NCBI GenBank assembly: GCA_900543825.1
Contig: UQSR01000005.1
Location: forward strand, 11,122-75,121
Source of the DNA: an uncultured Mycoplasmatota bacterium
Lineage (GTDB): Bacteria; Bacillota_I; Bacilli_A; RF39; UBA660
Length of the DNA: 64,000 nucleotides
Direction of reading: 5' to 3'
Part shown: positions 1 to 64,000 of the stretch, in pieces
Layout of the letters: each line of letters opens with the position of its first letter
Numbering within the stretch: the stretch's first letter is position 1
Made by a program: the position numbers and the translations under genes
Notes under the pieces: model-generated
The model's input: only the letters and a program-made list of their open reading frames with translations
What the model was told of the DNA's origin: nothing
The model's database searches: none

Positions 1-2222
1 ATATAAGTATCTATAAAGGCAAGAACTGAAATAAAGACGATACTTACTATACCAAATTTTGAAACTAAAAACAAGTCTGGAAGTAAAATTAATAGTTCTA
101 AGAATGATATTATACAAAATATTAATAGTATTTTTCGCCATAGGTTTAATGGTTTACATATTGTATATAGTTGTCTTAGAGTAATAAATCCAGTTAAGGC
201 TACCACTACTAAACGATAATTTTCGAAATCTTTATGAAAAACAGTACAAAACATTATTATTATAAAGATGTTTATTACTACTGTCATTCCATTTGGAAGG
301 GCATTTCTAAATACTTTAGATAGGAAGCCTTTAGTTACTTTGTTATAATTTGGTTCTAAGGCTAAGAAGAATGATGGAATACCTACACATACTGAGCTTA
401 TTAATGATAATTGAATTGGATAAAATGGATATTCATATGTCAATACTATTGATAATAGGGATAATAGAAATGAATATGTTGTCTTTATTAGGTACATAGC
501 CGCTACACGTTCAATATTATTTACTACTCTTCTTCCTTCATTTACGATATCTGGTAATACTGAGAAATCACTTGTTGTTAATACTACTTCAGATACACTT
601 CTAGCGGCATTAACACCACTTTGAAGTGCTATTCCACAGTCAGCTTCTTTTAATCCTAATACATCGTTGACACCATCCCCTATCATGGATACGGTATTGT
701 CTTCTTTTAAAGCTTTAATAACCATTTGTTTTTGACTTGGAGTCATTCGGCCAAAGATTACTTTTTCATGGGCTACTTTGACTAACTCTTCATAATCTTT
801 TGGTAGGTCTGGTCCTGCTATAAATTTGTCATAGCCTTCAAAATCTAATTGCTTTAAGATATTGGATACGGAAATAGGATTATCTCCAGATATTATTTTT
901 ATTTCTACACCCTGCTCTTTGAAATATTTTAGTGTATCTCCTGCTGAAGGTCTTATATTATCTTTTATAATTATGAAGGCTAGTACTTCTATTTTATCTT
1001 TTTCTCTAGCTAAAGTAATTATTCTATATCCTTTTTGGATATATTTATCAAGTTCTTCATAATCGGTTATTTGTTTATCGGTTATATATTCTAGGGCTCC
1101 TAAATAGTATTTTGTGTTATCAATAGTGGTTATACTACATTTTTTAGCGGAACTAAATGGTACTCTATCAGTAACGTTTAAATCATTTTTTATACCATAT
1201 TTATTTTTAAGTGCTATATCGGTTGAGTTATTTCCTTCTTCGGTATTAATGTTAGCTATAATATTAGCTATATTTACTCTTTTATCTAATACGATGGTAT
1301 CAACGACAGTCATAGTTCCATCGGTTATGGTTCCGGTTTTATCTAGGCATAATACATCAGTACATGATAATACTTCAATACCGTGTAATTTTTGAATGAT
1401 GACATTTTTCTTGGCCATCTTTATTACTCCGGCGGTTAAGGCAATTGATGTTAATAGTACTAGTCCTTCTGGTATCATACCAATAATACCCGCGACGGTA
1501 GATAGTATGGCTTCGCTATAGGTTTGATTACTATGAAAGTATTGACTTATAAATAATAAGATTCCTACAGGAATAATTAATACGGTTACTATTTTTAGGA
1601 TAGTATTAATAGTTCTTTGAAGGTATGATGAGTTATCACTTACTTCAGAGGCTTCTTTTATTAGATTGCTAGCATAACTATTTTTACCAACACTTATTAC
1701 TTTGGCATAACCACTACCACTAGTAACTATGGAACCGGACATTATTTTATCATCTTTCTTTTTGATTATAGCGTCTGATTCACCAGTTATTATACTTTCA
1801 TCTACTTCTAGACTACTTGACTTTAGGACTTCTAAGTCAGTTAGTATAGAATCACCAGAAGATATATAAACAACATCATCAAGTACTATTTCTTCTTTTT
1901 TAATGGTTTGTTTTTCACCATCTCTTATTACTACAACAGTATCACTATCAGTTACTTTTATATTATCTAATATTTTTTTGGCTTTTAATTCTTGATATAT
2001 AGCTATTATAGTATTAAATAAAATAGTTCCAATAAACAAAGTATTTTGAATAGAACCTGTTGTTAATACTAAGATAAATAATGATATATTTAAAATGTTA
2101 AATAGAGTTATACAGTTTGATAATACTATTTCTTTTGTAGTTCTTGTATACTTTATTTTATCTTCATTTGATAAGCCATTATTTTTTCTATATTCTACTT
2201 CATATTTTGTTAAACCTTTCAT
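1..2222 (-). CDS. Cation-transporting P-type ATPase (Ca2+-ATPase-like), C-terminally truncated by the window edge
   Basis: Minus-strand frame open from the ATG at 2222 (GGAGG RBS 6 nt upstream) to position 1. Translation contains the CLDKTGT phosphorylation motif, GDGVNDVLGLKEADCGIA and the TGES region. The ~740 aa visible is shorter than the ~880 aa expected. Confidence 0.8.
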   Translation of the reverse strand, partial: MKGLTKYEVEYRKNNGLSNEDKIKYTRTTKEIVLSNCITLFNILNISLFILVLTTGSIQNTLFIGTILFNTIIAIYQELKAKKILDNIKVTDSDTVVVIRDGEKQTIKKEEIVLDDVVYISSGDSILTDLEVLKSSSLEVDESIITGESDAIIKKKDDKIMSGSIVTSGSGYAKVISVGKNSYASNLIKEASEVSDNSSYLQRTINTILKIVTVLIIPVGILLFISQYFHSNQTYSEAILSTVAGIIGMIPEGLVLLTSIALTAGVIKMAKKNVIIQKLHGIEVLSCTDVLCLDKTGTITDGTMTVVDTIVLDKRVNIANIIANINTEEGNNSTDIALKNKYGIKNDLNVTDRVPFSSAKKCSITTIDNTKYYLGALEYITDKQITDYEELDKYIQKGYRIITLAREKDKIEVLAFIIIKDNIRPSAGDTLKYFKEQGVEIKIISGDNPISVSNILKQLDFEGYDKFIAGPDLPKDYEELVKVAHEKVIFGRMTPSQKQMVIKALKEDNTVSMIGDGVNDVLGLKEADCGIALQSGVNAARSVSEVVLTTSDFSVLPDIVNEGRRVVNNIERVAAMYLIKTTYSFLLSLLSIVLTYEYPFYPIQLSLISSVCVGIPSFFLALEPNYNKVTKGFLSKVFRNALPNGMTVVINIFIIIMFCTVFHKDFENYRLVVVALTGFITLRQLYTICKPLNLWRKILLIFCIISFLELLILLPDLFLVSKFGIVSIVFISVLAFIDTY

Positions 2223-2258
2223 AACATCCTCCTAGTTAAAAAGGGCTTATAATGCCCT

Positions 2259-3425
2259 TTATTTTCTATAAAAATATGCTCCATACTCGCCAGGTGAAAA
2301 ATATAAAACTTCTTTTGAATTTGGATTTATTGAATTATCATTAAAATCCCAACCAGGAAGACGCCAGCCTCGCGCAACACCGAAATGTAAGTGAGCTCCA
2401 TAATTTCCACCAGTATTTCCGGCATAGCCGATAATTGTATCATTAGTAACTTTGGTTCCCTGTCCTATACCATTCGCTATTTTGGATAAATGCATATATA
2501 CGCTTGTATATTGTCGTCCATTTACATTATGATATATATAGACAGCATTACCTCCACCGCTTATCCATCTTGCTGCACTAACTTCACCGGCAGCAGCAGC
2601 ATAAACAGGCATTCCATATACTTCACCATTCCATAAGTCAATACCGTGATGTTCTCCACTCCAATCAGTTCTTGGCGCTTTTCCAGTATATACTGATGAT
2701 ACTGTGCCATATGCTATTGGATATCTCCAACCACTGGCATATACTACATTAACACATGAATCAAGAGATTGATCTAGTGAACAGCCTATACTTTTATAAT
2801 AGTTAATTACTTTCCTACTATCACGAATATCTTCTTCAATAGTAGCTCCATCTTTGTCAAGAGTGTTTAGATTAGCTCTTAATTTTACTAGTTTAGAGTT
2901 ATATTCATTATTTTGATTTTCTAACTGGACTTGTTTTTCTGCTAGTTCTTTCTTTTTTTGTTCTAATTCGTTATTTAGTCTTTCTAATTCGTCCATCAAT
3001 TCATTATTATGACCGGTAAGCTGTGATACTACTGAATATCTATATATAAAATCAGTATAAGAATCTGCTTCAAATAAATATTCTAGATAAACATTTTCTC
3101 CACTTGATATTTGAAGAAATTTTAATAGTTCATCAGTCTCTTTACTTTTAGCTTCTATTTCATTTTGATTATTAATTATTTCTTGTTCAGATGTCGCTAT
3201 TTCTTTTTTTGTATTAATAATATTAGCGTTAATAGTATTTATTTGAGAATTTAGTGTATTTATCTCAGACTGAGTAAGGCTTTTTTTATTTTTATTTTCA
3301 TTATAGTCTTTTTCTAATTTATCAAGTTCTTCTTGTAATTGTCTTAATGTTTTAGCCTCTACTTGATAACTAGGAATAAGTATCATACTCATTATTATAA
3401 ATATAAATATTAACTTTCTTTTCAT
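2259..3425 (-). CDS. Secreted M23-family peptidoglycan DD-metalloendopeptidase with N-terminal coiled-coil
   Basis: Signal peptide, long Lys/Glu/Asn/Gln coiled-coil, and a C-terminal M23 domain (HHGIDL ... GNYGAHLHFGV HxH motif). Confidence 0.8.
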   Translation of the reverse strand: MKRKLIFIFIIMSMILIPSYQVEAKTLRQLQEELDKLEKDYNENKNKKSLTQSEINTLNSQINTINANIINTKKEIATSEQEIINNQNEIEAKSKETDELLKFLQISSGENVYLEYLFEADSYTDFIYRYSVVSQLTGHNNELMDELERLNNELEQKKKELAEKQVQLENQNNEYNSKLVKLRANLNTLDKDGATIEEDIRDSRKVINYYKSIGCSLDQSLDSCVNVVYASGWRYPIAYGTVSSVYTGKAPRTDWSGEHHGIDLWNGEVYGMPVYAAAAGEVSAARWISGGGNAVYIYHNVNGRQYTSVYMHLSKIANGIGQGTKVTNDTIIGYAGNTGGNYGAHLHFGVARGWRLPGWDFNDNSINPNSKEVLYFSPGEYGAYFYRK

Positions 3426-3500
3426 ATAATCACATCTTTCTAGAATAATTATATATTAAATGTTGATTTTAGTCAATATTTAGGTTTTATTTTACATTTT

Positions 3501-4586
3501 TTAGCAATCTTTATTTATATCTCTTTTAACAAATCCAACTAAAAAGATAAGTACTATTGTTAAATATAGTATTATTTTTATATTATTTATTAAATATCCT
3601 ATTAGACACATAATGCTTCTTGTTATACAGAATATTAATTCCACTAATAAAAGATATCCTCCTATATTAGTATCTTTTTTGATATTATATATATTTTCAG
3701 ATGATACTATTTCAAACATTTTAATACCTAGTCCTTCAAATAGTCCTATTATTAAGATTAGATATTTATTATATATATTTAATTTTAATAATAGGAATAG
3801 ACAAAATATTATATTTAGATATTTAAAATATTTTTTATCATTTACTTTTCTAGTAAAAAAATAGATAAATATACATGATGAAATACCAAGAATGACGTTA
3901 TATATTCCTACATATGTTATTTTACTATTTACAAATAAATATAGATATAGTGGCTGCAGAGAAAGATTTATTACTTTTGCTTGTTCCAAAATAAAGAATT
4001 TTAATTTATTTTTTTCTATCTTTTGATATTTTATTTTTTCTTTACCTATACTTGCTTCAAATTTGAATAATGGTATAAATGATACTATAGATAATATTAC
4101 TACAAAAAGGGCTAAGGCAAATGTGGATAATTTACTTTGAATATATCCTCCTATTAAAGATGATAATATTATAGCTATATTAGTAAATATTAATATATTA
4201 CCAATATTTTCTTTTTTATTATCTTCTAATGCCTTTATAGCATAATAATGTCTTAGAGTATGATATGTATAAGACCCTATAGAATAAATAATACTAAATA
4301 TTAGAAGGCTTTTTGTTGTTTTTGACATAATAGACATATAATAAAAACTTAGGCTAAATATTATACTAGATAGTATTAAGATATATTTTGATTTTATTTT
4401 ATTTAAGATGTATATAGTTATAACACTAGTTAATGCTCCTAGTAAATAGAGTACTGTAAAAAATAAGAGAATATCTTTTAAAGAATAATCCATCTTATAT
4501 AATAATACAGCACTATATACTTCAGGAATATTTCTAGATAATGTTGATAGTAATATAAATATATTATATCTTTTTATATTATTCAT
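3501..4586 (-). CDS. Polytopic integral membrane protein, unknown function
   Basis: 361 aa with ~10 hydrophobic helices and no recognisable catalytic motif. Confidence 0.45.
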   Translation of the reverse strand: MNNIKRYNIFILLSTLSRNIPEVYSAVLLYKMDYSLKDILLFFTVLYLLGALTSVITIYILNKIKSKYILILSSIIFSLSFYYMSIMSKTTKSLLIFSIIYSIGSYTYHTLRHYYAIKALEDNKKENIGNILIFTNIAIILSSLIGGYIQSKLSTFALALFVVILSIVSFIPLFKFEASIGKEKIKYQKIEKNKLKFFILEQAKVINLSLQPLYLYLFVNSKITYVGIYNVILGISSCIFIYFFTRKVNDKKYFKYLNIIFCLFLLLKLNIYNKYLILIIGLFEGLGIKMFEIVSSENIYNIKKDTNIGGYLLLVELIFCITRSIMCLIGYLINNIKIILYLTIVLIFLVGFVKRDINKDC

Positions 4587-4638
4587 GTTATCACCATTTA
4601 TTAGTATGTATTTTATTTATTTTATGATACAATATTGA

Positions 4639-5583
4639 TTGGGTGATTTGATGTTTAAATATACTTTGGATAATAAAAGATATCATACTCTTAATTATTA
4701 CTTAAGAAATAAATTTAATTCTAAGGTATGTAAGATTAGTTTGAATGCTGGTTTTACTTGTCCTAATATTGATGGCACAAAAGGATATGGTGGATGTATA
4801 TACTGCTCAAAGAGTGGTTCGGGAGAATTTGGTGGTAATCCTAGTAAGAGTTTAGTAGAACAATTTAATGATGTTAAAGAAGTATTAGCTAAAAAATGGC
4901 CTAATGCTAAGTATATTGCTTATTTTCAAGCTAGAACTAATACTTATGCTCCTCTTCTTGTATTAAAGGAGAAATATGAGAGTGTTTTGGGCATAGATAA
5001 TGTTATTGGTCTTGATATTGCTACTAGATGCGATGCTATTAGTGATGATACTTTAGATTACTTAGAAGAATTATCTAAAAGAACTTTTTTAACTATTGAA
5101 CTTGGACTACAAACTACTAAAGAAGAGACTTCTATCCTTATTAATAGAGGACATACTTTAAAAGAATTTGATGATATGGTTAAAAAACTTAGGGATAGAA
5201 ATATTAATGTAGTAGTGCATATTATTAATGGTCTTCCTTATGAAAACGAAGATGATATGTTAAATACTGTAAGGCATCTTAATAAACTTGATATTCAAGG
5301 TATTAAGATTCATATGCTTAATATTGTTAAAGATACTCCTTTGGAAGTTTTATATAATAAAGAGAAATTTCATATTTTGACTAAAGAGGAATATATTGAT
5401 ATTGTTATTAAGCAATTAGAGTTATTGGATGAAAAAATAGTAATACATAGAATTACTGCTGATCCGGATATTAAATCTTTAGTGGAACCTAAATGGCTTG
5501 TTAAGAAATTTTGTGTTCTAAATGACATTGATAAAGAAATGGTAAGAAGAGATACTTATCAGGGTAAATATTTTAATAGTTAA
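4639..5583 (+). CDS. Radical SAM protein, TIGR01212 (YhcC-like) family
   Basis: CPNIDGTKGYGGCIYCS Cys cluster and overall TIGR01212-like architecture; followed by a strong terminator. Confidence 0.8.
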   Translation: MGDLMFKYTLDNKRYHTLNYYLRNKFNSKVCKISLNAGFTCPNIDGTKGYGGCIYCSKSGSGEFGGNPSKSLVEQFNDVKEVLAKKWPNAKYIAYFQARTNTYAPLLVLKEKYESVLGIDNVIGLDIATRCDAISDDTLDYLEELSKRTFLTIELGLQTTKEETSILINRGHTLKEFDDMVKKLRDRNINVVVHIINGLPYENEDDMLNTVRHLNKLDIQGIKIHMLNIVKDTPLEVLYNKEKFHILTKEEYIDIVIKQLELLDEKIVIHRITADPDIKSLVEPKWLVKKFCVLNDIDKEMVRRDTYQGKYFNS

Positions 5584-5586
5584 TAT

Positions 5587-5620
5587 TAAGTACCATCTGG
5601 TACTTTTTTATATGTATAAA
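5587..5620 (+). terminator. Rho-independent terminator after the radical-SAM gene
   Basis: AAGTACCA-TCT-GGTACTT hairpin followed by TTTTTTAT. A second hairpin (AAAGAACT..AGTTCTTT at 5627-5647) overlaps the rseP stop and could serve the minus strand. Confidence 0.6.
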
Positions 5621-5643
5621 AGAAAAAGAACTTTAGTAGTTCT

Positions 5644-6684
5644 TTAGAATAATCTTAATATATCATTAAATGTTACATATATCATTAGAAGCATTAATAG
5701 ACCAAATCCGATAGTATTTACCATTCCTTCTACTTCTCTTTTTATTGGTTTTCTTCTTATTTTTTCTATTATTAGGAATAATACTCTTCCTCCATCAAAG
5801 GCTGGGAATGGTAATAGATTTATTACTCCTACATTCATTGATAAATAAGCTGTTAGATATATTATACTTTGAATTCCTTGTTTTGCTTGAGAGTCCACTA
5901 CGGTATAGATACCTACTGGTCCTGATAAGTCTTTTACCGATACTCCTCCTACAAATAGTTGTTTTAATGTGGTTAGCATTAATTTATATAATCCTATGGT
6001 AGTATTTCCAGCATAAGATAAAGCATTTGTAAAGCCATGTTTTACGGTATTATCTAAACTTATACCTACTACGTAACTTTTATTTCCTTCTTCATTAGTA
6101 ATGGTCTCTGGAGTTACTTTTACTTCTCTTATTTTATTATTAGTATCTTTTAAGGTGAATGTCATTTCTTTTCCTTCACTTATTCCTATATATAGTTGTA
6201 CTTCACTCCAACTTGATATTTTGTGATTATCTATTTTTAGAATGGTATCACCTTTTTCTATACCAGCAGCAAAAGCTGGATATTCTGGATTTACATTGGC
6301 TACGATAGGTTTAGTTGATACACTTCCCCATATTAGACCTATTAGAAATAATAATACAAAAGCTGCTATGAAGTTGTTCATGGCTCCTGCAATCATAATA
6401 AGAAATCTTTGCCATACTGGTTTACTATACAACATTCTTTCTTTTGGTATTTTGCTGTTATCATCGGCATCTTCACCTGCTAAAGATACGAAACCTCCTA
6501 TTGGAATTAGTCTTAGGCAATATTCTGTTTCGCCACCTTTCTTTTTATAGTGAAGTAGTTTTGGTCCCATTCCTATTGAAAATTCATATACATATACTCC
6601 GAACATTTTTGAAAAGATAAAATGTCCAAATTCATGTACTAATACTATTCCCCCTAAAATTACTATAAACCATATTATTCCCAT
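5644..6684 (-). CDS. rseP: Site-2 protease RseP/RasP (zinc metalloprotease with PDZ domain)
   Basis: HEFGHF zinc motif near the N-terminus, a PDZ segment and the C-terminal LLPFPAFDGGRV motif; sits in the conserved cdsA-rseP neighbourhood. Confidence 0.85.
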   Translation of the reverse strand: MGIIWFIVILGGIVLVHEFGHFIFSKMFGVYVYEFSIGMGPKLLHYKKKGGETEYCLRLIPIGGFVSLAGEDADDNSKIPKERMLYSKPVWQRFLIMIAGAMNNFIAAFVLLFLIGLIWGSVSTKPIVANVNPEYPAFAAGIEKGDTILKIDNHKISSWSEVQLYIGISEGKEMTFTLKDTNNKIREVKVTPETITNEEGNKSYVVGISLDNTVKHGFTNALSYAGNTTIGLYKLMLTTLKQLFVGGVSVKDLSGPVGIYTVVDSQAKQGIQSIIYLTAYLSMNVGVINLLPFPAFDGGRVLFLIIEKIRRKPIKREVEGMVNTIGFGLLMLLMIYVTFNDILRLF

Positions 6685-6698
6685 TATTTTTTTCCTCC

Positions 6699-7478
6699 TT
6701 ATAAAATACTAAGTAATAGTGCCATACCTAAACTTACGAATATTACACTATCGAATCTATCTAATATTCCACCATGTCCTGGTATTAGATTTGAATAATC
6801 TTTCTTACCGAAATATCTTTTTATACTACTAAAGACTAAATCTCCTAATTCACTAAGAATAGTTAATATTATACTTAATATAATTATCTTTATAATAGAT
6901 AAGTCATTTATAAACATTATATAATACATACTTCCAATAAATGAACCTGTTAAGGCTCCTATTAAAGAACCTTCGATTGTTTTTTTAGGTGATATAGTGG
7001 TAAAATGTTTTCTTCCTATTAACATACCACCTATATAAGCATACGTATCTGTAATAAAAGATATTATAAATATATATATACACTTATGAATACTTAACTC
7101 TCGCATAGTAATTATATTGCTAAAGGCAAATGATAAAAAGTATGTTATTCCTAAGAAATAAAAGGCATCATTTATATTATACTTTTCTTTATTATTATAA
7201 AATACTACTGGAAGTATTAGTATTAATATTGGCAGATATATTAATACTTTTATATCTAGAGTATACAATGTATTATTTAATAATATTAATAACATAGAAA
7301 TTGATGATAATATTTTTATTGCTTTGATATCTTTATTTTTATATTTTATATCTATAAGTTCTTTTAATCCTAATAATGCCACTAATGATATTGTTATAGC
7401 AAATGGAATATCTCCTAAAAGGATAGATGTTATTAGAACTATTAGAACTATAGCTCCTCCCAGAATTCTTTTTTTCAT
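6699..7478 (-). CDS. cdsA: Phosphatidate cytidylyltransferase (CDP-diglyceride synthase)
   Basis: CTP_transf_1 signature [11 protein letters not shown] at the C-terminus; multi-TM protein. Confidence 0.85.
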
Positions 7479-7638
7479 ATTTCCTCCTTAAGTTATTTTT
7501 CTATTTCCTTAGTCATGCAATACTTATCTATTTGCGCAACCAATAATTTTTGATTATCTAATTTTGTTATTCCTATAACATTGTTATCATTTGCTAAAAT
7601 AGTTATCATTTTTAAACTCGTGGGATTCCGCTATTTTA

Positions 7639-7666
7639 TTAATAACAATATCACTAGGATTGTCAA
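7639..7666 (-). promoter_or_regulatory. Sigma-A-type promoter upstream of cdsA (and a 38-codon uORF)
   Basis: Minus strand reads TTGACA, then a 16-nt spacer, then TG-T-TATTAA (extended -10). Confidence 0.4.
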
Positions 7667-7710
7667 GATTTTTATATTACCTTTTTGACTTTTGTATAGT
7701 TTATAAAACT

Positions 7711-9618
7711 TTAAGCTATTTTGTAATCATCTTCTAATGAGAAAACGACATTTTCTTCTATCCATGTTTTTCTTGGTGATACTGAATCTCCCATTAAAAC
7801 AGATACTCTTTTTTCTGCTAGAGCAGCATCTGTTATATTTACTTTGATTAGTTTTCTTTCTTCTGGATTCATAGTTGTTTCCCAAAGTTGACTAGCATTC
7901 ATTTCACCTAGTCCTTTATATCTTTGAACTCTATAGTTTGTTTTGCCTTTTGTTTCTTCTTTTAATTCTTCATTAGTCCAAGCATAGACATGTTTACTAC
8001 CATGACTTACTTTATATAATGGAGGCATGGCTATATATAGATGTCCATCTTCTATTAAAGGTCGCATATATCTATAGAAGAATGTAAGAAGTAAGCACTG
8101 GATATGAGCTCCATCATCATCAGCATCGGTCATAATTATTACTTTACCATAGTTTATATCTTTGACATTAAAATCTGCTCCGACACCTGCTCCAATAGTA
8201 TATATTAGAGTATTTATTTCTTCATTTTTGAATATTTCTTCCATTCTTGTTTTTTCGGTATTTAATACTTTACCACGAAGTGGTAAGATAGCTTGAGTTT
8301 TTCTATCTCTTCCTTGTTTAGCAGAGCCGCCAGCAGAATCTCCTTCTACGATGAATAGTTCTTTTTCACTTGCTTTTCTACTTTGGGCTGGAGTTAATTT
8401 ACCTGATAATAGTTTTTCTGTTTTCTTGGTATCTTTGCCTTTTCTTGTTTCTTCTCTGGCACGTCTTGCGGCTTCTCTAGCTTCTTTACCTTTTAATGCT
8501 TTGTTTATTATTCCGGTAGCTACTGTTTTGTTTTCTTCTAGGAAGTATTTTAACTTTTCTGATGTTATAGATTCTACGATCGTTCTAGCTACAGGAGTTC
8601 CTAATTTGGCTTTAGTTTGTCCTTCAAATTGTAATAGATCTTCGGGAATTTGAACGGATATGATAGCGGTTAATCCTTCTCTTACATCTGAGCCATCAAA
8701 GCTTTTATCTTTACCTTTTAAATAGCCATTAGCTTTTGCATAATCATTTAATACTTTTGTAATAGCAGTCTTGAAGCCTACTTCATGAGTACCTCCATCA
8801 CTTGTTTTTACATCGTTAACAAATGATACAATGTTTTCTGAATATCCATCAGTATACTGCATGGCTACTGAAACGTTTATTTTGTCTTTACTAGAAGTAA
8901 AACATAGTGGTTTATGTAGAGTGTTTTTTCCTTCATTTAGATATTCGCAGAAGGCTTCTAAACCATTTTCATATAAGAATTTTTCACTTCTTCCTTCTAT
9001 TTCATCTACCACTTCTATTGTAAGGCCACTAATAAGGAAGGCACTCTCTTGCATTCTTTCACATATAGTAGAAAAACTAAATGTTGTTACTGGAAAGATA
9101 GCAGGATCTGGTTTGAATTTTACAGTGGTTCCAGTTCTATTTGTTGTTCCTACTTTTTTTAATGGTACTACTACTTTACCACCGTTTTCAAATTTGATAT
9201 AGTATTCTCCACCATCTCTTCTGGTTACTACTTCCATAACACTACTTAGGGCATTTACAACTGATCCACCTACTCCATGAAGTCCTCCAGATACTTTATA
9301 CCCACCTTCAGTAAATTTACCACCAGCATGCAATACTGTATATATTACTTCGGGAGTTGATTTTCCAGATGAATGCATACCTACTGGCAAACCTCTTCCT
9401 TTATCAGTTACACTTACTGAACCATCTTTATGTAATACTATTTTTAAATGGTTACCATAGCCATTTAATGCTTCATCTATTGAGTTATCAACTATTTCCC
9501 ATACAAGATGATGTAATCCTCTTTTATCAGTAGATCCAATATACATACCTGGTCTTTTTCTTACTGCTTCTAAACCTTCTAGTATTTTTATTGAACTTTC
9601 ATCATATTTTGCTGCCAT
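7711..9618 (-). CDS. Type IIA topoisomerase ATPase B subunit (GyrB/ParE family; cannot distinguish, no gyrA/parC adjacent)
   Basis: VLEGLEAVRKRPGMYIGST, GLHHLVWEIVDNSIDEA (GHKL ATPase), TOPRIM EGDSAGGSAK, and the LGEMN ... LMGD C-terminal box. Confidence 0.85.
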   Translation of the reverse strand: MAAKYDESSIKILEGLEAVRKRPGMYIGSTDKRGLHHLVWEIVDNSIDEALNGYGNHLKIVLHKDGSVSVTDKGRGLPVGMHSSGKSTPEVIYTVLHAGGKFTEGGYKVSGGLHGVGGSVVNALSSVMEVVTRRDGGEYYIKFENGGKVVVPLKKVGTTNRTGTTVKFKPDPAIFPVTTFSFSTICERMQESAFLISGLTIEVVDEIEGRSEKFLYENGLEAFCEYLNEGKNTLHKPLCFTSSKDKINVSVAMQYTDGYSENIVSFVNDVKTSDGGTHEVGFKTAITKVLNDYAKANGYLKGKDKSFDGSDVREGLTAIISVQIPEDLLQFEGQTKAKLGTPVARTIVESITSEKLKYFLEENKTVATGIINKALKGKEAREAARRAREETRKGKDTKKTEKLLSGKLTPAQSRKASEKELFIVEGDSAGGSAKQGRDRKTQAILPLRGKVLNTEKTRMEEIFKNEEINTLIYTIGAGVGADFNVKDINYGKVIIMTDADDDGAHIQCLLLTFFYRYMRPLIEDGHLYIAMPPLYKVSHGSKHVYAWTNEELKEETKGKTNYRVQRYKGLGEMNASQLWETTMNPEERKLIKVNITDAALAEKRVSVLMGDSVSPRKTWIEENVVFSLEDDYKIA

Positions 9619-9704
9619 ACTATCACTCTTTCTATTAAATTCATATTAATTATACTATAAATACTAGTTTCAATCAAGATACTTGTCATTTTTATTTACA
9701 TTTA

Positions 9705-9738
9705 TTAAAGAAAAAAAGAAGAGTGATTAATCTTCTTT
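9705..9738 (-). terminator. Rho-independent terminator downstream of the DUF285 repeat gene
   Basis: AAAGAAGA-GTGATTAA-TCTTCTTT hairpin; the minus strand continues with TTTTCTTT. Confidence 0.55.
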
Positions 9739-9743
9739 AAATA

Positions 9744-11345
9744 TTATTTTTTAGTTAAATAGCCATTAGTATAATTAGCCATACTAACATCAGTTTTACT
9801 CCAATCGTATGAAACATTGCCTTTTATTTTTTTGCTATCCGTAAACATTTGAGTAGAGTTAGTTACTTTACTTGTATTCCATAAATCAGAAACATATATT
9901 GTATTTAGTTCTGTGCAAAGCATAAATGTTCTATACATATTAGTTACTTTACTAGTATTAAAACTACTTAAATCTAATGTAATAAGTGAAGAACACCTAT
10001 AAAACATATTAGACATATTAGTTACATTTGATGTATTAAAACTACTTAAATTAATATTTACAAGTGTGCTACATTTATTGAACATGTCTGACATATCAGT
10101 TACTTTACTAGTATTAAATCTACTTAAATCTAATGTTGTAAGCGATGAACATTTATAAAACATTGCTGACATAGCAGTTACATTCGATGTATCAAAATTA
10201 CTTAAATTTAATGATTTAAGTGAACTACAGCCATAAAACATATCTATCATACTAGTCACTTTTGATGTATTAAAATTTGATAAATCTATACTTTGCAGAC
10301 TACTACAATTCATAAACATATTAGCAAACATTAAAGCACTACTAGTATTAAAACTGGATAAATCTATTTTCTTTAAATTGTTGCAATCTCTAAACAAATT
10401 ACTAAAGTTAGTTATTCTACTAGTATCAAAACTGGATAAATCTAAGCTTGTAAGTGAACTACATCCTTCAAACATACTAACAAAATATAATAAATTTGGT
10501 GTTTTAAAGCTGCTTAAATCTATTGTTTTTAAATTTGTATCTTGATAAAACATGTATGTCATATTATTAGTGTTAGTTGTATCAGTAAAGTTTAAATTAA
10601 TAGAAGTGACATTACTAAGATAAGAAAATAAGTATTTACTATCATCAGGAAATGTTGTAATTCCACTTTCACTACCAATATATACTTCATACAAATCATT
10701 ACTGTTTGTATCAGTATACCACATCATTATACTACCATCATTATTATTGGATATATCAAAACTGCCTATTGCTGTAGTAGGAACTATATTATCATTAGTT
10801 ATAGTAATAGATTCTATAGTATTTCTTACTATACTTGTATTTAGAAACTTAGTGGTGGTACTTGGATTAGATTCAGCGCCTTTCATAATATTTGCTTTTT
10901 TAATTTTTTGGGTAACTAACGTATTTCCTGATGGTACAATTAAATTACCACCATTTTCATAGCCAAATACTGTATTTAAAGTAACTGTATCATTACTAGT
11001 ACTATTATTTATTAGTTTTAGTTTAACAAATTTATTATCCTTACTGGATATAAGTCCAGTCTCAGGATCTTTAGAGTCTTCATATGCTTTAACAATAATG
11101 TTACTACTTTTATAATCAATACCATATTTAATTATACCATCGTTGGTGTTATTGATTTTATAATATACTATTTTACTACTTTTACTAGGTACATCAATGG
11201 TGTTATTGCTATTAGATAAATTTATTGTATAAGTATTATTAGTGCTAGCTGTATTATTGATAGCAAATGTATTGTAAAGTAAATAAATACCTAATAATAC
11301 AATAATTACAAGTACTGATATAATTAATATTTTCTTTTTATTCAT
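9744..11345 (-). CDS. Secreted surface protein with DUF285/BspA-type (Mycoplasma-type) leucine-rich repeats
   Basis: Signal peptide, then at least 9 tandem ~24-aa units of the form DLSSF(N/D)TS(K/N)VT.M..MF..C..L. Confidence 0.75.
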   Translation of the reverse strand: MNKKKILIISVLVIIVLLGIYLLYNTFAINNTASTNNTYTINLSNSNNTIDVPSKSSKIVYYKINNTNDGIIKYGIDYKSSNIIVKAYEDSKDPETGLISSKDNKFVKLKLINNSTSNDTVTLNTVFGYENGGNLIVPSGNTLVTQKIKKANIMKGAESNPSTTTKFLNTSIVRNTIESITITNDNIVPTTAIGSFDISNNNDGSIMMWYTDTNSNDLYEVYIGSESGITTFPDDSKYLFSYLSNVTSINLNFTDTTNTNNMTYMFYQDTNLKTIDLSSFKTPNLLYFVSMFEGCSSLTSLDLSSFDTSRITNFSNLFRDCNNLKKIDLSSFNTSSALMFANMFMNCSSLQSIDLSNFNTSKVTSMIDMFYGCSSLKSLNLSNFDTSNVTAMSAMFYKCSSLTTLDLSRFNTSKVTDMSDMFNKCSTLVNINLSSFNTSNVTNMSNMFYRCSSLITLDLSSFNTSKVTNMYRTFMLCTELNTIYVSDLWNTSKVTNSTQMFTDSKKIKGNVSYDWSKTDVSMANYTNGYLTKK

Positions 11346-11501
11346 TTTTTCACCACCAAAAAAGATTATGAAAAATTACTAATATTTATATTTTTTCTTT
11401 ATCCTATATAAAAATAGTAACATAAAAGTTAGTTTTTTACAAGTTAGTTTCATTAAATTTTAGAGATTATAAGCTCTAAAATTCTTTTTGAAGACTATAG
11501 G

Positions 11502-11535
11502 CTTCAAAAAACCTCTCACAACAAAGTGTGAGAGG
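11502..11535 (-). terminator. Rho-independent terminator after the 440-aa membrane-protein gene
   Basis: 9-bp stem CCTCTCACA-ACAAAG-TGTGAGAGG followed on the minus strand by TTTTTTGAA. Two further hairpins follow (11458-11480 and 11488-11507). Confidence 0.6.
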
Positions 11536-11541
11536 AATTAT

Positions 11542-12864
11542 TTAATTTAAATTTCCTTCTAGCATTTCTTTAAATTTTAAACAATCATCAATACTATAAT
11601 TACTGATTAAACTTATATTAATAGCATCATCAACACTAATATTTGAACTATTAGTAAATTGTTTTAATTCTTTTAACATAGTAATCATCTTTTTATAGTC
11701 CTCTAAAGTATATGTAGACTTACTAGTATGTGTTTCTTCTATTAAAGTATTATCTTCTTTTTCTGTATCCACTATTGATATAGGTTCTTCTACTAATTCA
11801 GATGGTTCTACTAAACTATCTAATGATATAGTATTATTTGATAATCTTTCTTTAATATTTTTAGCTTTTTCTCTCTTAGTTATTTCTTCTACTGTTACTT
11901 TAGGTTCTTCTATTATAACTTTATTGGGTTTAATAGTAGGTAATACTCGATTTTCATCTATAACATCTTGGAAAGATATATTCTCTGATTTTTTATCTTT
12001 ATATTTCTTTTCATATTCTTCTTGTGGATTTGTTATATTATATTCGATATTTTTATTAGAATTATTATCATAATATATTGCTTTAACTGTTCCATTTAAT
12101 ATATCATTAAATGTTACTTTAGATTCTTTTAAAATATTATCTTCTTTTTCTTTTGTATTAGCACTAGAAGTAACTATAATTTTATCTTTAACCAATACTG
12201 GTTCTTCTACTACTTTATTATTAGATGACTCCTCTAAAGGAATATTATCAATAACTATTTCGTTAGTAGTAGGTACTTTAGTTTTCTTCTTAAGAGTAAT
12301 TCTATCACAAATTATATTTGTTAAATATACTACGATTAACGATAATAACCAAATTATTATCATACTCATATTTAATTCTAATATTACTACTAAATTAGTA
12401 TTAGTGTATAGAGAGTTTACTGAGAAAATGTCTATCTTATTCTTAGCTATGATATTTAGTATTATGGCTAAGAATATATTATTTATAATAAATGCAGTAG
12501 TATTAATTACTTTATAGGTTTTTGGTAATTTTATACTTAGTATGCTCATTATAAATACTACTAATAACAATATTAATGTAGTTATATATAAATATATTGA
12601 TGGGAAATAAATTCCTCTAAAAAATATTGTTGTAAAGTTATCAAAAGTAGTAGATAATATTTTATAATTACTAATAATACTGATACTAAATACTACTATA
12701 AATGATAATATCGTTGATAATATATATTTTTTCTTATTTAATATTTTTACTAAATATAATAATGTAAGTATTATAAGTAATATAGTAAAAATTAGAATTA
12801 TTTTATAATCTAGTAATATATCAAGTAATATTTTTAACTTTTCAAGTATTGTTAAATAGGTCAT
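11542..12864 (-). CDS. Membrane protein (multi-TM N-terminal half, Glu/Lys-rich C-terminal half), unknown function; last gene of the sortase operon
   Basis: Hydrophobic N-terminal ~200 aa, then a charged low-complexity tail. Confidence 0.5.
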   Translation of the reverse strand: MTYLTILEKLKILLDILLDYKIILIFTILLIILTLLYLVKILNKKKYILSTILSFIVVFSISIISNYKILSTTFDNFTTIFFRGIYFPSIYLYITTLILLLVVFIMSILSIKLPKTYKVINTTAFIINNIFLAIILNIIAKNKIDIFSVNSLYTNTNLVVILELNMSMIIIWLLSLIVVYLTNIICDRITLKKKTKVPTTNEIVIDNIPLEESSNNKVVEEPVLVKDKIIVTSSANTKEKEDNILKESKVTFNDILNGTVKAIYYDNNSNKNIEYNITNPQEEYEKKYKDKKSENISFQDVIDENRVLPTIKPNKVIIEEPKVTVEEITKREKAKNIKERLSNNTISLDSLVEPSELVEEPISIVDTEKEDNTLIEETHTSKSTYTLEDYKKMITMLKELKQFTNSSNISVDDAINISLISNYSIDDCLKFKEMLEGNLN

Positions 12865-12891
12865 TTTCTCACCCCCTTTTTATATTATTTT

Positions 12892-13524
12892 TTATTCTTG
12901 ACTTATTAGCTCCGCTATATAGATTGTTTGATGAGTATCATCATCTTTAGTACAGGTAATTAATGTAAGAGTTGTTTTATTTTTATTTCTAAATATTCTT
13001 ACTCGTCCTGTTTTTTCTTCATTATATATATTTGCTATTTTATATATGTATTTGCTATTATTATAATGAATAGTAATTGTATCCTCTTTTTCTAATTTGT
13101 ATAAATTGGCAAAATAACTATTATTATAGTTACCAGAATGTCCCGCTATTATAAGGTTACCATTTGTAACATCAGGATAGCTTGATTCTGGAAGTACATA
13201 TAAATTAAATTTAACATTATTTAGATTTGATGTTTTATCATAAAATCCTTTATATAAACTAATTTTTGGAATATCTATTATTCCTAAATATTCTTCATAA
13301 GTGTAATCATTATTTTCTTCTTTTTGATTTTCATTTGTAGCTTCTTCATCAGTAGTAGTTGTTGCTTGACTTTCTGTAGTATCTACATTTGATAAAGCTA
13401 AATTCATTTCACTAAATACAACATCCCTTTTATCTTTTATATAATCAGATAGCAAAACGAGAGTACCACTTATAACAAGTATTACTCCCGCTGCAATCTG
13501 GTATTTTAAATTATATTTCCCCAT
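12892..13524 (-). CDS. Sortase (class B-like transpeptidase)
   Basis: N-terminal TM anchor, AGHS active-site His context and the TLITC catalytic Cys motif. Overlaps the upstream pilin-like gene by 14 nt. Confidence 0.75.
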   Translation of the reverse strand: MGKYNLKYQIAAGVILVISGTLVLLSDYIKDKRDVVFSEMNLALSNVDTTESQATTTTDEEATNENQKEENNDYTYEEYLGIIDIPKISLYKGFYDKTSNLNNVKFNLYVLPESSYPDVTNGNLIIAGHSGNYNNSYFANLYKLEKEDTITIHYNNSKYIYKIANIYNEEKTGRVRIFRNKNKTTLTLITCTKDDDTHQTIYIAELISQE

Positions 13525-15115
13525 TATTCTTTTTATAGTTTCTGTATATTAATGCAGAACCTAGTCCTATAATAAGTAAACCTATTAAGGATGTTGTAAT
13601 TGTTTTAAATGTTCCTGTACTTGGAACTTCAACAGTTTCAGGTTTGTTATACATAATTACATCACCATCTACTGTTCCATCTTCATTTACTGTAAATGTT
13701 ATTGTTTCTTTAGATAATTCATAACCTTCTGGAGCTAAAACCTCAGTTAATGTATATTTACCAGGTTCAAGTCCTTCGATAACATGTGGTTCATTAGTAG
13801 AAACCCAAGCTTCTATTAACTCGCCTTTCTCATTTCTAAGCTCTAGTTTTGCTCCTGGAAGTTCTTCACCAGTAGTAAAATCTTTTTTACTAATTAATAC
13901 TGACTTCTTAGGTGAGTTATACATAACTACTTTTCCATCTACTGTTCCGTCTTCTTTAACAACGAAAGTAACAGTCTCAGTACTTAATTTATAACCTTCT
14001 GGAGCCATTTCTTCAGTTAATGTATATTTACCAGGTTTTAATCCTTCAATAACATGTGATTCTTCAGTAGATGTCCAAGAATCAACAATATTTCCTTTTT
14101 CGTCTTTTACTGTAAGTTTTGCACCTGGTAACTCTTCACCTGTAGTTGCATCTTGCTTACTGATAACTACTTTTGATATTTTTTCAATATTTAATTTTAC
14201 TGAATCATTAACATATTTTGTTTCTGGATATATTGTAGCAGTTGTTTGGAATCTTGAATGAGTTGGTGTATATAAATATGCTTTATTAATTGTTCCTGAA
14301 CCACTTACTACTACAGAAAATTCTGTTGATAATTGATTGATACTTTTTACTGGTACTTGTACATAGAAAGTTAATCCTTTAGTAAATTTGCTTCCATCTT
14401 TATTAACTATAGTTGTTCCTTCAGGAGCATTTGATGGTTTAATACTATAATCTCCTGTTGTTCCTGATGCTGATATTGTAATTGCATCACTTCTATAATA
14501 TTTTCCATCTTCTGTTAAATGTAATTTATTGCTTTCGGCATTTAATTTTAGAGTTGGATCAGTATAAGAGTAAGATGCTGCTCCTGATACTAATTTATTT
14601 ATCCATTGTACTGCGGTATTACTTTGACCACGATATGTACCATTTGCTATATCAAAATTAGCAAAAATACTATCACTTGGATTAATTAGGTACCAAATAG
14701 CTAAACCAGTAATATAATAATCTTCATCATTATTACCAGTTAAACTCTTATTTGGATAACCGTTTTCCATTACGTATGCATATTTTGCATCTAGTTCTTC
14801 ACTTAAATAATATGTTTCTGTTCCATCTACAACGTCATTTTTTCTTTGCATACAATAAATAACTTTACCATCTGAATTAACCTTATAATAGAAGTGATAA
14901 TTCATTCCTGGAAAATAGTCTCCTCCTGATAATCTATGTAAGTCTCTAAATCTAACTGTATAACTACCAGGGGCAGTTGATTCGGCATTTACTGTTATTC
15001 CTAAAACGGATACTAATGCCACTAATAATGTAAATAAAATTTTTTTGAATTTCATGATATAAAACCTCCCTTTGAAATTGCTTAATATATTATCACTTTT
15101 TCTGTGTTTTGTCAA
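13511..15115 (-). CDS. Sortase-anchored surface protein with tandem Cna-B/SpaA-type (prealbumin-fold) domains
   Basis: Signal peptide and two ~88-aa near-identical repeats (ISKQDATTGEELPGAKLTVKDEKGN... and ISKKDFTTGEELPGAKLELRNEKGE...). The C-terminus has VPSTG, then a hydrophobic TM segment and a basic tail. Confidence 0.75.
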   Translation of the reverse strand: MTKHRKSDNILSNFKGRFYIMKFKKILFTLLVALVSVLGITVNAESTAPGSYTVRFRDLHRLSGGDYFPGMNYHFYYKVNSDGKVIYCMQRKNDVVDGTETYYLSEELDAKYAYVMENGYPNKSLTGNNDEDYYITGLAIWYLINPSDSIFANFDIANGTYRGQSNTAVQWINKLVSGAASYSYTDPTLKLNAESNKLHLTEDGKYYRSDAITISASGTTGDYSIKPSNAPEGTTIVNKDGSKFTKGLTFYVQVPVKSINQLSTEFSVVVSGSGTINKAYLYTPTHSRFQTTATIYPETKYVNDSVKLNIEKISKVVISKQDATTGEELPGAKLTVKDEKGNIVDSWTSTEESHVIEGLKPGKYTLTEEMAPEGYKLSTETVTFVVKEDGTVDGKVVMYNSPKKSVLISKKDFTTGEELPGAKLELRNEKGELIEAWVSTNEPHVIEGLEPGKYTLTEVLAPEGYELSKETITFTVNEDGTVDGDVIMYNKPETVEVPSTGTFKTITTSLIGLLIIGLGSALIYRNYKKNNGEI

Positions 15116-15233
15116 TATTTTGATACCTATTACGATAATATTCTTTCATTTATATTTTATTCTTTTTAAATATATTTTTATGCCTTCTTCGCCTTGTGCT
15201 GAATATAATAGCAATTTTTTACTAAAAAGTCAA

Positions 15234-15269
15234 GTTTATATAAAAAATGGATGCTATTTACATCCATTT
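15234..15269 (-). terminator. Rho-independent (bidirectional-looking) terminator after the SPFH gene
   Basis: 9-bp stem AAATGGATG-CTATTTA-CATCCATTT with T-runs on both sides. Confidence 0.5.
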
Positions 15270-15274
15270 GAATT

Positions 15275-16177
15275 TTATTTTTTCTTATCAATCATTTCAT
15301 TTATTACTGTGCCAAAAGTAGCTATGTTTTGCATATCTGATGGTACTATTATCTTTGTTGATTGTCCTTCTGCTAATTTTTCTAATGCTTCATAACTCTT
15401 TAATGTTAAAACTGATGTATCTGCTTTTGCTTCTCTTAATAGTTTTATACCATCAGCTTCAGCCTTCTTTATTTTTAGTAATGCTTCTGCTTCTCCTTCG
15501 GCCATTTTTATTTGAGCTTCTTTTTGCGCTTCTGCTTTTAATATGGCTGATTCTTTTTCACCTTCGGCAATTAAGATACTAGATTTCTTTTCGCCTTCAG
15601 CTTGAAGTATTTTTTCTCTTCTTTCTCTTTCTGCTCGCATTTGTTTTTCCATAGCCTCTTGAATATCCCTTGGTGGTAAAATATTTTTTACTTCTACTCT
15701 GTTTACTTTTATGCCCCATGGATCGGTAGCTTCATCTAAAATACTTCTCATTTTAGAATTTATAATATCTCTTGAAGTTAGAGTTTGGTCAAGTTCTAAT
15801 TCTCCAATGATATTTCTAAGTGTTGTAGCGGTTAAATTTTCTATAGCACTTATTGGTGATTCTATTCCATAAGTATATAGTTTTGGATCTGTAATTTGAA
15901 AATATACTACAGTATCTATTTGCATTGTAACATTATCTTTAGTTATTACTGGTTGTGGAGCAAAATCTTTTACTATTTCTTTTAAAGTAACTTTGTTAGA
16001 TATTCTATCTATAAATGGTATTTTGAAATGTAGTCCATTTTGCCATGTAGTTAAGTAACTTCCTAATCTTTCTATTACATATTCTCTTGCTTGTGGTACG
16101 ATAATAACGTTTGGTATAACGAATAATACCACTAAAATTAAAATAATAATTAATACATTCATATTTAATCCTCCCAT
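15275..16177 (-). CDS. SPFH/band-7 (stomatin/HflK-like) membrane protein
   Basis: N-terminal TM, SPFH domain and a C-terminal Ala/Glu/Lys coiled-coil (EAQ..AEGEAEA repeats). Confidence 0.8.
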   Translation of the reverse strand: MGGLNMNVLIIILILVVLFVIPNVIIVPQAREYVIERLGSYLTTWQNGLHFKIPFIDRISNKVTLKEIVKDFAPQPVITKDNVTMQIDTVVYFQITDPKLYTYGIESPISAIENLTATTLRNIIGELELDQTLTSRDIINSKMRSILDEATDPWGIKVNRVEVKNILPPRDIQEAMEKQMRAERERREKILQAEGEKKSSILIAEGEKESAILKAEAQKEAQIKMAEGEAEALLKIKKAEADGIKLLREAKADTSVLTLKSYEALEKLAEGQSTKIIVPSDMQNIATFGTVINEMIDKKK

Positions 16178-16590
16178 TTTTCTACTTTTAGTTTTACACT
16201 ATCTATAGATAATACTTTTATGTATTCTCCTTTAGAAATATTACTACTACTATAAGCTGACCAAAGCTTACCATCTACTTTTACTTCTCCAATATCATTT
16301 TTGGTGATATCAGAAGTAACTACTCCTTTCATACCAATAATTCGATCTAGATTAGTGCAAACTTTTTTAGTATTAATTTTTTTATATATACTCTTACTAA
16401 TAGGCATTAATATAACACCCACTATTACAAATACTCCTATTTGAATATATAGATTATCTGTAAAAAGAGATATAATCATTGTTAATATTCCACTTATAAC
16501 AAACCAGATACTTATTAGATTTGTTGTTATAACTTCTAATATTCCTAATAGTACTACTATTAAAAGCCATATATATAACATATTTACCAC
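16165..16590 (-). CDS. NfeD-like membrane protein (short form), partner of the SPFH protein
   Basis: Two to three N-terminal TM helices plus a C-terminal OB-fold-like beta region; 13-nt overlap with the downstream SPFH gene. Confidence 0.7.
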   Translation of the reverse strand: MVNMLYIWLLIVVLLGILEVITTNLISIWFVISGILTMIISLFTDNLYIQIGVFVIVGVILMPISKSIYKKINTKKVCTNLDRIIGMKGVVTSDITKNDIGEVKVDGKLWSAYSSSNISKGEYIKVLSIDSVKLKVEKWED

Positions 16591-16716
16591 CTACCTATTT
16601 ATATGTTAATTATATGTATTTATTTCCTTTCTTTTATTATAACAGAATATTATTATTTATTCTATATTTATTTACAATATTTTTAATCTTTGTTATAATT
16701 GTTATGGAGGATGAAT

Positions 16717-17427
16717 ATGGGGACAGATTATATTAGTTTTTTATTTCAAATTATGGCTTGTTTTTTACTTAGTGCATGCATTGGTGTTGAAAGACAATAT
16801 AGAAGAAGAAACGTTGGTCTTAGAACTATTATTTTAGTAAGTTTAGGTTCTTTTCTATTTGTTAGGTTTTCTTTTGCTTTTCCAAAGTCAGATATGACGA
16901 GAGTGGCCGCTCAAGTAGTAGCTGGTATTGGTTTTTTGGGAGCTGGAGTAATCATAAAGGATGATAAATCTGTTAAGGGACTTACTACTGCTGCTACGCT
17001 ATGGTGTAGTGCTGCTATTGGTATTCTTTGCTCAGCTAACTTAATTTTTGAGGCTGCTATTGGTACAGTACTTATACTATTTACTAATATTATCTTAAGA
17101 AGCGTCAATAGTAAAATTAATTTTTTAAGTGGTAATGTTAATTATAATTTATATCATTATACTATTGTTTGTGAGGAAAAAAACGATAGTAGTTTACTTA
17201 AAATTATTAAAGAAATAGTACGAAAATATAAAATTTCTATTAAAAGTTTAGAAACAAATGATTTAGAAAATGGTAATGTAAAAATATCGCTTTGTATATT
17301 AAGTAATTGTGCTAATGATAGTTTTAGTAGTGAAATTATGCAGAAGTTATCTGAAAGACGTGATGTTATTTCTATATCACTTAATAAGGAAGATGGAAAG
17401 TTTTTATACGAAGAAGAGGAATTATAA
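16717..17427 (+). CDS. MgtC/SapB-family membrane protein
   Basis: LSACIGVERQYRRRNVGLRT MgtC motif. Start chosen at the ATG with a GGAGG RBS 6 nt upstream, a TTATAAT -10 lies just upstream, and the ORF-track TTG start at 16699 is less likely. Confidence 0.7.
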   Translation: MGTDYISFLFQIMACFLLSACIGVERQYRRRNVGLRTIILVSLGSFLFVRFSFAFPKSDMTRVAAQVVAGIGFLGAGVIIKDDKSVKGLTTAATLWCSAAIGILCSANLIFEAAIGTVLILFTNIILRSVNSKINFLSGNVNYNLYHYTIVCEEKNDSSLLKIIKEIVRKYKISIKSLETNDLENGNVKISLCILSNCANDSFSSEIMQKLSERRDVISISLNKEDGKFLYEEEEL

Positions 17428-17440
17428 AAATATCTAGTAT

Positions 17441-18121
17441 TTATAATTTAATAATACTAGATATTTTTTTTATTACTTTTTTTTCTATTCTGGATATGTA
17501 TGATTGTGAAATGCCTAACATATTTGCCACCTCTTTTTGAGTCATTTCTTTTTTTCCATTTAAACCATATCTTAATTCTATTATTTCTCTATCGCGGTCT
17601 TCTAATTTTGATACTTCTTGATACATCATATACTTATCTAATTCTTCTTCAATAGGTTTAGTAACTATATCATTGTCAGTACCTAGGACGTCCTCTAAAT
17701 GTAATTCATTTCCTTCTGAATCAAAGGATAGTGAATCTTCAAATGATACTTCAGTTCTTTTTCTTTTAGTTTTTCTTAAATACATTAGTATTTCATTATC
17801 TATGCATCTAGAAGCATAAGTTGCTAGTTTAATGTTTTTATCATTTTGATAGGTGTTTACTCCTTTTATTAAACCTATCGTACCAATAGATACTAAGTCT
17901 TCTAAATCTATTTTTGTGTTTTCATATTTTTTTGCTAAAAAAACTACTAATCTTAGGTTGTGTTCTATGAGTTTATCTCTTGCTTTCATATCTCCATTTA
18001 AAAAGAGATTTATATATTTTTCTTCTTCCTCTTTTTCTAGTGGTTCTGGTAAAATATCTGTACTTCCAACGTAGAATAAGTAATTTAATTTACTAAATAT
18101 TTTTCTTAATAATTTTAACAT
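17441..18121 (-). CDS. sigE: Sporulation sigma factor sigma-E precursor (pro-sigma-E)
   Basis: N-terminal pro-sequence, then YVGSTDILPEPL and NLRLVVFLAKKYENTKIDLEDLVSIGTIGLIKGVNTY, and KLATYASRCIDNEILMYLRK. This aligns closely with Bacillus SigE and follows spoIIGA directly. Confidence 0.85.
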   Translation of the reverse strand: MLKLLRKIFSKLNYLFYVGSTDILPEPLEKEEEEKYINLFLNGDMKARDKLIEHNLRLVVFLAKKYENTKIDLEDLVSIGTIGLIKGVNTYQNDKNIKLATYASRCIDNEILMYLRKTKRKRTEVSFEDSLSFDSEGNELHLEDVLGTDNDIVTKPIEEELDKYMMYQEVSKLEDRDREIIELRYGLNGKKEMTQKEVANMLGISQSYISRIEKKVIKKISSIIKL

Positions 18122-18125
18122 GTTA

Positions 18126-18866
18126 TCACCCTTTCATTAAGTCTTTATGTAACAATACTTCGACACCATTTATTGTACTAGGACTAGAAGAGAATGCCAC
18201 TAGTAAATTGTTTTTATACCCTATTTTTTCAATATATACTTTTTCAGGCTTTATACATTTTAGTAGTCCTTCTCCATTAATTGTATGATATGGTACTAGA
18301 ATAAATTTATCTTCTTTTTGATACTTTTTGTCTACGAGAATTATTGGTCTTTTTTTATATGGATCATATAAATTGTTTCCGGTATCTAGAAATCCTATTA
18401 ATGATATTTTTTCTTTATCTTTAAAATATATGTCTACTTTATAATAATTATTATAAGTGTTTTTTATTTTCTTATTTTCTTTTATATATAGTGTCATTAC
18501 TTCAATAGATAGTACTATTATTACTAAGTAATTTAAATAGATATTTAATGTTACCTTGGAATTGAACAAATATATTAGTCCTCCTAATAAGATGCTTAGT
18601 ATGTATGTATATAGGATATTGGTTAAGAAATATCTTATATTTTTATACTTAAATGCTATTGTTACCATTAGTATTATGGTTATTAGTTCTAATAATAATC
18701 TATTTATACTTGTAAATAACATAAGAGATGATAATCCTCCTAATAAAGATGATATTAGTATTCGTTTATAGGTAGTATTTCTTTTTAATAATATACTTAC
18801 AGAGGTTATGATTATTATATCCATAATGGTATTAAATAAAAAAAATAAATCAATATATATTCTCAT
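18126..18866 (-). CDS. spoIIGA: Sigma-E processing aspartic protease SpoIIGA
   Basis: Multi-TM N-terminal half; C-terminal FLDTGNNLYDP aspartic-protease motif (cf. DSGN in Bacillus SpoIIGA); position immediately upstream of sigE. Confidence 0.7.
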   Translation of the reverse strand: MRIYIDLFFLFNTIMDIIIITSVSILLKRNTTYKRILISSLLGGLSSLMLFTSINRLLLELITIILMVTIAFKYKNIRYFLTNILYTYILSILLGGLIYLFNSKVTLNIYLNYLVIIVLSIEVMTLYIKENKKIKNTYNNYYKVDIYFKDKEKISLIGFLDTGNNLYDPYKKRPIILVDKKYQKEDKFILVPYHTINGEGLLKCIKPEKVYIEKIGYKNNLLVAFSSSPSTINGVEVLLHKDLMKG

Positions 18867-18913
18867 ATATTGATTATAAAAAAAAGAATATAAATATTTT
18901 GTCGATTTATATT

Positions 18914-19129
18914 CTATTCAAATACTTTATTTTCGTCTCCAGCGCAATATCCCTCTCCGATTTTTTTGCCTTCAACATATTCTTTACCAGAAATATTACA
19001 GCCCATTTTAGTAACGGCATCTTGAAGATAGCCTCCAAATGCCTTTACTGCTCCTATTGCTATTACAGTAATTAAGGATATGATAAGTACATACTCTACA
19101 AGGGTTTGTCCTTTTCTATTTAACTTCAT
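18914..19129 (-). CDS. Flp/Fap-type (type IVb-like) pilin
   Basis: 71 aa. Leader MKLNRKGQTLVEYVLIISLITVIAIGAV matches the Flp G/xxxxEY processing motif followed by a hydrophobic helix. Confidence 0.5.
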   Translation of the reverse strand: MKLNRKGQTLVEYVLIISLITVIAIGAVKAFGGYLQDAVTKMGCNISGKEYVEGKKIGEGYCAGDENKVFE

Positions 19130-19198
19130 ATTTCCACCTCACGTATTATTAAATATATCTAAGATAATTGTACTATATTTTTTTGAATATTGCAAGTA

Positions 19199-19591
19199 CT
19201 ATTGACAATTATAATCAAAGTCATATGTAAATTGTTTAGTTTGACAATTAAATGTTACAGATACTTCTTTGTTTGTTAAATCATCATTATTTATTGGATT
19301 TTTTATATCACCATCTATTTTTCCAGCCTCTATTAGTTTAGATATAGAAATTTTTATGGTATTTGATATAGGAATTTCTATGTTTTTATCACAAGTGAAA
19401 CCTAAATCATATTTATTTTCATTTACATAGAGCTTAGTGGCACTAATGATATTCTTTTTTAAACTTTCACATGATTTTTGTTTATTTATAGATATCATAT
19501 TGATTACATTAGGAACTAAAATCATGGATATTATTGCAATTATGGCTATTACCATTAATAACTCTATTAAAGTAAATCCTTTTTTATTCAT
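19199..19591 (-). CDS. Prepilin-type (ComGC/PilE-like) pseudopilin
   Basis: MNKKGFTLIELLMVIAIIAIISMIL is a class-III signal (G|FTLIE with Glu5); 130 aa with a Cys pair near the C-terminus; AGGAG RBS. Confidence 0.6.
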   Translation of the reverse strand: MNKKGFTLIELLMVIAIIAIISMILVPNVINMISINKQKSCESLKKNIISATKLYVNENKYDLGFTCDKNIEIPISNTIKISISKLIEAGKIDGDIKNPINNDDLTNKEVSVTFNCQTKQFTYDFDYNCQ

Positions 19592-19605
19592 AAATACTCC
19601 TATTC

Positions 19606-19782
19606 TTAACCATTGGAACTATTAGAAGTAAAATAGTCTTCTTCTAAGTCTTCAGTTATTTTATCTATATTATTTTTTTTAGAGGATAATATTGCTAAAT
19701 ATGTACTTGTAAGTACAACGAATAGTATTAGTAATCCATATAAAACGCTAGTTATAGCAAATCCTTTATTATTTAATTTCAT
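19606..19782 (-). CDS. Unannotated 62-aa prepilin-like small protein (atypical: no Glu at +5)
   Basis: Not in the ORF track (below its size cutoff). ATG with a GGAGG RBS 7 nt upstream. MKLNNKGFAITSVLYGLLILFVVL is pilin-like, and its stop lies 12 nt before the next pilin's RBS. Confidence 0.4.
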   Translation of the reverse strand: MKLNNKGFAITSVLYGLLILFVVLTSTYLAILSSKKNNIDKITEDLEEDYFTSNSSNG

Positions 19783-19792
19783 TGGTACCTCC

Positions 19793-21064
19793 TTAGTAAG
19801 TGATTATTTTTTTATCTGTATTAACTAATTTATCTTTATCTGTTTCTTTTATTACAATTGTATCTGGATTTCCATCAGATATATATTTGGTACTTTTTAA
19901 CATATTAAATACCATGGCTATATCAAATTCTTTACCATTATTGTCATAGGCACGACATCTTTTTAGAAAGGTTTTATCGAAGTTTTTATCAAAGCATGAT
20001 ACTTCTGGTTCCCATCCTACTCTTAAAGCGGCTTCTGTAATATAATTTTTATCGTTGTAATTTGTTGATAATACGTATTTAAAATTGGCGTTATCTTTGC
20101 TATATGGACTACCAAATGGAAGTGCTATTATTTTTACATATTTATTAGGAATTGTTTTTTCTAATTCGTCATATACATAGGCTATTTCTTTTTGTACTCT
20201 TTCAGGAGTTGATTTTTTGATATCTAAGTGAGTTTGTGTATGGTTGCCAATGTCATAGCCATTTTCTACCATCCATTTTAATATTTTTTCGTTATATTCG
20301 CTCTGATTGAATATACCTCCATTAACAAAGAAGGTGGCGGTTACTGTAACATCTTTGTGATTTTTTTTGAATTCTTCAAGTATACCAACTGCACTGTCTT
20401 TGTCAATAATTATATTGCCATTATCATCTAAGCCTGTTACTTTTATATTATCTTCGTTTCCATCATCAAAAGTGATAATGATTGGGCTTTTACCATATGA
20501 TGCTGTTACTTTACCATTGATGTAGTCCTCTAAACGAATCATTTCATATCCATTCTCGTAATAGTATTCTAAATCTTTTCTGAATGCTTCAGGAGTTCTA
20601 TTGTAACCGTCTTTGTCAACGTTACCTCCTACTGTTCCTGTACTATTTGCGGTTTTTTCTCTAATACCATGATACATCATTATTGGTACTTTACCTAATT
20701 CGTTAATATTGTCACTAGCTAGTTTTTCTTTATCTAATTTTCCTAATGAGATTACTACATCTAATTTCATACCTTTATCTATTTTAGTATTTTCTTTTAT
20801 ACTTTGTGATATTACTTTATCTTTGGGAATATCATCACTATAGTCATATGTTATATTGGCTTCTAGTGAATACTTTGATACTAGTGTATTTACTTCGGTA
20901 ATATCGTTTAATTTTGGCATTAATTCTTCTTGATGCTTATTGTTTTTTTGTATTACTTTAAATACTACTATTAATGCTAATACTATTATTATAAATAGTA
21001 TCAATGCTATTTTACCTACATTGGAATTTTTTTTATGTCTACTCATATATATCCTCCTATTCAT
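19793..21064 (-). CDS. Polysaccharide deacetylase (NodB-homology domain) membrane-anchored protein
   Basis: N-terminal TM, TFDDGN and DIGNHTQTH NodB motifs. Confidence 0.8.
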   Translation of the reverse strand: MNRRIYMSRHKKNSNVGKIALILFIIIVLALIVVFKVIQKNNKHQEELMPKLNDITEVNTLVSKYSLEANITYDYSDDIPKDKVISQSIKENTKIDKGMKLDVVISLGKLDKEKLASDNINELGKVPIMMYHGIREKTANSTGTVGGNVDKDGYNRTPEAFRKDLEYYYENGYEMIRLEDYINGKVTASYGKSPIIITFDDGNEDNIKVTGLDDNGNIIIDKDSAVGILEEFKKNHKDVTVTATFFVNGGIFNQSEYNEKILKWMVENGYDIGNHTQTHLDIKKSTPERVQKEIAYVYDELEKTIPNKYVKIIALPFGSPYSKDNANFKYVLSTNYNDKNYITEAALRVGWEPEVSCFDKNFDKTFLKRCRAYDNNGKEFDIAMVFNMLKSTKYISDGNPDTIVIKETDKDKLVNTDKKIITY

Positions 21065-21141
21065 AAGTTAATTATAATATATTTTTGATGATTTTGGAAG
21101 ATATAATATAAAAATATAGTACAAATATGTATGTACTATAT

Positions 21142-22125
21142 TTAATTATTTCTTAAATAGTCTACTGCTTCATTAAAATTATCAACTTTAATTATATTTA
21201 ATTTATAGTTGTATTTTTCTTTTGTTTCTATGGCTTCTTTATAATTAGCGGATGGTACGAAAACGATATCCATTTTATCCTTGGCTGCACCCATTATTTT
21301 ATATTTTATACCATCTATTTCTCCTACTGAACCATCAGCGGAAATGGTACCTGTACCTGCTATATTTCTTCCTTTTATGATATCTTCATCGCTTATAGCA
21401 TTATATACTGTTAATGTTAGCATTAATCCACCTGAGGCTCCGGCTTCGCTACTTTTGAATTTTATATCTACTTTTGGATCAAGGTCATATTCATATTCTG
21501 TTATTATTATTACGCCTACTGCTTTAGTATTGTTTTCATTAGATATTTTACTTGTTACTTTCATTTCTTTATTATTTCTTAAAATGGTAAACTCTACAGT
21601 ATCATCTATATTTTTAGATGATATTATTTGTTTTATTTCTTTAATATCTTCGCATTCTATATTGTCTGCTTTTAAAATTATGTCACCAACTTTAAGTCCG
21701 TTTTCCTTAGTAGTGGCTATTACAATATTTGTTTTTTTCTTTATATCTATCTTTTTGTTGGCACTTGTATATGCTACCATAGTGGCTATATCTAAAGAAT
21801 TATCACGCATTATTTTGTTTCTTTCTTTTACTTCTTCTACTGTTTCGTTAGATATTCTTCTTGTAGATTCTTTTTCGATATCCCAATGTTTTAATTTGGC
21901 TACTATATATGTTCCAGGAGTTAATTCATATTCACTTACATATAGCATATTTAAACTACCATCTTTATTTTTATCATAGTTCTGCATTACTACCCTGTCG
22001 GTTATATTTATTGTTCCTCCAGGAGCCATGGCATAATATGGTAATTTTATATATAAGCATATTACTAGAATTAATAGTGTTATTAAAAATTTGTAATTTT
22101 CTTTTATAAAATTTTTTATTTTCAT
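21142..22125 (-). CDS. YlbL-like membrane-anchored PDZ + Lon-type (S16) protease-domain protein
   Basis: N-terminal TM, PDZ-like GLKVGDIILKADN, and a Lon C-terminal-domain SEAGASGGLMLTL segment. Confidence 0.65.
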   Translation of the reverse strand: MKIKNFIKENYKFLITLLILVICLYIKLPYYAMAPGGTINITDRVVMQNYDKNKDGSLNMLYVSEYELTPGTYIVAKLKHWDIEKESTRRISNETVEEVKERNKIMRDNSLDIATMVAYTSANKKIDIKKKTNIVIATTKENGLKVGDIILKADNIECEDIKEIKQIISSKNIDDTVEFTILRNNKEMKVTSKISNENNTKAVGVIIITEYEYDLDPKVDIKFKSSEAGASGGLMLTLTVYNAISDEDIIKGRNIAGTGTISADGSVGEIDGIKYKIMGAAKDKMDIVFVPSANYKEAIETKEKYNYKLNIIKVDNFNEAVDYLRNN

Positions 22126-22166
22126 TATATCACCCTTATTATTTTTTTCTATGTTATATCATATAA

Positions 22167-23102
22167 TTGATTATGAAAAAATATTCTAACCAAATTATAG
22201 TGATTGTTACTTTTATTATTTTAATACTTATTTTTTTTAATAAGTCACTTGTATCCGATACTATTATTTCTTCTTTTTATATTTGGTTTAATACTCTTGT
22301 ACCATCAATGTTTCCTATGTTTGTTACTTCTAATATATTAATTAGTTATAATTTTATTATGTATATACCAAAAGTCATTACTTCTTTCTTTAGTAAGTTA
22401 TTTAATATTAGTAAGGAAGCTGTACTGGTTCTATTTATTTCTTTAATAGCGGGATTTCCGAATAATGCAATGGCAATTAGATCTTCTTATGATATGAAAC
22501 TTATTTCTAAATTAGAAGCTGAACATCTTCTATTAATATGTCATTTTGCTAATCCTTTATTTGTATTAGAAACAATAGGTGTCTTTTATTTAAAGAATAA
22601 TATGTATGGAATTATTATTCTTGTTTCACATATATTATCTAATATAATAATTGGTATTATCTTTAGAAATAAGAATATTCCTACTAGTGATAATTATATA
22701 TCGAAAAAGACTAATTGTCAAAGTTTTGGTGCTTTATTTTCTCTTAGTATTAAAAAAAGTGTAAACACACTTTTTATGATATCTGGGATTGTTACTTCTT
22801 TTTTAATTGTTAGTACTTTGGTATGTCATATTTTTGCTTTGGATGATTATTTATCAGTACTTGTTAAGGCAGTCTTAGAAATGACTATGGGGTTATCTTC
22901 TTTATCGTTACTTAATATTAGTGACATTTATAAAGTTATAATTTCTTCGATGATTATTTCTTTTGGAGGACTGTCTATTCATATGCAGGTTATTAGTATT
23001 TTAGATGATAAAATTAGATATCGTAATTATTTTATTGGGAGATTATATCAAGTTTTTTTATCTATAATATTTTCGGCTATGTTTTTTAAGTTATTTGCTT
23101 AA
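22167..23102 (+). CDS. YlbJ-like sporulation integral membrane protein (nucleoside-recognition/Gate-type domains)
   Basis: Polytopic membrane protein of the size and topology of YlbJ, adjacent to the ylbL-like gene. Confidence 0.55.
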   Translation: MIMKKYSNQIIVIVTFIILILIFFNKSLVSDTIISSFYIWFNTLVPSMFPMFVTSNILISYNFIMYIPKVITSFFSKLFNISKEAVLVLFISLIAGFPNNAMAIRSSYDMKLISKLEAEHLLLICHFANPLFVLETIGVFYLKNNMYGIIILVSHILSNIIIGIIFRNKNIPTSDNYISKKTNCQSFGALFSLSIKKSVNTLFMISGIVTSFLIVSTLVCHIFALDDYLSVLVKAVLEMTMGLSSLSLLNISDIYKVIISSMIISFGGLSIHMQVISILDDKIRYRNYFIGRLYQVFLSIIFSAMFFKLFA

Positions 23103-24008
23103 TCTTTTTATCTTTTGTTTATATACTTCAGTATTGTCTTTAATATCATAGTTTAATTCATCACTAACATAGGAAAATATATCGGGTATAAGATTAATTG
23201 CTTTGGTAAATATATGATATCCTTCATTTATTTCGTTTATGGTATATGTTTTTTTTTGGTATGAATCTATTAGCCAATTGGTAAACACTTCATATAGAAA
23301 TAAGTTTATTTCTAGAAGAGGAGGAATTATTTTTTCTTTATTGGTATTATTTTGTTTACTTTGTAATACCAAATCCATATTATATAAAAATCTACCAATG
23401 GCGGTATAGGTTGTATATTCTTTTAGTTTTGTTACTAAATGATATAGATCTGCGGTAAAGTATAGATTTTGCATTTCTTTCTTTCCTATTACTTTTTCTA
23501 TAATAATGGATAATATTGCTTCATACTTATATCCAGATGTGGCTATACTGGCTCCGAAAAAGTGATTATTTAATGCTTCTGTATATCCTTCATTTAATGC
23601 ATAACTAATATTGGCTTTATTGGTTATTTGGTTGAAACCTATATGATATTCTTTATTATTGTGACTACTACTGGCCATATGTAATAATTCATGATTAAAG
23701 GTATTATATGGATTTAAATCGTTAGGTGGAAATATTTCTATAATGTTTTTGTCTGGTAAATAATGTCCTGCATCTTTATTTAGTTTAAGTTTAGTTAATA
23801 TATCATCTTTATATTTTATTGTCAGAGTTGATATGTTATTATAAAAGTTGGTTAATTCATTTTCTGTTAAATTCTTTTTTAGGACATTATAAAAGGAAGA
23901 TACAAAAGGACGATGGATGGGTTTTATATTATCAAATACTTCTATTTTTTGTGGACTGGTTGGGATGATTGCTTTGGCTATTTTAACTGTTTTTATCTCT
24001 TTATTCAT
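23091..24008 (-). CDS. Hypothetical protein with HExxH zinc-metallopeptidase-like motif
   Basis: HELLHM motif mid-protein; no other recognisable domain. Confidence 0.4.
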   Translation of the reverse strand: MNKEIKTVKIAKAIIPTSPQKIEVFDNIKPIHRPFVSSFYNVLKKNLTENELTNFYNNISTLTIKYKDDILTKLKLNKDAGHYLPDKNIIEIFPPNDLNPYNTFNHELLHMASSSHNNKEYHIGFNQITNKANISYALNEGYTEALNNHFFGASIATSGYKYEAILSIIIEKVIGKKEMQNLYFTADLYHLVTKLKEYTTYTAIGRFLYNMDLVLQSKQNNTNKEKIIPPLLEINLFLYEVFTNWLIDSYQKKTYTINEINEGYHIFTKAINLIPDIFSYVSDELNYDIKDNTEVYKQKIKRLSK

Positions 24009-24104
24009 ATATACTCTCTTTCTTGGTATATTTATTATATTATTATATTATTAAAAATGCAAGAGAAAAGACTTCAGAAATGAAGTCTTTGAATTGTTAA
24101 TATA

Positions 24105-24181
24105 TGGTGACCTGTATGGAATTCGAATCCATGAATGTTGCCTTGAGAGGGCAATGTGTTAAGCCACTTCACCAACAGGCC
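24105..24181 (-). tRNA. tRNA-Glu with anticodon CUC
   Basis: Minus-strand sequence GGCCTGTTGGTGAAGTGGCTTAACACATTGCCCTCTCAAGGCAACATTCATGGATTCGAATTCCATACAGGTCACCA. It forms a cloverleaf with a 7-bp acceptor stem, anticodon loop CT-CTC-AA, T-loop TTCGAAT and encoded CCA; highly similar to Bacillus tRNA-Glu except for C34. Confidence 0.8.
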
Positions 24182-24206
24182 ATAATGTCTTTTTTGAGAC
24201 ATTATT

Positions 24207-24235
24207 ATTTTAACATAGATAAAAACTTTTTTCAA
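24207..24235 (-). promoter_or_regulatory. Candidate promoter for tRNA-Glu
   Basis: Minus strand: TTGAAA, 17-nt spacer, TAAAAT, about 25 nt before the tRNA 5' end. A 9-bp hairpin (ATAATGTCT..AGACATTAT, 24184-24207) sits in the leader. Confidence 0.35.
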
Positions 24236-24349
24236 GTGTTTTTACATACTAATATTAGTTTTGAGATATTAGCTCAAAACTATTTTCTAATGACCTTAGG
24301 CATTAGAAAACGGCGAGCAATGAAATGTGAGACGAAAAGAAAAAGAAAA

Positions 24350-26311
24350 TTACTTTTCTTTTATTAGTTCAAGGAACTTATCTTCATCTATAATATTGAT
24401 TCCTAGTTCTTTTGCTTTATTATTTTTAGTACTTGTACTGGTAATGTCGTTATTTATTAAATAGTTAACTTTACTGGATATTGAGGTAACTACTTTGCCG
24501 CCATGTTCCTCAATGAATTCAATCATTGTATCTCTATTAGTGAATTTGTTTAGGCTACCGGTTATTACGAAGGTTAAGCCGTCTAGGTCTTTATTGCTAT
24601 TAGTGGATGCTTTTGGTATATCTATTTCTTCTTTCAATTCTTTTAGTTCCTCTATAAAGTCGGGATTGGAAAATGTGTCAATCCACTCTTTGGCAATAAC
24701 ATTTCCTACGCCGGGGATATTACTTAATTCTTCATATGTTAGATTACTTATTTTGTTAAAATCGTTGTTAAAGTGATTGCATATAAGTTTTGCTCTGGAA
24801 AAGCCTATATCAGGTATGCCTAATGCATATATAAAATTGGCTAATTTTACATGTCGTGACTTTTCTATAGAGTTTATCATATTATTGTAGGATTTTTCTC
24901 CGAAACCATCGAAAGCTATTATTTTATCTTTATATCTATCTAAATGGTATAGGTCTTTATAATTGTTTACTATTTTTTCGGTAATTAGTTTGTTTAGAAT
25001 CATATCGGAGATACCGTCAATGTTCATAGCGTTTCTACTTACAAAGAGACTTAAGCGTTTTATTAGTTTGGCTTTGCAGAAATCATTCATGCAGTATAAA
25101 TATTTTACATCGGAATTGGATATGATACTAGCTTTGCTGCCACATACAGGGCATCTATCTGGTATTTCTAAATTACCGCTTTGAGTGGAATTACTAGCTA
25201 TTTGAGGAATGATCATATTGGCTTTATAAACCATGATGGTATCCCCTATTCCTAATTTTAATCCTTCTAATATTGAAACGTTATGAACTGAGGCTCTGGA
25301 TACTATGGTTCCTTCTAGTTCTACTGGGTCGAATACTGCTACGGGATTGATAAGGCCGGTTCTTGATACGAGCCAATCTACTTTTCTTAATGTGGTGGCT
25401 ACTGTTTCATCTTTCCATTTGAATGCTAATGAGTGTTTAGGAAATTTGGCGGTAGTTCCAAGGCTATTACCATATGCTATGTCGTCATAAGTGATAACTA
25501 AACCATCGGATGGTATATCGTATTCTTTGACTTTTTCTTTGAACATAAGCACTTGTTCTTTGACTGTGTTTTTTGTTACTTTATAATGTTCTACTACTTC
25601 AAAGCCTTGGTTTTTTAGCCAATCGAAACATTCGCTTTTTAAATTGGATATATTAGTAGATGATTCGATTAGGGCAAAGATTATGCAATTAACGCATCTT
25701 TTAGCGGTAATACTACTATCAAGTTGTCTTACGGAACCGGAACATAGATTTCTTGGATTTTTGTATTGGCTGGAGCCATCTCCTAATTCTTCATTCATTC
25801 TGTTAAAATCGGAATATTTAATTATAGCTTCTCCTCTTAATACTAGTCTTCCTTTATATGGAATTGTAAGTGGAACGTTTTTGAATTGTTTGACATTTTC
25901 TGTTACTAGCTCTCCTATTATTCCTGTTCCTCTGGTAACACCACTGATAAGTTTGCCGTCTTCATAAGTAAGTACTATTGTTAGGCCGTCTAGTTTCCAT
26001 GATAATAGGCCTTCTTTGTCCCCTAGGAAGTTTTCTAATTCGCTTACTTTCTTGGTTTTAGCTAATGACAACATTGGACTAGGATGTTCTACTTGCTTTA
26101 AGGAACTGGATATTTCTGGTTCGACATTTATTGTTGGGCTGTTGGATAGTGTCATGTTGGTTTCTTTTTCTAATTCTACTAATTCATCATAAAGATGGTC
26201 GTATTCGTAGTCGGTCATCATGATTGTATTTTTTTGATAATATAATTCTGAGGCTTTATTTAGGATGTTTATTAGTTCTTTCATTCTTGTTATTTTATCT
26301 TCCATTTGCAT
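24350..26311 (-). CDS. ligA: NAD-dependent DNA ligase
   Basis: KxDG adenylation motif (SWKLDGL), four-Cys Zn finger (CPVCGS...CMNDFC), HhH and C-terminal BRCT; 653 aa. Confidence 0.9.
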   Translation of the reverse strand: MQMEDKITRMKELINILNKASELYYQKNTIMMTDYEYDHLYDELVELEKETNMTLSNSPTINVEPEISSSLKQVEHPSPMLSLAKTKKVSELENFLGDKEGLLSWKLDGLTIVLTYEDGKLISGVTRGTGIIGELVTENVKQFKNVPLTIPYKGRLVLRGEAIIKYSDFNRMNEELGDGSSQYKNPRNLCSGSVRQLDSSITAKRCVNCIIFALIESSTNISNLKSECFDWLKNQGFEVVEHYKVTKNTVKEQVLMFKEKVKEYDIPSDGLVITYDDIAYGNSLGTTAKFPKHSLAFKWKDETVATTLRKVDWLVSRTGLINPVAVFDPVELEGTIVSRASVHNVSILEGLKLGIGDTIMVYKANMIIPQIASNSTQSGNLEIPDRCPVCGSKASIISNSDVKYLYCMNDFCKAKLIKRLSLFVSRNAMNIDGISDMILNKLITEKIVNNYKDLYHLDRYKDKIIAFDGFGEKSYNNMINSIEKSRHVKLANFIYALGIPDIGFSRAKLICNHFNNDFNKISNLTYEELSNIPGVGNVIAKEWIDTFSNPDFIEELKELKEEIDIPKASTNSNKDLDGLTFVITGSLNKFTNRDTMIEFIEEHGGKVVTSISSKVNYLINNDITSTSTKNNKAKELGINIIDEDKFLELIKEK

Positions 26312-26428
26312 TCTCCTTTATGTATATTTATATTATAGCATAATTAAAAGAACTATAAAAGTTCTTATTTGATTTTTTTGTTATAAGATATTATAATTTG
26401 TCTTTGGCAATAATAATTGTTAGTCATA

Positions 26429-26920
26429 CTAAATGTTATCGATGTTTATTAATTCATAGTCTTTGGTGCCGAATTTTAAAGCTGCCGCTGCATCGATGAT
26501 GTGATTGCCATGTCTTGATTCTATACGTTCTATTAGGTGGTCTTTGCCTTTGTCACTACTGGATGCTACTCCTATGGATAATTGTTTTAGGGCTCCACCA
26601 AAGCCTCCCATTGGATGTACCTTGAAATGCGATAATACTAACATGGCTATCCGTTATATCTATTTGATAATATTTATCCCAGCCATGTTCTTGCATTAAT
26701 TTTTGATGTTTGTTGGTTGTATTTCTGGCTCCTTCGTATGCTGTATTGCATTCTACTACTACACCATCCACTTCTTCTATTATGTCTTTCATGAATTCTG
26801 GTTTTAGATAGTTTTGATTTCCTTCTTCTCCGGAATGTATTTTTACAGCGGTTGGTTTGGGTAATTCTATATTTAATTTCTTATATAATTTTACTAGTGT
26901 TTCGCTATATCTTTCTTTCT
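26429..26920 (-). pseudogene. DUF362-family gene remnant (N-terminally truncated, frameshifted)
   Basis: Two overlapping minus-strand ORFs (26556..26792 and 26429..26644) in different frames. Together they read KIHSGEEGNQNYLKPEFMKDIIEEV...NTAYEGARNTTNKHQ and ...GGALKQLSIGVASSSDKG, which is DUF362-like. The upstream frame is open back to a TAG at 26921 with no start codon. Confidence 0.45.
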
Positions 26921-26982
26921 ATTTATATATTATATTGTACCATAAAAATTAGATAATTGTTATAAAAAAAGAGGGGCTTTTG

Positions 26983-28641
26983 TTAAAGCTGCTCTATTTT
27001 TGTTATTCTTTCTTTTATTCTATCTTTACCTAGTAATCTCATTATTTCATATAAGTCTGGTGTCATACTTTTTGTTGTTAGTGCTACTCTTATTACTGTT
27101 GATATGTCTGCTACGCTTCCTTTATACTTATCTGGATTTTCTTTGTATTCTTTCATATTACTGCAATAGCCTAGTTCGTCTGTCATGTCTTTGATATTGT
27201 TAAACCATGCTTCTTTGTCGGTAATATTGAAATATTTTTGCATATATGTTCTTAGTATCTTAATGATTTCATTTTTATCGTCAATTTTTCCCCATTCATA
27301 TGAGGTTGGATTGTATAATTCGTCATACATATAGAATATTTGACTTTTTATATCACTATAGCAGGAATAGTCTTTTCTAGGCTTTTTCTGTTCTCTTTCT
27401 ATGTTTAGTACGTTTTTTGTGTAATCTTCATATTTTACTAGTAGATTATTAAATTCTTTATCATATTCTTTGCTCCAATTTACTAAATTAGTATATACTT
27501 CGTCCTTAGTCATTTTACTAATGTAATTTTTAGATATGTTATTTAATTTTTCTAAATCATATAAAGCTCCTGATGGAGACATTTTTTTGGGAGAAAAATT
27601 AAAATCTAAGAAATTTTTGTCTGGATTAGCGGCATGCCATTCTTCGTAATTGGAATTAATTATTGTCATCAATGATTCTATTACTGCAATTGTAGGATAT
27701 CCTTTTTCTTTATAATAACTCATACTTGCTTCTGGGTCTTTTCTTTTGCTTATTTTTCTTTTGATTTCACCATCTTGCTTTAATATCAGTGGGGTGTGAA
27801 TGTATTTAGGTGGTTTTAAGCCTAATGCTTTAAACATTTCTAGATGTTTAGTTACGCTTGGTAGCCATTCCTCTCCTCTTACTACATGCGTAGTGTGCAT
27901 TAGATGGTCATCTACTACATGAGCAAAATGATAAGTTGGAAGCATGGTATCGCTTTTCATAATTACATCATCTATGTCATTTTCACTTAAACTTAGTTTT
28001 CCTTTTGATAGGTCTTCAAAAATTATTTTATTGTTAAAATTGCCTTCTGATTTGAATCTAATGACATAGCTTTCGCCATTTTTTATTCTTGTAATTGCTT
28101 CCTCTATGCTAATACTTCTACATTTAGCAAATCTACCATAGTAACCTGTTCTCATTTTTTTTTCTTCTTGATTTTTTCTCAATTCTTCTAGTGTTTCTTT
28201 TTTACAAAAGCATGGATATGCTCTACCTATTTCAATTAATCTTTTTATGTAAGCGTGATATATTTCTATTCTTTCACTTTGAATATATGGTCCATAATTG
28301 CCTACTATTTTATCCTTATACTCATATTCATCGGGCATAAGATTATATTCTTTCAATGTTTTTATTATTAATTCAATGGCAGAATCTACTTCTCTTGTTT
28401 TGTCGGTGTCTTCATTTCTTAAATAAAATACTCCATTTGTATTTTTTGCAATAATATAATCTGTAAGTGCTTGATAAAATCCTCCTATATGCATAAATCC
28501 TGTTGGACTAGGAGCAAATCTTGTTACTTTCGCGCCTTCCTTTAAATTTCTTTCTGGATACATTTTTTCATAATCTTCTATTGTTTTGGTAACATCAGGA
28601 AATAATAATTCTGCTAAGTCCTTATTTGTCATTTTTTTCAC
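26983..28641 (-). CDS. gltX: Glutamate--tRNA ligase family protein (class I, long 552-aa form)
   Basis: RFAPSPTGFMHIGG (HIGH-type) and KISKRK (KMSKS-type) motifs, and RNEDTD. It is longer than typical bacterial GluRS, so substrate tRNA (Glu vs Gln, discriminating or not) cannot be told from sequence. Confidence 0.75.
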   Translation of the reverse strand: MKKMTNKDLAELLFPDVTKTIEDYEKMYPERNLKEGAKVTRFAPSPTGFMHIGGFYQALTDYIIAKNTNGVFYLRNEDTDKTREVDSAIELIIKTLKEYNLMPDEYEYKDKIVGNYGPYIQSERIEIYHAYIKRLIEIGRAYPCFCKKETLEELRKNQEEKKMRTGYYGRFAKCRSISIEEAITRIKNGESYVIRFKSEGNFNNKIIFEDLSKGKLSLSENDIDDVIMKSDTMLPTYHFAHVVDDHLMHTTHVVRGEEWLPSVTKHLEMFKALGLKPPKYIHTPLILKQDGEIKRKISKRKDPEASMSYYKEKGYPTIAVIESLMTIINSNYEEWHAANPDKNFLDFNFSPKKMSPSGALYDLEKLNNISKNYISKMTKDEVYTNLVNWSKEYDKEFNNLLVKYEDYTKNVLNIEREQKKPRKDYSCYSDIKSQIFYMYDELYNPTSYEWGKIDDKNEIIKILRTYMQKYFNITDKEAWFNNIKDMTDELGYCSNMKEYKENPDKYKGSVADISTVIRVALTTKSMTPDLYEIMRLLGKDRIKERITKIEQL

Positions 28642-28724
28642 CTCGTTTTTTATTTTATTAGGTATACACTATATTCATTATTATTATAGTTAAATATAAT
28701 ATATTGAAAGGAGAACAGATTAAC

Positions 28725-28871
28725 ATGTATGGTTGTGGATACCCTTCTTATGGATATAGCTATGGCGCTAATGGTTTTTGGATAATCATCGTCGTACTTA
28801 TAATATTCTTCATATTATTCTGGAACAATGGTTCTTGTGGCTGCGGCTGTGGTCAAAGATGTTGCAAATAA
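28725..28871 (+). CDS. Unannotated YjcZ-like tiny Cys/Gly/Tyr-rich transmembrane sporulation-type peptide (48 aa)
   Basis: AAAGGAGA RBS 9 nt before the ATG. Peptide MYGCGYPSYGYSYGANGFWIIIVVLIIFFILFWNNGSCGCGCGQRCCK, followed by a terminator. Confidence 0.55.
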   Translation: MYGCGYPSYGYSYGANGFWIIIVVLIIFFILFWNNGSCGCGCGQRCCK

Positions 28872-28887
28872 TAACTATATCAAAATA

Positions 28888-28916
28888 AAGCCCTTTTGAA
28901 GGGCTATTTTTATTTA
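28888..28916 (+). terminator. Bidirectional rho-independent terminator (small peptide gene on plus, tRNA-Gln on minus)
   Basis: AGCCCTT-TTG-AAGGGCT hairpin followed by TATTTTTATTT on plus; on the minus strand the same hairpin is followed by TTATTTTG directly after the tRNA 3' end. Confidence 0.65.
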
Positions 28917-28917
28917 G

Positions 28918-28992
28918 TGGTTGCCCTGGTTAGATTCGAACTAACGCGTGCTAGAGTCAGAGTCTAGAGCCTTACCACTTGGCTACAGGGCA
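28918..28992 (-). tRNA. tRNA-Gln with anticodon CUG
   Basis: Minus-strand sequence TGCCCTGTAGCCAAGTGGTAAGGCTCTAGACTCTGACTCTAGCACGCGTTAGTTCGAATCTAACCAGGGCAACCA. U1-A72 start typical of tRNA-Gln, anticodon loop CT-CTG-AC, T-loop TTCGAAT, encoded CCA. Confidence 0.8.
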
Positions 28993-29103
28993 GTTACTGA
29001 TATAATTATAGCATCTAATTTTTAATTATTCAAGTTTTTTTCATTTATCTGCTTATTTTTCTAGTTGTCTATACTTGCTTCTGCTATAATTATATCAGTA
29101 ACT
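28992..29103. repeat. Perfect 21-bp inverted repeat (AGTTACTGATATAATTATAGC / GCTATAATTATATCAGTAACT) flanking a 70-bp AT-rich spacer
   Basis: Arms at 28992-29012 and 29083-29103 are exact reverse complements. The left arm begins at the first nucleotide upstream of tRNA-Gln position 1 and contains its -10 box. The right arm abuts the structured region 3' of tnpB. Confidence 0.6.
29005..29033 (-). promoter_or_regulatory. Near-consensus sigma-A promoter for tRNA-Gln
   Basis: Minus strand: TTGAAT (29028-29033), 17-nt spacer, TATAAT (29005-29010), 12 nt before the tRNA 5' end. Confidence 0.5.
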
Positions 29104-30397
29104 CTCCCCGAATAAAGTGCAAATTGTTTGCACCATCACTTCACAGTGATGAATTTCTGTTTCTTGGAAACTACACTTAGCTTCGTCCACAGACTTAAAT
29201 TCCGATAAGTGCTACCGTACTTTATTTTTACTTTAAAGAAATTTTGTTCGTTATTGACATTCATTATTGATACCTGGAATATACTTTCTTCATATATAAT
29301 TTTAGCCCTTCAAACATGATATTTATACTTGCATTTAAATCTCTATCTAATGTGTTTTTGCAACATTGGCATACATAGTCTCTCTCATTTAAGTTCTTGT
29401 ATTTTTTATCTATATTATCACAAACACTACAGGTTTGACTTGATGGATAGTAGGTATTTATTTTGAAAAAGTATTTACCTTTTTCTTTAGACTTGTATTC
29501 TAGTTGTTTTAGTATTTCTCTAAATGTTGCATCATTTATTTTTTTTGATAGATTTATGTTTTTGTCCATAATCATTTTTTTAATATTTAATGATTCGGTA
29601 ATTATTATATCATAATTATCGGTTATTTCTTTTGTTATTTTATGAATGTAGTATTTTCTGGCATTGGATAATTTGCTATAGAGTTTATTTAATCTTTTTA
29701 AATTTTTGTAATAGTTTTGACTTCCTTTATTCTTTTTGGATAATTTATAGTGTTCTCTTTTTATTTGTTCTTCGTATTTATTTATATATTTGTTATTATC
29801 ATACGATGTATTATCTGACATTGTTATTAGTTTCTTTATTCCTAAATCTATTCCTACTATTGTATTTGGTTTTCTTTTTGATGGTTCTGGCAATTCATAT
29901 AATATACTCACATAATATTTGCTATTTTTATCTTTCGATATTGTTACGTTTGTTATTTTGCCATTTATTTTGGTGATATTTCTATAGCCTCTTATTTTTA
30001 ATTCTTCTAATTCTGGTAATTTTATTGTTCTACTAATTAAATCTAATTCTATATTACAGTATTTATTGTAAATAGCTTTAATTGTATAACTATTTTTACC
30101 ATATTTGCTTCGATATTTTGGATTACTAATTCCACTGTTGAGATGTCTTTTATAATTATCTTGTAGATTGAATATTGTTTTCTTGATAAGCAATGGATTG
30201 GCTTCTAGTAAGAAAGGATATTCATATTTTAATTTATTTGTATAATCTTTAATACAAGAATAGGCGTTTATATATCCTTCGCTAATTATTTTTCTAAGAT
30301 AATAATTATATACAAATCTATTACATCCAAAAGTTTTATTTAGTTTTTGTTTTTGTGTGTCACTTGGATATATTCTAAATTTATATGCTTTATACAT
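29104..30397 (-). mobile_element. IS200/IS605-family tnpB-only element (IS1341-like); boundaries approximate
   Basis: Intact tnpB with a structured ~160-nt 3' region (hairpins GTGCAAA..TTTGCAC, CATCACT..AGTGATG, GTTTC..GAAAC), typical of an omega-RNA scaffold. No Y1 (HUH) tnpA is present. Confidence 0.4.
29264..30397 (-). CDS. tnpB: RNA-guided endonuclease TnpB (OrfB, IS200/IS605 family)
   Basis: MYKAYKFRIYPS...QKQKL..FGC.RFVYN N-terminus; split RuvC residues (IVGIDLG D, IIITESL E, DRDLNASINI D); C-terminal Zn finger CSVCDN...CQCCKN; 377 aa. Confidence 0.85.
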   Translation of the reverse strand: MYKAYKFRIYPSDTQKQKLNKTFGCNRFVYNYYLRKIISEGYINAYSCIKDYTNKLKYEYPFLLEANPLLIKKTIFNLQDNYKRHLNSGISNPKYRSKYGKNSYTIKAIYNKYCNIELDLISRTIKLPELEELKIRGYRNITKINGKITNVTISKDKNSKYYVSILYELPEPSKRKPNTIVGIDLGIKKLITMSDNTSYDNNKYINKYEEQIKREHYKLSKKNKGSQNYYKNLKRLNKLYSKLSNARKYYIHKITKEITDNYDIIITESLNIKKMIMDKNINLSKKINDATFREILKQLEYKSKEKGKYFFKINTYYPSSQTCSVCDNIDKKYKNLNERDYVCQCCKNTLDRDLNASINIMFEGLKLYMKKVYSRYQ

Positions 30398-30409
30398 TAT
30401 TTCACCGCC

Positions 30410-30940
30410 TTATATTTGCTTGTTTATTAAATTAATTAGATTTTTTCTCTCTTCAGGAGTTAATAATTCTAACATTTTATCATAATTATCTAATACATTT
30501 ACATTGATAATATTTAAAGGACTTTTTAGTACTATTCCTTCTTTGTTCTTTAATATTAATTTTGCTACTTCTTTTGTGTTAAATATATCTAGGTTTATGA
30601 TTGCATGTGTACTTGAGAATAATTCTTCGTTTTCTAATTTTAGTTTGGTTATTTCTTCAAATAGATCATAGTATGTTCTAAGTACATAATCTATTTTATC
30701 AAAGTTTTCATTTATTCCTAAACTGAAGAATTGATTTTTATTTACTCTTATTAGGTAATTATTATTTATGGTGTTGTCTACTATATGGCTTCTTATTTCT
30801 TTTATATAGATGTCTCCTTCTACTAAAATGATATTGTGTTTAGATAAAATGTGGTTTAGGAATTTATATATGATTTTTCTATCTAGTTCTTTGTTTGTTA
30901 TGACTTTATTAAATATTTGTATTATTTTAATAGTATCCAT
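30410..30940 (-). CDS. Hypothetical 176-aa protein immediately upstream of tnpB (not a recognisable transposase)
   Basis: Same strand, 12 nt upstream of tnpB; lacks HUH/Tyr or serine-recombinase motifs. Confidence 0.4.
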   Translation of the reverse strand: MDTIKIIQIFNKVITNKELDRKIIYKFLNHILSKHNIILVEGDIYIKEIRSHIVDNTINNNYLIRVNKNQFFSLGINENFDKIDYVLRTYYDLFEEITKLKLENEELFSSTHAIINLDIFNTKEVAKLILKNKEGIVLKSPLNIINVNVLDNYDKMLELLTPEERKNLINLINKQI

Positions 30941-31104
30941 TTTTTCCTCCTTGCAATGATAATAGCAGATTTGATTTAATTATGCAAATGGGGTAAAAAG
31001 GTATTTTGTGAATGTTTTTTCTGGTATAAAGTTATTTTTAATGTGTTAAAAATATATTTTGGCTGTTATTAATGGTATAAAAAGTTATTTTGATTAAATT
31101 TTAT

Positions 31105-31143
31105 TTTTTTAAAAAAATGAATCTCATATATTTGAGATTCATT
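31105..31143 (-). terminator. Rho-independent terminator of leuS
   Basis: 11-bp stem AATGAATCTCA-TATATT-TGAGATTCATT five nt after the leuS stop; the minus strand continues with TTTTTAAAAAAA. Confidence 0.7.
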
Positions 31144-31147
31144 ATGT

Positions 31148-33559
31148 TTATTTTATAACAATATTTACTATTCTTCCTGGTACTACGATAACCTTTACTA
31201 CTTTTTTGTTTTCAATCCACTTTTTTATGTTTTCTCTTGATAGTGCTGTTTTTTCTAATTCTTCTTTTGAAGTATTTATGTTTATTTTGATGGTATCTCT
31301 TACTTTACCATTTACTTGAATAGCTATTTCTTTTTCTTGATCTTCTGTTTTGGCTTCATCATATTTTGGCCATGGTCTATTGCAAATTGGTTCATATCCT
31401 ATAGTTTCATTTAATTCTTCTGTTATATGTGGAGCAATTGGATTTAGTAGTTCTAGTAATATTCTATAATCGCCTTTGGTAATATGCTCTTTTTCGTCAT
31501 AAGTATTTAATAGAATCATTAGTGTTGATACTGCTGTATTGTAGGCCATGTGAGTTAGGTCGTGTTCAACTTTTTTGATACTTTTGTTGATAATCACTTC
31601 TAGGTCTTTAGAATATTCATCATTATCTGTGACTTTATCTTTTAGTCTTACTATTCTATCAACAAATCTTTTGCATCCTTTAAGTGAGTCTGTGCTCCAT
31701 GGTGCATCTTGTGTATAGTCACCCATAAACATTTCGTATATTCTTAAGGCATCTGCTCCATATCCGTTTACTATTTCGTCTGGATTTATTACATTGCCTT
31801 TACTTTTACTCATTTTTTCGTTATTAGAGCCTAATATCATTCCGTGGCTTACTCTGGTCCAAATCATTTCTTTATGTGGTACTAAGCCAAAGTTGTATAG
31901 CATCTGTACCCAGAATCTAGCATATAATAGATGTCTAGCTGTATGTTCCATGCCACCGTCATACCAATCTACTCTGTTCCAATATTTCATTACATCCATA
32001 TTAGCAAATTCTTTGTTATTGTGTGGATCCATAAATCTTAGGAAATACCATGATGAACCAGCCCAGTTAGGCATTGTATCGGTTTCTCTTCTGGCAGGGC
32101 CTCCGCAACAAGGACAAGTTGTATTTACCCATTCATCGATCTTTGCTAATGGGCTTTCACCGTTTTCAGTTGGTTCGTATTCTGCAACATTTGGAAGAAG
32201 TAGTGGTAAATCTTTTTCTTCCATAGGTTGCCAGCCACATTTTTCGCAATAAATCATTGGAATTGGTTCCCCCCAGAATCTTTGTCTTGAGAAAATCCAA
32301 TCTCTCATTTTATAGTTATTTACTCTTCTTCCAATACCTAGTTTTTCTAGTTTTTTAGTAATGGCTTCTTTGGCTTCTTCCACTGTCATACCGGTGAATT
32401 CTTCGGAATTTATAAGTTTGCAATTTTTTCCTAAATAATCATATTTTTCAAAAGCTTTAGTTGAGATGTCTCCTCCGGATATTACTTCTATCATATCTAA
32501 GTTATGGGCTTTCATGTATTCATAATCTCTTTGGTCATGAGCTGGAACGGCCATTACTGCACCGGTACCATAGTCGCCTAAAACGAAGTCTCCTATAAAT
32601 ACTGGTACTTCTTTACCATTTACTGGATTAATTGCTTTAATTCCTTTTAATTCTACACCTGTTTTTCCTTTATTTAATTCTGTTCTATCCATATTAGATT
32701 TATGTGATGTTGCTTCTATATAAGATAAAACTTCATCTTTATTTTCTACTCTTGGTAATAGTTCTTTCATTAGTTTTCCGTCTGGAGCTATTACAAAGAA
32801 TGTTATACCATATACTGTTTCAATACATGTGGTAAATACTGAGAAAGATCCTCCTCCTACAACATTTACATCCAACTCAACGCCGGTTGATTTGCCTATC
32901 CAATTGATTTGTCCTAATTTTACTCTTTCAGCAAAATTTGTGTCATCAAGTCCTTTTAATAAATCTTCAGCATAATCGGACATTCTAAGCATCCATTGGG
33001 ATTTTTCTTTTTGAACAACGCTACTGCCACATCTTTCACACACGCCACCAGCGGCATCTTCGTTGGAAAGTACGGTTTTGCATGTTGGGCACCAATTTAC
33101 TGGTATTGTTGCTTTATAGGCCATATTGTGTTTGTAAAATTGCAAGAATTGCCATTGTGTCCATTTATAATATTCTGGATCGGTAGTAGAAAATTCTCTA
33201 CTCCAATCAAATGAAAATCCAAGTCTTTTCATTTGGCCTTTAAATGTTTTTATATTTTCTTTTACGGCGTCTTTGGGATGAATATGATTTTTTATGGCAT
33301 ATTGTTCTGCTGGTGCTCCGAATGCATCCCATCCCATTGGATATAAAACGTTATATCCTTGTCTTCTTTTCATTCTAGCTATAGCGTCTTGTGCTGTATA
33401 GCCTCTAACGTGGCCTACATGTAGTCCACTTCCTGATGGATATGGAAATTCTACTAGAATGTAATATGGTTTTTTGTTGCTCTCGTTTTGTGCTTCAAAA
33501 ACATGATTATTTTCCCAGTACTCTTGCCATTTTTTTTCTATTTTTTTGAAATTATACAT
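31148..33559 (-). CDS. leuS: Leucine--tRNA ligase
   Basis: 803 aa. Has HVGH (HIGH), the CP1 editing domain and KMSKS (EKMSKSKGNV), with an MYNFKKIEKKWQEYW N-terminus. Confidence 0.9.
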   Translation of the reverse strand: MYNFKKIEKKWQEYWENNHVFEAQNESNKKPYYILVEFPYPSGSGLHVGHVRGYTAQDAIARMKRRQGYNVLYPMGWDAFGAPAEQYAIKNHIHPKDAVKENIKTFKGQMKRLGFSFDWSREFSTTDPEYYKWTQWQFLQFYKHNMAYKATIPVNWCPTCKTVLSNEDAAGGVCERCGSSVVQKEKSQWMLRMSDYAEDLLKGLDDTNFAERVKLGQINWIGKSTGVELDVNVVGGGSFSVFTTCIETVYGITFFVIAPDGKLMKELLPRVENKDEVLSYIEATSHKSNMDRTELNKGKTGVELKGIKAINPVNGKEVPVFIGDFVLGDYGTGAVMAVPAHDQRDYEYMKAHNLDMIEVISGGDISTKAFEKYDYLGKNCKLINSEEFTGMTVEEAKEAITKKLEKLGIGRRVNNYKMRDWIFSRQRFWGEPIPMIYCEKCGWQPMEEKDLPLLLPNVAEYEPTENGESPLAKIDEWVNTTCPCCGGPARRETDTMPNWAGSSWYFLRFMDPHNNKEFANMDVMKYWNRVDWYDGGMEHTARHLLYARFWVQMLYNFGLVPHKEMIWTRVSHGMILGSNNEKMSKSKGNVINPDEIVNGYGADALRIYEMFMGDYTQDAPWSTDSLKGCKRFVDRIVRLKDKVTDNDEYSKDLEVIINKSIKKVEHDLTHMAYNTAVSTLMILLNTYDEKEHITKGDYRILLELLNPIAPHITEELNETIGYEPICNRPWPKYDEAKTEDQEKEIAIQVNGKVRDTIKININTSKEELEKTALSRENIKKWIENKKVVKVIVVPGRIVNIVIK

Positions 33560-33917
33560 TTTTTTTACCTCTTTTCTGATAATGTCTTCCTAGTATTCCA
33601 TACATAATTATTATTAATAGGATTATGAGTATTATGCTACATAGCAATTGCCATAGCCAATTGTCTAATAAGTGAAAAACAATTACATAAGTCAAAGCAA
33701 TTATAAAAGTATTTATAATTGCGGAAGTGTATAAAAATTTTTTGTAATTTATTTTTTTTTCATCTAATCCATATACTCTTACTAAATAATAGTATTCCAC
33801 TGGTACTTTCTTTTTATTATATTTTGTCTTTTTAAAGACAAAAAAGAAATAATATAATATAAATATTAATGTATATGATATTATAAAGTCTAATAGTATA
33901 TTTAATATTTCTTTCAT
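33552..33917 (-). CDS. Small membrane protein (121 aa) whose stop overlaps the leuS start
   Basis: Two to three hydrophobic helices and a basic C-terminus. Its TAA stop is interleaved with the leuS ATG (AATGTATAA), implying translational coupling. Confidence 0.4.
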   Translation of the reverse strand: MKEILNILLDFIISYTLIFILYYFFFVFKKTKYNKKKVPVEYYYLVRVYGLDEKKINYKKFLYTSAIINTFIIALTYVIVFHLLDNWLWQLLCSIILIILLIIIMYGILGRHYQKRGKKNV

Positions 33918-33947
33918 TATATTACCTCCATATAAGTCTGTATTATA

Positions 33948-36278
33948 CTATATTTTTTGGATGTATTCAAGTAAATTGATGAATATTTTTATATATTTAC
34001 TATCTAATCCTTTTTTCTTTAATTTTCTTATTTTTATTCTTTTTTTCTTAACATCTAAATCACTAAATAATATTTCATCTAATTTGTCTTTTAGACTTGT
34101 ATTTATTGCTAAGTCATATAATATTTCTTTAATGTCTTCATTGATAAGCCTAATAGAACTTACTAAAACATTTTCACCTTTTATATTTACTTCTAAGTCT
34201 CTGCCTACGATAAGGTTATTTATTTGAATAATGAAATCGTTTTTATCATAATAGCAATTATAAGTAATACTTTTATCTTCTATGTATACTGCTTTAATAT
34301 TTTTGGTGTTTTTGAATCTTAATAAATAGTTTCTTTTACTTAGAAGATTTTTACCTTCTGATTTTGATATTTTTAAGGTGTAATTATCTTTTTCATAATG
34401 ATAACTAAAGTTTGTTATCATATACATACCTTTTTTATAGTTATTTGTTATGCCATCATCTTCGTATAAATTGTATGTTCCATCGTTAAGTGGATATATA
34501 TTTAATTCTAGAGTACTTGGTATATCTTCTTTAATGTTATAGCTCATTGGTATTATTGATCCGGCTTTTACGAATACGGGATAATCTTCATCGCGATAGA
34601 AATTGGTATAATATTTAGCTCCATTATATTGTTTTCCATCTAATAAATTGAACCAAATGCCATCTGGAACAAATATTTTTTTCATTACTCTATCGATAAC
34701 TATATTTTTTTTGTTAGTTATTGGTGATACGAAAAGGTTTTGACCGAAAAAGTATTGATTTTTGTATTGAACATCATCTAATATTTTTGGGTAATCGTAA
34801 TAGAATGGTTTTACTATTCCTTTTCCTGTTTTATGATAGTTATAGCTTTCGGTATAGATGTATGGTATTAATTTGTATCTTAAATTCATAAAATTAATTA
34901 TATCGTTTTCGATAATTGGATTCCATTTCCATGGTTCTCTTTTGTAATACTTGCCTCCTTCACTGGCAAGTAAAAAGATTGGTGAGAAGCAGGCAAATTG
35001 TATGTATCTTAAATATAATTCAGCTTCTTCGATTCCGTTGTGATAACCGCCAATGGGATGGGCTATGAAAGATACTCCGACGTTATATCCTTGGAGATTA
35101 TATCTTGGTAATAGATTTAGGGTTGTCCAATTTACTAATGTTTTACCACTCCAAATGATTGGATAGCGATGTACCGCTATTCCGTGATTTCGGGTTAGTG
35201 ATAATCCTCTTTTTCCTCTTGTTTCTATTTTTCCATGATGATAATGGGCAAATTTCCACAAATCTATTTTGTCATTTGGATTATTATAATCAATACTATA
35301 TAGTTCTACGCCTTGCATTTCTAGATTATTTATAAACATGTTTAGGTATATGCCTAGTTTTTCGTTGCTAAGGGGAATAAATTTGAATTTTTCTTCATTG
35401 ATAAAACTGCTTATTAAATTATATTCATTAGTTCCTTTTGCTATTTCTAAATTGGGATTAATTGTTACTCCTAATTTTATGTTTTTTTGTGTTAAATAAT
35501 TGCTTACGTTTTTTAGGTCAATACTTGGTATGTAATTGTTGTTTCCACGCCATGAGTCTCCTAATAGAAATATTGATATTGGGATATTGTCTTTGTTAAA
35601 TCTATCTACTAATGATATTATATCTTTACTGGTGTAATTATCGTTTTTATACCACCATGCCCCTAAGGCATATCTTGGTATTAGGTTTGGATAGCCGGTT
35701 AAAGTGAAATAGTCGTTTAAACATCCGTCAAAATCTTTATTGTACATAAAGAGATATATGTCTTTTGATCCTTCTTCTCTTGGGATGAAAATGTCGTTTT
35801 CTGTTAATACTGGAGTATTGTCTTTTACTACTGCATAGCCATCTAAAGAATATAATCCTGTATCTAGAATTATTTTATCCTTGATGCTGTCAATTGAATA
35901 ATTTATACCTCTTAAATTTTTTACTTGTGGGCTATTCATTTGCCACTCTATTGTAGTATTATTTATGACGGCTTTTAGATTACTGCCGAAGTTTCCGGCT
36001 TTGAAATCTTTATCTTTTACGTATGTGATTGTGAAAATGCCGGTATCTATTTGGATTAGTGTTTCACTTTCGGTGATGCCATATGGTGTTTTGGGAAAGG
36101 TTCTATTAATGACTAAGGCGGTTGGGTCATCGATAAATTTACCACTTGGTGTATACTCTAATCTGGCTAATCTTGGTGTTAATATGGTTATTCTGTACTT
36201 ATTGCCTATAATGCATGATTCTTTATTACTAATTAGTTTGGTTCTGGATTCTATGTAGTAATTTGACACATTAGCCAT
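33948..36278 (-). CDS. Glycoside hydrolase, family 31-like (alpha-glucosidase/alpha-xylosidase type), cytoplasmic
   Basis: 776 aa with GH31-like N-terminal beta-sandwich, central (beta/alpha)8 region (LGAWWYKNDNY..., SIDYNNPND, HYHHGK) and C-terminal domains; no signal peptide. Confidence 0.55.
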   Translation of the reverse strand: MANVSNYYIESRTKLISNKESCIIGNKYRITILTPRLARLEYTPSGKFIDDPTALVINRTFPKTPYGITESETLIQIDTGIFTITYVKDKDFKAGNFGSNLKAVINNTTIEWQMNSPQVKNLRGINYSIDSIKDKIILDTGLYSLDGYAVVKDNTPVLTENDIFIPREEGSKDIYLFMYNKDFDGCLNDYFTLTGYPNLIPRYALGAWWYKNDNYTSKDIISLVDRFNKDNIPISIFLLGDSWRGNNNYIPSIDLKNVSNYLTQKNIKLGVTINPNLEIAKGTNEYNLISSFINEEKFKFIPLSNEKLGIYLNMFINNLEMQGVELYSIDYNNPNDKIDLWKFAHYHHGKIETRGKRGLSLTRNHGIAVHRYPIIWSGKTLVNWTTLNLLPRYNLQGYNVGVSFIAHPIGGYHNGIEEAELYLRYIQFACFSPIFLLASEGGKYYKREPWKWNPIIENDIINFMNLRYKLIPYIYTESYNYHKTGKGIVKPFYYDYPKILDDVQYKNQYFFGQNLFVSPITNKKNIVIDRVMKKIFVPDGIWFNLLDGKQYNGAKYYTNFYRDEDYPVFVKAGSIIPMSYNIKEDIPSTLELNIYPLNDGTYNLYEDDGITNNYKKGMYMITNFSYHYEKDNYTLKISKSEGKNLLSKRNYLLRFKNTKNIKAVYIEDKSITYNCYYDKNDFIIQINNLIVGRDLEVNIKGENVLVSSIRLINEDIKEILYDLAINTSLKDKLDEILFSDLDVKKKRIKIRKLKKKGLDSKYIKIFINLLEYIQKI

Positions 36279-36313
36279 TTTTTCACCTTCTTTTTTATTC
36301 TTTTTTTGTTTTT

Positions 36314-36880
36314 TTATTCTTGCTTCATACTAGCTGTACAGCGTACAGTAGCTTTTATTGTTTCCCCTTGTACTTCATAATCGTTTATATTGTTTTCATC
36401 AAACCATAAGTATACTTTGTAAGTGGTGCTTGTGGTGCTAAGCGGTATGTTTGTTGCTATTAGTTTTGATGTTCCTGCTGAAGTTCCTTTCATACTGCCT
36501 GAGGATATTATGGTGTTGCCACTTACAACGGTATATTTTAATGCATCGCTGTTCTTTAATTTATCCCCTATTGAGGTAACATCCATATATATGTGTCCAT
36601 ATATGTCATATGTGTTATCTTTTTTATATAATGTTATGGTAATGTTATTTCCTCCTGTATATGTAGATGATGGATTTATGGTACCACGCGTTATATCAGT
36701 ACCTTTATTATATGTTATATAATAATCTAATCCTTTAGTAGTTGTGTTTACATTTAAATCTTCGAATAGTATACTTGTGAAATAAGCTATACTTCCCCCT
36801 AGTAGTCCTAAACATAGGATGGTTAGTCCTGATATTATTAATATTTTTTTCTTCTTATCGTATTCCATGTTATTCCTCAC
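36314..36880 (-). CDS. Secreted protein with SipW-cognate-class signal peptide (TasA/camelysin-like superfamily candidate)
   Basis: MRNNMEYDKKKKILIISGLTILCLGLLGGSIAYFTS: hydrophobic core ending in the AYF(T/S) motif characteristic of SipW-dependent signal peptides; 188 aa. Confidence 0.45.
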   Translation of the reverse strand: MRNNMEYDKKKKILIISGLTILCLGLLGGSIAYFTSILFEDLNVNTTTKGLDYYITYNKGTDITRGTINPSSTYTGGNNITITLYKKDNTYDIYGHIYMDVTSIGDKLKNSDALKYTVVSGNTIISSGSMKGTSAGTSKLIATNIPLSTTSTTYKVYLWFDENNINDYEVQGETIKATVRCTASMKQE

Positions 36881-36926
36881 TATCTTACTGATATAATAAT
36901 ATCATAATTAACTAAAAAGTGCAATA

Positions 36927-38450
36927 TTACTGGTTGTTTTTTGGTATTATTATTCTTTTGATTATATAATAGATTATAGTTATAAATATGTAAAAAATTA
37001 TGACTAAAATGCTATTGATGATGTTTTTTGTATCTACTTTTATTATTAATGTAAATAATGTTAATATTAAACATAATATTATGTTTTCATAGATAATATT
37101 TAATATGCTATTAAAGTTATCTAATAAATTTATTTTTAGTTTTCTAGTTAAAAGTATTATTCCAATAATAATACTGATTATTAGTCCTAATATTGTACTG
37201 GCTATGCTTCCGAAATATGCTGTATATCCCATTCTATATGCTGAATTTATTAGTGGTACTTCAAAAATTATCTTAGTTATTAAGCTTATTAAAAGAAATA
37301 TTATAATATTTTTTTCTTTGTTACATATTATATTTATATTTACAATACTATCGTATATTGTATAAAAGAATATTAATGGTACTAATCCGAAAATAAAGTT
37401 ATAATCGTTATTAAATAATGTAATATTGATTGGTCCTGATATAATCATTAATATTATAGTTATCGTTAGGCTGGTATTGATTATTTTATTTAATATTTTA
37501 TGAAATAAGTCTTTATAGTTATTATCTTTGTTTATTATAGATGTTTTTAATTTATTTATATCTGTATTATATATTTTTTTGATTATTAAATGTATAATAT
37601 ATATAATTATTATTCCATAAAAGTATGTATTGGTAATATAATTTGATACATCATCATAACTATATTTATATCTATTTAGTAATATATAATATAATACTAT
37701 AATGGATATGTATATATATGATGCGTTTATTATATTATATATTATTATGCATCTATTATCTATTAATGATTTTTTTATTTGTATAATATAATTTATTTTT
37801 GTTTCTTCTCTCTTTTTTGTATATTTATTGTTTTTCTTTACTACTAATATATAAGATAATATTATTAGTATTATGCCTAATATTATTGGTACTAAATATA
37901 TTATTATTATTTTTAAATAATCTTCTAATAAAAAAACTTTATATAGTAAGAAGATATTGATTATATTAAATAATATACTACTTAATTTATATATATTTAA
38001 TAATATGTTTTTTTTATATCCAAATATATTTAAATAGTTATTTATTAGTTTTATAATAAGTGATATGGATAAGAATATTGTCATGGTTATATTAACTAGA
38101 TATAATTTTTCTATATTTATTAGTGTTGATATAATGTAAGATATTACTCCTAAAAGCATGGTTAAAATAATGATAAGTAATATACTACATTTAAATACTT
38201 TATTCATTGTATATAGATATTTTTTATCATAATAATCATTTAATAATTTTTTTATTTTATTTGAACTAAATATACTATAATATATTAAAAACAAGCTAAA
38301 ACTAAAGGTAAGTAAGAAAGTATTACTATTTTTAGTAAGATGATATAATACTATTATATATATAAATGTTAAGATATTTATTATTTTCTTCATATGTACT
38401 CCTAAGAAAATTATATAGGAAAATATTGTTTTTGTAAACTTTTTTTGCAA
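36927..38450 (-). CDS. Large polytopic membrane protein, unknown function
   Basis: 507 aa, at least 12 hydrophobic segments, extremely Ile/Asn/Tyr-rich. Confidence 0.5.
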   Translation of the reverse strand: MQKKFTKTIFSYIIFLGVHMKKIINILTFIYIIVLYHLTKNSNTFLLTFSFSLFLIYYSIFSSNKIKKLLNDYYDKKYLYTMNKVFKCSILLIIILTMLLGVISYIISTLINIEKLYLVNITMTIFLSISLIIKLINNYLNIFGYKKNILLNIYKLSSILFNIINIFLLYKVFLLEDYLKIIIIYLVPIILGIILIILSYILVVKKNNKYTKKREETKINYIIQIKKSLIDNRCIIIYNIINASYIYISIIVLYYILLNRYKYSYDDVSNYITNTYFYGIIIIYIIHLIIKKIYNTDINKLKTSIINKDNNYKDLFHKILNKIINTSLTITIILMIISGPINITLFNNDYNFIFGLVPLIFFYTIYDSIVNINIICNKEKNIIIFLLISLITKIIFEVPLINSAYRMGYTAYFGSIASTILGLIISIIIGIILLTRKLKINLLDNFNSILNIIYENIILCLILTLFTLIIKVDTKNIINSILVIIFYIFITIIYYIIKRIIIPKNNQ

Positions 38451-38499
38451 AAGTAGTTGATTTTTTAATAATATTGTGGTATCATTTATATCGACTGAT

Positions 38500-38576
38500 G
38501 TCTTGGTAGCTCAGCTGGATAGAGCAATCGCCTTCTAAGCGATCGGTCTGGAGTTCGAATCTCCACCAGGACACCA
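38500..38576 (+). tRNA. tRNA-Arg with anticodon UCU
   Basis: GTCTTGGTAGCTCAGCTGGATAGAGCAATCGCCTTCTAAGCGATCGGTCTGGAGTTCGAATCTCCACCAGGACACCA; anticodon loop CT-TCT-AA, T-loop TTCGAAT, encoded CCA. Confidence 0.85.
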
Positions 38577-38586
38577 CTTAGATATT

Positions 38587-38619
38587 AACTTCTTACTTAG
38601 TAAGAAGTTTTTTATTTTT
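38587..38619 (+). terminator. Rho-independent terminator of tRNA-Arg
   Basis: AACTTCTTAC-TTA-GTAAGAAGTT hairpin followed by TTTTTATTTTT. Confidence 0.7.
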
Positions 38620-38945
38620 CTCTTAATTCTCTTACGCTCAAGTTATAACTTTCTGTTATAGATATATAATAATTAATTTCATTAACATCATTAAGTGATA
38701 ATAATTCTGAGTAATGACTCCAAGATAATTGTTGCGACAATGTCGCAACTTTTTCAGACAATACATAAAATTGTCGCATTCTGGACAATGCAATGAAGGT
38801 ATAGCCTTTTCCTAGTTCACTGGTTAACCTTTTGGAATACTCTTTTATTAATCCATTCCCATACTTTGCCCTATTTTCACCACCTTTTGCTTATATACTT
38901 CATTATCTATTAGTTTATTTTTTATTTCATTATAATAATTCATAT
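38620..38945 (-). pseudogene. Decayed duplicate of the 5' third of the adjacent DUF1016/PD-(D/E)XK nuclease gene
   Basis: 38616-38690 and 38900-38945 are ~95% identical to 39466-39540 and 39815-39860; the middle is diverged. It retains a GGAGGA RBS and an ATG (MNYYNEIKNKLIDNEVYKQ...) but carries an internal deletion/frameshift and a premature stop. Confidence 0.5.
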
Positions 38946-38952
38946 CATCCTC

Positions 38953-39867
38953 CTAACTTATTACATAATCTCTAGTATATATTCTGTTATCGCTTGAATA
39001 TTCTATATAATAATGATTATCACGCCTAGATATAATAATACCTATTGTTTTATCTTGATTAATACTTTTAATATGTTTATCTATATAATTCATATATACT
39101 TCTATTTGTCCTATATGTTCTTTCTTTAGTTCACATACTTTTAATTCTATTACTATAAAACAATTATAAATATAATTAAATAATAATAAGTCTATATAAT
39201 TATAAGTATTACCTATTTTTATTTTGTATTCATTTTCTATAAAACTAAAGCCATCTCCAAGTTCTTTTAAAAACGATGGTATATCTTCGAGTATCAATCT
39301 TTGAAGCATCTTCTCAGAAATATTTTCTATATCATAATTATATTTATTCTTAATAACTATTGGATTCTTAATAAAATCACTTACGTTAACTTCTTCTTTA
39401 TTAATTAGTTTTAATTTAGCATTATCGTCTAATCTTTGATATTCTTTATTTTTAATTCTTTCTCTCAATTCTCTTACACTCAAATTATAACTTTCTATTA
39501 TAGATATATAATAATTAATTTCATTAATATCATTAAACTTTAGAATTTCTTTGTAATGGCTCCATGTTAATTGGTCCGACAGTGTAGGACTTTTTTCATA
39601 CAATATATAAAACATTCTCATATATTTAAGTGAAGTTATAGAATACTTTTTCCCCAAATCTTTTGTTAATCGCTCAGAGTATTCTTTAATTAAGCCATCA
39701 CCATATTTTGCCCTATTTTCACCACCTTGTGCTTCAATTAACAATCTACCAACTTCATAATAAGTACTAATCTCATTTCTATTCTTAGAATAATCTTTTA
39801 CTCTTTTATATACTTCATTATCTATTAATTTACTTTTAATCTCATTATAATAATTAATTTTATTCAC
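38953..39867 (-). CDS. DUF1016 (YhcG-like) protein with C-terminal PD-(D/E)XK nuclease fold
   Basis: N-terminal YYEVGRLLIEAQGGENRAKYGDGLIKEYSERL...MRMFY (DUF1016_N); C-terminal IDLLLF ... VIELK PD-(D/E)XK-like motifs. Confidence 0.6.
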   Translation of the reverse strand: MNKINYYNEIKSKLIDNEVYKRVKDYSKNRNEISTYYEVGRLLIEAQGGENRAKYGDGLIKEYSERLTKDLGKKYSITSLKYMRMFYILYEKSPTLSDQLTWSHYKEILKFNDINEINYYISIIESYNLSVRELRERIKNKEYQRLDDNAKLKLINKEEVNVSDFIKNPIVIKNKYNYDIENISEKMLQRLILEDIPSFLKELGDGFSFIENEYKIKIGNTYNYIDLLLFNYIYNCFIVIELKVCELKKEHIGQIEVYMNYIDKHIKSINQDKTIGIIISRRDNHYYIEYSSDNRIYTRDYVIS

Positions 39868-41911
39868 CTTCCTTCATAATTGCAGTACGAACTCTAACTT
39901 TACTTTTATTAATCTTGATATTAATACTTCCATCCAAATCAGTTCTATATATTTTTGAATTGTTTAAATTTTCTAATACTTCTTCGTTAGGATGGCCATA
40001 TATATTACCTTTCCCCAAAGATATAAGTGAAATTTTAGGAGTAATACAATCTATAAAATCTTTACTACTACTAGTCTTAGAACCATGATGTCCTACCTTA
40101 AAAAAAGTAATATCCGAAAGATTATATTTAGACATAATATAATCCTCAACATTACTAGAGGCATCCCCCATAAACAAAAACTTATATTTCAAATATTCAA
40201 AATAAATAACATTACTATTATCATTTTCATTATCAAATATCTTATCATTAAGAAAATATAAATATATACCATGAATATCAATTTTATCACCAAAAGTATC
40301 ATATCCAATGTCCTTATCCTCAAAAATATCAATAGCTTCTTCTTCAAATAACGATTTATCACCTCTATTAAAAATAACCATATCTACCCTAAAATTATCA
40401 GTAAGATTAATAAGACCACCAATATGATCCTTATCACCATGACTAATAATAACATAATCAAGTTTTCTAATCCCTCTGCTTTTCAAATACATTATAATAT
40501 TATTCTTCATAATAGAATACCCATCATCTTCCCCAGTATCAATAAGAATATTACCACCATTATTAGGAAAACTAACAAGATACGAATCACCCTCTCCAAC
40601 ATCAAACATAGTAATCTCTAAATTATTATTAAAATAAGGATAAATATAATGAATTAAAGTAACTAAAATAAACAAATATATAAACCTCTTATATCTATAA
40701 ATACCATAAATAATAACAAAATATAAAATAACTATAATAATACTAGGTTTGCAAAAAATAAATCTCATAAAAGAAATATCATTCAAAAAGAAAGATATAT
40801 CCTCTAAAATACTAGTAAAGAAAAACATAATACTATCACATATAGGAAAAAACAAAGTAATAATAGCAAGTGGAATCAAAATAACACTAACTATAGGTAC
40901 AATTAAAACATTAATAATAATACTAAAAACATTAACCTCATAAAAATAAAATACAGTAATAGGAAAAGATACCAAAAAAGATATAACAGAAGTATAAACT
41001 ACCTTAATAAAATAATTTTTATTTTTATATTTATCATAAAAAAGAATAAGAAAAAAACTAATTAAATAAGAATAAATAAAACCAATATCATAAATAATAA
41101 AAGGATTAATAAAAATAGCGATAACTAAAGTAAATAACATAATATCAATTTTATCAATTTCCAATTTAAAAAAATAATTAATACTACTAAGTATAAACAT
41201 AATACAGGCTCTAAGTAAAGAAGAAGTATATGAAAAAATCAAATAAAATATAAGAAAAATATCACTAATAAAATATTTAATACGTTTATTATAAGTAATC
41301 TTATCCAAATAAATATATAAAATACCAATAATAAGATTAATATGCATACCACTTATAGAAAACAAATGACTTATACCATTAATTCTATAACTTTCCTTAA
41401 TATCACTAGAAAGACTATTATCTCCAAATAATAAAGTCTTAATATAATTACCAGACTTAAATTTATTAACCCTATCATATAAAATATTTTTCAAAGTATA
41501 AAAATAATTACTATTATTTTCTATCTTATTAATACTACTAGCCTTAACTATATAAAATATCTTCCTATTATATAAATAATCTTTATAACTAAAAGAGTTA
41601 AATATAGTACTATCCATAGGAGTATATAACTCTCCTTTAACAAGAAGTTTATCACCATAAAGAAGTTTATCAAAAACCAAATTATTATAACTATAATTAA
41701 CAATTAATACCTCTTTAGCCTTAAGCGTAATACTAATCTTACCATCACTAACTTTATAATCAGTAACAATTCCCACAAAAGTATCATCGTCTTTTTCATA
41801 ACAAGATTCAAATTTATAATAACGCGTAAACAATATCGCTCCTATTAAAAAAATTAAAGCTAATAACTTAAATAAATATTTAAACTTTAATATACATCTT
41901 AATCTTTTCAA
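39860..41911 (-). CDS. comEC: DNA internalisation competence protein ComEC/Rec2
   Basis: 683 aa: N-terminal OB/DUF4131-like region, multi-TM competence domain, C-terminal metallo-beta-lactamase fold (ISHGDKDHIGG). Confidence 0.85.
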   Translation of the reverse strand: MKRLRCILKFKYLFKLLALIFLIGAILFTRYYKFESCYEKDDDTFVGIVTDYKVSDGKISITLKAKEVLIVNYSYNNLVFDKLLYGDKLLVKGELYTPMDSTIFNSFSYKDYLYNRKIFYIVKASSINKIENNSNYFYTLKNILYDRVNKFKSGNYIKTLLFGDNSLSSDIKESYRINGISHLFSISGMHINLIIGILYIYLDKITYNKRIKYFISDIFLIFYLIFSYTSSLLRACIMFILSSINYFFKLEIDKIDIMLFTLVIAIFINPFIIYDIGFIYSYLISFFLILFYDKYKNKNYFIKVVYTSVISFLVSFPITVFYFYEVNVFSIIINVLIVPIVSVILIPLAIITLFFPICDSIMFFFTSILEDISFFLNDISFMRFIFCKPSIIIVILYFVIIYGIYRYKRFIYLFILVTLIHYIYPYFNNNLEITMFDVGEGDSYLVSFPNNGGNILIDTGEDDGYSIMKNNIIMYLKSRGIRKLDYVIISHGDKDHIGGLINLTDNFRVDMVIFNRGDKSLFEEEAIDIFEDKDIGYDTFGDKIDIHGIYLYFLNDKIFDNENDNSNVIYFEYLKYKFLFMGDASSNVEDYIMSKYNLSDITFFKVGHHGSKTSSSKDFIDCITPKISLISLGKGNIYGHPNEEVLENLNNSKIYRTDLDGSINIKINKSKVRVRTAIMKEGE

Positions 41912-42527
41912 ACAAAGAATCCCCTATACCATCTACATTCTTAATATCATCTATAGAATTAAAATTACCATTCTTATCTCTATATTCAATAATAGCTTTA
42001 GCCTTACTTCTTCCAATACCTTTAATATCCATAAGTTCATCTATATTAGCAGTATTAATATTAACAAGTTCATCATCTTCATTATTATCACTAATACATG
42101 CATCATTACTAATATCAGGGCAATCACATACACATACCTCATTTTTATATTTCTCTAAAATTTCTTCATTAGAATAAATAATAATAGTCATTTCATCACT
42201 AACTACTTTAGCCAAATTAATCTTACTAGTATCAGCTCCATCAAGTAGTCCTCCAGCGGTTTCAATAACATCATTAACCCTAAAACTACTAGGAACCTCA
42301 TATACACCAGGATTAACCACCATCCCCTTAATATCCACTATTACAGTATTAGTATCATCTTTCATCTCTTCTATTATATCATCATTACTATTATTATCAC
42401 TATCATCTTTTTCTTTAAAAATATCTACCACATCATCACTCTTACTATAATTATTTTTATATAAAACAAAAATAATACCTCCAAGTATAAAAGAAATACC
42501 AAGTAAAATAAAAATTACCTTCTTCAA
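41880..42527 (-). CDS. comEA: Competence DNA-binding protein ComEA (membrane-anchored HhH)
   Basis: N-terminal TM, SLBB-like middle region, C-terminal tandem helix-hairpin-helix (NINTANIDELMDIKGIGRSKAKAIIEYRDKNGNFNSIDDIKNVDGIG). Confidence 0.8.
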   Translation of the reverse strand: MKKVIFILLGISFILGGIIFVLYKNNYSKSDDVVDIFKEKDDSDNNSNDDIIEEMKDDTNTVIVDIKGMVVNPGVYEVPSSFRVNDVIETAGGLLDGADTSKINLAKVVSDEMTIIIYSNEEILEKYKNEVCVCDCPDISNDACISDNNEDDELVNINTANIDELMDIKGIGRSKAKAIIEYRDKNGNFNSIDDIKNVDGIGDSLFEKIKMYIKV

Positions 42528-42606
42528 ATCTACTCCTTTCCTTCTCCATTTTGTATTTTTTATTATAATAATAATTAATTAACAAGTCAATAAAGTTAAC
42601 AAAAAA

Positions 42607-42649
42607 GGAATATAAAAAAAGGAAAATATAAACCCCTATATTTTCCTTT
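42607..42649 (-). terminator. Strong rho-independent terminator after the 433-aa cadherin-like gene (separates it from comEA-comEC)
   Basis: 13-bp stem AAAGGAAAATATA-AACCCC-TATATTTTCCTTT; the minus strand continues with TTTTATATT. Confidence 0.6.
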
Positions 42650-42679
42650 ACCACTAACTTCTAGTAGCACTATATTATA

Positions 42680-43981
42680 TTACATTAATTTATTTTTATT
42701 CTTAATTTTATGTCTATTATCCTTTTTCTTAATTAAAATTATAGAAAAAGTAATAATAGTAATAGCAAGTACCCCTATAGATATAAGTAAATATAGAAAA
42801 TAATTATCAGCCTTTTTCTTATATCCATTAACAACATCATTATTAAGTCTTTGTATAGTAGCTTCTTTTCTATCATAAGTATAAAGTCCTATCTTACCAG
42901 TAGTTTCATTTTGTGCATATATAAGATAGAAGTCACTATTGTTAAGTACATAACCATCTATCTTCTTACCATCATACTCAAATGTTTTCTTAACATAACC
43001 ATCAGGTATTTTATCCTTTGGCATATCAAGAACACTCAAATACAAATTACCAACCTTAATACCATTATACTTAGTATAAGTCTTCTTCTTTTCATCATAT
43101 ATATAATAAGCAGCATTACCACTTTCATCTTTAATACCAACAAGTACTACTTTAGTAACTTTGTTCCTATAACATAAAACATCATTATCATTAATTTTAA
43201 TAGTATCTTTTTCATAATTTTCCGGAGGATCAATAACACCCTCTTTTCTAATTATATTATATTTCTTCTTATCAATAGTAACCTCTATCGGATCAAGTTC
43301 TTTAACCGTTACATTAATAACATAAACCCTTTCATTACCATTTTCTGCCGTAACCTTAATTTCAATCTTATTAACACCTTCAGTTACACTAACTTCTCCA
43401 TCGCCCTTAACACTAGCAGAAGAATCAGCCTTCTCAGCTTTAATATTAACTTTTTCAGTACCATTAGGAACTTCTACACTATACTCTTTAGTTTCTTTAT
43501 CAAAAGAAGGCGAAATATCAAACCCATCAATAGCTAAAGATTTCAAATAATTATTCGAAGAATACTCACGAGTAGGCTTCTTAATAACAACAGGTTCCTT
43601 AACCGTAATAGAAATAGAACTATTATCTAAAGAATAACCCTTATCAACAGCAAGTTCTCTAAGAACAACATTAGAAGTTTTGCAAGTAACAGTCCCTGAA
43701 GAAGTAGGTTTAATAGTAAACGAAAAGCTCTTAGAAGTACTCTTAGTATCCATATCCTCAAAAGACATATCCCTACTAGCAGTAACACCAGAACCACTAC
43801 AATTAATAGAACCCTCAGTAGTATAAATACCACTGCCAGCACTTATAGTAGCAGTAATAGTCACACTATCACCCCTAGTAACAGAACTCTTATTAGCACT
43901 AACACTAACACTAGAAGCACTCACAGTAGAAAACAAAAACAAACCAAAAACAAAAACCATAAAAAATCTAATTTTCTTCAC
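42680..43981 (-). CDS. Membrane-anchored surface protein with cadherin-like beta-sandwich domain
   Basis: Signal peptide, Ser/Thr-rich Ig-like region, cadherin-like segment (NNYLKSLAIDGFDISPSFDKETKEYSVEVPNGTEKVNIKA...), and a C-terminal TM plus basic tail. Confidence 0.55.
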   Translation of the reverse strand: MKKIRFFMVFVFGLFLFSTVSASSVSVSANKSSVTRGDSVTITATISAGSGIYTTEGSINCSGSGVTASRDMSFEDMDTKSTSKSFSFTIKPTSSGTVTCKTSNVVLRELAVDKGYSLDNSSISITVKEPVVIKKPTREYSSNNYLKSLAIDGFDISPSFDKETKEYSVEVPNGTEKVNIKAEKADSSASVKGDGEVSVTEGVNKIEIKVTAENGNERVYVINVTVKELDPIEVTIDKKKYNIIRKEGVIDPPENYEKDTIKINDNDVLCYRNKVTKVVLVGIKDESGNAAYYIYDEKKKTYTKYNGIKVGNLYLSVLDMPKDKIPDGYVKKTFEYDGKKIDGYVLNNSDFYLIYAQNETTGKIGLYTYDRKEATIQRLNNDVVNGYKKKADNYFLYLLISIGVLAITIITFSIILIKKKDNRHKIKNKNKLM

Positions 43982-43993
43982 AAAAATAACCTC

Positions 43994-46516
43994 CTATTTA
44001 TTCAAATTAGTATATCCCTTAAGATGTCTCAAAATACCCAAACAATCATCCTTATCAATCTTACCATCTTTATTATTATCAGCAGCTATAGCATAATAAG
44101 ATTTCAAATCACCATAACCCTTAAGATGTCTCAAAATACCCAAGCAATCATCCTTATCAATCTTACCATCACCATTAACATCACCATAGATAACAATACC
44201 AAAACTCTCTTCTTCCTTACCATTACCAATAACTACAACGTCTCCAGTAACAAAAGTACCACTAGTCTTATTATTACCTTTATTATCCTTTATATTAACA
44301 CTAGCATAATTACTAACTTTCTTAATATTATCAATTAAACTACTAATAGAAGTACCCTCATCAATACCAAAAATATAATCATTATTATATTTAATACCAG
44401 AACTATTCAAAATAGTATCAATTGATGGAATATCATCAGGATTATCTATCTCATCACGTTTAACATTAATAACATATTCTCTACTATTACCACTCTCAGA
44501 AGTAACAATAACACTTATCTTCTTCTCATTACTATCAATACTAATATCACCAGTACCACTAATAGAAGATGAACTAGCAATCTTACTAGCACTAATATTA
44601 ACACTACCAGTACCAGCAGGTACACTAACATCATAAGTATAAGTATCATAACTAAATCCACTAACAGTAGTCCCATTAACCTTCAAATCATTTAAATAAT
44701 TATTAGGATTACCAATTCTAGGAGCAGTAACAGCATAATTAGGCATATCCTTATATACAGGAATAGTAAATTCTAAATCCTTATCAAAATAATCCGAAAT
44801 AATATTAACATAAGACTTATAAACCTTATCAGTCTCTTGAGCAATAACCGCTAAATTCTGCATATACTGATGTGTATAATTACCATTATTCGTAGATACA
44901 TCAAACTTCTCATAATATAAAGTATCCTGATTAACACCACAATATTCATCATAAATAAACTTACTACCACCATATATACCACGATATGGAGTATTCCATC
45001 CATTTTCAACAGCATATCTCATACCATTTAAAATCTTATTAGTACCATAAACCTTAATATTAAAGAAATTATAATAATTAGAATAATTAGTACCATCTAA
45101 AGTAAAACTACCACCACTTCTAGGATCAGAAGTACCAATACCAGATATTTCCTGTTTAATTCTCGCTGCTATATGAAAAGAACTAATACCAATATCTTTA
45201 GTAGCATTAAAAACATCAGAATAAGCATTACCACTATAACCAGAATAAACACTATTCCAATAACTATTATTACCCATTATCTTTTTTACACCATCTTCAG
45301 TATGATTACTATTATAATTAAGAAGTTCATAGGCAATAATATATTTAATATTCAAATAATTTCTCGGATCCAAATAATAAGCTACAGCCTCTGAAGAAGC
45401 ATCATACCATCCATTCTCAGTAGCATAAGAAGTAAACTTATTGCTCAAAATATCATAACTATTTATACCCATCGAATAATAATTCTCATTAAATGCACTA
45501 CCCTGTAATAAATTACGACCATAAGCATTCTCTCCACTTACAACCCCATCAAAAGTAAGAGGTATCGTTTCACTTATAAATTTCCAATTAGGATGCCTTG
45601 CATGAAGTTCTGCTAAATAAGGCAAATAGCTATCAGGAAAACCACCTTTTCTTAAAAAATTATAATAATCATCCAAACTATTATTCTTATAATAATTAAT
45701 AGCCATATCAGAAAGCTTAGTAGTATTAACATAATAACCACATACATAACCACTATTACCCTTACTATCTGTTATATTATAATAATAAGGACAAATACCA
45801 CTAGATTCAGAAGAAGAATTAATAGTTATAACTTCACCACAACTAACCTTTTTACCAGTAGTACTACCGCCAGGAGTCTTTCTAAGAGATAAGTCACCAG
45901 TATCCTCAAAACAACTAATAGTTCCATCTCCACTAGGTTTAGAATTATAATTATCTTTTTTATAAATATTATCTCCACTACCCCTACCAATATCTTTAAC
46001 TGGTGTAGAACTATTAACATCACCTATATATTTACCACATGCATATCCAGTATTACCATTATGTCTAACTTTATACCAATTATCACACTTAGTATTACTA
46101 GCAACATTCTTCTCTAATATTTCCATCTCTTCATTACAATCTAATTTATCAACCTTATTAGTTTTATTAATATCACTCCATATATTTAAAGGATCAGTAT
46201 TCTCAATGCATAAAGCCTTACCCTTATAAGTAGTATTAGAATCTTTAAGTTTAATATAATCACCACATGCATAACCAGTAGTAATATCATATCTAACCTT
46301 ATACCAAGTCCTGCAATTACTAGTAGATCCAGCATTAGTATCAAGAACCTCTACATCACTACCACATGGAATACCCTTTCCTATTAAAGAACCACCAGCA
46401 CTATTTCTTATATTAATAGGTTCATTATCATCAGGACAATAAGCAGTTCCATTAGCAGCATATCCTACATTTATAAATAAAACAAATAATACCAAAGTAA
46501 TAATTATCTTCTTCAT
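43994..46516 (-). CDS. Secreted multidomain cell-wall hydrolase candidate: 3x SH3b-like repeats + GH73-like glucosaminidase region + cadherin-like domain + C-terminal dockerin
   Basis: Three WYKV...GY(A/V)CG repeats and an ENGWNTPYRG / YTHQYMQNLAVIAQ glucosaminidase-like segment. Also a cadherin-like NNYLNDLKVNGTT... segment and a duplicated Ca-binding dockerin pair (GDVNGDGKIDKDDCLGILRHLKGY twice). Confidence 0.5.
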   Translation of the reverse strand: MKKIIITLVLFVLFINVGYAANGTAYCPDDNEPINIRNSAGGSLIGKGIPCGSDVEVLDTNAGSTSNCRTWYKVRYDITTGYACGDYIKLKDSNTTYKGKALCIENTDPLNIWSDINKTNKVDKLDCNEEMEILEKNVASNTKCDNWYKVRHNGNTGYACGKYIGDVNSSTPVKDIGRGSGDNIYKKDNYNSKPSGDGTISCFEDTGDLSLRKTPGGSTTGKKVSCGEVITINSSSESSGICPYYYNITDSKGNSGYVCGYYVNTTKLSDMAINYYKNNSLDDYYNFLRKGGFPDSYLPYLAELHARHPNWKFISETIPLTFDGVVSGENAYGRNLLQGSAFNENYYSMGINSYDILSNKFTSYATENGWYDASSEAVAYYLDPRNYLNIKYIIAYELLNYNSNHTEDGVKKIMGNNSYWNSVYSGYSGNAYSDVFNATKDIGISSFHIAARIKQEISGIGTSDPRSGGSFTLDGTNYSNYYNFFNIKVYGTNKILNGMRYAVENGWNTPYRGIYGGSKFIYDEYCGVNQDTLYYEKFDVSTNNGNYTHQYMQNLAVIAQETDKVYKSYVNIISDYFDKDLEFTIPVYKDMPNYAVTAPRIGNPNNYLNDLKVNGTTVSGFSYDTYTYDVSVPAGTGSVNISASKIASSSSISGTGDISIDSNEKKISVIVTSESGNSREYVINVKRDEIDNPDDIPSIDTILNSSGIKYNNDYIFGIDEGTSISSLIDNIKKVSNYASVNIKDNKGNNKTSGTFVTGDVVVIGNGKEEESFGIVIYGDVNGDGKIDKDDCLGILRHLKGYGDLKSYYAIAADNNKDGKIDKDDCLGILRHLKGYTNLNK

Positions 46517-46599
46517 ATCTTCTACCTCATACTAATTATAACATTTTTAGACAATTTTTGCTATACAAATAAGTAAAATTATAAAATAATACATAATAA

Positions 46600-46635
46600 A
46601 TGTAAAAAAAGAAATAACAATATACATTATTTCTT
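46600..46635 (-). terminator. Rho-independent terminator after the 225-aa gene
   Basis: AAGAAATAA-CAATATACA-TTATTTCTT hairpin; the minus strand continues with TTTTTACAT. Confidence 0.5.
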
Positions 46636-46647
46636 TTAAAAGTAAAT

Positions 46648-47325
46648 TTATTTATAATTATCAAATAATGATAAATCACTACTAGGTATAGTTATCATTT
46701 CTTTAACATTTTCAGGTGGTCTATATTCATTACCCGCTTCTATATATTCATCACCAGAATAATAAGTTCTAACAAGCCAATCATTTTCTAATTTATAGTA
46801 AGTATAATGCTGATATCCCATATGTGCAAAAAATATCACTAGTTGACCATCATTAGATAAATAAATATTACCATGGCCACATCCAAAAATGCCAACATTT
46901 ACAATATCATCAGCATATTTAAGATTTGGATTATCAGTATAAGTATAAACAGATATTTCTTTAGTAGCCTCACTATCACCACTAACAATAAATAACTCTG
47001 GAATACCATCCTTGTTCATATCATACAAATAATAATTAGAATCATTTCTATTTTTTAATATTTTTTTATAATTACTCATTACATCAGATATATTTACAGA
47101 AGTTTTATTATCTTCCTTACCAGTATTATCATTGGTTTGCTCATCATTACCGCCAATATTTTCATTATCATTATTATTTTCATTTTTGTCAGTAGTATCA
47201 CCTTTTTTATTTTCACTAAATACTTTATCATAGACAACATATCCACCTAAACAAATCACCAAAACAAATAATATAATAGCTAAAATAATTAAAAACTTAT
47301 TTTTCTTTTCCATACAATCCTCCAT
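46648..47325 (-). CDS. Membrane-anchored/secreted hypothetical protein with acidic Asn/Asp-rich linker
   Basis: N-terminal TM (FLIILAIILFVLVICLGGYVVY), low-complexity linker and a ~130-aa C-terminal globular region. Confidence 0.45.
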   Translation of the reverse strand: MEDCMEKKNKFLIILAIILFVLVICLGGYVVYDKVFSENKKGDTTDKNENNNDNENIGGNDEQTNDNTGKEDNKTSVNISDVMSNYKKILKNRNDSNYYLYDMNKDGIPELFIVSGDSEATKEISVYTYTDNPNLKYADDIVNVGIFGCGHGNIYLSNDGQLVIFFAHMGYQHYTYYKLENDWLVRTYYSGDEYIEAGNEYRPPENVKEMITIPSSDLSLFDNYK

Positions 47326-47400
47326 ATATAATATATTTTATCGTCATATATAATAAAAGTAAATATTATTTATAAATTTTACAAATAAATCATACATAAG

Positions 47401-47430
47401 TGTAAAAAGAATCTATCAAAAGATAGATTC
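47401..47430 (-). terminator. Rho-independent terminator after the 444-aa surface-protein gene
   Basis: GAATCTATC-AAAA-GATAGATTC hairpin; the minus strand continues with TTTTTACAC. Confidence 0.55.
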
Positions 47431-47435
47431 CAAAA

Positions 47436-48770
47436 TTATTCCTCTATAATGGCGGTTTTTTTATAAAAGAAATACATTCCAACTCCAAAAGAAATAACTA
47501 AAATCATACATATAACAACATATATAGTATTTCCTGTTTCAGGTGGCATAACATCATTATCCTTATTTTTTTCACCTACAGGTGCATTACCTTCAGCATC
47601 TTTTCTAACTATTTTAAAAGTATAAATCCGATCTTTCTCATTATCAGCCTTCACTATAACTTTCAAAATATTTTCCCCAACATTAATATTTGCAAAAGGA
47701 GTTGCATTATAAACTAAACGACCTGTTTTATCAGTTTTCCAAATAAGTTCACCATCTAAGTAGCCATCATGTCCCCCAAGTTCATTATCCTTTACTTTAA
47801 TATTATTGTTTTCCTCCATTGCTTTCAAAATATCAACATCATTAAAAAGCATGACCATTTTCATATCATTATCCAAATCACCACTAACAGCGGAATCAAT
47901 TAAACAAAGATAATCATCTCTATCAGCATTATCTGAACACTCAGCAAATTTAGTAACTTTATTATCAACAATAATTAAATAATCAGTCTTATTCTTATCA
48001 AAACCATAATCATAACCTAAGAAAACAAACTTTGTTAAATAGTTGTCCCCTTTTCCAGTAGGCTTTTCAACAACAGTTTCACCAGGTTTCTTAATATTAA
48101 TAATATAACTCTTAATCAAATTTCTATTTTCTGCTTTTACAGTAATTTTAAATGTATTAGTTCCAGGTTTTAGCGTCTTAATACCTGTACCAGTAACTTC
48201 TGCATCAGAATCATTAGGGGTTGCCTTAATCTCAACACTATTAAGAGATTCAGGAGCCTCAATATTGTATTCATTTTTAAATCTATCAAATTCAAAAGTT
48301 AAACCAGTAACTTCTAAATTTTTTAAACTATTATCAACAGACTGAACATAAACATTTTTACTAACATCTATACCTCTAACTTCTGTTCCATCACTTTTAG
48401 TAGCCACAATATCACTAATTGTAATAGTTTTATTTTTTTTAGGCTCATCATTAATACTAGACATAACAGTAATTTCACCAATTTTATTATTACCAGAAGA
48501 AATACCATTAATAGTTAATATTTGATCATCACCAATTTCAATAGTTTTTGAGTCATTACTAGTAAAACTACATTTTGAAGTACTACTATCAAGAACCTTC
48601 ATTTTAAGACTACTAACATCAAAGTCACTATTAACCATAAAACCACATTTAATAATTCCAGAAAATGTAATTTTCTCCGGACAAGACAAATCAATATTAA
48701 TAGTATCAGCACAAACAAATATAGGTATAAATAATACCATAGCAAATATATAATATATAATTTTTTTCAT
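47436..48770 (-). CDS. Surface protein with cadherin-like domain and C-terminal (S/P)PxTG-type sorting signal (PPETG)
   Basis: Signal peptide, cadherin-like segment (NSLKNLEVTGLTFEFDRFKNEYNIEAPESLNSVEIKATPNDSDAEV). C-terminus: PPETGN, then a hydrophobic segment, then YKKTAIIEE. Confidence 0.55.
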   Translation of the reverse strand: MKKIIYYIFAMVLFIPIFVCADTINIDLSCPEKITFSGIIKCGFMVNSDFDVSSLKMKVLDSSTSKCSFTSNDSKTIEIGDDQILTINGISSGNNKIGEITVMSSINDEPKKNKTITISDIVATKSDGTEVRGIDVSKNVYVQSVDNSLKNLEVTGLTFEFDRFKNEYNIEAPESLNSVEIKATPNDSDAEVTGTGIKTLKPGTNTFKITVKAENRNLIKSYIINIKKPGETVVEKPTGKGDNYLTKFVFLGYDYGFDKNKTDYLIIVDNKVTKFAECSDNADRDDYLCLIDSAVSGDLDNDMKMVMLFNDVDILKAMEENNNIKVKDNELGGHDGYLDGELIWKTDKTGRLVYNATPFANINVGENILKVIVKADNEKDRIYTFKIVRKDAEGNAPVGEKNKDNDVMPPETGNTIYVVICMILVISFGVGMYFFYKKTAIIEE

Positions 48771-48828
48771 TTTTTCCCTACTTTCTATACTATACTCATC
48801 ATAACATATAAAACAAATTTTAGCAATA

Positions 48829-48870
48829 AAAATTCAAAAAAGTAGAAGAATATTAATACTCTTCTACTTT
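48829..48870 (-). terminator. Rho-independent terminator of the 558-aa pilin / 153-aa partner unit
   Basis: 11-bp stem AAAGTAGAAGA-(10-nt loop)-TCTTCTACTTT overlapping the 153-aa gene stop; the minus strand continues with TTGAATTTTT. Confidence 0.55.
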
Positions 48871-49314
48871 AAAACTATATGCATTACTAATATCCCTATT
48901 AATCTGTGAAAAGAAATCCCTCTTCTTACCAAATTCCAACTCATAAATCTCAGTCTTAAAAGAATATATTTCCTTATTATCTTTATCAAATAATGTAATC
49001 TTTAATCTAAGATCTTTATTAGTATTAGAATTTAAATTCATAACATATCCATCAAATTCACTCCTATTAGAAGAACATATAACATACATATCAGTAAAAA
49101 CATAATTATCATATACATACTTTTCCATATTCATATTATCAAGTAAATTAATTTCTTTTGTAGTACCAATACTTTCAACATATTCAGTATGACAATCAGT
49201 ACAATCATTATCTTTTTTATTAATAAGTAATATCATACCAATTATCAAAACACTAATTATAATTAATAAAATTATTAATACCCTTTTCTTATTCACTAAT
49301 ATCACCTCTAACAA
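48853..49314 (-). CDS. Small bitopic membrane protein translationally coupled to the 558-aa modular pilin
   Basis: N-terminal TM (VLIILLIIISVLIIGMILLI), ~110-aa Cys-containing ectodomain; start overlaps the pilin stop by 7 nt. Confidence 0.45.
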   Translation of the reverse strand: MLEVILVNKKRVLIILLIIISVLIIGMILLINKKDNDCTDCHTEYVESIGTTKEINLLDNMNMEKYVYDNYVFTDMYVICSSNRSEFDGYVMNLNSNTNKDLRLKITLFDKDNKEIYSFKTEIYELEFGKKRDFFSQINRDISNAYSFKVEEY

Positions 49315-50984
49315 GAATTTTTAGTAGTTTCATCAAAACTATTATTATCACCACTAATATTTTGTAATGAACTTCTAGTAGTAATAGCACAATCATCATA
49401 TATCTTCCATCCATTAGGAATTCCATACGGATAGTCAGGACAAACAAATTTCTCACCAATCTTAGCAACATGACTATTATAATAATCTTTCGACATACCA
49501 CAAACACTACAATAAACAGCAAATCCATAATTATGATAATTGCCACAAGTAAACTGTGTTGATTGCCCTATAGCAAATTTTCTAATTCCCCTTGCTTTCC
49601 ATACATGCGTATGTTCTTGAGTTATACAATTTCTTAACGTATCCCTATCAACAGTTCCATATTCAGAGCTACCATCAAATTCCGTATAATTACAAGTAGT
49701 TTCACTACATGTAGTAATATAATATTTACCATTACTATTGCATCTATAATCATTAATAGAATCTATAAAGCAAGAACTATTATTTAAAGTTGTTCTATTT
49801 ATCTTTCCAACAGTATATTCAAAATAAGATTTATCGTTTTCCTTATATGCCACCGCAGTATATTCACACATATCATCAGGATCACAATAAGTAATAAAAT
49901 AAGAATAAATACCTTGACATCTCCAATCATTAATAGTTGCATCAATATTCTTCCAATTAACTTTAAGAGTTACAGTACAATCACCATTTGAAGCATCACA
50001 GAACTCACTAGCTTTATATGCCTTATCCTGATCAAAAGTTTTACCAACAGTACTACATCCACTACTAGAATCACATATCCAAGTCTCACTATCATATGCA
50101 AAATAACCATCTTTTGTAATATATAAATATTCAGGATTATTATAATTAGCAAGACCAGCACTATCTAAAGAGCCTCCATAATTTATAGTATGGAATACCT
50201 CACTATCATTCCAAGAACAATTAATAACATTATTACTAGTACTACAAGTACCATTAGTAGTACTACCCCTAACACTACCACCATTAGCATCAAGCTTAAT
50301 ATATACCTTATTAATCCTCCACTGAGCATATAAAGTCAAATCAGCATTACTATTATAAGAAGCACCAGCCTTATAAGTAGTTCCACTACCATCCTTTTTA
50401 GTATTCCAATTAACAAAAGTATAACCAGTTCTTGTAGGTTTACTACTAGATAAACTAATACTTTTATTTTCTATTTTACTCTGATCACCAGGAGCATTAC
50501 TACCACCATTAGCATTATAGCTAATAGTATATAAATTATTTTCTTCTGTTTCCTTATTAACACAAGCCTTATAATCATTACTATTAACATCAGCATTATC
50601 ACCCAATATAACAGGTTCACTCTTAACTAAAGAAACCTTATCCTTTTTAATAGAAATATAATTACTCTTATTAATATTATCCGGAAGTTTAGCATTCTTC
50701 TTAATAATACCCTTATTAATAAGTTCCTCAATAGTTATACAATAATATTTATAATTACCACTACCAGGATCAATCCATAAACTATCATCAGCTTCATCAG
50801 CATATAAACTAGCACTCTTCTTAATACTAGTTTCGCTAATTAAAGAACCCTTTTCTTTAGACTTATTAACCAAATTAACAATACCATAAGTACCAATACC
50901 AAGTATTATCGCTACAATAGCAATAACACCAAGTAACTCTATTAAAGTAAAACCCTTATTATTAATCCTTTTCATATATAACAC
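49308..50984 (-). CDS. Modular type IV pilin-like protein (prepilin N-terminal cleavage/methylation domain + Flg_new repeat + Cys-rich module), 558 aa
   Basis: Class-III leader MKRINNKGFTLIELLGVIAIVAIILGIGTYGIV (G|FTLIE), pilin-like head to ~aa 120. One Listeria-Bacteroides/Flg_new repeat (YTISYNANGG...GYTFVNWNTKKDGSGTTY...LTLYAQW), then a ~235-aa Cys-rich module shared with the 1124-aa paralogue. Confidence 0.7.
   Translation of the reverse strand: MLYMKRINNKGFTLIELLGVIAIVAIILGIGTYGIVNLVNKSKEKGSLISETSIKKSASLYADEADDSLWIDPGSGNYKYYCITIEELINKGIIKKNAKLPDNINKSNYISIKKDKVSLVKSEPVILGDNADVNSNDYKACVNKETEENNLYTISYNANGGSNAPGDQSKIENKSISLSSSKPTRTGYTFVNWNTKKDGSGTTYKAGASYNSNADLTLYAQWRINKVYIKLDANGGSVRGSTTNGTCSTSNNVINCSWNDSEVFHTINYGGSLDSAGLANYNNPEYLYITKDGYFAYDSETWICDSSSGCSTVGKTFDQDKAYKASEFCDASNGDCTVTLKVNWKNIDATINDWRCQGIYSYFITYCDPDDMCEYTAVAYKENDKSYFEYTVGKINRTTLNNSSCFIDSINDYRCNSNGKYYITTCSETTCNYTEFDGSSEYGTVDRDTLRNCITQEHTHVWKARGIRKFAIGQSTQFTCGNYHNYGFAVYCSVCGMSKDYYNSHVAKIGEKFVCPDYPYGIPNGWKIYDDCAITTRSSLQNISGDNNSFDETTKNSC
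49600..50320. repeat. ~0.7-kb direct repeat copy A (about 94% identical to 51930-52640) encoding the Cys-rich module
   Basis: The protein segments (R/K)xNKVYIKLDANGGSVRGSTT...TLKVNWK..I..TINDWRC...DRDTL are near-identical. Embedded antisense ORFs 49970..50161 and 52269..52460 differ at only ~6 of 63 codons. Boundaries approximate. Confidence 0.6.
50680..50984. repeat. ~0.3-kb direct repeat (near-identical to 54560-54870) encoding the shared pilin leader/head
   Basis: The first ~100 aa of the 558- and 1124-aa proteins are almost identical, including long identical nucleotide runs (e.g. acccttattaataagttcctcaatagttatacaataatatttataattaccactaccagg). Confidence 0.6.
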
Positions 50985-51070
50985 CTATCCTAAGACTAAT
51001 TATAATATATTTTAAAAAAAAAGAAAAGACCATTAACAAAATAAATGTTAATAGTCCTATATAATAAGTA

Positions 51071-51493
51071 TCATCCTAATGGTTTTTCAAAATAATATAC
51101 TGTACTGCTAAATTCCCCCGAATCCTCTTTTAAAAGCATCATATCATTTTCATAAGAAACCTTAAAAACCCCAGAAAAATAATCAGAATTATTAATAGTT
51201 AATATATCATCTTTTTTTGTATAATTATTGGTGTAACATTTATCATAACAAACATCTACTTTATCATCATAAAATGTAAGGGTAAAAGGAGCCATATCAT
51301 AAGGAATATCTATCTTATTACCATTATTATCATAAGTTTCATATTTTGTATAACTCCAAGTTTCATAGTTTTTATCATCTAATTTAGTTCCTTGTTTTTT
51401 AACAAAAACAAAAATCAATAAGCCAATCATTACCAATAAAATAATAAAAATACATAAATATAACACTTTAATTTTTTTATTCATATCAACCAT
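51071..51493 (-). CDS. Small bitopic membrane protein translationally coupled to the 1124-aa modular pilin
   Basis: N-terminal TM (VLYLCIFIILLVMIGLLIFVFV), ~105-aa ectodomain with 4 Cys; its start is 3 nt after the pilin stop. Confidence 0.45.
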   Translation of the reverse strand: MVDMNKKIKVLYLCIFIILLVMIGLLIFVFVKKQGTKLDDKNYETWSYTKYETYDNNGNKIDIPYDMAPFTLTFYDDKVDVCYDKCYTNNYTKKDDILTINNSDYFSGVFKVSYENDMMLLKEDSGEFSSTVYYFEKPLG

Positions 51494-51495
51494 TT

Positions 51496-54400
51496 CTAAT
51501 AAAATCCTCCAGTCTCAACAGAACCACTAGGGCAAGAACTACGACAGAAGTTACCTATGCAATCTCCTTTACCATTATAGCCTGCATAAGAACCACCTAA
51601 GGAACTAATCTTACTACGACACTGAGCATCAGAGCCAGCAGAAGTAATACATTTAACAATTTTTTTACAGCCACCACTTGTTCCGCCACCACTAGAGCCA
51701 ACGCAACTACTAGGTTTACTTGAAGACAAAGCACTTCCAACCGAGTAACATCCATCATTTGTTACATAATACCATCCGTTAGTAGCATTTACATTAACAG
51801 TTAAAGCAGCACCGCAACTATAGGCCACAGCAATACCATATGAAGTTCCAGCACCATAACGACAGTTTACTCCATTTGATGAAGTAACATACATTGTCTT
51901 AGTATCCGGAACACACTCTTTCAACGTATCTCTATCAACAATATAAAGATTATTAGGGTTCATAGTATTACCATTAAGTTCAGTATATATACATGTAGTT
52001 ACACTACATGTAGTAATTTTATATTTACCATTACTATTACATCTATAATCATCAATATTATCAACAAAACATGAACTAAGATTTAAATTATTCCTATTTA
52101 TCTTACCATAAACACGTTCCGAATAAGATGCACCATTTTCTTTATATGCTCTTGCTGTATATTCACACATATCATCAGAATCACAATAAGTAATAAAGTA
52201 AGAATATTTATCATGACATCTCCAATCATTAATAGTAGTATCAATTTTCTTCCAATTAACTTTAAGAGTTACAGTACAATCTCCACCTGAAGCATCACAG
52301 AACTCACTAGCCTTATATGCCTTATCCTGATCAAAAGTTTTACCAACAGTACTACATCCACTACTAGAATCACATATCCAAGCTTCACTAGCATATGCAA
52401 AATAACCATCTTTTGTAATATATAAATAATCAGGATTATTATAATTAGCAAGACCAGCACTATCTAAAGAATCACCATAATCAATAGTATGAAATAATTC
52501 TTTAGGACTATTCCAACTACAACCGATAAGATTATTATTAGTCCTACAACTACCATAAGTAGTACTACCCCTAACACTACCACCATTAGCATCAAGTTTA
52601 ATATATACTTTATTCTTTTTCCATCTAGCATATAATACAAGTTTATTTTCCGCTATACCGTATTGACCATCAGCATAGTTCCAAGTACCACTCCAACCTG
52701 TCCATCCATAGCCATCATCTGTTCCATTACTTTTTGTTGTCCAACCAGCAAATGTATAACCATCACGTGTAAAGCCATTATTCTTAATAGTAACATTAGT
52801 ACCAAATTCAGCATTATTACTTTCCATAGTACCAGTTCCACCATTTGCATTATAATTAATTCTATAAACTACACCCTTCCAACCAGCATATATCGTTTTA
52901 TTACCTTCCGTATTATATATATCTGAAGATATATACTGAGATATTCTTCTACCTTCCTTTAAACCATATTCAAAGTAATGTTTATATAAACGATTAGCAT
53001 CATAACCAAAAGCATTCTTTAAATCACTATAAGTGTCAGCATAATAATTAAGAGGACTATTTTTATAATTATTATCAAACCAACCTACAAAAGCATAACC
53101 ACGTTTACTAGGTGTACATAAAGTACCATATTCATCACCATAATTCATTGATTTACTAGTGCACCCACTACCACCATTATTATCATAAAGCAAAGTATAA
53201 TTCTTAGTTTTCCAATTAACACCAAGTACTACAGTACAACTCTTATCCTTTGCATCACAAAAATCATCAGAACTATATGCCTCATATTGGCTATATACTT
53301 TTCCACTAGTAGTACATCCGCTTAAACAAATCCATTCCTTATTCTTAGTAACAATAGCATCATTTCTAGTAATATATAAATAATCTTTATTATTATAATT
53401 AGCAAGCCCATTACTATTCATCTTTTCACCATAATTAATAGTATGGAAAATATTTTTGCCATTTCTACTAATAATACCAGAAGAATCAGTAGTATATGTC
53501 CCACCTTTTGAAGTTTCTTTAGTTACACTACCACCATTAGCATTAAGTTTAATATTAACTCTACTTTTAATAATAGGATAATAAGTATTACTACCATCAA
53601 TATCTTTAGAAGTATTTGCCTTCCATATACTACTACTAGCACTACTATCAGTATTCCAGCCTACTATTGTATAACCATCTTTACTAATACTAGGAGATTT
53701 AATACTACATTTCTTATCAATATCATTCAAACAAATATTAGTAATATCATTAGTACCATTATTAATCTTATCAGCATTACCCTTCTTAAATACTGTTCGG
53801 TACAAATTAAATTTCTTATCATTATCTTTATAATTACCAGTTTTATCCATTATTCTAGCAGTAATATCACCATTCTTAATTTCATTATCCTTATAAGTAA
53901 TCTTAACTTCATTTTCATTAACCTTATACCACTTATCTTTAGTAATATTACTAGTACTACCACTACAAGTAAATTTATTATCACTACCAAGCGTACATTC
54001 ACTAACATTCTTATCACTAGTACCATCGACATTAGACTTAAAATAATGCTTACCTTGATCACTCCTAATATTATCATCCTTATAAGTAATCGTAATAGTA
54101 TCATCCTTATAACTAAACGTAGGATCCACAAAATCAGCAAGAGGATAAGTTTTAGTTTCAGAGCAAACTTTAGATCCCTTCTCTGTAGACATACATACTC
54201 TAACATAATAATCATTATTATTTTTATCGTTTGTAAGATTAACTATATTACATACATTTTCATCTTTATCAATAGAAATTACATTTTCCCCATCTGCTAT
54301 AGAAGATGAACCATTTTTATACTGACACCATTTTTCCTTAATTGAACTTTCTGTTTCGGCATTTTTAAACTCTATAACAAAACCATCAGTATATGATTTA

Positions 54401-54870
54401 CCATCACCAAGTTCTGGACTTTTATTTATATCTTCATTATATTTATTACCAGTACACACTTGATAATCAGTACTATTAATATCAGCATTAGAACCCAATA
54501 TAATCGGATCATTTTTAACAAAAGTAACCTTATTTTTCTTAATCGAAACATAATTATATTTATCTATACCCTTAGGAAGTTTAGCATTCTTCTTAATAAT
54601 ACCCTTATTAATAAGTTCCTCAATAGTTATACAATAATATTTATAATTACCACTACCAGGATCAATCCATAAACTATCACCAGCTTCATCAGCATATAAA
54701 CTAGCACTCTCCTTAATACTAGTTTCACTAATTAAAGAACCCTTTTCTTTAGACTTATTAACTAAATTAACAATACCATAAGTACCAACACCAAGTATTA
54801 TCGCTGTAATAGCAATAATAGCCAGTAACTCTATCAAAGTAAAACCCTTATTATTGATTTTATTTTTCAT
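51496..54870 (-). CDS. Giant modular type IV pilin-like protein (prepilin N-terminal domain + several Flg_new repeats + two copies of the Cys-rich module + Gly/Ser/Cys-rich tail), 1124 aa
   Basis: Leader MKNKINNKGFTLIELLAIIAITAIILGVGTYGIV and head near-identical to the 558-aa paralogue; at least three Flg_new-type repeats (e.g. YRINYNANGGTGTM...GYTFAGWTTKSNGTDDGY...LVLYARW). Two copies of the (R/K)..IKL(D/N)ANGGSV...FHTI(N/D)YG...GLANYNN.DYLYIT module; C-terminal SSCVGSSGGGTSGGCKK... tail. Confidence 0.7.
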   Translation of the reverse strand: MKNKINNKGFTLIELLAIIAITAIILGVGTYGIVNLVNKSKEKGSLISETSIKESASLYADEAGDSLWIDPGSGNYKYYCITIEELINKGIIKKNAKLPKGIDKYNYVSIKKNKVTFVKNDPIILGSNADINSTDYQVCTGNKYNEDINKSPELGDGKSYTDGFVIEFKNAETESSIKEKWCQYKNGSSSIADGENVISIDKDENVCNIVNLTNDKNNNDYYVRVCMSTEKGSKVCSETKTYPLADFVDPTFSYKDDTITITYKDDNIRSDQGKHYFKSNVDGTSDKNVSECTLGSDNKFTCSGSTSNITKDKWYKVNENEVKITYKDNEIKNGDITARIMDKTGNYKDNDKKFNLYRTVFKKGNADKINNGTNDITNICLNDIDKKCSIKSPSISKDGYTIVGWNTDSSASSSIWKANTSKDIDGSNTYYPIIKSRVNIKLNANGGSVTKETSKGGTYTTDSSGIISRNGKNIFHTINYGEKMNSNGLANYNNKDYLYITRNDAIVTKNKEWICLSGCTTSGKVYSQYEAYSSDDFCDAKDKSCTVVLGVNWKTKNYTLLYDNNGGSGCTSKSMNYGDEYGTLCTPSKRGYAFVGWFDNNYKNSPLNYYADTYSDLKNAFGYDANRLYKHYFEYGLKEGRRISQYISSDIYNTEGNKTIYAGWKGVVYRINYNANGGTGTMESNNAEFGTNVTIKNNGFTRDGYTFAGWTTKSNGTDDGYGWTGWSGTWNYADGQYGIAENKLVLYARWKKNKVYIKLDANGGSVRGSTTYGSCRTNNNLIGCSWNSPKELFHTIDYGDSLDSAGLANYNNPDYLYITKDGYFAYASEAWICDSSSGCSTVGKTFDQDKAYKASEFCDASGGDCTVTLKVNWKKIDTTINDWRCHDKYSYFITYCDSDDMCEYTARAYKENGASYSERVYGKINRNNLNLSSCFVDNIDDYRCNSNGKYKITTCSVTTCIYTELNGNTMNPNNLYIVDRDTLKECVPDTKTMYVTSSNGVNCRYGAGTSYGIAVAYSCGAALTVNVNATNGWYYVTNDGCYSVGSALSSSKPSSCVGSSGGGTSGGCKKIVKCITSAGSDAQCRSKISSLGGSYAGYNGKGDCIGNFCRSSCPSGSVETGGFY
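51930..52640. repeat. ~0.7-kb direct repeat copy B (paralogue of 49600-50320)
   Basis: See copy A; boundaries approximate. Confidence 0.6.
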
Positions 54871-54948
54871 GACTTTTCACTTCCTATTTCCCTATCATCG
54901 TATATCATCTAAAACAATTATACAATAAAAAGAAAAAGAAAACAAGAG

Positions 54949-57150
54949 TTAAATTCTCGAAGGATTAAAATCAATCGAAACATCTATCTTGTTATTTCTT
55001 ACCTGCATATCTATAATAAATTTAAGTACTTTCATAAGACTATCATCTTTTCTATATTTAATAATAATTTGATAGTGATAAATATTATTAACTTTAAACA
55101 TATTAGCCATAGTAGGGCCTAAAACAATACTATCATTGCTAATATTATTTCTAATATAACTACCAATTTTATTAGCTTCTTTAAATCCAAGTTCATAATC
55201 CTTAGAAGTAATAGATACAAGAACCATATAATAATAAGGAGAATACTTAAGCATTTTTCTTACCTTCATCTCTTCTTTATAAAAATCTATATAATCATGA
55301 TTCTTAGCCAAAGTAATAGCATAATGATCTGGATTAAAAGTTTGAACAATAACCTCACCCTTATTCTCACTTCTACCAGCTCTACCAGAAACTTGTGATA
55401 ATAATTGAAAAGTATTTTCACTAGCCCTATAATCAGGAGACGTAAGACTACTATCAATAGATACAACCCCAACTAAAGTAACCAAAGGAAAATCAAGCCC
55501 CTTAGCAATCATCTGTGTACCAATTAAAATATCATACTTATGTTCTCCAAAATCATCAATAATCTTTTGATGCTGTCCTTTCTTACTAGTAGTATCAACA
55601 TCCATTCTTACAATTCTAGCCTTATACAAACTATTAAGAGTTTCTTCTAATTTTTCCGTACCAAGTCCATAATCCTTCAAATTATCACTACCACATATAG
55701 AACATTTGTTAGGAAGTACCATCGAATAACCACAATAATGACATTTAAGATTATTACTACTCTTATGATAAGTATAAGTAATATCACAATTAGGACACTT
55801 ATATACATATCCACATTCCTTACAACTAATAGTACTAGAATAACCCCTTCTATTAAGAAGAATAATAGCCTGCTCACCTTTACTTAAAACCTCAGAAATT
55901 TTATTCTTAAGCATATCCGATAAAATAAAGTTACCCTTCTTAACCTCTTCTTTCATATCAATAATATTAACAATAGGAAGAACACTCCCCCCAGCTCTTT
56001 CTGTCAAAGAAAGAAGTTTATACACATGATTACCAGCTTTAGCAAAGCTTTCCAAACTAGGAGTAGCACTACCAAGTACCAAAGGACAATTATGATATTT
56101 ACTTCTCCATTCAGCCACATTAATAGCGGAATATCTAGGATTATTATCCTGCTTATAAGAAGAAGTATGCTCTTCATCAATAATAATAATCCCAATATTA
56201 GTAAAAGGAACAAAGATAGCACTTCTAGTACCAATAACAATCTTAGATTCCCCATTAGTAATCTTACGATATTCATCATATCTTTCACTATCAGAAAGTT
56301 TAGAATGTAAAACCGCTATAACATTACCAAATCTAGATATAAACTTACCAACAATTTGAGGAGTAAGTCCAATTTCTGGTACTAACATTATAGCGCTTTT
56401 CCCATTATTAATAGCCTTTTCAATAACATCCATATATACCTCAGTCTTACCACTACCAGTAACGCCATATAATAGAAAAGTATCACTCTTACCAAAAGAA
56501 GATATAATAGTATCACTAACCAATCTTTGTTTATCAGTTAAATTAACTCTTTTATAATTACTAATACCATCATATCTATATCTCTTGCACTCTTCATATA
56601 TAATACTAGCAAAACCATACTTAATAATAGTATTAATACTACTAGACATCTTAGTAATTAAAATATCCCCCTCTTTTAACTTACAAAGCAAATTAATTTG
56701 ACTTTCATACTTACAATTATCAATATATCTATCAATCTCTTCTATACTCTTAATTCTATGTAAATATCTATCATATTTAATCTTAATATTACTTTTAACT
56801 TCCGCTTTTAATGCTTTTGGAAGCATTACCTGATAACAAGAAGATAAAGAAGCCAATAAATTATCACTCATATACTTACCAAGAAGTAACATCTCCTTAT
56901 TAAGAACAGGTTCCTCATCAATAACATTAATAATATCCTTAATCTTACTATTATCATAACTACTATTATCAGAAATACCAAGTACAAATCCATCTAGTAT
57001 CATATTTCCAAAAGGAATTCTAACCCTAACACCAATTTTAATATTATTTTCTAATAACTTAGGAACATGATAAAAAAAAGTTTGATCAACTGCCTTAGCC
57101 CCAATTTGTGTAAGAACCGAAACATACATATAATCACCTCCAAATATCAA
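54949..57150 (-). CDS. priA: Primosomal protein N' (replication restart helicase PriA)
   Basis: Walker A GVTGSGKTEVY, DEEH box (IIIDEEHTSSYKQ), two Cys4 zinc-binding motifs (CKECG...CPNCD / CHYCG...CSICG), 733 aa. Confidence 0.9.
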   Translation of the reverse strand: MIFGGDYMYVSVLTQIGAKAVDQTFFYHVPKLLENNIKIGVRVRIPFGNMILDGFVLGISDNSSYDNSKIKDIINVIDEEPVLNKEMLLLGKYMSDNLLASLSSCYQVMLPKALKAEVKSNIKIKYDRYLHRIKSIEEIDRYIDNCKYESQINLLCKLKEGDILITKMSSSINTIIKYGFASIIYEECKRYRYDGISNYKRVNLTDKQRLVSDTIISSFGKSDTFLLYGVTGSGKTEVYMDVIEKAINNGKSAIMLVPEIGLTPQIVGKFISRFGNVIAVLHSKLSDSERYDEYRKITNGESKIVIGTRSAIFVPFTNIGIIIIDEEHTSSYKQDNNPRYSAINVAEWRSKYHNCPLVLGSATPSLESFAKAGNHVYKLLSLTERAGGSVLPIVNIIDMKEEVKKGNFILSDMLKNKISEVLSKGEQAIILLNRRGYSSTISCKECGYVYKCPNCDITYTYHKSSNNLKCHYCGYSMVLPNKCSICGSDNLKDYGLGTEKLEETLNSLYKARIVRMDVDTTSKKGQHQKIIDDFGEHKYDILIGTQMIAKGLDFPLVTLVGVVSIDSSLTSPDYRASENTFQLLSQVSGRAGRSENKGEVIVQTFNPDHYAITLAKNHDYIDFYKEEMKVRKMLKYSPYYYMVLVSITSKDYELGFKEANKIGSYIRNNISNDSIVLGPTMANMFKVNNIYHYQIIIKYRKDDSLMKVLKFIIDMQVRNNKIDVSIDFNPSRI

Positions 57151-57224
57151 TAAACCTAAAATAATTATAACATAATATAATAAAATTGTAATATTTATTA
57201 AAATTTATTATAAAAAATATTTAA

Positions 57225-57275
57225 TTTAGAGACCTTAAGCTCTAAATTACGATAAAAGACCTAGGCTTTTATCGA
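57225..57275. repeat. Second copy of a tandem-hairpin intergenic element (first copy at 11458-11507)
   Basis: TTTAGAG-ACCTTAAG-CTCTAAA then GATAAAAG-ACCTAGGC-TTTTATC. Compare the first copy: TTTAGAG-ATTATAAG-CTCTAAA then TTGAAG-ACTATAGG-CTTCAA. Confidence 0.4.
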
Positions 57276-57319
57276 AATAAAATAAAAAAAGAGAAAATAA
57301 ATTATTTTCACTATATTAC

Positions 57320-57733
57320 TTATATCCACCTATTAGTTCTAACATTAAGAACCTCCATAGTTTCATATTTATTAGTATAATTAATAATCTTCTTAATAAG
57401 TCTTTTAATTCTCTTATCACTATTAAGATCAATATCCCTAATATTAACAATTCTCTTTAAACCATTTCTATATTCATAACTATTAATATATAAATACATA
57501 CTCTTATCAATAAGCCTAACAATATTCATTTCATTATCATTATTCCCATCACAAGAAAAAATCAAATCCTTATACCAATCAATCAAATCAAAAGAAAACT
57601 CATCATCATACCTAATATCATAATTAATAATATCATCATAATAAGGACAAAATCTAAGTATCCTTCTAGCATTAATAACATCTACAGTAAGAGTTTTAGT
57701 ACTATCCATAACATATTCCTTTCTTACTACCAA
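57320..57733 (-). CDS. Hypothetical cytoplasmic protein (137 aa)
   Basis: ORF with plausible coding composition; no recognisable motif. Confidence 0.35.
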   Translation of the reverse strand: MVVRKEYVMDSTKTLTVDVINARRILRFCPYYDDIINYDIRYDDEFSFDLIDWYKDLIFSCDGNNDNEMNIVRLIDKSMYLYINSYEYRNGLKRIVNIRDIDLNSDKRIKRLIKKIINYTNKYETMEVLNVRTNRWI

Positions 57734-57822
57734 ATCTTACTACAACCACATTATAATACACTATCATATCAAAGTAAATATATTCGACATATTAAGCTAA
57801 AAAGCATCAAAAAAAGACGATA

Positions 57823-58032
57823 TTACATCATCTTATTCATTTGTTTCATCATTTGATTAACTTGTTTTTGACTAGGAGTTCTTCCCATTTGACTCATCAT
57901 TGTCTTTATCATTTGTTCGTTAATAGGAGGATTCTTCTTAAGTTCATTTTTCATAACCTTTCTAGCTACTAAAAAACCAGAAACAAATCCAACTATCAAA
58001 CCAATTACTATATATAATATATCCCTAAGCAT
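57823..58032 (-). CDS. yneF: UPF0154-family small membrane protein YneF
   Basis: [67 protein letters not shown] closely matches Bacillus YneF (…[17 protein letters not shown]…PSQKKINQMM). Confidence 0.75.
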
Positions 58033-58051
58033 ATCTCTTTCCTCCTTAAAA

Positions 58052-58507
58052 CTATTTTACTACAGCTTTATCCTTTTGTAAAGAACCATTTTCCAATATA
58101 CTAAGCCAAAAATAATCCTTATTTTCAAAATCACATACAAAAAGATTATTATTATATCTATTAAGATACTTAAAAAACACACTATAATTATTCTCAGTCT
58201 TAAGCTTAATATTATAATTATTAATTCTAAGAAGTGTCTTTTCACCACTATTCAAAGTATGAACATTACCACATCTCTTATATCCATATTTATACTTATA
58301 CTCATAATAAATATATTCACTTAACATAATCTTATTAAAAGGATCCGCTACATCAAGAAGAGAATGATAAGTCATATTAGTATCATAATTTCTTGTATTA
58401 TAAATTTCTTCAAATATCTTATACATCTTAAAAGGAGTTCTTTTATACATATAAGAAAAATATTTATTAACATTAAAAATATAGTATGTTCTCATTAATA
58501 TCACCAA
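58052..58507 (-). CDS. SirA/YneE-like protein (sporulation inhibitor of replication candidate)
   Basis: 151 aa with RTYYIF N-terminal and [11 protein letters not shown]-terminal motifs, resembling Bacillus SirA (RHYYTYLI...DFNSKRYGWL). It also sits in the conserved tkt-sirA-yneF position. Confidence 0.5.
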
Positions 58508-58545
58508 TATTAATGTAACATACTATATATAAATAAATTGTCGAA

Positions 58546-60513
58546 TTATAAATTATTCTTAATTTTAATAACCAAATCCTGAATATCAAGTTCAAAGAAA
58601 GATAAAACCTCTTCTTCACTACCACTCTTGCCAAAAGAATTAATACCCACAAAATCCTCATCACTAGATATAAAACGATACCAATTAGCATCATTAGAAA
58701 GTTCTATAACCATTCTTCTATAACCAGTCGGAAACACCTGCTCTTGATAATCCTTATCTTGTTTTAAAAACAAATTAAGATTAGGCATAGTAACTACTCT
58801 AGCCTCAATATAATTTTTAAGAAGTTCTTCTTTTATCTTCATAGCAAGACCAACTTCACTTCCCGTAGCAATAATAATAATATCAAGTCTTGTTCTAACC
58901 TCACTAATAATATATGCTCCCCTACTTACCTTTTCCGAATTAGTATGTTTCATTGTTTCCAAGTGTCCCCTAGGAAGTACCAAAGCACAAGGCTTACCTT
59001 CTCTTAAAATATTTGTCCATGAACCAATAAGTTCCTTATAATCACAAGGACGATATACCGAAAAATTAGGAATACTACGAAGCATACCAAGTTGTTCTAC
59101 CGGCTGATGTGTAATACCATCAGGACCAACCCTAACACTATCATGTGTAAAAATATAAGTAACAGGTAAATCCATCATCGCACTCATTCTTATTTCAGGC
59201 TTCATATAATCAGCAAAAGCAAGAAAAGTACTACCATAACTTCTAATATTAGTAAGAGCAAGACCATTCATAACAGCTCCCATAAGAGCTTCTCTCACAC
59301 CAAAATTAATATTCCTACCACCATAATCATCATAACTAAACTCTCTCTTACCCTTTAAATAAGTTTTAGTAGAGCAGAACAAATCAGCACTACCACCCAT
59401 ATAATTAGGAATAAAAGTACCAATAACATTCATAATCTGATAATTAATATCCCTCATAGGTTTATCCTCAAATATCTTACTAGCATCCACTACTGCATCA
59501 ATATCCAAAGAAATACCCTCATTTTCAATAACTAAATTAATCTTATCCCTCTCACTATCAGTAGCATTAGCCAAATACATCTCATACTCAGAATACCAAT
59601 CCCTATAATAATCACTAGTACCACCCTTAATAAATTCAATAATACCATTTCTATCATTTTCACTATAAGTAAAAGGACTAGTACCCTTTAAAGTCATTCT
59701 AATATTTTCCAAATCACTCTTATCCAAATCCGAATGAATACGATTAGTTCCTTCATATTTAGAATACTTACCAATTACCGATTCAATCTCAATAATAGTA
59801 GGCTTATTACTCTTCTTAGCCTTCTCAATAGCAGAAGTAATCTCACTAACCGACTCTGAATTACGAACCTTAATAACATTCCAATTCATACTAGTAAACC
59901 TATCAGTAATATTATCATCAAACGTCTTAGAAGTGTCCCCATCTGCTGTAATATTATTTGAATCATATAAAACAATAAGATTATCAAGGCCAAGATTACC
60001 TGCCATCGAAGCAGCTTCGTAAGATACCCCTTCCATCAAATCACCATCAGAACATATACAATATATATTATAATCAAATACAGTATTTTTCTTACGATTA
60101 AAAGTAGCCTCCAAGTATTTTTCTCCTATAGCCATACCAACAGAAGTAGCAAATCCCTGTCCTAATGCTCCAGTAGTCATTTCAATACGATGTGATAAAT
60201 CATACTCAGGATGACCAGGAGTAGAAGATGCAATCTTTCTAAAAGACTTAAGATCATCTATACTATACTCATCAAGCATATAAAACAAACTAGCATAAAG
60301 AAGTGCTGACCCATGTCCACATGACATAACAAGTCTATCCCTATTACACCAATCCTTTCTTTCCATATCAAATTTCAAATGATATGCCAAAAGAGTATAC
60401 ATAGTTGGAGCAAAATCAAGCGCAATACCAGGATGTCCACTACCAGCAGTATTAATCATATCAAGAGCTAATAATCTAATATCATTAATAATTCTTTTTT
60501 CATTAAGTTTCAT
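58546..60513 (-). CDS. tkt: Transketolase
   Basis: 655 aa; TPP-binding GHPG..., GDG/MEG motifs (ICSDGDLMEGVSYEA), and transketolase pyrimidine-binding and C-terminal domains. Confidence 0.9.
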   Translation of the reverse strand: MKLNEKRIINDIRLLALDMINTAGSGHPGIALDFAPTMYTLLAYHLKFDMERKDWCNRDRLVMSCGHGSALLYASLFYMLDEYSIDDLKSFRKIASSTPGHPEYDLSHRIEMTTGALGQGFATSVGMAIGEKYLEATFNRKKNTVFDYNIYCICSDGDLMEGVSYEAASMAGNLGLDNLIVLYDSNNITADGDTSKTFDDNITDRFTSMNWNVIKVRNSESVSEITSAIEKAKKSNKPTIIEIESVIGKYSKYEGTNRIHSDLDKSDLENIRMTLKGTSPFTYSENDRNGIIEFIKGGTSDYYRDWYSEYEMYLANATDSERDKINLVIENEGISLDIDAVVDASKIFEDKPMRDINYQIMNVIGTFIPNYMGGSADLFCSTKTYLKGKREFSYDDYGGRNINFGVREALMGAVMNGLALTNIRSYGSTFLAFADYMKPEIRMSAMMDLPVTYIFTHDSVRVGPDGITHQPVEQLGMLRSIPNFSVYRPCDYKELIGSWTNILREGKPCALVLPRGHLETMKHTNSEKVSRGAYIISEVRTRLDIIIIATGSEVGLAMKIKEELLKNYIEARVVTMPNLNLFLKQDKDYQEQVFPTGYRRMVIELSNDANWYRFISSDEDFVGINSFGKSGSEEEVLSFFELDIQDLVIKIKNNL

Positions 60514-60618
60514 ATCTATAACCTACCTTACAATCTAATTCTAACATAAAAACAAATAAAATAAAAGAAGAAATACATTATTTCCTCTTTATATACCCAT
60601 ATTATGTCAAATAATTAT

Positions 60619-61473
60619 TTATAATCTTTCCAAAACTCCATTTTCCAAATCGTCTATATTATATATTGTTTCAAGTACATTAAAAGTTTCTTCAAGATTA
60701 TGTTTAGCATTATTCCAACCAGTTCCATCAGTAAACCAAATAAATGTTACACCTGTAACTTTTTTAGCTTCTTCCGCTAGCATTTTATAGCTTCTAGCAG
60801 TTTCATTTAGTTTAGAACCACCACTTGTATAAAAATTTGTTTCTATAACATATACCATATTTTCTTTCTTTATAACAAAATCAAATCTTTTAGCGGATAC
60901 ATTATTTCCCGACATAGCACTTAAATCCAAATTCCACTTTCTTTCTATATCCTTCAAATACATTTCCTTAAAATATGTATCATTCTTTTTATACCCAGCT
61001 TTTACAATATATTCTTCTACTAAATTTTCCATTAAATGACCACCACGATTTTTTCTACCATTTGAATCCAAACCAACCTCTATTCCTAGAACATAATCAT
61101 ACAAATTATTTATAATATGATTTTGAAGCAAATCAAAAAGGCCACACTCTCTCATAAATCTAATATAGTCATCAACCGAGTACACTAACTTCTTAAAATT
61201 GAATAAATACTCATTTATCTCATCTTTTATAAAAATTTCACTAGAACGAACCGCAAGTAACAAAGGAATACATTCCAATGTTTCAGGATACCTTATTATT
61301 ATATTTTGAAAATCATCTTCAATTTTTTCACTACCAATCAAAGAATTTAAAATATTTAATTCCAATTTTACCTTATCAACATTTTTATATATCTTATCAA
61401 AATCAACATAATAAGCATAATTTGATATACTTGATTTAAAACTGCTAAACCACTCATTAAAATCTCTATTCAT
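60619..61473 (-). CDS. dpnB: Type II restriction endonuclease, DpnII/MboI family (GATC)
   Basis: 284 aa; conserved blocks LNILNSLIGSE, GLFDLLQNH, GRKNRGGHLMEN, KRFDFVIK and SKLNETARSYKM match DpnII endonuclease (DpnB). Confidence 0.8.
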   Translation of the reverse strand: MNRDFNEWFSSFKSSISNYAYYVDFDKIYKNVDKVKLELNILNSLIGSEKIEDDFQNIIIRYPETLECIPLLLAVRSSEIFIKDEINEYLFNFKKLVYSVDDYIRFMRECGLFDLLQNHIINNLYDYVLGIEVGLDSNGRKNRGGHLMENLVEEYIVKAGYKKNDTYFKEMYLKDIERKWNLDLSAMSGNNVSAKRFDFVIKKENMVYVIETNFYTSGGSKLNETARSYKMLAEEAKKVTGVTFIWFTDGTGWNNAKHNLEETFNVLETIYNIDDLENGVLERL

Positions 61474-62249
61474 TATTTATCATTCTCCAATCTTCTAATA
61501 GTCAAGTCCAAATACCCTTTTTCTCTTTCTATACCAATATATTTTCTATTTAATCTGCTTGCAACTATCCCAGTTGTACCACTACCATTAAAAGGATCTA
61601 AAATCAAATCACCTTCATCTGTTGATGCCATAATGACTTTTTCAAGTAATTCTATCGGTTTCTGCGTAGGATGTTTCCCACATTTCTTCTCACTAGGCTT
61701 AGTAAGTGATGTTTCCCATACGTCTTTCATTTGCTTATTATTATTTAATTTTTTCATAGCATCATAATTAAACTTATATTTAATATTCTTTATATCTTTT
61801 TTTGCCCACAAAATAGTCTCAGTAGAATGCACAAATGCACGACAGCTTATATTAGGAGGTGGATTTAATTTTCTCCAAGTAATATTATTTATTATCTTAA
61901 ACCCGTTCTCTTCAAGTGCCATACCTATTGAATAAATATTATGCATAGTACCACTTATCCATATAGTACCATTATCCTTTAACACTCTTTTACATAATTT
62001 AATCCATTCTTTATTAAATTTATGTTTCTCTTTAAAATCAATAGCCTTATCCCATTCTCCTTTGTTAACACTTACCATCTTACCTCCACTGCAGGTTATA
62101 CCATTATCAGATAGAAAATAAGGAGGATCTGCAAAAATCATATCAATACTCTCTGGTTTAATACTTTTAAGCACTTCCAAAGAATCACCATATATAAGTT
62201 TAAAATCACATTTATCATAATAATAAGCAAACTTTTTCATAAGTATCAC
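61473..62249 (-). CDS. dpnA: DpnA-like N6-adenine DNA methyltransferase (ssDNA-active second MTase of DpnII cassettes)
   Basis: 258 aa; MIFADPPYFLSDNG (DPPY), WISGTMHNIYSVGMALE, KHPTQKPIELLEKVI and DPFNGSGTTG (FxGxG) align along their length with DpnA. Confidence 0.8.
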   Translation of the reverse strand: MILMKKFAYYYDKCDFKLIYGDSLEVLKSIKPESIDMIFADPPYFLSDNGITCSGGKMVSVNKGEWDKAIDFKEKHKFNKEWIKLCKRVLKDNGTIWISGTMHNIYSIGMALEENGFKIINNITWRKLNPPPNISCRAFVHSTETILWAKKDIKNIKYKFNYDAMKKLNNNKQMKDVWETSLTKPSEKKCGKHPTQKPIELLEKVIMASTDEGDLILDPFNGSGTTGIVASRLNRKYIGIEREKGYLDLTIRRLENDK

Positions 62250-62263
62250 ATCCTTGTAACATG

Positions 62264-63124
62264 TTATATTAAGTTATCAAAACCTCTCTTGTTCTCAAAA
62301 TTTGTAATTATAACTTCTTCTACTTTTCCTCTTTTTTTACCATTAGCATTAATATTCCTCTTAGCCTCTATAACATGAATATTAAAATCACTATAAAGTT
62401 CATTAATAAGCTTAGTATTATGATTAGAAAGCATTACAAAACATCCCCTATCAGATAACTCTCTAAATACTTTTGCTAGCCTTCTCTGTTCACCTTTTCC
62501 AAAACCATCTTCTGTATAACTATTAAAAGTAGAAGTATCAGAATCATATGGTGGATCAAAATATATAAAATCACCTCTTTTAGCAGTACTTACAGCATCT
62601 TCAAAATCAATAGATAAAATCTTAATATCATTATAATTTAAAAAACCACAAATTATACCCAAGTTCTGCCCCTCATAAGTATTAACTTTAGCTTTTTTAC
62701 CAAAAGGAACATTAAATTCCCCTTTACTATTAACCCTATATAATCCATTAAAACAAGCCTTATTTAAATAAATAGTTCTAGCGGCTCTTTTATAATCAGC
62801 AATTTTATTAAACTTTTTCTTATCCCTATCTATATTTCTAATTTCATAATAATAATCTTCAGAATGATACATCTCATGACGATTTAATTCTCTACACATA
62901 GCTTCAAACTTTTTCTCATCTTTAATACAATTATATACATTCATAAGTTCATAATTAGAATCATTAATTACTGCCCTTTTAGGAGATAACTCAAATAATA
63001 ACGCACCACCACCCACAAAAGGTTCATAATAAGTATCAAACTCATCAGGAACATATTCCATAAGTTTATTCATTATTTGTCTCTTACCACCAGCCCACTT
63101 TACAAATGGTCTACCTTTAATCAT
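62264..63124 (-). CDS. dpnM: Dam-family GATC N6-adenine DNA methyltransferase (DpnM-like)
   Basis: 286 aa; FVKWAGGKRQ, EPFVGGGALLFEL (FxGxG), NGLYRVNSKGEFNVPFG and DFIYFDPPY match DpnM/Dam. Confidence 0.85.
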   Translation of the reverse strand: MIKGRPFVKWAGGKRQIMNKLMEYVPDEFDTYYEPFVGGGALLFELSPKRAVINDSNYELMNVYNCIKDEKKFEAMCRELNRHEMYHSEDYYYEIRNIDRDKKKFNKIADYKRAARTIYLNKACFNGLYRVNSKGEFNVPFGKKAKVNTYEGQNLGIICGFLNYNDIKILSIDFEDAVSTAKRGDFIYFDPPYDSDTSTFNSYTEDGFGKGEQRRLAKVFRELSDRGCFVMLSNHNTKLINELYSDFNIHVIEAKRNINANGKKRGKVEEVIITNFENKRGFDNLI

Positions 63125-63158
63125 ATTAACTACCTCCTAAATATCATTAATATTATAT

Positions 63159-63189
63159 CATATAAAAAGACATTTTAAAGAAAAATGTC
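63159..63189 (-). terminator. Rho-independent terminator of the NUDIX gene (also bounds the dpnM promoter region)
   Basis: GACATTTT-AAAGA-AAAATGTC hairpin; the minus strand continues with TTTTTATATG, and a TATAAT lies between it and the dpnM RBS. Confidence 0.5.
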
Positions 63190-63235
63190 AAATTTTATAC
63201 ATTTTTATTATCATTAATCAATATAAATATCCCAA

Positions 63236-63799
63236 TTAAGAAACAATATCCTTAAGCATTCTAAACAAATAAATCTCTTCCTTTTTAAATACCAACTCTT
63301 TATCACCAACTTCAATAAGATTAATAACATCATCAATATTATGCCATTCAACATAACTAACTTCTTCCTTTTGAATATTAAAATCATCTTCCTCTAAATC
63401 AGTTATAACATAATAAGGATACATAAAATGATTATTCTCATCTTCCAACACAAGATACTTATTGCATAATACATGTACCTCATTTTTATCCACAACTAGT
63501 CCAACTTCCTCTTCAAGTTCTCTCTTAGCACACGATAAAGGATCTTCTAAATATCCAACATGTCCCGCTATCACACCAAGCATATTAGGACAAAATCTTC
63601 TATTCTTACTCCTTCTCTGAAGAAGTACCTCTCCCTTTTTATTAATAATATAAATAGTAACCTCATTATGAAGTTTAGATAAATCATGAACGTCTTCTCT
63701 TTCTAATACTTCATCAGTATCATTACCATCCTCATCTACTACTCTAATTAATTCCATATAATCACTACTCCATACCATTAATTGTAACAAATAATCCAA
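63236..63799 (-). CDS. NUDIX-family hydrolase
   Basis: Nudix box GHVGYLEDPLSCAKRELEEEVGL (GX5EX7REUXEEXGU). Confidence 0.75.
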   Translation of the reverse strand: MDYLLQLMVWSSDYMELIRVVDEDGNDTDEVLEREDVHDLSKLHNEVTIYIINKKGEVLLQRRSKNRRFCPNMLGVIAGHVGYLEDPLSCAKRELEEEVGLVVDKNEVHVLCNKYLVLEDENNHFMYPYYVITDLEEDDFNIQKEEVSYVEWHNIDDVINLIEVGDKELVFKKEEIYLFRMLKDIVS

Positions 63800-63857
63800 A
63801 TAAAGTACAGAAAAAAATATATAAATCTGTAAAAAAAAGAATAGTATTATTAACTAT

Positions 63858-64000
63858 TCATATTTATTTACTAATTCTATAAGTAGTACCCTCTCTAGTA
63901 TCAGTAAGAATAATACCCTTATCTAATAGTTCATCTCTAATACTATCAGAAAGTTCATAATTCTTATTCATTTTAGCAATTCTTCTCTCTTCTATTTTAT
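63858..64000 (-). CDS. cysS: Cysteine--tRNA ligase, C-terminal 47 aa only (gene runs off the right edge)
   Basis: Minus-strand frame open to the window edge, ending ...IEERRIAKMNKNYELSDSIRDELLDKGIILTDTREGTTYRISK*, which matches the conserved CysRS C-terminus (..DF..AD.IRD.L...GI.LEDT.QGT.W). Confidence 0.5.

Follow-up and report, generated by a model that had tools for sequence, protein, structure and literature searches.

Three adjacent prepilin-type genes upstream of spoIIGA-sigE in an uncultured RF39/RFN20-like member of the Bacilli

The genes at the locus

The window analysed is a stretch of 64 kb from the reduced genome of an uncultured gut bacterium in the class Bacilli (RF39/RFN20-like, G+C content ~27%). 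Three small genes follow each other on its minus strand: orf58 (19606-19782), pil130 (19199-19591) and flp71 (18914-19129), with products of 58, 130 and 71 aa. Upstream lie a gene for a SepM/YlbL-like S16 protease (ylbL, 21142-22125) and, on the minus strand, one for a protein with PASTA and polysaccharide (peptidoglycan-type) deacetylase domains (19793-21064; PF01522, 60 bits; PF03793, 31.6 bits). The downstream neighbours, also on the minus strand, are spoIIGA (18126-18866; PF03419, 152 bits) and sigE (17441-18121; NF006158, 323 bits, just below the cut-off of 339). The neighbours are those named in a preliminary description of this DNA, and the three prepilin-like genes reported there (one Flp-type, one canonical type IV pilin and one without Glu5) were recovered as well. 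The tight packing also holds, with gaps from the deacetylase gene through orf58, pil130 and flp71 to spoIIGA of 10, 14, 69 and 47 nt rather than 12-70 nt. The dN/dS values in the flp71 and orf58 comparisons span 0.05-0.18, so these are not chance ORFs; the three genes encode conserved prepilin-type proteins under purifying selection.

The first gene had been described as a 62-aa ORF with a GGAGG ribosome-binding site and no Glu5. The ORF is real and both features stand, but it is 58 aa long from its own ATG. The deacetylase stop codon abuts the ribosome-binding site, whose GGAGG lies 5 nt upstream of the ATG. The protein starts with MKLNNKGFAITSV; its leader, MKLNNKG/FAITSVLYG (the slash marks the cleavage site here and below), ends in Gly, and the part past the cleavage site (FAITSVLYGLLILFVVL) opens with a hydrophobic helix of ~20 aa. 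Position +5 is Ser in orf58 and Ala, Ser or Gly across its family. Neither orf58 nor the N-termini of 26 family members match any Pfam or NCBIfam model. The N-terminal module was found in 566 representative clusters of 40-522 aa, with G7, F8 and Y15 invariant (G7 and F8 in 100% of 148 representatives), and dN/dS against the species at locus L010 is 0.18. The family joins this conserved helix to variable C-terminal domains, including the Flg_new domain also carried by the giant pilins described below. Its profile is related to those of the pil130 and flp71 families with a moderate hhalign probability of 67-70%. By its sequence orf58 appears to be a minimal representative of a pilin-like family that lacks Glu5 and is covered by no model. 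Its processing as a pilin is putative, and it could instead be a plain membrane anchor.

The product of pil130 (MNKKGFTLIELL) has the leader MNKKG/FTLIELL, Glu5 and four Cys. It passes the N_methyl model PF07963 (33.0 bits, cut-off 21.2) and TIGR02532 (34.6, cut-off 16.3). In the predicted model the alpha-1 helix is packed on a beta-sheet head of three strands. It has 513 homologues. Its C-terminal half is hypervariable between strains, with the variation confined to 19200-19400. These features mark pil130 as a canonical type IV pilin of the alpha-beta kind, with exposed loops that vary between strains. It had been called ComGC-like, and the ComGC equivalog NF040999 is indeed its best NCBIfam match, but the score is 44.1 bits against a cut-off of 75 and the match covers residues 3-59 only. 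The ComGC fold is purely helical (preprint 10.1101/2020.02.12.945410), whereas the pil130 model contains beta-strands, and pil130 sits among the deacetylase gene, orf58 and flp71 rather than in a comGA-comGB-comGC operon. The assignment as ComGC was therefore rejected.

A motif scan of the window found exactly five prepilin-like genes. The remaining two encode giant proteins of 558 aa (49308-50984, minus strand) and 1124 aa (51496-54870, minus strand), both matching PF07963 and PF09479. They have the leader NNKG/FTLIELL, a pilin module in common with pil130, and Listeria-Bacteroides repeats, and probably depend on the same type IV machinery as pil130. ComEA and ComEC are also encoded in the window.

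The flp71 protein (MKLNRKGQTLVEY) has the leader MKLNRKG/QTLVEY and with it the Flp processing motif G/xxxxEY as defined previously (PMC3244431). K6, G7, Q8, T9, L10, E12 and Y13 are invariant among 21 family members, and so are the two Cys (C44 and C62) of an extra C-terminal segment of ~20 aa. Pfam support falls short: flp71 scores 23.3 bits against PF04964 (Flp_Fap; cut-off 32.2) and 22.2 against PF04021 (cut-off 23.7). The orthologue at locus L036 scores 20.1 against PF04964, and for some homologues a PF04964 match is precomputed. The family profile matches the solved Tad pilins 8U1K/8U2B (E-values of 7.6e-6 and 4.9e-5) in an alignment that begins at mature residue 2. The AlphaFold model consists of a helix at residues 5-47, and a Foldseek search with it returned no significant match. 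On the sequence evidence flp71 is classed as a Flp/Tad-type (type IVc) pilin. Homologues of ~71 aa number 756. Among uncultured gut Bacilli with reduced genomes, 457 species genomes contain flp71; the exact protein is indexed in 5350 collection blocks. Its dN/dS is 0.05-0.15, with synonymous sites near saturation. The level of conservation is far above that usual for exposed pilins and comparable to that of a sigma factor.

Two probable modules meeting at one site

The three genes had been treated as one set. In other genomes they part between pil130 and flp71. Among 80 orf58-centred metagenome loci, a PASTA deacetylase gene ends 11-15 nt before orf58 in 76, and a pil130-like gene comes directly after orf58 in 73; flp71 comes after the orf58-pil130 cassette in only 13 of 60. 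The deacetylase-orf58 pairing is also kept in L045, L091 and L092, and in L153 the ORFs after the cassette are, as we read their sequences, SepF- and DivIVA-like. The idea that pil130 and orf58 are a species-specific insertion was discarded, as the metagenome loci show a conserved cassette located elsewhere in other species. The ylbL-PASTA deacetylase-orf58-pil130 cassette and flp71 thus appear, from comparative gene order, to be two separately conserved modules that meet here.

The constancy of the deacetylase pair also bears on a different view of orf58, as a membrane-anchored partner of the PASTA-peptidoglycan deacetylase whose KGF is merely a feature of a signal anchor. Besides the short gap in 76 of 80 loci, the missing Glu5, the lack of an N_methyl model match and the moderate profile similarity all fit such a partner. 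The N_methyl pilins of this genome have the same leader as orf58, G7 and F8 never vary in the 148 representatives, the family has a pilin layout that includes Flg_new, and a canonical pilin gene follows in 73 of 80 loci. This view is considered unlikely.

For flp71, 80 species loci centred on the gene were compared. The order flp71-spoIIGA-sigE is seen in 26, of which just two, the window species and L010, have orf58 and pil130 as well. In five related species (L034, L036, L040, L059 and L074) flp71 heads a complete tadE-tadE/G-tadZ-tadA-tadB-tadC operon that encodes TadE (PF07811), a ParA-type TadZ, a T2SSE protein (211 bits) and two T2SSF proteins. In loci without spoIIGA-sigE beside it, flp71 adjoins nfeD-band7, hrcA-grpE-dnaK, lon or an F-type ATPase operon; other contexts include the division genes murG-murB-ftsQ. 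Sporulation has been lost repeatedly in these orders (PMC10868615), and the retention of flp71 without adjacent spoIIGA-sigE is consistent with that history. As judged from these contexts, the adjacency of flp71 and spoIIGA is inherited synteny.

In at least 14 species flp71 seems to share a transcript with an F-type ATPase-like operon, a link that the pilin reading does not explain. Genes of 148 aa and 69 aa upstream of flp71 in L021, L023, L045 and L073 were considered as pilin analogues and proved to encode a SirA-like protein and a small membrane protein; the same two genes occur in the window at 58052-58507 and 57823-58032. The ORFs upstream of flp71 in L035 and L039 were likewise dismissed as pilus machinery, having no similarity to T2SSE or T2SSF.

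The preliminary description considered two pilin classes together beside the spoIIGA-sigE operon to be unusual, a view that was not supported. Several type IV filament systems are often encoded by one Gram-positive genome, and the pilin genes may lie away from the machinery (PMC3244431). The adjacency could also mean a single hybrid type IV filament composed mainly of flp71, in which pil130 and orf58 would act as tip or minor subunits and one peptidase would recognise a common (N/K)KG leader. The leader is MKLN-x-KG or NKKG in all three proteins. In L082 the gene next after flp71 is pil130-like, in L083 two inserted ORFs separate flp71 from such a gene, and L045 has an orf58-like gene after flp71 and the deacetylase gene. 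Such a filament is improbable, because the modules are apart in most species, the tad operons of relatives use TadE-type rather than N_methyl minor pilins, and the pilin module of pil130 is common to the two giant N_methyl proteins and not to flp71.

Signals around flp71 and spoIIGA

A motif scan located a putative sigma-A-type promoter of flp71 at 19167-19195 on the minus strand (TTGCAA, 17 nt, TACAAT). Its position is kept in most genomic contexts, as TTGCTT/TTGCAA-17-TACAAT or TTGACA-17-TATAAT. After flp71 there is a terminator-like element (18878-18914, minus strand), in which a 10-bp A/U stem pairs 18914-18905 with 18895-18886 across a 9-nt loop and is followed by T8 at 18885-18878. The built-in terminator scan missed it since that scan needs at least three G-C pairs; the hairpin was spotted by eye and then tested by covariation. 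Over 21 species 95% of the cells are paired, with three compensatory pairs and two G-U changes. At -7.4 kcal/mol and z -1.7 this is a weak hairpin, so some read-through into spoIIGA may occur.

The 47-nt spacer between flp71 and spoIIGA also holds a putative spoIIGA promoter (18864-18906, minus strand). A Spo0A-box-like TGTCGAT (plus strand 18900-18906) is followed, after 21 nt, by TATAAT at 18878-18873, and after a further 6 nt by the spoIIGA ATG (18866-18864), which has no Shine-Dalgarno sequence. This arrangement suggests a leaderless mRNA. The core of the 0A box is TGTCGAA, and both in Bacillus and in C. difficile Spo0A targets spoIIGA (PMC3485338). CGACA (the Spo0A-box core), TATAAT and the spoIIGA ATG are invariant across 21 species. 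The spacer measures 47-61 nt everywhere except in L033, where 245 nt are inserted and the CGACA/TATAAT element remains with spoIIGA.

The three genes had been placed in an operon leading into spoIIGA-sigE. The conserved promoter of flp71, its hairpin and T8, and the 0A-box/TATAAT element downstream of it speak against their membership in the spoIIG operon, and spoIIGA-sigE is probably a transcription unit apart from the pilin genes. The sporulation-associated fibre suggested at the same time fares no better. In its stronger form, flp71 would be a sporulation- or division-linked fibre or membrane protein co-regulated with spoIIGA-sigE. The gene order in 26 of 80 loci, the nearly constant spacer with its overlapping signals, the contact with murG-murB-ftsQ in other contexts and the conservation at sigma-factor level would suit it. 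Yet the flp71 promoter is of the housekeeping and not the sporulation-sigma type, the gene is kept where spoIIGA-sigE is not adjacent (cf. PMC10868615), tad operons of five species begin with it, and the Spo0A-box element lies downstream of flp71 and segregates with spoIIGA. Co-regulation is thus very improbable. The fallback of the preliminary description, that pilin genes merely happen to be placed at this site, comes close to the outcome of the comparison.

A c-di-GMP riboswitch lies upstream of pilA1 in C. difficile. An Rfam scan of 16500-23500 detected no riboswitch or other RNA family, c-di-GMP riboswitches included.

Proposed assembly of the pilins and comparison with known systems

The window and ~10 kb past either end contained no gene for T2SSE, T2SSF or a prepilin peptidase, in a search that covered ~85 kb of a genome of at least ~1.1 Mb; the five tad loci aside, the other loci compared had none either. 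TBLASTN searches of all 175 loci with Tad proteins matched only the five tad loci, and a homologue search with TadA of L036 found only close L036 relatives (79-100% identity). As the searched sequence holds no machinery, assembly in this organism is inferred.

The best explanation, with a probability of roughly 0.7, is that the locus is a junction of two independently conserved pilin modules beside a separate spoIIGA-sigE unit and that the pilins have no role in sporulation. In this explanation orf58 and pil130 would be read together with the deacetylase gene, to which the gaps of 10 and 14 nt join them. A Flp/Tad-type pilus would be built mainly of flp71 subunits, and the gene would be transcribed from a strong housekeeping-type promoter of its own up to the A/U hairpin and T8. 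The precursors would insert into the membrane, a prepilin peptidase would cut after the conserved Gly (G7/Q8 in flp71, G5/F6 in pil130, G7/F8 in orf58), and the hydrophobic N-terminal helices would polymerise. A TadA/TadB/TadC platform would act on flp71, and a PilB/PilC- or ComG-type machine on pil130, orf58 and the two giant pilins, both being encoded elsewhere in the genome. spoIIGA-sigE would depend on the Spo0A-type promoter packed into the spacer, and would lie beside flp71 through an ancestral gene order that has persisted in what is left of a compacted cell-division (dcw) region. The fibres likely serve adhesion or DNA uptake rather than sporulation. The sub-threshold Pfam score of flp71, its unusually strong conservation and its link to the F-type ATPase-like operon weigh against this explanation.

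With this analysis, three small genes with a wide distribution in human-gut metagenomes can be named. It also points, in uncultured RF39/RFN20-like Bacilli, to a highly conserved Flp pilin that occurs across the lineage and has a predicted promoter of its own. Further by-products are a family of pilin-like proteins that lack Glu5, match no model and are encoded next to a PASTA-deacetylase gene, and a compact, possibly leaderless, predicted Spo0A-type spoIIGA promoter. The hypervariability of pil130 could make it a strain marker or a phage or immune target. The eye-catching neighbourhood of pilins and a mother-cell sigma factor appears to be inherited order and not a functional operon. None of these by-products upends current understanding.

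A more speculative extension is that the cassette is an unrecognised monoderm type IV filament module, in which a Glu5-less NNKGFAIT primer or tip pilin and a dedicated deacetylase would open the wall and seed a fibre showing variable adhesin domains. In parallel, flp71 would serve DNA or nutrient uptake, in some lineages coupled to the F-type ATPase-like operon, rather than act as a classical adhesin. This is doubtful as a whole; Flp pilins do take part in DNA or nutrient uptake in Micrococcus and Liberibacter (PMC4322843, PMC8513845).

Among known systems, flp71 resembles the Flp/Tad pilins (Caulobacter PilA, Pseudomonas Flp 8U1K/8U2B, Aggregatibacter Flp1) in its small precursor, short basic leader, Gly -1, Glu +5, Tyr +6 and single long hydrophobic helix, and its orthologues head tadE-tadZ-tadA-tadB-tadC operons. 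It differs in length (~64 aa when mature, against 45 aa in the solved pilins) through the extra segment with two invariant Cys. It also scores below the Pfam threshold, is usually unlinked from tad genes, is unusually conserved, and lies here between a type IV pilin cassette and spoIIGA.

The monoderm type IV pilins (C. difficile PilJ/PilA1, Streptococcus sanguinis) share with pil130 the G/FTLIE motif with Glu5, the alpha-1 helix and small beta-sheet, C-terminal cysteines, allelic loop variation, and reuse of the pilin module at the N-terminus of very large modular pilins of the same genome. Unlike in those systems, there is no pilB, pilC, pilD or pilM nearby, and pil130 is found behind a PASTA-deacetylase gene. 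With ComGC, pil130 has in common the leader type, the best NCBIfam match and ComEA/ComEC in the window; the score of 44 against 75, the beta-strands in place of a pure helix and the position outside a comG operon set it apart.

Minor pilins without Glu5 (GspK/PilX-type, ComGG) cap or prime type IV filaments. orf58 has their prepilin-like leader, Gly -1 and hydrophobic helix, and its family carries large variable C-terminal domains as in tip adhesins. No sequence relationship between orf58 and the GspK/PilX-type/ComGG families was detectable, and orf58 differs in its invariant Tyr +8, its pairing with a deacetylase gene (76 of 80 loci) and its 58 aa without a globular domain.

The spoIIG promoter of Bacillus subtilis is activated by Spo0A and has a long -35/-10 spacing. 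The spacer resembles it in having a 0A-box-like TGTCGAT, 21 nt and TATAAT directly upstream of spoIIGA-sigE. It differs in that the whole element is held within 47 nt, shares sequence with the hairpin and T-run that follow flp71, and places the ATG 6 nt past TATAAT.

Gene calls and protein classes

Three consecutive prepilin-like genes were confirmed, on the minus strand, at the positions given in the preliminary description: orf58 (19606-19782, MKLNNKGFAITSV...), pil130 (19199-19591, MNKKGFTLIELL) and flp71 (18914-19129, MKLNRKGQTLVEY). The first had been described as a 62-aa ORF. The ORF is real but has 58 aa counted from ATG, and its GGAGG ribosome-binding site, 5 nt upstream, directly adjoins the preceding gene's stop codon. 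The 5' neighbours of the trio encode a SepM/YlbL-like S16 protease and a PASTA + polysaccharide deacetylase protein, and the 3' neighbours SpoIIGA and SigE, with gaps of 10 (deacetylase/orf58), 14 (orf58/pil130), 69 (pil130/flp71) and 47 nt (flp71/spoIIGA). G+C content is ~27%. Exact copies of the pilin-locus proteins are found on human-gut metagenome contigs of up to ~1.1 Mb, and MAGs related at species level bear the labels "uncultured Bacilli", "Tenericutes" or Clostridium sp. CAG:302/762/914. These features are consistent with the uncultured orders RF39, RFN20 and ML615J-28, whose members repeatedly lost sporulation and peptidoglycan (PMC10868615).

Judged from its sequence, flp71 is a Flp/Tad-type pilin. 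The proposed Pfam assignments fared differently: N_methyl (PF07963) is passed by pil130 (33.0 bits, cut-off 21.2), but PF04964 is sub-threshold for flp71 (23.3 bits, cut-off 32.2). The flp71 family profile matches the solved Tad pilins 8U1K (E 7.6e-6) and 8U2B (E 4.9e-5), and since the alignment begins at mature residue 2, cleavage is placed between G7 and Q8. There are 756 homologues, almost all ~71 aa long, with relatives in 457 species genomes; KGQTL-EY and two cysteines (C44, C62) are invariant in the family alignment. The predicted model is a single long helix (5-47) with a short C-terminal hairpin. In five loci (L034, L036, L040, L059, L074) the orthologue heads a tad operon, followed by TadE (PF07811), a TadE/G-like protein, ParA-type TadZ, a T2SSE ATPase (211 bits) and two T2SSF proteins. 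The dN/dS of flp71 is 0.05-0.15, with synonymous sites close to saturation, compared with 0.07 for the deacetylase, 0.10-0.26 for spoIIGA and 0.03-0.06 for sigE. Constraint is thus similar to that on the deacetylase, stronger than on spoIIGA and slightly weaker than on sigE. This very strong conservation is a loose end.

Although previously described as ComGC-like, pil130 proves to be a type IV pilin of the canonical kind, not ComGC. It also passes TIGR02532, whereas with the ComGC equivalog it reaches 44 of the 75 bits required. Its AlphaFold model (pLDDT 85) has an alpha-1 helix and three strands, while the ComGC fold is purely helical (preprint 10.1101/2020.02.12.945410). Over residues 1 to ~105, pil130 shares 37% identity with the N-terminus of a 558-aa giant prepilin-type protein (49308-50984). 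That protein and a second one of 1124 aa (51496-54870) combine the pil130 leader with Listeria-Bacteroides repeats, and a motif scan put the window's total of prepilin-like genes at exactly five. The exact 1124-aa sequence is absent from the exact-match collection; a 1124-aa counterpart is encoded on the L094 contig. Both giant pilins belong to a large-surface-protein cluster (42680-54870) with cadherin-like beta-sandwich proteins of 433 and 444 aa and with an SH3/cadherin-like/dockerin protein of 840 aa.

Across strains of the species pil130 is hypervariable, with more than 100 alleles of 80-100% identity and indels in two loops. Nucleotide identity drops to 76-85% at 19200-19400 only, the flanks remaining at 96-100%. 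Against the species representative (L009), 100%-identical tracts lie on both sides of pil130 in a background of 88-96%: within 18800-20200, orf58, the deacetylase 3' end and flp71 are identical in nucleotide sequence, while neighbouring genes show 15-26% synonymous difference and the pil130 protein is just 76% identical. This mosaic suggests recombination around a variable pilin.

orf58 itself has no match in profile HMM searches and is a member of a pilin-like family that lacks a model. In a full search with HMMER, 566 representative clusters came up at E <=1e-3 (102 at E <=1e-10), all aligning over residues 1-55 in proteins of 40-522 aa, some with C-terminal DUF6273 or Flg_new domains. G7, F8 and Y15 are invariant, and residue +5 is always Ala, Ser or Gly and in no case Glu. 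This N-terminus lies outside all Pfam and NCBIfam models, and the family profile matches the pil130 and flp71 families only moderately (probability 67-70%). The dN/dS of orf58 is 0.18 against L010. This family, which lacks Glu5 and is coupled to a deacetylase gene, merits a model of its own.

Two units meeting at the pilin genes

Of 80 metagenome loci scanned around members of the orf58 family, 76 have the end of a PASTA-deacetylase gene 11-15 nt ahead of the orf58-like gene. In 73 of the 80 a pil130-like gene directly follows, and the remaining seven contigs end within ~500 nt; ylbL usually lies 5'. flp71 comes after this cassette in only 13 of the 60 loci with enough sequence, all from the species of the window or those closest to it, and the trio is therefore the junction of two units. 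The row of three pilin genes is real, but it is not a single set. The first unit comprises ylbL, the deacetylase, orf58 and pil130, and the second flp71 followed by spoIIGA-sigE. In L153 the ORFs 3' of the cassette presumably encode SepF-like and DivIVA-like proteins, as read from sequence. Both units lie among what is left of the ylb-dcw-spoIIG-ylm region known from B. subtilis.

The order flp71, spoIIGA, sigE occurs in 26 of 80 species loci, preceded by widely differing genes (among them rpsO-pnp, comEA-comEC, transketolase, a DUF285-like leucine-rich repeat protein). Elsewhere flp71 follows murG-murB-ftsQ and precedes nfeD-band7, hrcA-grpE-dnaK or lon, stands behind an F-type ATPase-like operon, or comes first in a tad operon; it is thus retained where spoIIGA-sigE is not adjacent.

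The ATPase-like operon has eight genes and lies immediately 5' of flp71 in at least 14 species (L042, L044, L051-L053, L058, L063, L065, L069, L071, L072, L075, L081, L086; e.g. L044:4345-10219). It encodes a c subunit, a 254-aa protein, alpha- and beta-like subunits, an 83-aa protein, a 176-aa membrane protein, a gamma-like subunit and a 56-aa ORF. Its gene order differs from the standard atp operon and is reminiscent of mycoplasma F1-like clusters. This coupling is a second loose end. In L021 and L023 a transketolase, a SirA-like and a 69-aa membrane protein gene immediately precede flp71; in the window the latter two, following a transketolase, lie at 57823-58507 (SirA, sporulation inhibitor of replication; PF10747 is assigned to the L094 counterpart).

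Several other features of the window were recorded. At 12892-15115, ~4 kb from the pilin genes, a sortase of 210 aa adjoins a TED/SpaA-domain surface protein of 534 aa, which makes the latter a candidate substrate. Proteins at 36314-36880 and L025:7983-9479 have N-termini ending ...GGSIAYFTS or ...VAYLTWSS, which resemble a SipW-dependent (TasA/camelysin-type) signal; related large proteins (cluster C4) adjoin flp71 in many species. There are also an IS605 OrfB/TnpB-type gene (377 aa, 29264-30397) and a DpnII-type restriction-modification system (60619-63124) of DpnII endonuclease, a 258-aa ORF (N6_N4_Mtase in L094) and Dam-like methylase.

Signals around flp71 and spoIIGA

A sigma-A-type promoter before flp71 is kept in most contexts. 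The putative one here (19195-19167, minus strand) reads TTGCAA, 17 nt, TACAAT, and many relatives have it in the perfect form TTGACA-17-TATAAT. The ATPase context departs from this: a ribosome-binding site alone parts flp71 from the preceding ORF, without a promoter.

Between flp71 and spoIIGA the spacer forms a conserved ~50-nt element. Its hairpin (-7.4 kcal/mol) has a 10-bp A/U stem starting at the stop-codon G of flp71 and a 9-nt loop, of which bases 1-5 (CGACA) are invariant and the final four vary freely. In the covariation analysis 95% of cells are paired, with compensatory changes in three pairs and G-U changes in two. A T8 run then leads into an invariant TATAAT, followed after 6 nt by the spoIIGA ATG, with no Shine-Dalgarno sequence before it; the promoter-like element (18864-18906) shows conservation across 21 species. 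CGACA complements TGTCG, the core of the Spo0A box TGTCGAA; among the targets of Spo0A is spoIIGA (PMC3485338). The candidate box is 21 nt from TATAAT, a distance reminiscent of the B. subtilis spoIIG promoter.

In L033 a 245-nt insertion separates flp71 from the element, which remains with spoIIGA. With this separable element and a conserved promoter-like signal of flp71's own, the proposed operon leading into spoIIGA-sigE was not upheld. flp71 is probably its own transcription unit, and spoIIGA-sigE probably has its own Spo0A-type promoter; some read-through is possible. The position of the ATG suggests a leaderless spoIIGA mRNA and a very compact putative Spo0A-box promoter.

Assembly, function and comparison with known filaments

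The protein classes, purifying selection, modular synteny and conserved promoter- and terminator-like signals are directly supported. The prepilins would be cut after the conserved Gly; flp71 would be polymerised by a Tad platform, while a Pil- or Com-type machine would handle pil130, orf58 and the giant pilins. In the reachable sequence of this species no gene for an ATPase, platform or peptidase was found; the hits of a TadA homologue search did not extend to this species.

ComEA and ComEC are encoded in the window (39860-42527), and in L011, L018 and L033 comEA-comEC lies immediately 5' of flp71. A DUF1016/YhcG-like gene (38953-39867) adjoining comEC coincides with a skew break: at ~38900-40000 plus-strand GC skew shifts from ~-0.1 to -0.45 and AT skew from ~-0.2 to ~0, while genes remain on the minus strand. 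In another strain, L089, this site holds DUF1016 genes in a tandem array of three, with different genes beyond. A rearrangement, a replication terminus or an assembly join might account for the break.

The fibres may serve adhesion or DNA uptake. Transformation of Micrococcus luteus depends on Flp (PMC4322843), and DNA uptake is Tad-dependent in Liberibacter (PMC8513845). The co-occurrence of two pilin classes had been called unusual, but the literature already records Gram-positive genomes carrying several type IV filament systems, as well as pilin genes that lie apart from their machinery (PMC3244431). The finding holds up yet is ordinary: known kinds of pilin gain members.

Follow-up and report, generated by a model that had tools for sequence, protein, structure and literature searches.

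The locus lies in a stretch of 64 kb, called here the window, meaning the whole stretch of DNA that was analysed. It comprises, read along the minus strand, LeuRS, ORF176, tnpB with its omega-RNA scaffold, a perfect inverted repeat and tRNA-Gln (Table 1). Beyond the tRNA-Gln terminator lie a small Cys/Gly-rich ORF on the other strand and then GluRS. ORF176 has no Pfam or NCBIfam match and no fold match. Its homologues, with 59–65% identity, follow LeuRS in relatives without TnpB, either as LeuRS-ORF-EzrA (L098, L122) or as LeuRS-ORF-other genes-tRNAGln-GluRS (L101, L124). This conserved position in genomes without TnpB marks ORF176 as a host gene and rules it out as cargo of the insertion sequence (IS). 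The scan shows no minus-strand terminator from 31116 to 28905, which makes a single ORF176-tnpB-omegaRNA-tRNA transcription unit plausible. Such a read-through unit would probably start at the promoter-like site that precedes ORF176.

Table 1. Features of the tRNA-Gln/tnpB locus, in window coordinates.
Feature	Position	Strand	Evidence and remarks
Bidirectional intrinsic terminator	28889..28905	.	Just after tRNA-Gln; promoter/terminator scan
tRNA-Gln (anticodon CTG)	28918..28992	-	ARAGORN; Rfam tRNA 65 bits, E 5.8e-13
Arm L	28992..29013		Extended -10 (TGcTATAAT, minus strand), 12-nt leader and tRNA base +1
tRNA-Gln promoter	29005..29033	-	-35 TTGAAT, 17-nt spacer, TG, -10 TATAAT; promoter scan, 10/12 matches plus TG
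Spacer, AT-rich, 68 nt	29014..29081	.	Loop of the predicted RNA hairpin; holds the tRNA -35
Arm R	29082..29103	.	Lineage-specific inverted copy of arm L; predicted omega-RNA guide positions 7–28
Linker GGGGAG	29104..29109	-	First 6 nt of the predicted guide; GGGGAT or TGGGAT in other lineages
omega-RNA scaffold and IS right end	29110..29263	-	Ends ...GTGCAAACAATTTGCAC-TTTATTC at 29110; aligned with 15 related TnpB loci
tnpB, 377 aa	29264..30397	-	Pfam OrfB_IS605, Cas12f1-like_TNB, HTH_OrfB_IS605; NCBIfam guided_TnpB, 262 bits
ORF176	30410..30940	-	Host gene of unknown function; stop codon 12 nt ahead of the tnpB ATG, in the place expected of a left end
Promoter-like site upstream of ORF176	30959..30988	-	TTTGCA-18-TATTAT with TG
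LeuRS	31148..33559	-	Terminator follows at 31116..31143

The inverted repeat was originally predicted as a perfect match of 21 bp with a gap of 70 bp. The repeat is real, with 22 of 22 nt matching in each arm and a spacer of 68 nt. Arm L reads AGTTACTGATATAATTATAGCA, and arm R is its exact reverse complement. The 22-mer is present at two sites only in the window, even when three mismatches are allowed; the shuffle expectation for matches at this tolerance is 0.01 in 64 kb. It is the longest perfect inverted repeat of the window at spacers of up to 200 nt (runners-up 17 and 16 nt), and in each of 100 first-order Markov simulations the longest arm is 16 nt or less. The match is far beyond chance, as had been claimed. 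Ten of the 22 nt of each arm form the self-palindromic core TATAATTATA, so that the informative, non-trivial part of the match is 12 nt; these 12 nt alone are still well beyond chance for a local search. Both arms contain TATAAT, and, as the core is palindromic, each reads as an extended -10 in both directions (TGaTATAAT one way, TGcTATAAT the other). The original prediction called for a search for additional copies. No further 20-mer copy from a related element is found in the window or in the metagenome collection, and the scan of metagenome contigs returns this locus and four unrelated chance matches of 20–24 nt. The repeat is a local inverted duplication. A possible degenerate extension into tRNA positions 2–7 (CGGGGAG vs CAGGGC) is suggestive, not significant, and is not kept in L005.

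Arm L is the old copy. Base 28992 is both its first base and position 1 of tRNA-Gln by ARAGORN and Rfam, giving an overlap of 1 nt where the original prediction had the arm adjoining the tRNA. The -10 assigned to the tRNA in this arm holds up: TTGAAT-17-TATAAT with TG is conserved in orthologous loci. A -35, a 17-nt spacer, TGn, TATAAT, the distance to the gene and conservation in orthologues, as expected of a sigma-70 extended -10 promoter, are all present. The tRNA-Gln itself is invariant in all strains compared. Two TnpB-less orthologues (L093, L094), with GluRS 82–83% identical to that of the window, are arranged as LeuRS, terminator, TTGAAT-17-TGCTATAATTATAT, leader, tRNA-Gln and GluRS, with a single copy of the motif. 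A third (L096) likewise has a single promoter copy and shares TGCTATAATTATAT with these two. In a fourth (L101), TGCTATAATTATATCAGTAAT precedes the tRNA and equals arm L at 21 of 22 bases in the equivalent place; no inverted copy is found there at up to five mismatches across 10.5 kb. Both -35 and -10 are conserved in L093, L094 and L101; L096 keeps the -10 and has TTGCAT as its -35. Arm R is absent from all four. Since the TnpB-less orthologues carry one promoter copy, matching arm L at 21/22 in L101, arm L is on this comparison the ancestral tRNA-Gln(CTG) core promoter and leader. The original prediction would have treated the same repeat in TnpB-less genomes as a palindrome unrelated to the IS; the four hold the tRNA-proximal copy only, and the association with TnpB is not refuted. 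The -35-proximal part of the spacer, compared by eye without formal alignment, resembles what lies between the genes in L093 and L094, where the site is empty. Identity among GluRS homologues drops from 97% to 86% with no intermediates, and the immediate pre-insertion state is not recoverable because the nearest locus (L095, 86%) is rearranged and without the tRNA. The nearest TnpB-less relatives are distant (ORF176 about 62%, GluRS as above), so that arm R could predate the TnpB insertion.

The TnpB is of the IS200/IS605 kind. Its D-E-D triad aligns with D191, E278 and D361 of ISDra2 TnpB. The RuvC triad is intact, and GIDLG, TES and DRD are conserved in the alignment with ISDra2 TnpB (8EXA/8H1J). 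Against L005 the tnpB dN/dS is 0.18 at dS 0.27, and full-length tnpB is intact in 24 of 25 alleles; judged by these values, the protein is maintained under purifying selection. The exact protein is found at this locus only, where tnpB appears to be inherited vertically. Eighty related TnpB loci, each in a gut Bacilli-type metagenome-assembled genome, served for comparison. In the 15 that were aligned, the omega-RNA scaffold is conserved up to a hairpin and TTT(G/A)TTC, and near-identical elements at independent insertions (L010/L013, L015/L047, L007/L048) have flanks that diverge directly after TTC. The right end is therefore placed at 29110 (boundary 29110/29109). The original prediction had arm R abutting the structured 3' region and considered an end at ~29104, in which case the guide would equal the left arm. 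Arm R does lie in the guide segment; six nucleotides, GGGGAG (29109–29104), intervene, and the predicted guide reads GGGGAGAGTTACTGATAT..., with arm R at positions 7–28, not 1–22. No omega-RNA family is matched in an Rfam scan of 27500–32500 (E<=1), in which the tRNA alone scored. Mycoplasma sRNA MCS4 appears in the same interval as a below-threshold match.

The left end of the related elements spans 100–155 nt, carries the AGGAAAGT motif and its own promoter, and follows a T-run and TTTAT, TTTGT or TTTAA. These three motifs are taken as the putative TAM; they are read from left-end flanks that also hold terminator T-runs and do not fix the exact TAM. TTTAA and TTTAT TAMs are reported for Firmicute TnpBs, in agreement with the inferred motif (PMC10705468). 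Upstream of the tnpB in the window no left end with sub-terminal structure next to a TAM is found, and the resemblance to related IS copies sets in about 16 nt ahead of the ATG. With ORF176 a host gene, a gap of 12 nt and similarity only from this point on, the element has no left end. No TnpA is found beside tnpB, and no second tnpB in the window. The element is without a left end, immobilised and embedded in a host operon ORF176-tnpB. It resembles IS200/IS605 TnpB/omega-RNA systems (ISDra2; homing model, Meers et al., bioRxiv 10.1101/2023.03.14.532601) in its HTH, OrfB_IS605 and zinc-ribbon domains and intact D-E-D, in the 3' UTR omega-RNA scaffold that ends at the right-end hairpin and TTC, and in a guide encoded by DNA flanking the right end. 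It differs in having no left end, no adjacent TnpA and a tnpB placed 12 nt after a host gene, and in a guide segment that is the inverted promoter/leader of the neighbouring tRNA, a state found in none of about 40 related loci.

Arm R is found in every TnpB-bearing strain compared, L005 included, and only in the tnpB lineage; the number of independent repeat-bearing lineages is one. Both arms are present on 14 strain contigs (L001–L005, L085–L092, L104) and 12 metagenome contigs, with native orientation in 26/26. The 22/22 match is confined to the strain clade of the window. Arm R has ...TATAGTA in L005, L085–L092, L104 and 10 of the 12 metagenome contigs, giving 20 perfect bases, one mismatch and one further match. 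The sole substitution within either arm, among about 37 strains and L005, is this C/T at arm R position 21, with T in most strains. It exchanges G-C for G-U in minus-strand RNA, where pairing is kept; pairing is lost in antisense RNA and in DNA. The variant is a strand-specific hint of RNA-level pairing. Arm R carries the leader variant of its own lineage and is therefore a local copy of arm L or has been homogenised against it. This inverted duplicate of the promoter/leader of the same lineage stands 6 nt past the right end of the TnpB element. At about 40 other TnpB loci the inverted repeats of the right-end flank are at most 13 nt, the chance level, which rules out that the TnpB clade carries the repeat in general. 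Insertion by IS200/IS605 elements leaves no target duplication. For this reason, and since some 40 TnpB loci lack the repeat, the suggestion that a promoter segment was duplicated when the IS inserted stands only in part: a promoter/leader duplicate tied to the TnpB lineage is present, and its creation by the insertion is not supported.

Substitutions are gathered just outside arm R, at 2 of 6 linker positions and 3–4 of the first 6 spacer positions. The repeat grew from 20 to 22 in the window clade by a change that belongs to a cluster of three substitutions. By a rough hand count, arm R varies at 1 site in 22 nt vs about 10 in 74 nt of linker and spacer (P ~0.18); it is not significantly less variable than its surroundings, and constraint on it is not demonstrable statistically. 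Divergence from L005 is 4–5% in the omega-RNA-to-tRNA stretch, 7–15% in the tnpB body and 11–13% beyond the tRNA. The low value of the first stretch fits constraint on omega-RNA and promoter, without singling out arm R; it could also reflect shared recent ancestry rather than selection. One low-coverage contig (L108) ends inside the spacer and is probably a rearrangement or chimera.

Perfect inverted repeats flanking a short segment that bears a -35 recall mobile or switchable DNA: a 112-bp MITE or PATE with 22-bp terminal inverted repeats, as the original prediction proposed, or an inverton that moves the -35 between the arms. The site is a hotspot of mobile genes; the same slot in relatives holds a gene with a weak, sub-threshold match to a PD-(D/E)XK transposase family. 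Like IS200/IS605-derived MITEs and PATEs, the segment is short, AT-rich and next to an IS end. Unlike them it is single-copy, with one arm and part of the interior being orthologous host promoter DNA; the ends of IS200/IS605 elements are moreover sub-terminal hairpins, not terminal inverted repeats. A MITE or PATE is ruled out, since there is a single copy in the window and the metagenome collection and since relatives that lack arm R nevertheless have arm L and the -35 region. The inverton is largely refuted: the inverted junction has 0 hits in the metagenome collection, compared with 12 metagenome and 14 strain contigs that are all native, no recombinase gene is adjacent, and the neighbouring ORFs hold no recombinase domain. 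Mobile or switchable DNA as a whole is accordingly given almost no credence.

RNA-guided action on the tRNA-Gln promoter, by a TnpB that binds arm L with the arm R guide in the manner of TldR or cuts it as a self-target, is very unlikely. It would account for a TnpB that is immobilised yet under purifying selection, and for 22 nt of guide segment that match the -10 and leader of the adjacent gene, comparable to TldR guides over a promoter -10 (PMC10705468). The arm, however, begins 6 nt past the scaffold-guide boundary, and at arm L four of these six first (seed) positions mismatch. The six nucleotides differ from lineage to lineage, whereas the flank of the putative target, within the tRNA, does not change. 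That flank, GGCTA or CAGGGC, is unlike TTTAT, TTTGT or TTTAA and unlike the reported TTTAA/TTTAT TAMs (PMC10705468). With the RuvC triad intact, binding would mean cleavage of the chromosome. The self-targeting geometry of the original prediction is ruled out at the DNA level by the right-end position, the seed mismatches and the non-TTTAT flank. A search of the window with a 16-nt guide at up to three mismatches gives no other target except an unrelated site at 41759. The element shares with TldR (nuclease-dead TnpB-like repressors, PMC10705468) the loss of transposon ends on at least one side, maintenance under selection and a guide segment matching a promoter -10 region. It differs by its intact RuvC triad, by a match that begins at guide position 7, by a matching site without cognate TAM and by a seed region that varies between lineages. 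Membership in TldR is rejected, as the RuvC active site is present, guide complementarity does not start at position 1 and no TAM is found.

Arm R as a working promoter, either a second upstream promoter of tRNA-Gln (TGaTATAAT, minus strand) or a rightward promoter antisense to omega-RNA and tnpB, is unlikely, though less so than RNA-guided action. Each arm has an extended -10 on both strands, and no strain departs from the minus-strand TGaTATAAT of arm R. The IS right end of relatives routinely has the -10 of the downstream gene within 5–40 nt, and a short antisense RNA could terminate at a plus-strand terminator-like hairpin at 29134–29151. Divergent transcription from symmetric -10 elements has precedent (Warman et al., bioRxiv 10.1101/2020.01.31.928960); as there, a -10 hexamer stands on both strands, here given by the palindromic TATAATTATA and accompanied by an upstream TG. 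The arrangement differs in that those promoters are single symmetric sites, whereas here the inverted copy, 68 nt away, spans 22 nt, of which 9 are non-promoter leader. At arm R the promoter scan is negative for both strands, with no usable -35; most strains, reading TACTATAAT, no longer have the TG of the rightward motif; and a near-consensus tRNA promoter already exists 90 bp downstream. A -10 alone would be sufficient for a promoter, and the 9-nt leader copy that makes the arms match is not needed for it.

The 112-nt hairpin has a predicted free energy of -28.5 kcal/mol (z = -7.9). Its 22 bp are kept in the predicted minimum-free-energy fold of the 383-nt stretch from omega-RNA to tRNA, in which five added pairs extend into the acceptor stem. 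With no terminator between tnpB/omega-RNA and the tRNA, RNA begun upstream of ORF176 is therefore expected to read through both arms. In such a transcript the arms would pair as a perfect duplex of 20–22 bp, guide segment against pre-tRNA leader. The duplex would mask the guide, leaving positions 7–28 unavailable while paired. RNase P cleavage at tRNA +1 would leave an upstream RNA with a blunt, exonuclease-resistant stem, and the duplex would block subsequent 3'-to-5' trimming. It would also be the kind of long perfect double-stranded RNA that RNase III cuts; a perfect duplex of at least 20 bp is an established substrate of this enzyme. Transcripts from the tRNA's own promoter, inside the repeat, would begin within arm L and, without arm R, fold as usual. 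Altogether the tnpB/omega-RNA transcript would be separated and insulated from the tRNA. These steps, from read-through to RNase III and RNase P cleavage and guide masking, are inferred. The repeat is tentatively interpreted, with confidence somewhat short of even, as a processing or insulation element between the captured tnpB/omega-RNA transcript and the tRNA, with masking of the guide as a side effect. RNase III processing stems of rRNA and tRNA operons and tRNA-assisted release of guide RNAs likewise place a duplex flanking a functional RNA in a polycistronic precursor. Shared with them are the predicted long perfect duplex and the tRNA immediately downstream of a guide RNA. The loop here, by contrast, holds a promoter and not a mature RNA, the repeat is known from one lineage, and its cleavage is putative.

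Nearly as likely as this processing/insulation interpretation is a neutral by-product: a template-switch (quasi-palindrome-type) or break-repair event beside the structured IS right end, seeded by the TATAATTATA core, would have copied the neighbouring promoter/leader in inverted orientation, and the repeat would be tolerated and inactive. The perfect 10-nt palindrome in each arm can seed strand switching, no second lineage shows the repeat among about 40 TnpB loci, and constraint on arm R is not statistically demonstrable. Substitutions gather where arm R meets its flanks, a pattern expected of a recombination junction or of small templated events that recurred, and the lengthening from 20 to 22 sits in the three-substitution cluster of the window clade. 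Against a mere scar, arm R lies no more than 6 nt from the scaffold-guide boundary, a small target in an intergenic space of about 150 nt. The repeat is also fixed in all strains and L005 across dS ~0.1–0.27, and the sole arm variant keeps RNA pairing.

A broader reading is improbable, ranking between the arm R promoter and RNA-guided action. In it the host would keep an immobile, nuclease-competent TnpB whose guide is rewritten against the tRNA-Gln leader/promoter. Maturation or activity of the omega-RNA would then be coupled to tRNA processing, with RNase P and/or RNase III defining or masking the guide, or the complex would regulate tRNA-Gln(CUG) by non-canonical, TAM-independent recognition.

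The feature belongs to a known kind, a stranded IS200/IS605 TnpB element, with a local curiosity that may fold its guide RNA against a tRNA leader. Were the repeat only a template-switch scar, it would be an ordinary local rearrangement and chiefly a caution against reading targeting into a perfect match merely because it is beyond chance and adjoins a guide RNA. Were it functional at the RNA level, a transposon-derived guide RNA would be masked or trimmed through base pairing to the leader of a host pre-tRNA, as a host-side safety catch or a maturation route for omega-RNA. To our knowledge, no such safety catch or maturation route for omega-RNA has been described. Coupling through a rewritten guide would represent a natural counterpart of engineered tRNA-gRNA arrays. 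The TnpB itself, left-end-less, confined to a single locus, with intact active site and low dN/dS, is a candidate intermediate towards domestication.

Related TnpB elements seem to have a systematic preference for the space separating a terminator from the promoter that comes next. The left end is preceded by a terminator T-run, and at many of the related loci promoter elements begin very soon after the right end. A -10 or extended -10 and the ribosome-binding site of the same-strand downstream gene are located 30-60 nt past the IS right end in L007, L008, L010 and L012-L016. Solo omega-RNA-like scaffold fragments, each the second scaffold of its locus, are present in L010 (2276-2367) and L011 (446-537); they precede the full TnpB element by 0.7-1.9 kb and have no adjoining tnpB.

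The slot between ORF176, the host gene upstream of tnpB in the window, and tRNA-Gln looks like an insertion hotspot. Other inserted genes occupy it in TnpB-less relatives (L101 5640-6480; L124 4675-4959). The L101 slot contains small, duplicated ORFs; the L124 gene matches the PD-(D/E)XK transposase family only weakly and below threshold (PF12784, E 0.003). Upstream of ORF176 both copies of an imperfect direct repeat contain TTTATACCA, similar to the TTTAT + ACAAT junction with which related TnpB elements begin on their left side; the repeat may have been left behind by previous insertions.

Features of the tRNA-Gln-tnpB region and other inverted repeats (window coordinates)
Feature	Position	Strand	Remarks
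Small ORF, 55 aa	28704-28871	+	Gly/Cys/Tyr-rich, apparently transmembrane; between tRNA-Gln and GluRS
Promoter-like site	28979-29006	+	TTGGCT-16-TATAAT with TG
Terminator-like hairpin	29134-29151	+	Antisense to omega-RNA stem, downstream of promoter-like site
tnpB	29264-30397	-	
Gap between tnpB start and host-gene stop	30398-30409		12 nt
Imperfect direct repeat, 34 nt	30997-31030 and 31048-31081		74% identity; upstream of ORF176
Perfect inverted repeat, 16 nt	17426-17468		11-nt spacer
Perfect inverted repeat, 17 nt	37680-37744		31-nt spacer

Arm L, the ancestral tRNA-Gln promoter/leader, has a symmetric -10, which also serves as the -10 of the plus-strand promoter-like site; the -35 of this site lies within the tRNA gene. 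Together with the terminator-like hairpin, the site could yield a short antisense RNA directed against the 3' portion of the omega-RNA. The two inverted repeats listed are the next-longest perfect ones in the window after that formed by arm L and its inverted copy, arm R.

Counterparts of the 55-aa ORF occur at the equivalent position in L093, L094, L096 and L101, all without TnpB. Divergence of the ORF's region between the window and L005, the diverged TnpB-bearing lineage, is unusually high (11-13 differences per 100 nt). In five same-species strains (L002, L004, L114, L117, L121) the tnpB-tRNA region is near-identical to that of the window, and the GluRS allele downstream of the tRNA has only ~76% nucleotide identity, with indels. 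This combination suggests allelic replacement by a recombination event that had one breakpoint close to the tRNA. In L108, a metagenome contig of low coverage (1.35x), tnpB, arm R and ~40 nt of the spacer are followed by unrelated coding DNA in place of the tRNA (L108 1-143, breakpoint at window 29042). The contig is also divergent beyond window 31350; it reflects either a genuine rearrangement or a chimeric assembly.

The window tnpB is devoid of a left end, its start lying 12 nt past the host gene. The D-E-D triad is nevertheless retained, and comparison with the L005 lineage gives a dN/dS of 0.18. Among 25 full-length alleles compared, only that of L089 is disrupted, a single-base gap cutting the gene call to 215 aa. 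The left-end-less tnpB with its predicted active nuclease may represent a candidate early stage of TnpB domestication.

Follow-up and report, generated by a model that had tools for sequence, protein, structure and literature searches.

TnpB genes are extremely abundant. ISDra2-type TnpB of the IS200/IS605 elements (8exa, 8bf8, 8h1j) combines a three-domain architecture with a RuvC D/E/D triad and a zinc ribbon, and a structured RNA scaffold at the right end, directly 3′ of tnpB, is followed by a flank-derived guide. The single tnpB copy in the 64-kb stretch of DNA analysed here (the window) appears to share these features. In contrast to the ISDra2 type, its product is only about 30% identical, the left end and the TAM side are missing, no TnpA was found nearby, and the gene sits at a single fixed chromosomal site, with vertical descent and probably expression from a host promoter. 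IS1341-like TnpB-only elements from gut Bacilli, RF39-like and Mollicute-like MAGs (L017-L086) are of the same size class, encode TnpBs with 45–72% identity and share the scaffold consensus GTACGGTAGCGACTATCGGAATTTAAG ... CTTTTGTTC. Unlike the locus described here, they possess a left end of 110–170 nt, complete with internal promoter and T-rich TAM, and they occur as repeated copies at varied sites, as a rule between the T-tract of a terminator and the promoter that follows.

[quoted passage not shown] 2023, PMC10691335): according to that article, immobile clusters account for 89% of TnpB clusters, and non-mobile, predicted-active clades exist, which resemble our locus in their low mobility, the retained catalytic site and the lack of a consistent gene partner. 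Compared with the clades as presented there, our analysis of this locus identifies a left-end deletion as the cause of immobilization, gives its age (up to 0.77 in dS) and describes how selection acts, and the guide region mirrors a promoter; a keyword search of PMC10691335 returned no promoter-mirroring guide feature and no mention of tRNA. TldRs (Wiegand et al.; 10.1101/2023.11.30.569447) have likewise lost their transposon context and taken a stable place by host genes; downstream of the gene lies an RNA with a guide-side sequence that can pair with the −10 region of a promoter close by. At our locus, in contrast, RuvC is intact, the protein is full length, and the putative target lacks a TAM, leaves the seed unmatched and pairs only from guide nt 7.

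We consider it probable that the locus (Table 1) preserves what is left of a non-autonomous, TnpB-only element of the IS200/IS605 type, which was immobilized long ago, has been inherited vertically within a gut bacterial lineage and still constitutes an apparently functional TnpB–omega-RNA module. An anciently immobilized yet apparently functional TnpB belongs to a category that is already described. New here is a conserved stretch of the guide slot that mirrors the tRNA-Gln promoter and may serve as an antisense promoter, an RNA hairpin or an anti-guide.

Table 1. Features of the tnpB locus, in window coordinates
Feature	Position	Strand	Description
leuS	31148-33559	-	
Promoter-like site of orf176	30959-30988	-	TTTGCA-18-TATTAT, upstream TG
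orf176	30410-30940	-	176 aa; lineage-specific host gene outside the IS; keeps its synteny with leuS where relatives lack TnpB
Deletion junction	30398-30409	-	12 nt, GGCGGTGAAATA, with RBS, between orf176 stop and tnpB ATG
tnpB	29264-30397	-	377 aa; RuvC triad D184/E268/D353 and zinc ribbon intact
Omega-RNA scaffold (IS right end)	29110-29222	-	From alignment, covariation and covariance model
Guide slot (predicted)	29090-29109	-	GGGGAGAGTTACTGATATAA, first 20 nt past the scaffold; from right-end boundary and established TnpB biology
Arm A	29082-29103	.	Minus strand AGTTACTGATATAATTATAGCA; plus strand TGcTATAAT + TATATCAGTAACT, copy of the tRNA-Gln core promoter
Two 13-mers identical to gltX-like gene	29050-29062; 29071-29083		First in spacer; second with 2-nt overlap with arm A
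Spacer between arms	29014-29081	-	68 nt; holds tRNA-Gln −35 box TTGAAT (29028-29033)
Arm B	28992-29013	-	tRNA-Gln extended −10 (TGCTATAAT), leader, tRNA nt 1
tRNA-Gln (CTG)	28918-28992	-	ARAGORN; Rfam tRNA 65 bits
Intrinsic terminator after tRNA-Gln	28889-28905	-	First minus-strand terminator 3′ of orf176

The tnpB product scored above the cut-offs of Pfam HTH_OrfB_IS605 (PF12323), OrfB_IS605 (PF01385) and Cas12f1-like_TNB (PF07282) and reached 262 bits against NCBIfam guided_TnpB (NF040570; cut-off 100), i.e., it has the HTH, RuvC/OrfB_IS605 and zinc-ribbon TNB domains of a TnpB. It aligned over 363 residues (E 1e-48) with the solved structures of ISDra2 TnpB (8bf8/8exa), and the alignment places the triad D184, E268 and D353 on ISDra2 D191, E278 and D361; the zinc ribbon consists of two CxxC pairs, CSVC and CQCC. 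No Y1/HUH gene was found beside tnpB, and a crude HUH...Y regular expression, which is a weak test, yielded no candidate in the 64 kb. The initial annotation, which described a catalytically intact solo TnpB with all RuvC residues and a Zn finger and saw no Y1 HUH transposase, is borne out on the first points and, for the surroundings of tnpB, on the last. The TnpB is full length, and nuclease activity is predicted.

That the element as a whole is intact, however, is not supported. Relatives are TnpB-only elements of 1.38–1.42 kb. In the mobile ones the left end comprises 110–170 nt from a T-rich TAM and carries a TTGACA promoter; it begins with TTTTTT(A/G)T, often directly after a terminator hairpin, and the right end closes at CTTTTGTTC. 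The family TAM was deduced from relatives with only 45–60% identity. The window retains the right end only: the left-end motif of the relatives, TTTTAT-N4-5-A(T/A)AGGAAAGT, is absent, the left end with adjacent TAM of a mobile IS200/IS605 element was not found, and the IS-derived sequence before the ATG amounts to only about 12 nt (ATAAGGCGGTGAAATA), with ATAAGGCGGTGA matching IS-internal sequence that directly precedes the ATG in L025 and other relatives. The left end, the TAM side and the element's own promoter thus appear to have been removed by a later deletion, and because of this loss tnpB starts 12 nt past the orf176 stop. The same junction is seen in each of 17 loci compared; orf176 and tnpB are 11 nt apart in L131/L132, and L133 has a gap of 62 nt. 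At least four lineages contain either this junction or the 62-nt variant, always at this locus. The only predicted promoter now able to drive tnpB is the orf176 site, and no terminator-like site was detected on the minus strand from there to position 28905.

The location beside tRNA-Gln and leuS, noted at the outset, is correct and proved to be a fixed one. We found tnpB at the same site in L001-L006, L016, L096 and L097, in all 12 metagenome contigs with a matching tRNA-Gln promoter, none of which carries an empty-site allele, and in the diverged lineages L131/L132 (TnpB 81% identical), L133 (77%) and L134. Altogether, some 30 contigs, drawn from no fewer than four lineages, share one site, and neither several copies nor variable insertion sites, as in mobile IS200/IS605 elements, were observed. 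As a point against our preferred interpretation, L137 hints at a second paralogue within the same population.

Downstream of tnpB, the comparisons point to a cognate structured omega-RNA scaffold, as suggested initially on the basis of small hairpins past the tnpB stop. Such hairpins are present, e.g., CATCACT-GTGA-AGTGATG and TGCAAA-CAA-TTTGCA; the scaffold segment can be aligned to the 3′ flanking DNA of some 40 TnpB relatives, compensatory changes affect 8 of its 15 predicted pairs, and its 3′ end ...CTTTATTC is the counterpart of the family's CTTTTGTTC. As to covariance models, an Rfam scan of positions 28000–32000 matched the tRNA alone and no omega-RNA family, whereas a model built from the relatives' scaffolds, with the window's own sequence in its training set, gave a single match in the window, covering exactly this segment (79.8 bits). 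The right-end boundary, set by pairs of the same IS in differing contexts, defines the predicted guide slot, the sequence of which had no other match with fewer than three mismatches in the rest of the window. A phage target was considered and rejected, as the 19 IMG/VR matches of a 16-mer were at chance level and none had a T-rich TAM or a longer extension.

Arm A occupies guide positions 7–28 and is the reverse complement of arm B at 22 of 22 positions. Its 20-nt core is invariant in 20 loci with both borders polymorphic, and L132 retains all 22 matches and L133 21 of 22, although tnpB differs there by 40–44% at synonymous sites. Arm B belongs to the host, since the TnpB-less relative L012 has the same tRNA-Gln promoter. 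In about 50 related loci, no comparable inverted repeats were found that link the right-end flank to DNA further downstream, and the repeat is therefore locus-specific rather than a trait of the family. The arms flank the tRNA-Gln −35 box as in an inverton, but all 20 aligned loci share one orientation, assemblies showing the majority orientation only; inversion of the 68-bp spacer was rejected, as it was unseen in 20 assemblies and the L132 sequence past the arm is not inverted spacer. Insertion of the IS into an inverted tRNA-Gln copy was discarded, too, because it implies the TAM GGCTA, which is not T-rich.

It is possible, if on balance doubtful, that arm A is a cis element acting on the omega-RNA or the tRNA transcript. 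In a first version, it would be a second tRNA-Gln core promoter that directs plus-strand transcription into the right end and produces an RNA of about 60 nt antisense to the 3′ part of the scaffold and guide nt 1–12. The plus-strand TGcTATAAT-TATATCAGTAACT exactly repeats the tRNA-Gln core promoter, the motif TA(A/T)(A/T)AT-TATATCAGTAA occurs also after the −10 box of a third promoter (36885–36901), and a terminator-like hairpin is located on the plus strand at 29134–29151; however, arm A is without a good −35 box and is not among the predicted promoters. In a second version, arm A would form one strand of a 22–27-bp hairpin in the orf176-tnpB-tRNA read-through RNA, as a guide mask or as an RNase III site parting the omega-RNA from pre-tRNA-Gln. 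This hairpin has a predicted free energy of −37.9 kcal/mol (z-score −7.8), the helix reaches tRNA nt 2–6 in all four lineages by differing sequences, and three arm-border changes are transitions that preserve G·U pairing in the sense RNA. On the other hand, three of three wobble-compatible transitions are weak statistics, the L132 sequence past the arm differs and contains no tRNA-side arm within the 130 nt examined, and under concerted evolution by template switching, short inverted repeats such as these arms could stay identical even if they served no function. According to the folding model, the hairpin would bury the guide in read-through RNA, which counts against our preferred interpretation of the locus. 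That the TnpB–omega-RNA is wired to tRNA-Gln through the 22-nt arm, as an anti-guide/RNase III hairpin, an antisense promoter or a TAM-independent guide–target pair, seems unlikely to us; if true, a catalytically intact TnpB would have been domesticated otherwise than TldRs.

Loss of the left end, the lack of a nearby TnpA and the immobility of most TnpB clusters (PMC10691335) would also suit a non-functional relic, a dead IS fragment with decay still to come. This reading is already disfavoured, and we regard it as very unlikely in view of the selection on the gene. The dN/dS of tnpB was 0.18 at a dS of 0.27 (vs L001), 0.17 at 0.57 (vs L132) and 0.17 at 0.66 (vs L133), ranging from 0.14 to 0.18 between the lineages at the locus, or about 0.15 over a dS of up to 0.77. 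All 17 full tnpB ORFs, representing 13 alleles, are free of stop codons and frameshifts, the catalytic residues are kept in the 13 distinct alleles as well as in the L132 and L133 lineages, and the scaffold is conserved. By these measures, purifying selection maintains the ORF with its RuvC triad, and likewise the omega-RNA scaffold, in at least four diverged lineages.

If the locus is an immobilized but functional module, as we prefer, the element, which sits between orf176 and the tRNA-Gln promoter, would have lost its left end, TAM side and promoter later. Transcription of tnpB would then start at the orf176 promoter and yield an orf176-tnpB-omegaRNA transcript, probably running into tRNA-Gln. 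TnpB would bind the 29222–29110 scaffold and form an RNP with the frozen guide GGGGAGAGUUACUGAU..., the substrate of which would be limited to a T-rich TAM (TTTAT-like) followed by the guide sequence (TAM-flanked GGGGAGAGTTACTGAT). DNA of this kind would be the unoccupied allele of the same locus; the resident chromosome has none. With empty alleles as the only substrate, the likeliest activity would therefore be their ordinary RNA-guided cleavage, guarding the locus from replacement by recombination. Lacking its left end and any nearby TnpA, the element is unable to excise, which leaves the classical retention role with no substrate; as a point against this scheme, selfish maintenance by itself then hardly accounts for such long-term purifying selection. 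Co-transcription, omega-RNA maturation and nuclease activity are predicted steps of this scheme.

A TldR-like regulator, in which the TnpB–omega-RNA binds the tRNA-Gln promoter from the −10 box to +1 via the 22-nt arm and tunes tRNA-Gln transcription, is highly improbable. The complementarity of 22/22 spans the −10 box and the start region, the arm is kept across deep divergence, the left-end loss and fixed place by host genes resemble TldR loci (10.1101/2023.11.30.569447), and a short guide lets a nuclease-competent TnpB bind without cutting (PMC13507860). However, TldRs are defined by RuvC decay, and here the triad is intact in all lineages. Moreover, pairing begins only at guide nt 7, leaving the six TAM-proximal seed positions (GGGGAG) unmatched; the seed varies by lineage (TGGGAT and GGGTG, with a 2-nt indel), and the non-target strand reads ...TACAGGGC directly 5′ of the target, which is not the T-rich family TAM. 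Canonical TnpB/TldR targeting of the tRNA-Gln promoter was rejected for lack of a TAM and for the seed mismatch.

The 176-aa ORF located 12 nt upstream of tnpB on the same strand was confirmed. Of the three origins initially offered for it, an unrelated host gene is supported, and an accessory factor or the remnant of another mobile unit is not. Homologues with 60–65% identity stand directly after leuS in relatives without any TnpB, in the order leuS-orf175-ezrA (L007-L011, L098) or leuS-orf172-...-tRNA-Gln-gltX (L012-L015), and orf176 was a neighbour of tnpB in none of about 80 other TnpB relatives. The element ends elsewhere and orf176 does not belong with it, the outcome that the initial annotation had named as refuting its proposal. 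Searches against Pfam, NCBIfam and PHROGs gave nothing significant, and a profile search of 1.84 billion representative proteins retrieved five clusters only, its own narrow family. Structure prediction (AF2, mean pLDDT 70) led to no significant fold match. Judging from synteny, orf176 is a host gene unrelated to TnpB and older than the TnpB insertion. That its product is a functional TnpB partner (accessory factor, inhibitor or toxin-antitoxin-like pair) is extremely improbable: the two genes are co-oriented across a 12-nt gap and probably co-transcribed in four lineages, but orf176 occurs without TnpB and predates it, the adjacency came from a deletion, with L133 retaining a 62-nt gap, and the fold matches are insignificant for a model of mediocre quality.

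Why intact immobile TnpB copies persist is an open question in the field. This locus offers a clean natural case, with a visible cause of immobilization, a measurable age, clear selection on protein and scaffold and a frozen guide. If the mirror copy of the tRNA-Gln promoter is non-functional, the locus represents an ordinary immobilized TnpB; if the copy is functional, the locus would reveal a route of domestication that keeps the nuclease and ties a transposon RNA to the expression of a core tRNA.

The 377-aa ORF behind orf176 encodes, judged by its sequence, a TnpB whose active site is intact. The protein matches the Pfam families HTH_OrfB_IS605, OrfB_IS605 and Cas12f1-like TNB zinc ribbon, the NCBIfam guided_TnpB subfamily and PHROG 506. 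Solved ISDra2 TnpB aligns with it end to end (E 1e-48), placing the RuvC triad at D184 (GIDLG), E268 (ITESL) and D353 (DRDLN), and the zinc site consists of CSVC and CQCC; these matches bear out the initial annotation of a TnpB with intact catalytic residues and zinc site. The region is AT-rich, with 21-25% G+C across orf176 and tnpB, and among public genomes the nearest are MAGs from the human gut that carry the label 'uncultured Bacilli'.

Features of the tnpB locus in the window
Feature	Position	Strand	Remark
leuS	33559-31148	minus	own terminator downstream
promoter-like site	30988-30959	minus	between leuS terminator and orf176
orf176, 176-aa ORF	30940-30410	minus	
orf176-to-tnpB gap		minus	12 nt
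tnpB, 377-aa ORF	30397-29264	minus	
non-coding DNA		minus	~270 nt, between tnpB and tRNA-Gln
tRNA-Gln(CTG)	28992-28918	minus	
terminator after tRNA-Gln	28905-28889	minus	
GluRS-type gene, here named gltX	28641-26983	minus	

We retrieved ~80 loci encoding TnpB relatives and aligned their 3' flanks. A conserved block begins ~40 nt past the tnpB stop (GTACGGTAGC-N3-TATCGGAATTTAAG...) and runs as far as a small hairpin and, after it, CTTTTGTTC. In two stems of these flanks, compensatory double changes affect 8 of 15 pairs according to RNAalifold. Where the same IS occurs in different genomic contexts, homology ends exactly after TTGTTC, which sets the window scaffold at 29222-29110 and the guide start at 29109. 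A covariance model derived from the family's sequences also picked out this one copy in the 64 kb. The structured 3' region first noticed at the omega-RNA position is thereby upheld as the predicted omega-RNA scaffold of the TnpB. Two relatives carry a second, TnpB-less scaffold copy of ~95 nt (L021:2277-2370, L022:444-540) ~630 nt upstream of tnpB, probably an earlier insertion's remnant.

The mobile relatives are TnpB-only units of 1.38-1.42 kb. Their left end, on the tnpB-upstream side, comprises 110-170 nt; its start is TTTTTT(A/G)T, in many cases the terminator T-tract of the gene upstream, and it includes both a TTGACA-type promoter and the motif A(T/A)AGGAAAGT. The left-end start implies a T-rich TAM, the motif flanking a TnpB target; TTTAA and TTTAT are the TAMs given for Firmicute relatives (10.1101/2023.11.30.569447). 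Upstream of the window's tnpB ATG there is only ATAAGGCGGTGAAATA, which is IS-derived by comparison with a relative (L025) and also provides the orf176 stop codon. Contrary to the initial description of an intact element, a deletion has evidently removed the TAM, cleavage site, left-end hairpin and tnpB promoter. Since no terminator intervenes, the orf176 promoter would probably drive tnpB. Insertion in mobile relatives is usually just past an intrinsic-terminator T-tract (left ends of L036, L046, L051, L060, L082 and L086), and in several an extended -10 box (TGnTATAAT) lies within a few nt of the right, scaffold end (L027, L035, L041, L046, L050 and L082), placing them between a terminator and the next promoter.

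The orf176 family is tiny (20 clusters among 5.8 billion proteins, 5 among 1.84 billion representatives) and has no domain match in Pfam, PHROGs or NCBIfam; its AF2 model (pLDDT 70) gave no significant structural neighbour. Homologues with 60-65% identity directly follow leuS in genomes where no TnpB comes next, in the order leuS-orf175-ezrA (L007-L011, L098) or leuS-orf172-...-tRNA-Gln-gltX (L012-L015), and orf176 adjoins no other TnpB relative among the ~80 loci. Of the roles first considered, partner or accessory factor is contradicted by this synteny, which identifies orf176 as a host gene unrelated to the TnpB element. In TnpB-less L012 (6520-7650), other content fills the interval from the orf176 homologue to tRNA-Gln: a short gene containing a (Q/K)GI(E/K)QG repeat is present there in two partial copies, along with a run of N. 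By this comparison the interval is a variable spot. Between the tRNA-Gln terminator and gltX, the plus strand carries a Gly/Tyr/Cys-rich 55-aa ORF (28704-28871, MKGEQINMYGCGYPSYGYSYG...CGCGCGQRCCK) that has a hydrophobic core and is also found in L012.

The guide opens with the six nt GGGGAG; its positions 7-28 (arm A, 29103-29082) read AGTTACTGATATAATTATAGCA. The reverse complement of arm A, TGCTATAATTATATCAGTAACT, recurs without a mismatch at 29013-28992 (arm B), where it spans tRNA-Gln from the extended -10 box through the leader to nucleotide 1. The arms match at 22/22 positions across a 68-nt spacer, against a chance expectation of 0.03 matches in 64 kb with three mismatches allowed. Arm B is the host's, being present in L012, which lacks TnpB. 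Across 20 loci of the species, arm A shows zero polymorphism in its 20-nt core, against 2 segregating sites in the 6 nt before that core, 6 in the 15 nt after it and a background of 0.02-0.05 per site. Arm A is 22/22 identical in L132 and 21/22 in L133, two deeper lineages whose tnpB differs from the window's by 40-44% at synonymous sites, making the chance of such identity ~1e-5 each. No comparable inverted repeat occurs in ~50 related TnpB loci. Two 13-mers between the arms (29071-29083 and 29050-29062) are identical to neighbouring 13-mers, in swapped order, in the KMSKS-loop region of gltX 1.3 kb downstream (27722-27734 and 27747-27759; chance expectation ~0.01 for each). The first, CAGAAGCAAGTAT, is found in the window, in L103 and in L111 alone; five linked differences within 12 nt distinguish it from the majority allele, TAAGAACAAGTGT, and the 13-mer looks like a templated patch.

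Arm A might be a promoter copy on the plus strand, where it reads TGcTATAAT-TATATCAGTAACT; transcription from it would enter the right end and run antisense to the omega-RNA, and a terminator-like hairpin lies at 29134-29151. The -10 plus TATATCAGTAA motif recurs at a third window promoter (36885-36901). This third copy, TA(A/T)(A/T)AT-TATATCAGTAA on the minus strand, is conserved in L001 and immediately precedes the RBS and start codon (ATG) of a small membrane-like ORF adjoining a GH31 gene; an operator or a shared promoter/initial-transcribed motif would be possible readings. Alternatively, the arms might form an RNA hairpin within a read-through transcript, with a predicted free energy of -37.9 kcal/mol (z-score -7.8). 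The helix reaches tRNA nucleotides 2-6 in all four lineages via different right-end-side sequences, and three border substitutions are transitions preserving G.U pairs in the sense RNA; such a hairpin would bury the guide or make an RNase III site between omega-RNA and pre-tRNA-Gln. The repeat might also be functionless, its identity maintained by template-switch correction. A canonical guide-target pair, of TnpB or of TldR (nuclease-dead TnpB-like repressor), is rejected, as the six TAM-proximal nt, which vary by lineage (GGGGAG, TGGGAT, GGGTG, including a 2-nt indel), mismatch the tRNA-Gln target, whose non-target strand carries TACAGGGC as its 5' flank instead of a T-rich TAM; unlike TldRs, the window protein has an intact RuvC. 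Arm A is the one unexpected, conserved cis feature at a locus of otherwise known category.

The same arrangement occurs in L001-L006 and L016 (TnpB 90% identical) as well as in L096 and L097, and all 12 metagenome contigs recovered via the tRNA-Gln promoter sequence share it. All 17 complete tnpB ORFs are intact; across their 13 alleles the triad is retained and the junction does not vary. A protein search extended this locus to more distant lineages: L131/L132 (TnpB 81% identical, junction 11 nt), L134 (87% over the part present, the contig stopping within the gene) and L133 (77%), where a 62-nt proximal left-end remnant separates the orf176 homologue from tnpB. The tnpB dN/dS is 0.14-0.18 in all pairs, with dS up to 0.57-0.77 (leuS 0.07, gltX 0.11, orf176 0.15); given this constraint and the 17 intact ORFs, a decaying relic is rejected. 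One low-coverage contig (L137:1-1750, ERZ1309180 NODE_16659, 2.6x) is near-identical to the window over the orf176 end, junction and first ~290 nt of tnpB; identity drops to ~70% from about window 30110 on, followed by a different scaffold and STAS and sigma-factor genes, which reflects either recombination involving another TnpB paralogue or a chimeric assembly. Two genomes of different species-level groups (L017:2998-4300, L135:3001-4370) have a sister lineage of the TnpB, sharing 72% identity with the window's, flanked by an ABC-transporter gene and uppS; the two copies are 85% identical in protein (dN/dS 0.19) and provide a second case of a TnpB kept at a single chromosomal site. Immobile TnpB clusters, predicted-active ones included, are described as common (PMC10691335), so the locus is a well-documented instance of a known category: on comparative grounds, a TnpB-omegaRNA module that was immobilised long ago, is still under constraint and sits fused behind an unrelated host gene.

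Follow-up and report, generated by a model that had tools for sequence, protein, structure and literature searches.

What do proteins do that open like type IV pilins and then continue through long rows of modules, and why is each of them encoded next to a small membrane protein? Both questions are raised by a locus in the 64-kb stretch of DNA analysed here (the window, 64,000 nucleotides), whose host is an abundant human-gut Bacilli species. The locus consists of four ORFs, pil1124, sm140, pil558 and sm153, all on the minus strand, as are the modules and hairpins described below. They represent two tandem, recombining copies of one two-gene unit, a pilin-like gene plus a small membrane-protein gene. 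Our preferred reading, to which we assign a probability of roughly 0.55, is that pil1124 and pil558 are modular type IV pilin-like minor or tip adhesins with accessory membrane partners.

Two tandem copies of a two-gene unit

The ORFs lie where the original prediction had placed them: pil1124 at 51496..54870, sm140 at 51071..51493, pil558 at 49308..50984 and sm153 at 48853..49314. The pil1124 frame encodes 1124 aa (124 kDa). The pil558 frame is open from a GTG at 50984 (558 aa); its likely start is the ATG at 50975 (49308..50975; 555 aa, 61.7 kDa), because this codon has a properly spaced ribosome binding site (RBS) and is chosen by gene callers. The small bitopic membrane protein sm140 (140 aa) has a GGAGGA upstream, and its ATG is found 2 nt after the pil1124 stop, not 3 nt as supposed. 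The second small bitopic membrane protein, sm153, is open from a TTG at 49314 (153 aa), and the 7-nt overlap with the pil558 stop that had been described exists only with this unlikely start. More likely, sm153 begins at the GTG at 49296, 11 nt after the pil558 stop and preceded by an AGGTGA RBS, giving 147 aa (48853..49296). The pilin/partner junctions are tight and equipped with RBSs, and each pair has one terminator-like hairpin, at 51026..51058 for pil1124-sm140 (13-bp stem, then a T run) and at 48839..48870 for pil558-sm153 (14-bp stem, then a T run). A scan for such hairpins returned 7 sites vs 1.4 expected. The second gene of each unit is probably translationally coupled to the first.

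The two large proteins are paralogues, as proposed. Their heads are 80-87% identical, and residues 151-502 of pil558 match residues 668-1035 of pil1124 with 60% identity. DNA identity is mosaic, ranging from 50 to 97%. Strains hold one or two gene pairs, with alleles that span 555-1649 aa and include one chimera; the pil1124 allele of the window had no record elsewhere. That copy and module number differ between strains via recombination is new here, and the earlier idea of a variable fibre subunit fits this pattern.

The surroundings also agree with the first description in that priA lies upstream and a DpnII-type cassette further upstream. Downstream of the pilin units follow, in order, a PPETG/cadherin-like gene, a gene for a 225-aa membrane protein, an SH3/cadherin/dockerin gene, a second cadherin-like gene, comEA and comEC. 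A sortase and a PPETG substrate are encoded in the same gene row. The GH73 domain attributed to an 840-aa neighbour was not detected with Pfam.

A conserved pilin-type head on a modular stalk

Both large proteins have a legible prepilin signature with G-1, F+1 and E+5. The leader of pil1124 reads MKNKINNKG/FTLIELL and that of pil558 MKRINNKG/FTLIELL, the stroke separating G-1 from F+1. The N_methyl model PF07963 scores 28.9 and 25.1 bits in the two proteins vs a Pfam gathering cut-off of 21.2, and TIGR02532 scores 24.7 bits in pil558 vs a cut-off of 16.3. A canonical class III prepilin leader with Glu at +5, as first proposed, is therefore backed by curated cut-offs in both proteins. The head behind it had been put at about 100 aa; it comprises about 140 aa and an invariant Cys pair. 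In pil1124 the head covers aa 1-147 (54430..54870) with class III signal peptide, alpha1 helix and a globular part containing the conserved Cys pair, and is 87% identical to the head of pil558, aa 1-145 (50541..50975). AlphaFold2 (AF2) predicts for the latter an alpha1 helix at 11-41, a helix at 48-61 and then strands (pLDDT 73-88), within a whole-protein model of mean pLDDT 71.8. Modelled alone, the globular part of the head reaches 79-94.

Is the head more than a means of export? The class III signal peptide might be just an export and anchor device, with alpha1 tethering the protein, whether cleaved or not, the Flg_new stalk spanning the wall and no filament involved. The pilin-like genes of this lineage are indeed mostly orphans far from any ATPase, and their cargoes (Flg_new, TSP1, BspA-LRR) are so large and diverse that they resemble those of ordinary surface proteins. 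The AF2 head, in which an alpha/beta unit comes after a long N-terminal helix, matches solved pilin structures weakly, which is compatible with such a role. However, a plain anchor would need no conserved globular head. The alignment of the head family contains invariant N, F, T, L, I, A, Y, W, C, L, G and C residues, and the Cys pair (C79 and C138 by 555-aa numbering) is retained without exception across 9 head sequences whose identity goes down to 30%. In distant relatives conservation extends beyond the hydrophobic segment to all of the roughly 140 head residues, at 27-40% identity. With dN/dS values of 0.29-0.56 for the head, its globular part of about 110 aa is under purifying selection. 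Moreover, other anchoring routes, namely sortase and its PPETG substrate, are at hand in the same gene row. We consider an anchor-only function unlikely.

Modular pilins are a described and widespread class, and PilB of S. sanguinis is an established adhesin (PMC8179133). Pil1124 and pil558 combine the IPR012902 motif with at least one domain foreign to type IV pilus biology (Flg_new) and, by their sequences, belong to this known class. The suggestion that they are pilins with grafted modules is borne out, N_methyl and Flg_new both scoring above cut-off. To call the arrangement undescribed was too strong for the pilin part: Dataset S1 of PMC8179133 lists N_methyl + Flg_new architectures with x1, x2, x3, x5 and mixed units. 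IPR012902-IPR013378(xN) in that dataset, N_methyl followed by 1-5 Flg_new units, is the same detectable architecture. The dataset gives architecture counts only, without family description, partner gene, modules A/B or His/Cys region, and the likeness seen is one of architecture. PilB (pilin + vWA) and PilC (pilin + lectin) of S. sanguinis (PMC8179133) likewise fuse a class III pilin module to bulky non-pilus modules, in a monoderm host and in a presumed minor or tip adhesive role. PilB is bimodular, whereas the window proteins, of 62 and 124 kDa, exceed it in size and consist of several modules, Flg_new plus three units outside Pfam. The window genes are orphans that belong to no pil operon, and each has a small membrane-protein partner. 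ETEC CofB and Thermus ComZ (PMC8179133) also consist of a pilin domain bearing extra beta-rich domains and are thought to be tip-located. They are encoded within pilus operons and have known partners (CofJ; DNA for ComZ), and no sequence relationship between them and the window proteins was detected. As a separate observation, which speaks against pilus subunits, 62 and 124 kDa are very large for the pilus subunits of walled Gram-positive bacteria.

Behind the head, Flg_new scores 63 and 71 bits in the two large proteins vs a Pfam cut-off of 27, and both pass the TIGR02543 cut-off; the beta-grasp-like B-repeat fold is confirmed as well. This repeat is known from Listeria monocytogenes InlB (PDB 2y5p/7pv9), a Sec-exported, GW-anchored invasin; here it forms the stalk of a pilin-headed protein. 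In pil558 (pI 5.5) a single Flg_new (InlB B-repeat) unit occupies aa 146-220 (50316..50540). It is followed by what had been described as one Cys-rich module of 235 aa, with a single copy in pil558 and two copies in pil1124. This module resolves into two units, A and B, and the copy numbers hold for A, while B occurs once in each protein. Module A of pil558 (aa 221-345; 49941..50315) comprises about 125 aa with 6 Cys (AF2 pLDDT 64-93) and is possibly an expanded Flg_new derivative. Module B (aa 346-450; 49626..49940), about 105 aa with 8 Cys, is all-beta and contains two WRC..C..C hairpin repeats. The C-terminal His/Cys region (aa 451-555; 49311..49625) has an invariant H, CG..H, YC..CG, CP and terminal C, features of a putative zinc-knuckle/ribbon-like module; AF2 gave no usable model of it (pLDDT below 50).

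In pil1124, a unique region with Cys pairs comes after the head (aa 148-384; 53719..54429), for which Pfam returned no family and only a weak FN3-like hint was obtained. A Flg_new-like unit plus module A copy 1 follows at aa 385-560 (53191..53718); this copy was recognised with a module A HMM and is 48% identical both to copy 2 and to module A of pil558. Next come Flg_new repeats (aa about 558-747; 52630..53190), with three Pfam Flg_new stretches and Flg_new_2, and module A copy 2 (aa 748-880; 52231..52629), which shares 80-85% identity with pil558 module A and up to 97% at the DNA level. Module B, with its two WRC..C..C beta-hairpin repeats, occupies aa 881-1035 (51766..52230). The two large proteins differ at their C-termini: instead of a His/Cys region, pil1124 ends in an SH3-like unit and a Cys/Gly-rich tail (aa 1036-1124; 51499..51765), the former a weak SH3_3 match below cut-off (E 0.06).

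Modules A, B, the His/Cys region and the pil1124 tail match no family in Pfam searches. Of these, the two modules and the His/Cys region are new here. In a set of 149 representatives, module A and the His/Cys motif were seen in no proteins other than those with a pilin head, or fragments of them. One distant relative (P0257) carries the His/Cys motif internally, not C-terminally.

For the tip-adhesin reading we propose the following course of events. The first product of the unit is built from a basic leader, short and with Gly as its last residue, a hydrophobic alpha1 with Glu5, a head of about 140 aa and a Flg_new stalk, prolonged by the lineage-specific Cys-rich beta modules A/B and by either of the two C-terminal cassettes. 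A prepilin peptidase whose gene lies elsewhere would cut after the leader Gly, and the head would be built into a type IV filament or a short pseudopilus, as a minor or tip subunit of low abundance. Its insertion may drive the modules through the wall, outside of which the disulfide-rich modules would mediate adhesion to ligands of the host or of microbes. The second product, a small membrane protein predicted to be oriented N-in/C-out, would stay in the membrane and assist folding, assembly or docking as an accessory specific to its subfamily. Binding or antigenicity may be diversified by strain differences in the numbers of copies and modules and in the type of C-terminal cassette.

Small membrane partners: accessory or immunity

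The claim that a small membrane protein follows each pilin-like gene holds beyond the window as well. An ORF of 140-150 aa lies behind every allele at the locus (556, 558, 767, 1111/1124 and 1649 aa), and an sm153-type ORF comes after every allele ending in a His/Cys module. No BLAST similarity was found between sm140 and sm153, the latter having a CxxCH motif after its TM segment. In L005, L019 and GCA_016648615.1, giant pilin-headed Flg_new genes have homologues of sm140 as neighbours. New here are the small partners as a very narrow family, the sm140 type of which recurs beside pilin-headed Flg_new giants in four lineages.

This pairing also recalls polymorphic toxin systems with PT-HINT (PF07591), in which a scaffold, variable C-terminal cassettes and a small adjacent gene are likewise combined. 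The pilin head and Flg_new stalk could deliver exchangeable Cys-rich C-terminal cassettes that act on adjacent cells as contact-dependent effectors or toxins, and the small membrane protein matched to each cassette would protect the producer. Consistent with this, the type of C-terminal cassette covaries with the type of downstream small ORF, cassettes and copy number are polymorphic across strains, and the small ORFs evolve fast and have a very narrow taxonomic range (25 clusters among 5.8 billion). In GCA_016648615.1, a relative unites N_methyl and Flg_new with a PT-HINT pretoxin domain, and a partner homologue is adjacent; going by its domains, this scaffold would have served to deliver a toxin at least once. 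The 2021 catalogue also includes IPR012902-PF07591 (PMC8179133). Neither window protein, however, contains PT-HINT or a recognised toxin domain according to Pfam. The internal position of the His/Cys motif in P0257 does not suit a terminal effector, and P0257 and another distant relative, P0263, have no small partner alongside, an absence that weighs on the tip-adhesin reading too. Furthermore, the sm140-type partner adjoins giants with differing C-termini and in two cases (L019 and GCA_016648615.1) lies upstream of the giant gene, not downstream. Given the position and distribution of the partner, an accessory factor fits better than an immunity protein. We regard effector delivery as quite improbable and retain it at this low level because a relative carries the pretoxin-HINT domain. 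If true, this abundant Bacilli species of the human gut would possess a contact system that depends on type IV filaments and serves competition or kin recognition.

DNA uptake and pilus machinery

Could the giant pilins, mounted on a Com pilus, bind extracellular DNA for ComEA/ComEC, as the original prediction had considered? On the same strand, comEA-comEC follows about 5.4 kb downstream of their genes, and a relative (L004) sits between holA and lepA, which are neighbours of the comE operon in Bacillus subtilis. Against this, five surface-protein genes and two terminators separate the pilin units from comEA, and no upstream motif common to comEA and the pilin units was found. The relatives are flanked by uvrC/arcA, holA/lepA and Hpt/tkt; synteny with comEA/comEC is not maintained, the linkage being absent in L002 and L005. 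The modules are acidic for the most part, and searches revealed no DNA-binding domain in them. The NCBIfam ComGC, ComGD and ComGF models stay far below cut-off. With this evidence the proposed link to DNA uptake is unsupported, and we judge DNA capture to be very improbable.

As to identity with known competence pilins, pil558 reaches 16.4 for ComGC (cut-off 75) and 17.2 for ComGD (cut-off 70), the N-terminal motif alone being aligned, and no NCBIfam Com model matched pil1124. By the equivalog cut-offs, neither protein qualifies as ComGC or ComGD.

The original prediction was right that the 64-kb window has no PilB/PilC/PilD-type gene. Searches for peptidase, ATPase and platform genes were likewise negative in the 10 kb that precede the window (L091, L092) and beside every relative of the giant pilins examined, as was the search for pilus machinery genes in roughly 1 kb past the high-coordinate end of the window (sister strain L001). 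These negative results count against the tip-adhesin reading. In its favour, short pilin-like ORFs have a T2SSE ATPase (415 bits) as neighbour in L076, from a related Bacilli MAG.

Gene pairs, starts and neighbourhood

The two large pilin-like proteins and their small bitopic membrane partners are encoded by four open reading frames (ORFs) on the minus strand, which the original prediction had located accurately: pil1124 (51496..54870, 1124 codons) is followed by sm140 (51071..51493), and pil558 (49308..50984, 558 codons) by sm153 (48853..49314, TTG start included). At the window's GC content of about 27%, frames that stay open over 558 and 1124 codons lie far outside what chance would give. 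Pseudogenes and chance ORFs were rejected, since intact ORFs of 555-1649 aa at 27% GC and dN/dS values of 0.3-0.6 speak against them. The start of pil558 is almost certainly the ATG at 50975, giving a protein of 555 aa; the Shine-Dalgarno sequence AGGATAGG lies at a normal distance from this codon and public gene calls start there too. The ATG of sm140 is found 2 nt past the pil1124 stop, with GGAGGA ahead of it. A 7-nt overlap had been described between sm153 and pil558. It holds with the TTG start alone; more plausible as the start of sm153 is a GTG 11 nt past the pil558 stop, preceded by AGGTGA. Strong terminator-like hairpins with a T run lie 3' of each small ORF, at 51058..51026 (sm140) and 48870..48839 (sm153), in a region where the scan returned 7 such sites against 1.4 expected. 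A TATAAT box is present upstream of pil1124 and of pil558, and promoter-like matches were no commoner than in shuffled sequence. The simplest reading of the two pairs is that they form two bicistronic units.

Pfam scans of the neighbouring ORFs confirmed the context of priA, surface protein genes and comEA-comEC. The priA gene lies directly upstream of the pilin locus; downstream follow a cadherin-like protein with the sorting signal PPETG, a 225-aa membrane protein, an 840-aa protein (43994-46516, minus strand) with SH3_3, cadherin-like and type I dockerin domains, a second cadherin-like protein, comEA and comEC. The 840-aa protein had been labelled GH73, a domain that Pfam did not recover; a dockerin in gut Bacilli implies that a matching cohesin exists somewhere. 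At the high-coordinate end of the window, the NUDIX protein has no record elsewhere, and the flank seen at the opposite end shows housekeeping genes only.

A DNA-capture role had been considered for the locus, and no positive evidence for it emerged. Synteny with comE is not kept in relatives, the modules are acidic, and no upstream motif is shared with comEA; the motif search, which included the ComGC-like gene of the window, gave AT-rich chance matches only. Membership of pil1124 and pil558 in the ComG pilin families was rejected, as neither reaches the ComG models. We regard DNA capture as very improbable.

Modular architecture and predicted structure

Both large proteins carry the prepilin motif N_methyl (IPR012902) and the Listeria-Bacteroides repeat Flg_new (IPR013378) above the Pfam gathering cut-offs, and pil558 also exceeds the cut-off of TIGR02532. 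In a six-frame motif scan of the 64 kb only three canonical G|FTLIE N-termini were found, those of pil1124, pil558 and a 130-aa ComGC-like ORF (19199..19591, minus strand). The conserved head measures about 140 aa, not about 100 aa as first proposed, and contains an invariant Cys pair. Likewise, what had been taken for a single 235-aa Cys-rich module splits into two in fragment-wise BLAST and HMM comparisons. Of module A (about 125 aa, 6 Cys), pil558 has one copy and pil1124 has two; module B (about 105 aa) consists of two WRC..C..C hairpin repeats and is present in one copy in each protein. The last 105 or so residues of pil558 form the His/Cys region, in which H, CG..H, YC..CG, CP and the C at the very end are invariant; the C-terminus of pil1124 is an SH3-like unit (SH3_3, sub-threshold) followed by a Cys/Gly-rich tail.

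An AF2 model of pil558, built on an alignment of 21 rows of family fragments, reached a mean pLDDT of 71.8, with domains confident as far as residue 451. It comprises a head with a long N-terminal helix (11-41), a second helix and strands, a Flg_new unit (148-221), module A (223-345) and an all-beta module B (346-445); in the His/Cys region the pLDDT falls below 50. By sequence, the match of the head to solved pilins is limited to the N-terminal 27 residues; judged by the topology of the model, a pilin fold is plausible. Foldseek with the whole multi-domain model returned mostly noise, except for InlB.

Modules A and B, the His/Cys region and the ectodomains of both small proteins matched no Pfam family even at E <= 10, and PHROGs and NCBIfam gave nothing useful for the modules, the His/Cys region or the small proteins. 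Searched against the PDB, the His/Cys profile yielded no significant match (E 0.09-2.4), and 12 out of 12 matches at this sub-significant level were small zinc-binding domains, including an HVO_2753-like zinc finger, a PHD finger, the ClpX ZBD, an A20-type finger, a rubredoxin mimic and ribosomal protein L37. The alignments cover the CG..H, YC..CG and CP knuckles. With low confidence, we propose that the region is a zinc-knuckle or ribbon-like module. The C-terminal half of module A aligns weakly and partially with that of Flg_new (hhalign probability 6%); as a guess, module A may be an expanded Flg_new derivative.

Modular pilins have been defined from S. sanguinis PilB by Raynaud et al. 2021 (PMC8179133), whose count came to more than 1,200 proteins, spread over 264 architectures. 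Because Dataset S1 of that study holds IPR012902 followed by IPR013378 in one, two (9 proteins), three or five copies, plus mixed forms, the detectable architecture of pil1124 and pil558 is already catalogued, though uncharacterised, and the original view that the arrangement had not been described does not hold for this N_methyl and Flg_new combination. IPR012902-PF07591 (PT-HINT) is listed there as well. The two proteins are hence a variant within a widespread class and not categorically new. In the searched literature we found no description of the family of heads joined to modules A, B and the His/Cys region, of the small membrane partner or of the tandem, recombining arrangement.

Relatives, strain variation and small partners

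A word-indexed search retrieved more than 120 clusters at 89-100% identity, and therefore one abundant species. The host species is very common in human-gut assemblies: 1,719 blocks of the collection index one of the window's housekeeping proteins. When 1.84 billion representatives were searched exhaustively, 39,574 hits came back, almost all of them generic Flg_new giants with many repeats. Of the 149 top-ranking hits, only 6 have a prepilin N-terminus, module A was limited to those 6 and 3 apparent fragments, and the His/Cys motif was confined to the same group. Near-identical heads are found in P0122 (1649 aa), P0123 (767 aa) and P0132 (1121 aa), and heads of 30-40% identity in P0191 (1211 aa), P0257 (1053 aa) and P0263 (1336 aa). 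As a homology query, the His/Cys C-terminus of P0263, which is a distant relative, returned zero candidates.

Five architectures were seen at the locus. The window and GCA_965643355.1 share the two-pair order of priA, pilin (1111/1124), small protein (143/140), pilin (556/558) and small protein (147), a sister strain (L001) has a single pair, and alleles of 1649 and 767 aa, each with a small ORF, lie on two other contigs. The pilin of the sister strain (P0035, L001 10001-11677) is chimeric: its 5' ~200 nt resemble the head of the pil1124 type and the remainder is of the pil558 type, which indicates that one pair was probably deleted by recombination between the tandem heads. Between pil1124 and pil558 the DNA identity is mosaic, 50-60% rising to 97% across module A, and suggests gene conversion between the paralogues. 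The exact pil1124 allele has no record elsewhere. Because dN/dS is 0.29-0.56 in the heads and 0.42-0.63 in the bodies, selection appears to be purifying but relaxed. Such hypervariability between strains is expected of a colonisation or recognition determinant.

The partners fall into two types without detectable similarity to each other, and sequence does not tie the one to the other. The sm153 type, with a CxxCH motif just past its transmembrane (TM) segment, comes after all alleles with a His/Cys region at the C-terminus (pil558, P0122, P0123); the sm140 type goes with pil1124. A profile of both types found only 25 clusters among 5.8 billion proteins, none of them with a Pfam domain or a name. 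Comparisons of the sm140 type, run with the TM segment removed, connected sm140 to P0290 (59%), P0290 to the small ORF of locus L019 (E 4e-3), and the latter to P0294 (37% over 98 aa, E 6e-11) and to the small ORF of L005 (E 6e-4). Since the linked homologues all directly adjoin giant pilin-headed Flg_new genes, the sm140-type partner is a companion that this pilin subfamily has conserved in four lineages. No small partner was found beside the distant relatives P0257 and P0263.

In GCA_016648615.1 (27-kb contig, 8001-14237) a 201-aa homologue of the sm140-type partner precedes a 1872-aa protein with N_methyl, Flg_new and PT-HINT/Hint, which resembles a polymorphic toxin on a pilin scaffold; 4 kb upstream there is a further, separate N_methyl protein of 187 aa. 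This relative speaks for reading the large proteins as polymorphic effectors with a partner. Yet neither a toxin nor a pretoxin domain is recognised in pil1124 or pil558, and the partner is not always on the same side, being downstream of the pilin gene in the window and in L005, upstream in L019 and GCA_016648615.1. Conservation as a companion in four lineages is easier to reconcile with an accessory factor than with an immunity protein, and we consider the effector reading improbable.

Proposed surface display and other systems of the window

The reading we favour, with a rough probability of 0.55, is that pil1124 and pil558 act as surface adhesins of the modular pilin type. Their processing would fall to a prepilin peptidase encoded elsewhere, a type IV filament or a short pseudopilus would present the processed pilins, and the small protein would serve as a subfamily-specific membrane accessory. 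As originally stated, the window has no gene for a prepilin peptidase, assembly ATPase or platform protein according to the Pfam scans of neighbouring ORFs. A genome collection was scanned with the pattern NNKGFTL[VI]E; the following refers to the matches listed, among which the species of the window does not figure. The relatives come from uncultured gut metagenome assemblies labelled Bacilli, Tenericutes or Mycoplasma sp. CAG, and their pilin-like ORFs are mostly orphans or pairs that, in the listed loci, have no T2SSE ATPase within 10 kb. In one Bacilli assembly (locus L076), a T2SSE ATPase (415 bits) is located beside two short pilin-like ORFs. The heads might also act as pilin-type membrane anchors without polymerising, which we judge unlikely.

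Several relatives are giants with Flg_new, TSP1 repeats, BspA-type LRRs or unassigned modules. Examples are tandem pilin-headed giants of 703 and 808 aa in Mycoplasma sp. CAG:877 (HF992496.1, L083 9992-14646), a 1005-aa protein with thrombospondin type 1 repeats (L023 797-3814) and a 706-aa protein with BspA-type LRRs (L040 2001-4121). Pilin heads thus appear to be common carriers of surface modules in these lineages, the wider pattern being that uncultured gut Bacilli carry Flg_new, TSP1, BspA-LRR and PT-HINT on pilin heads. If displayed on a type IV filament, the proteins would add to modular pilins multi-module subunits of 124-180 kDa, three non-Pfam domain types (module A, module B and a probable extracellular zinc-knuckle module) and a dedicated small membrane partner. 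We consider the locus moderately interesting for its abundant host species, its hypervariability, and its undescribed modules with a conserved partner.

Further surface genes are present in the window. Directly upstream of spoIIGA-sigE, three short prepilin-like ORFs (18914-19782, minus strand) encode a 58-aa protein (MKLNNKGFAIT..., without Glu5), the 130-aa ComGC-like pilin, which scores 33 bits with N_methyl and falls short of the ComGC cut-off, and a 71-aa Flp-type protein (G|QTLVEY), with no ATPase, platform or peptidase gene nearby. At 12892-15115 (minus strand) a sortase gene overlaps that of a 534-aa SpaA/thioester-domain (TED) protein. The latter is an adhesin or pilus subunit that depends on sortase, which gives the window a second surface-fibre system, unrelated to the first. 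A 533-aa protein (9744-11345, minus strand) with three DUF285 ('Mycoplasma protein') repeats and LRR signals, together with a 4101-aa Flg_new/DUF285 giant at locus L002, is typical of the surface repertoire of these low-GC gut Bacilli.

Between gltX and leuS lies an IS605-family TnpB gene (29264-30397, minus strand; OrfB_IS605 and Cas12f1-like TNB domains), with no TnpA noticed adjoining it. At 37000-39500 the strand composition shifts abruptly, within about 1.5 kb, the GC skew from about +0.1 to -0.45 and the AT skew from -0.2 to +0.2. The shift adjoins a stretch where the GC content is 15-16%, with a multi-TM ORF (36927..38450, 507 aa, no Pfam domain). Genes on either side are on the minus strand, and the shift could mark a switch like that at a replication terminus, or else the breakpoint of an inversion or insertion. 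A DpnII-type cassette (60619-63124, minus strand) of MethyltransfD12, N6_N4_Mtase and DpnII endonuclease is also conserved in a sister strain.
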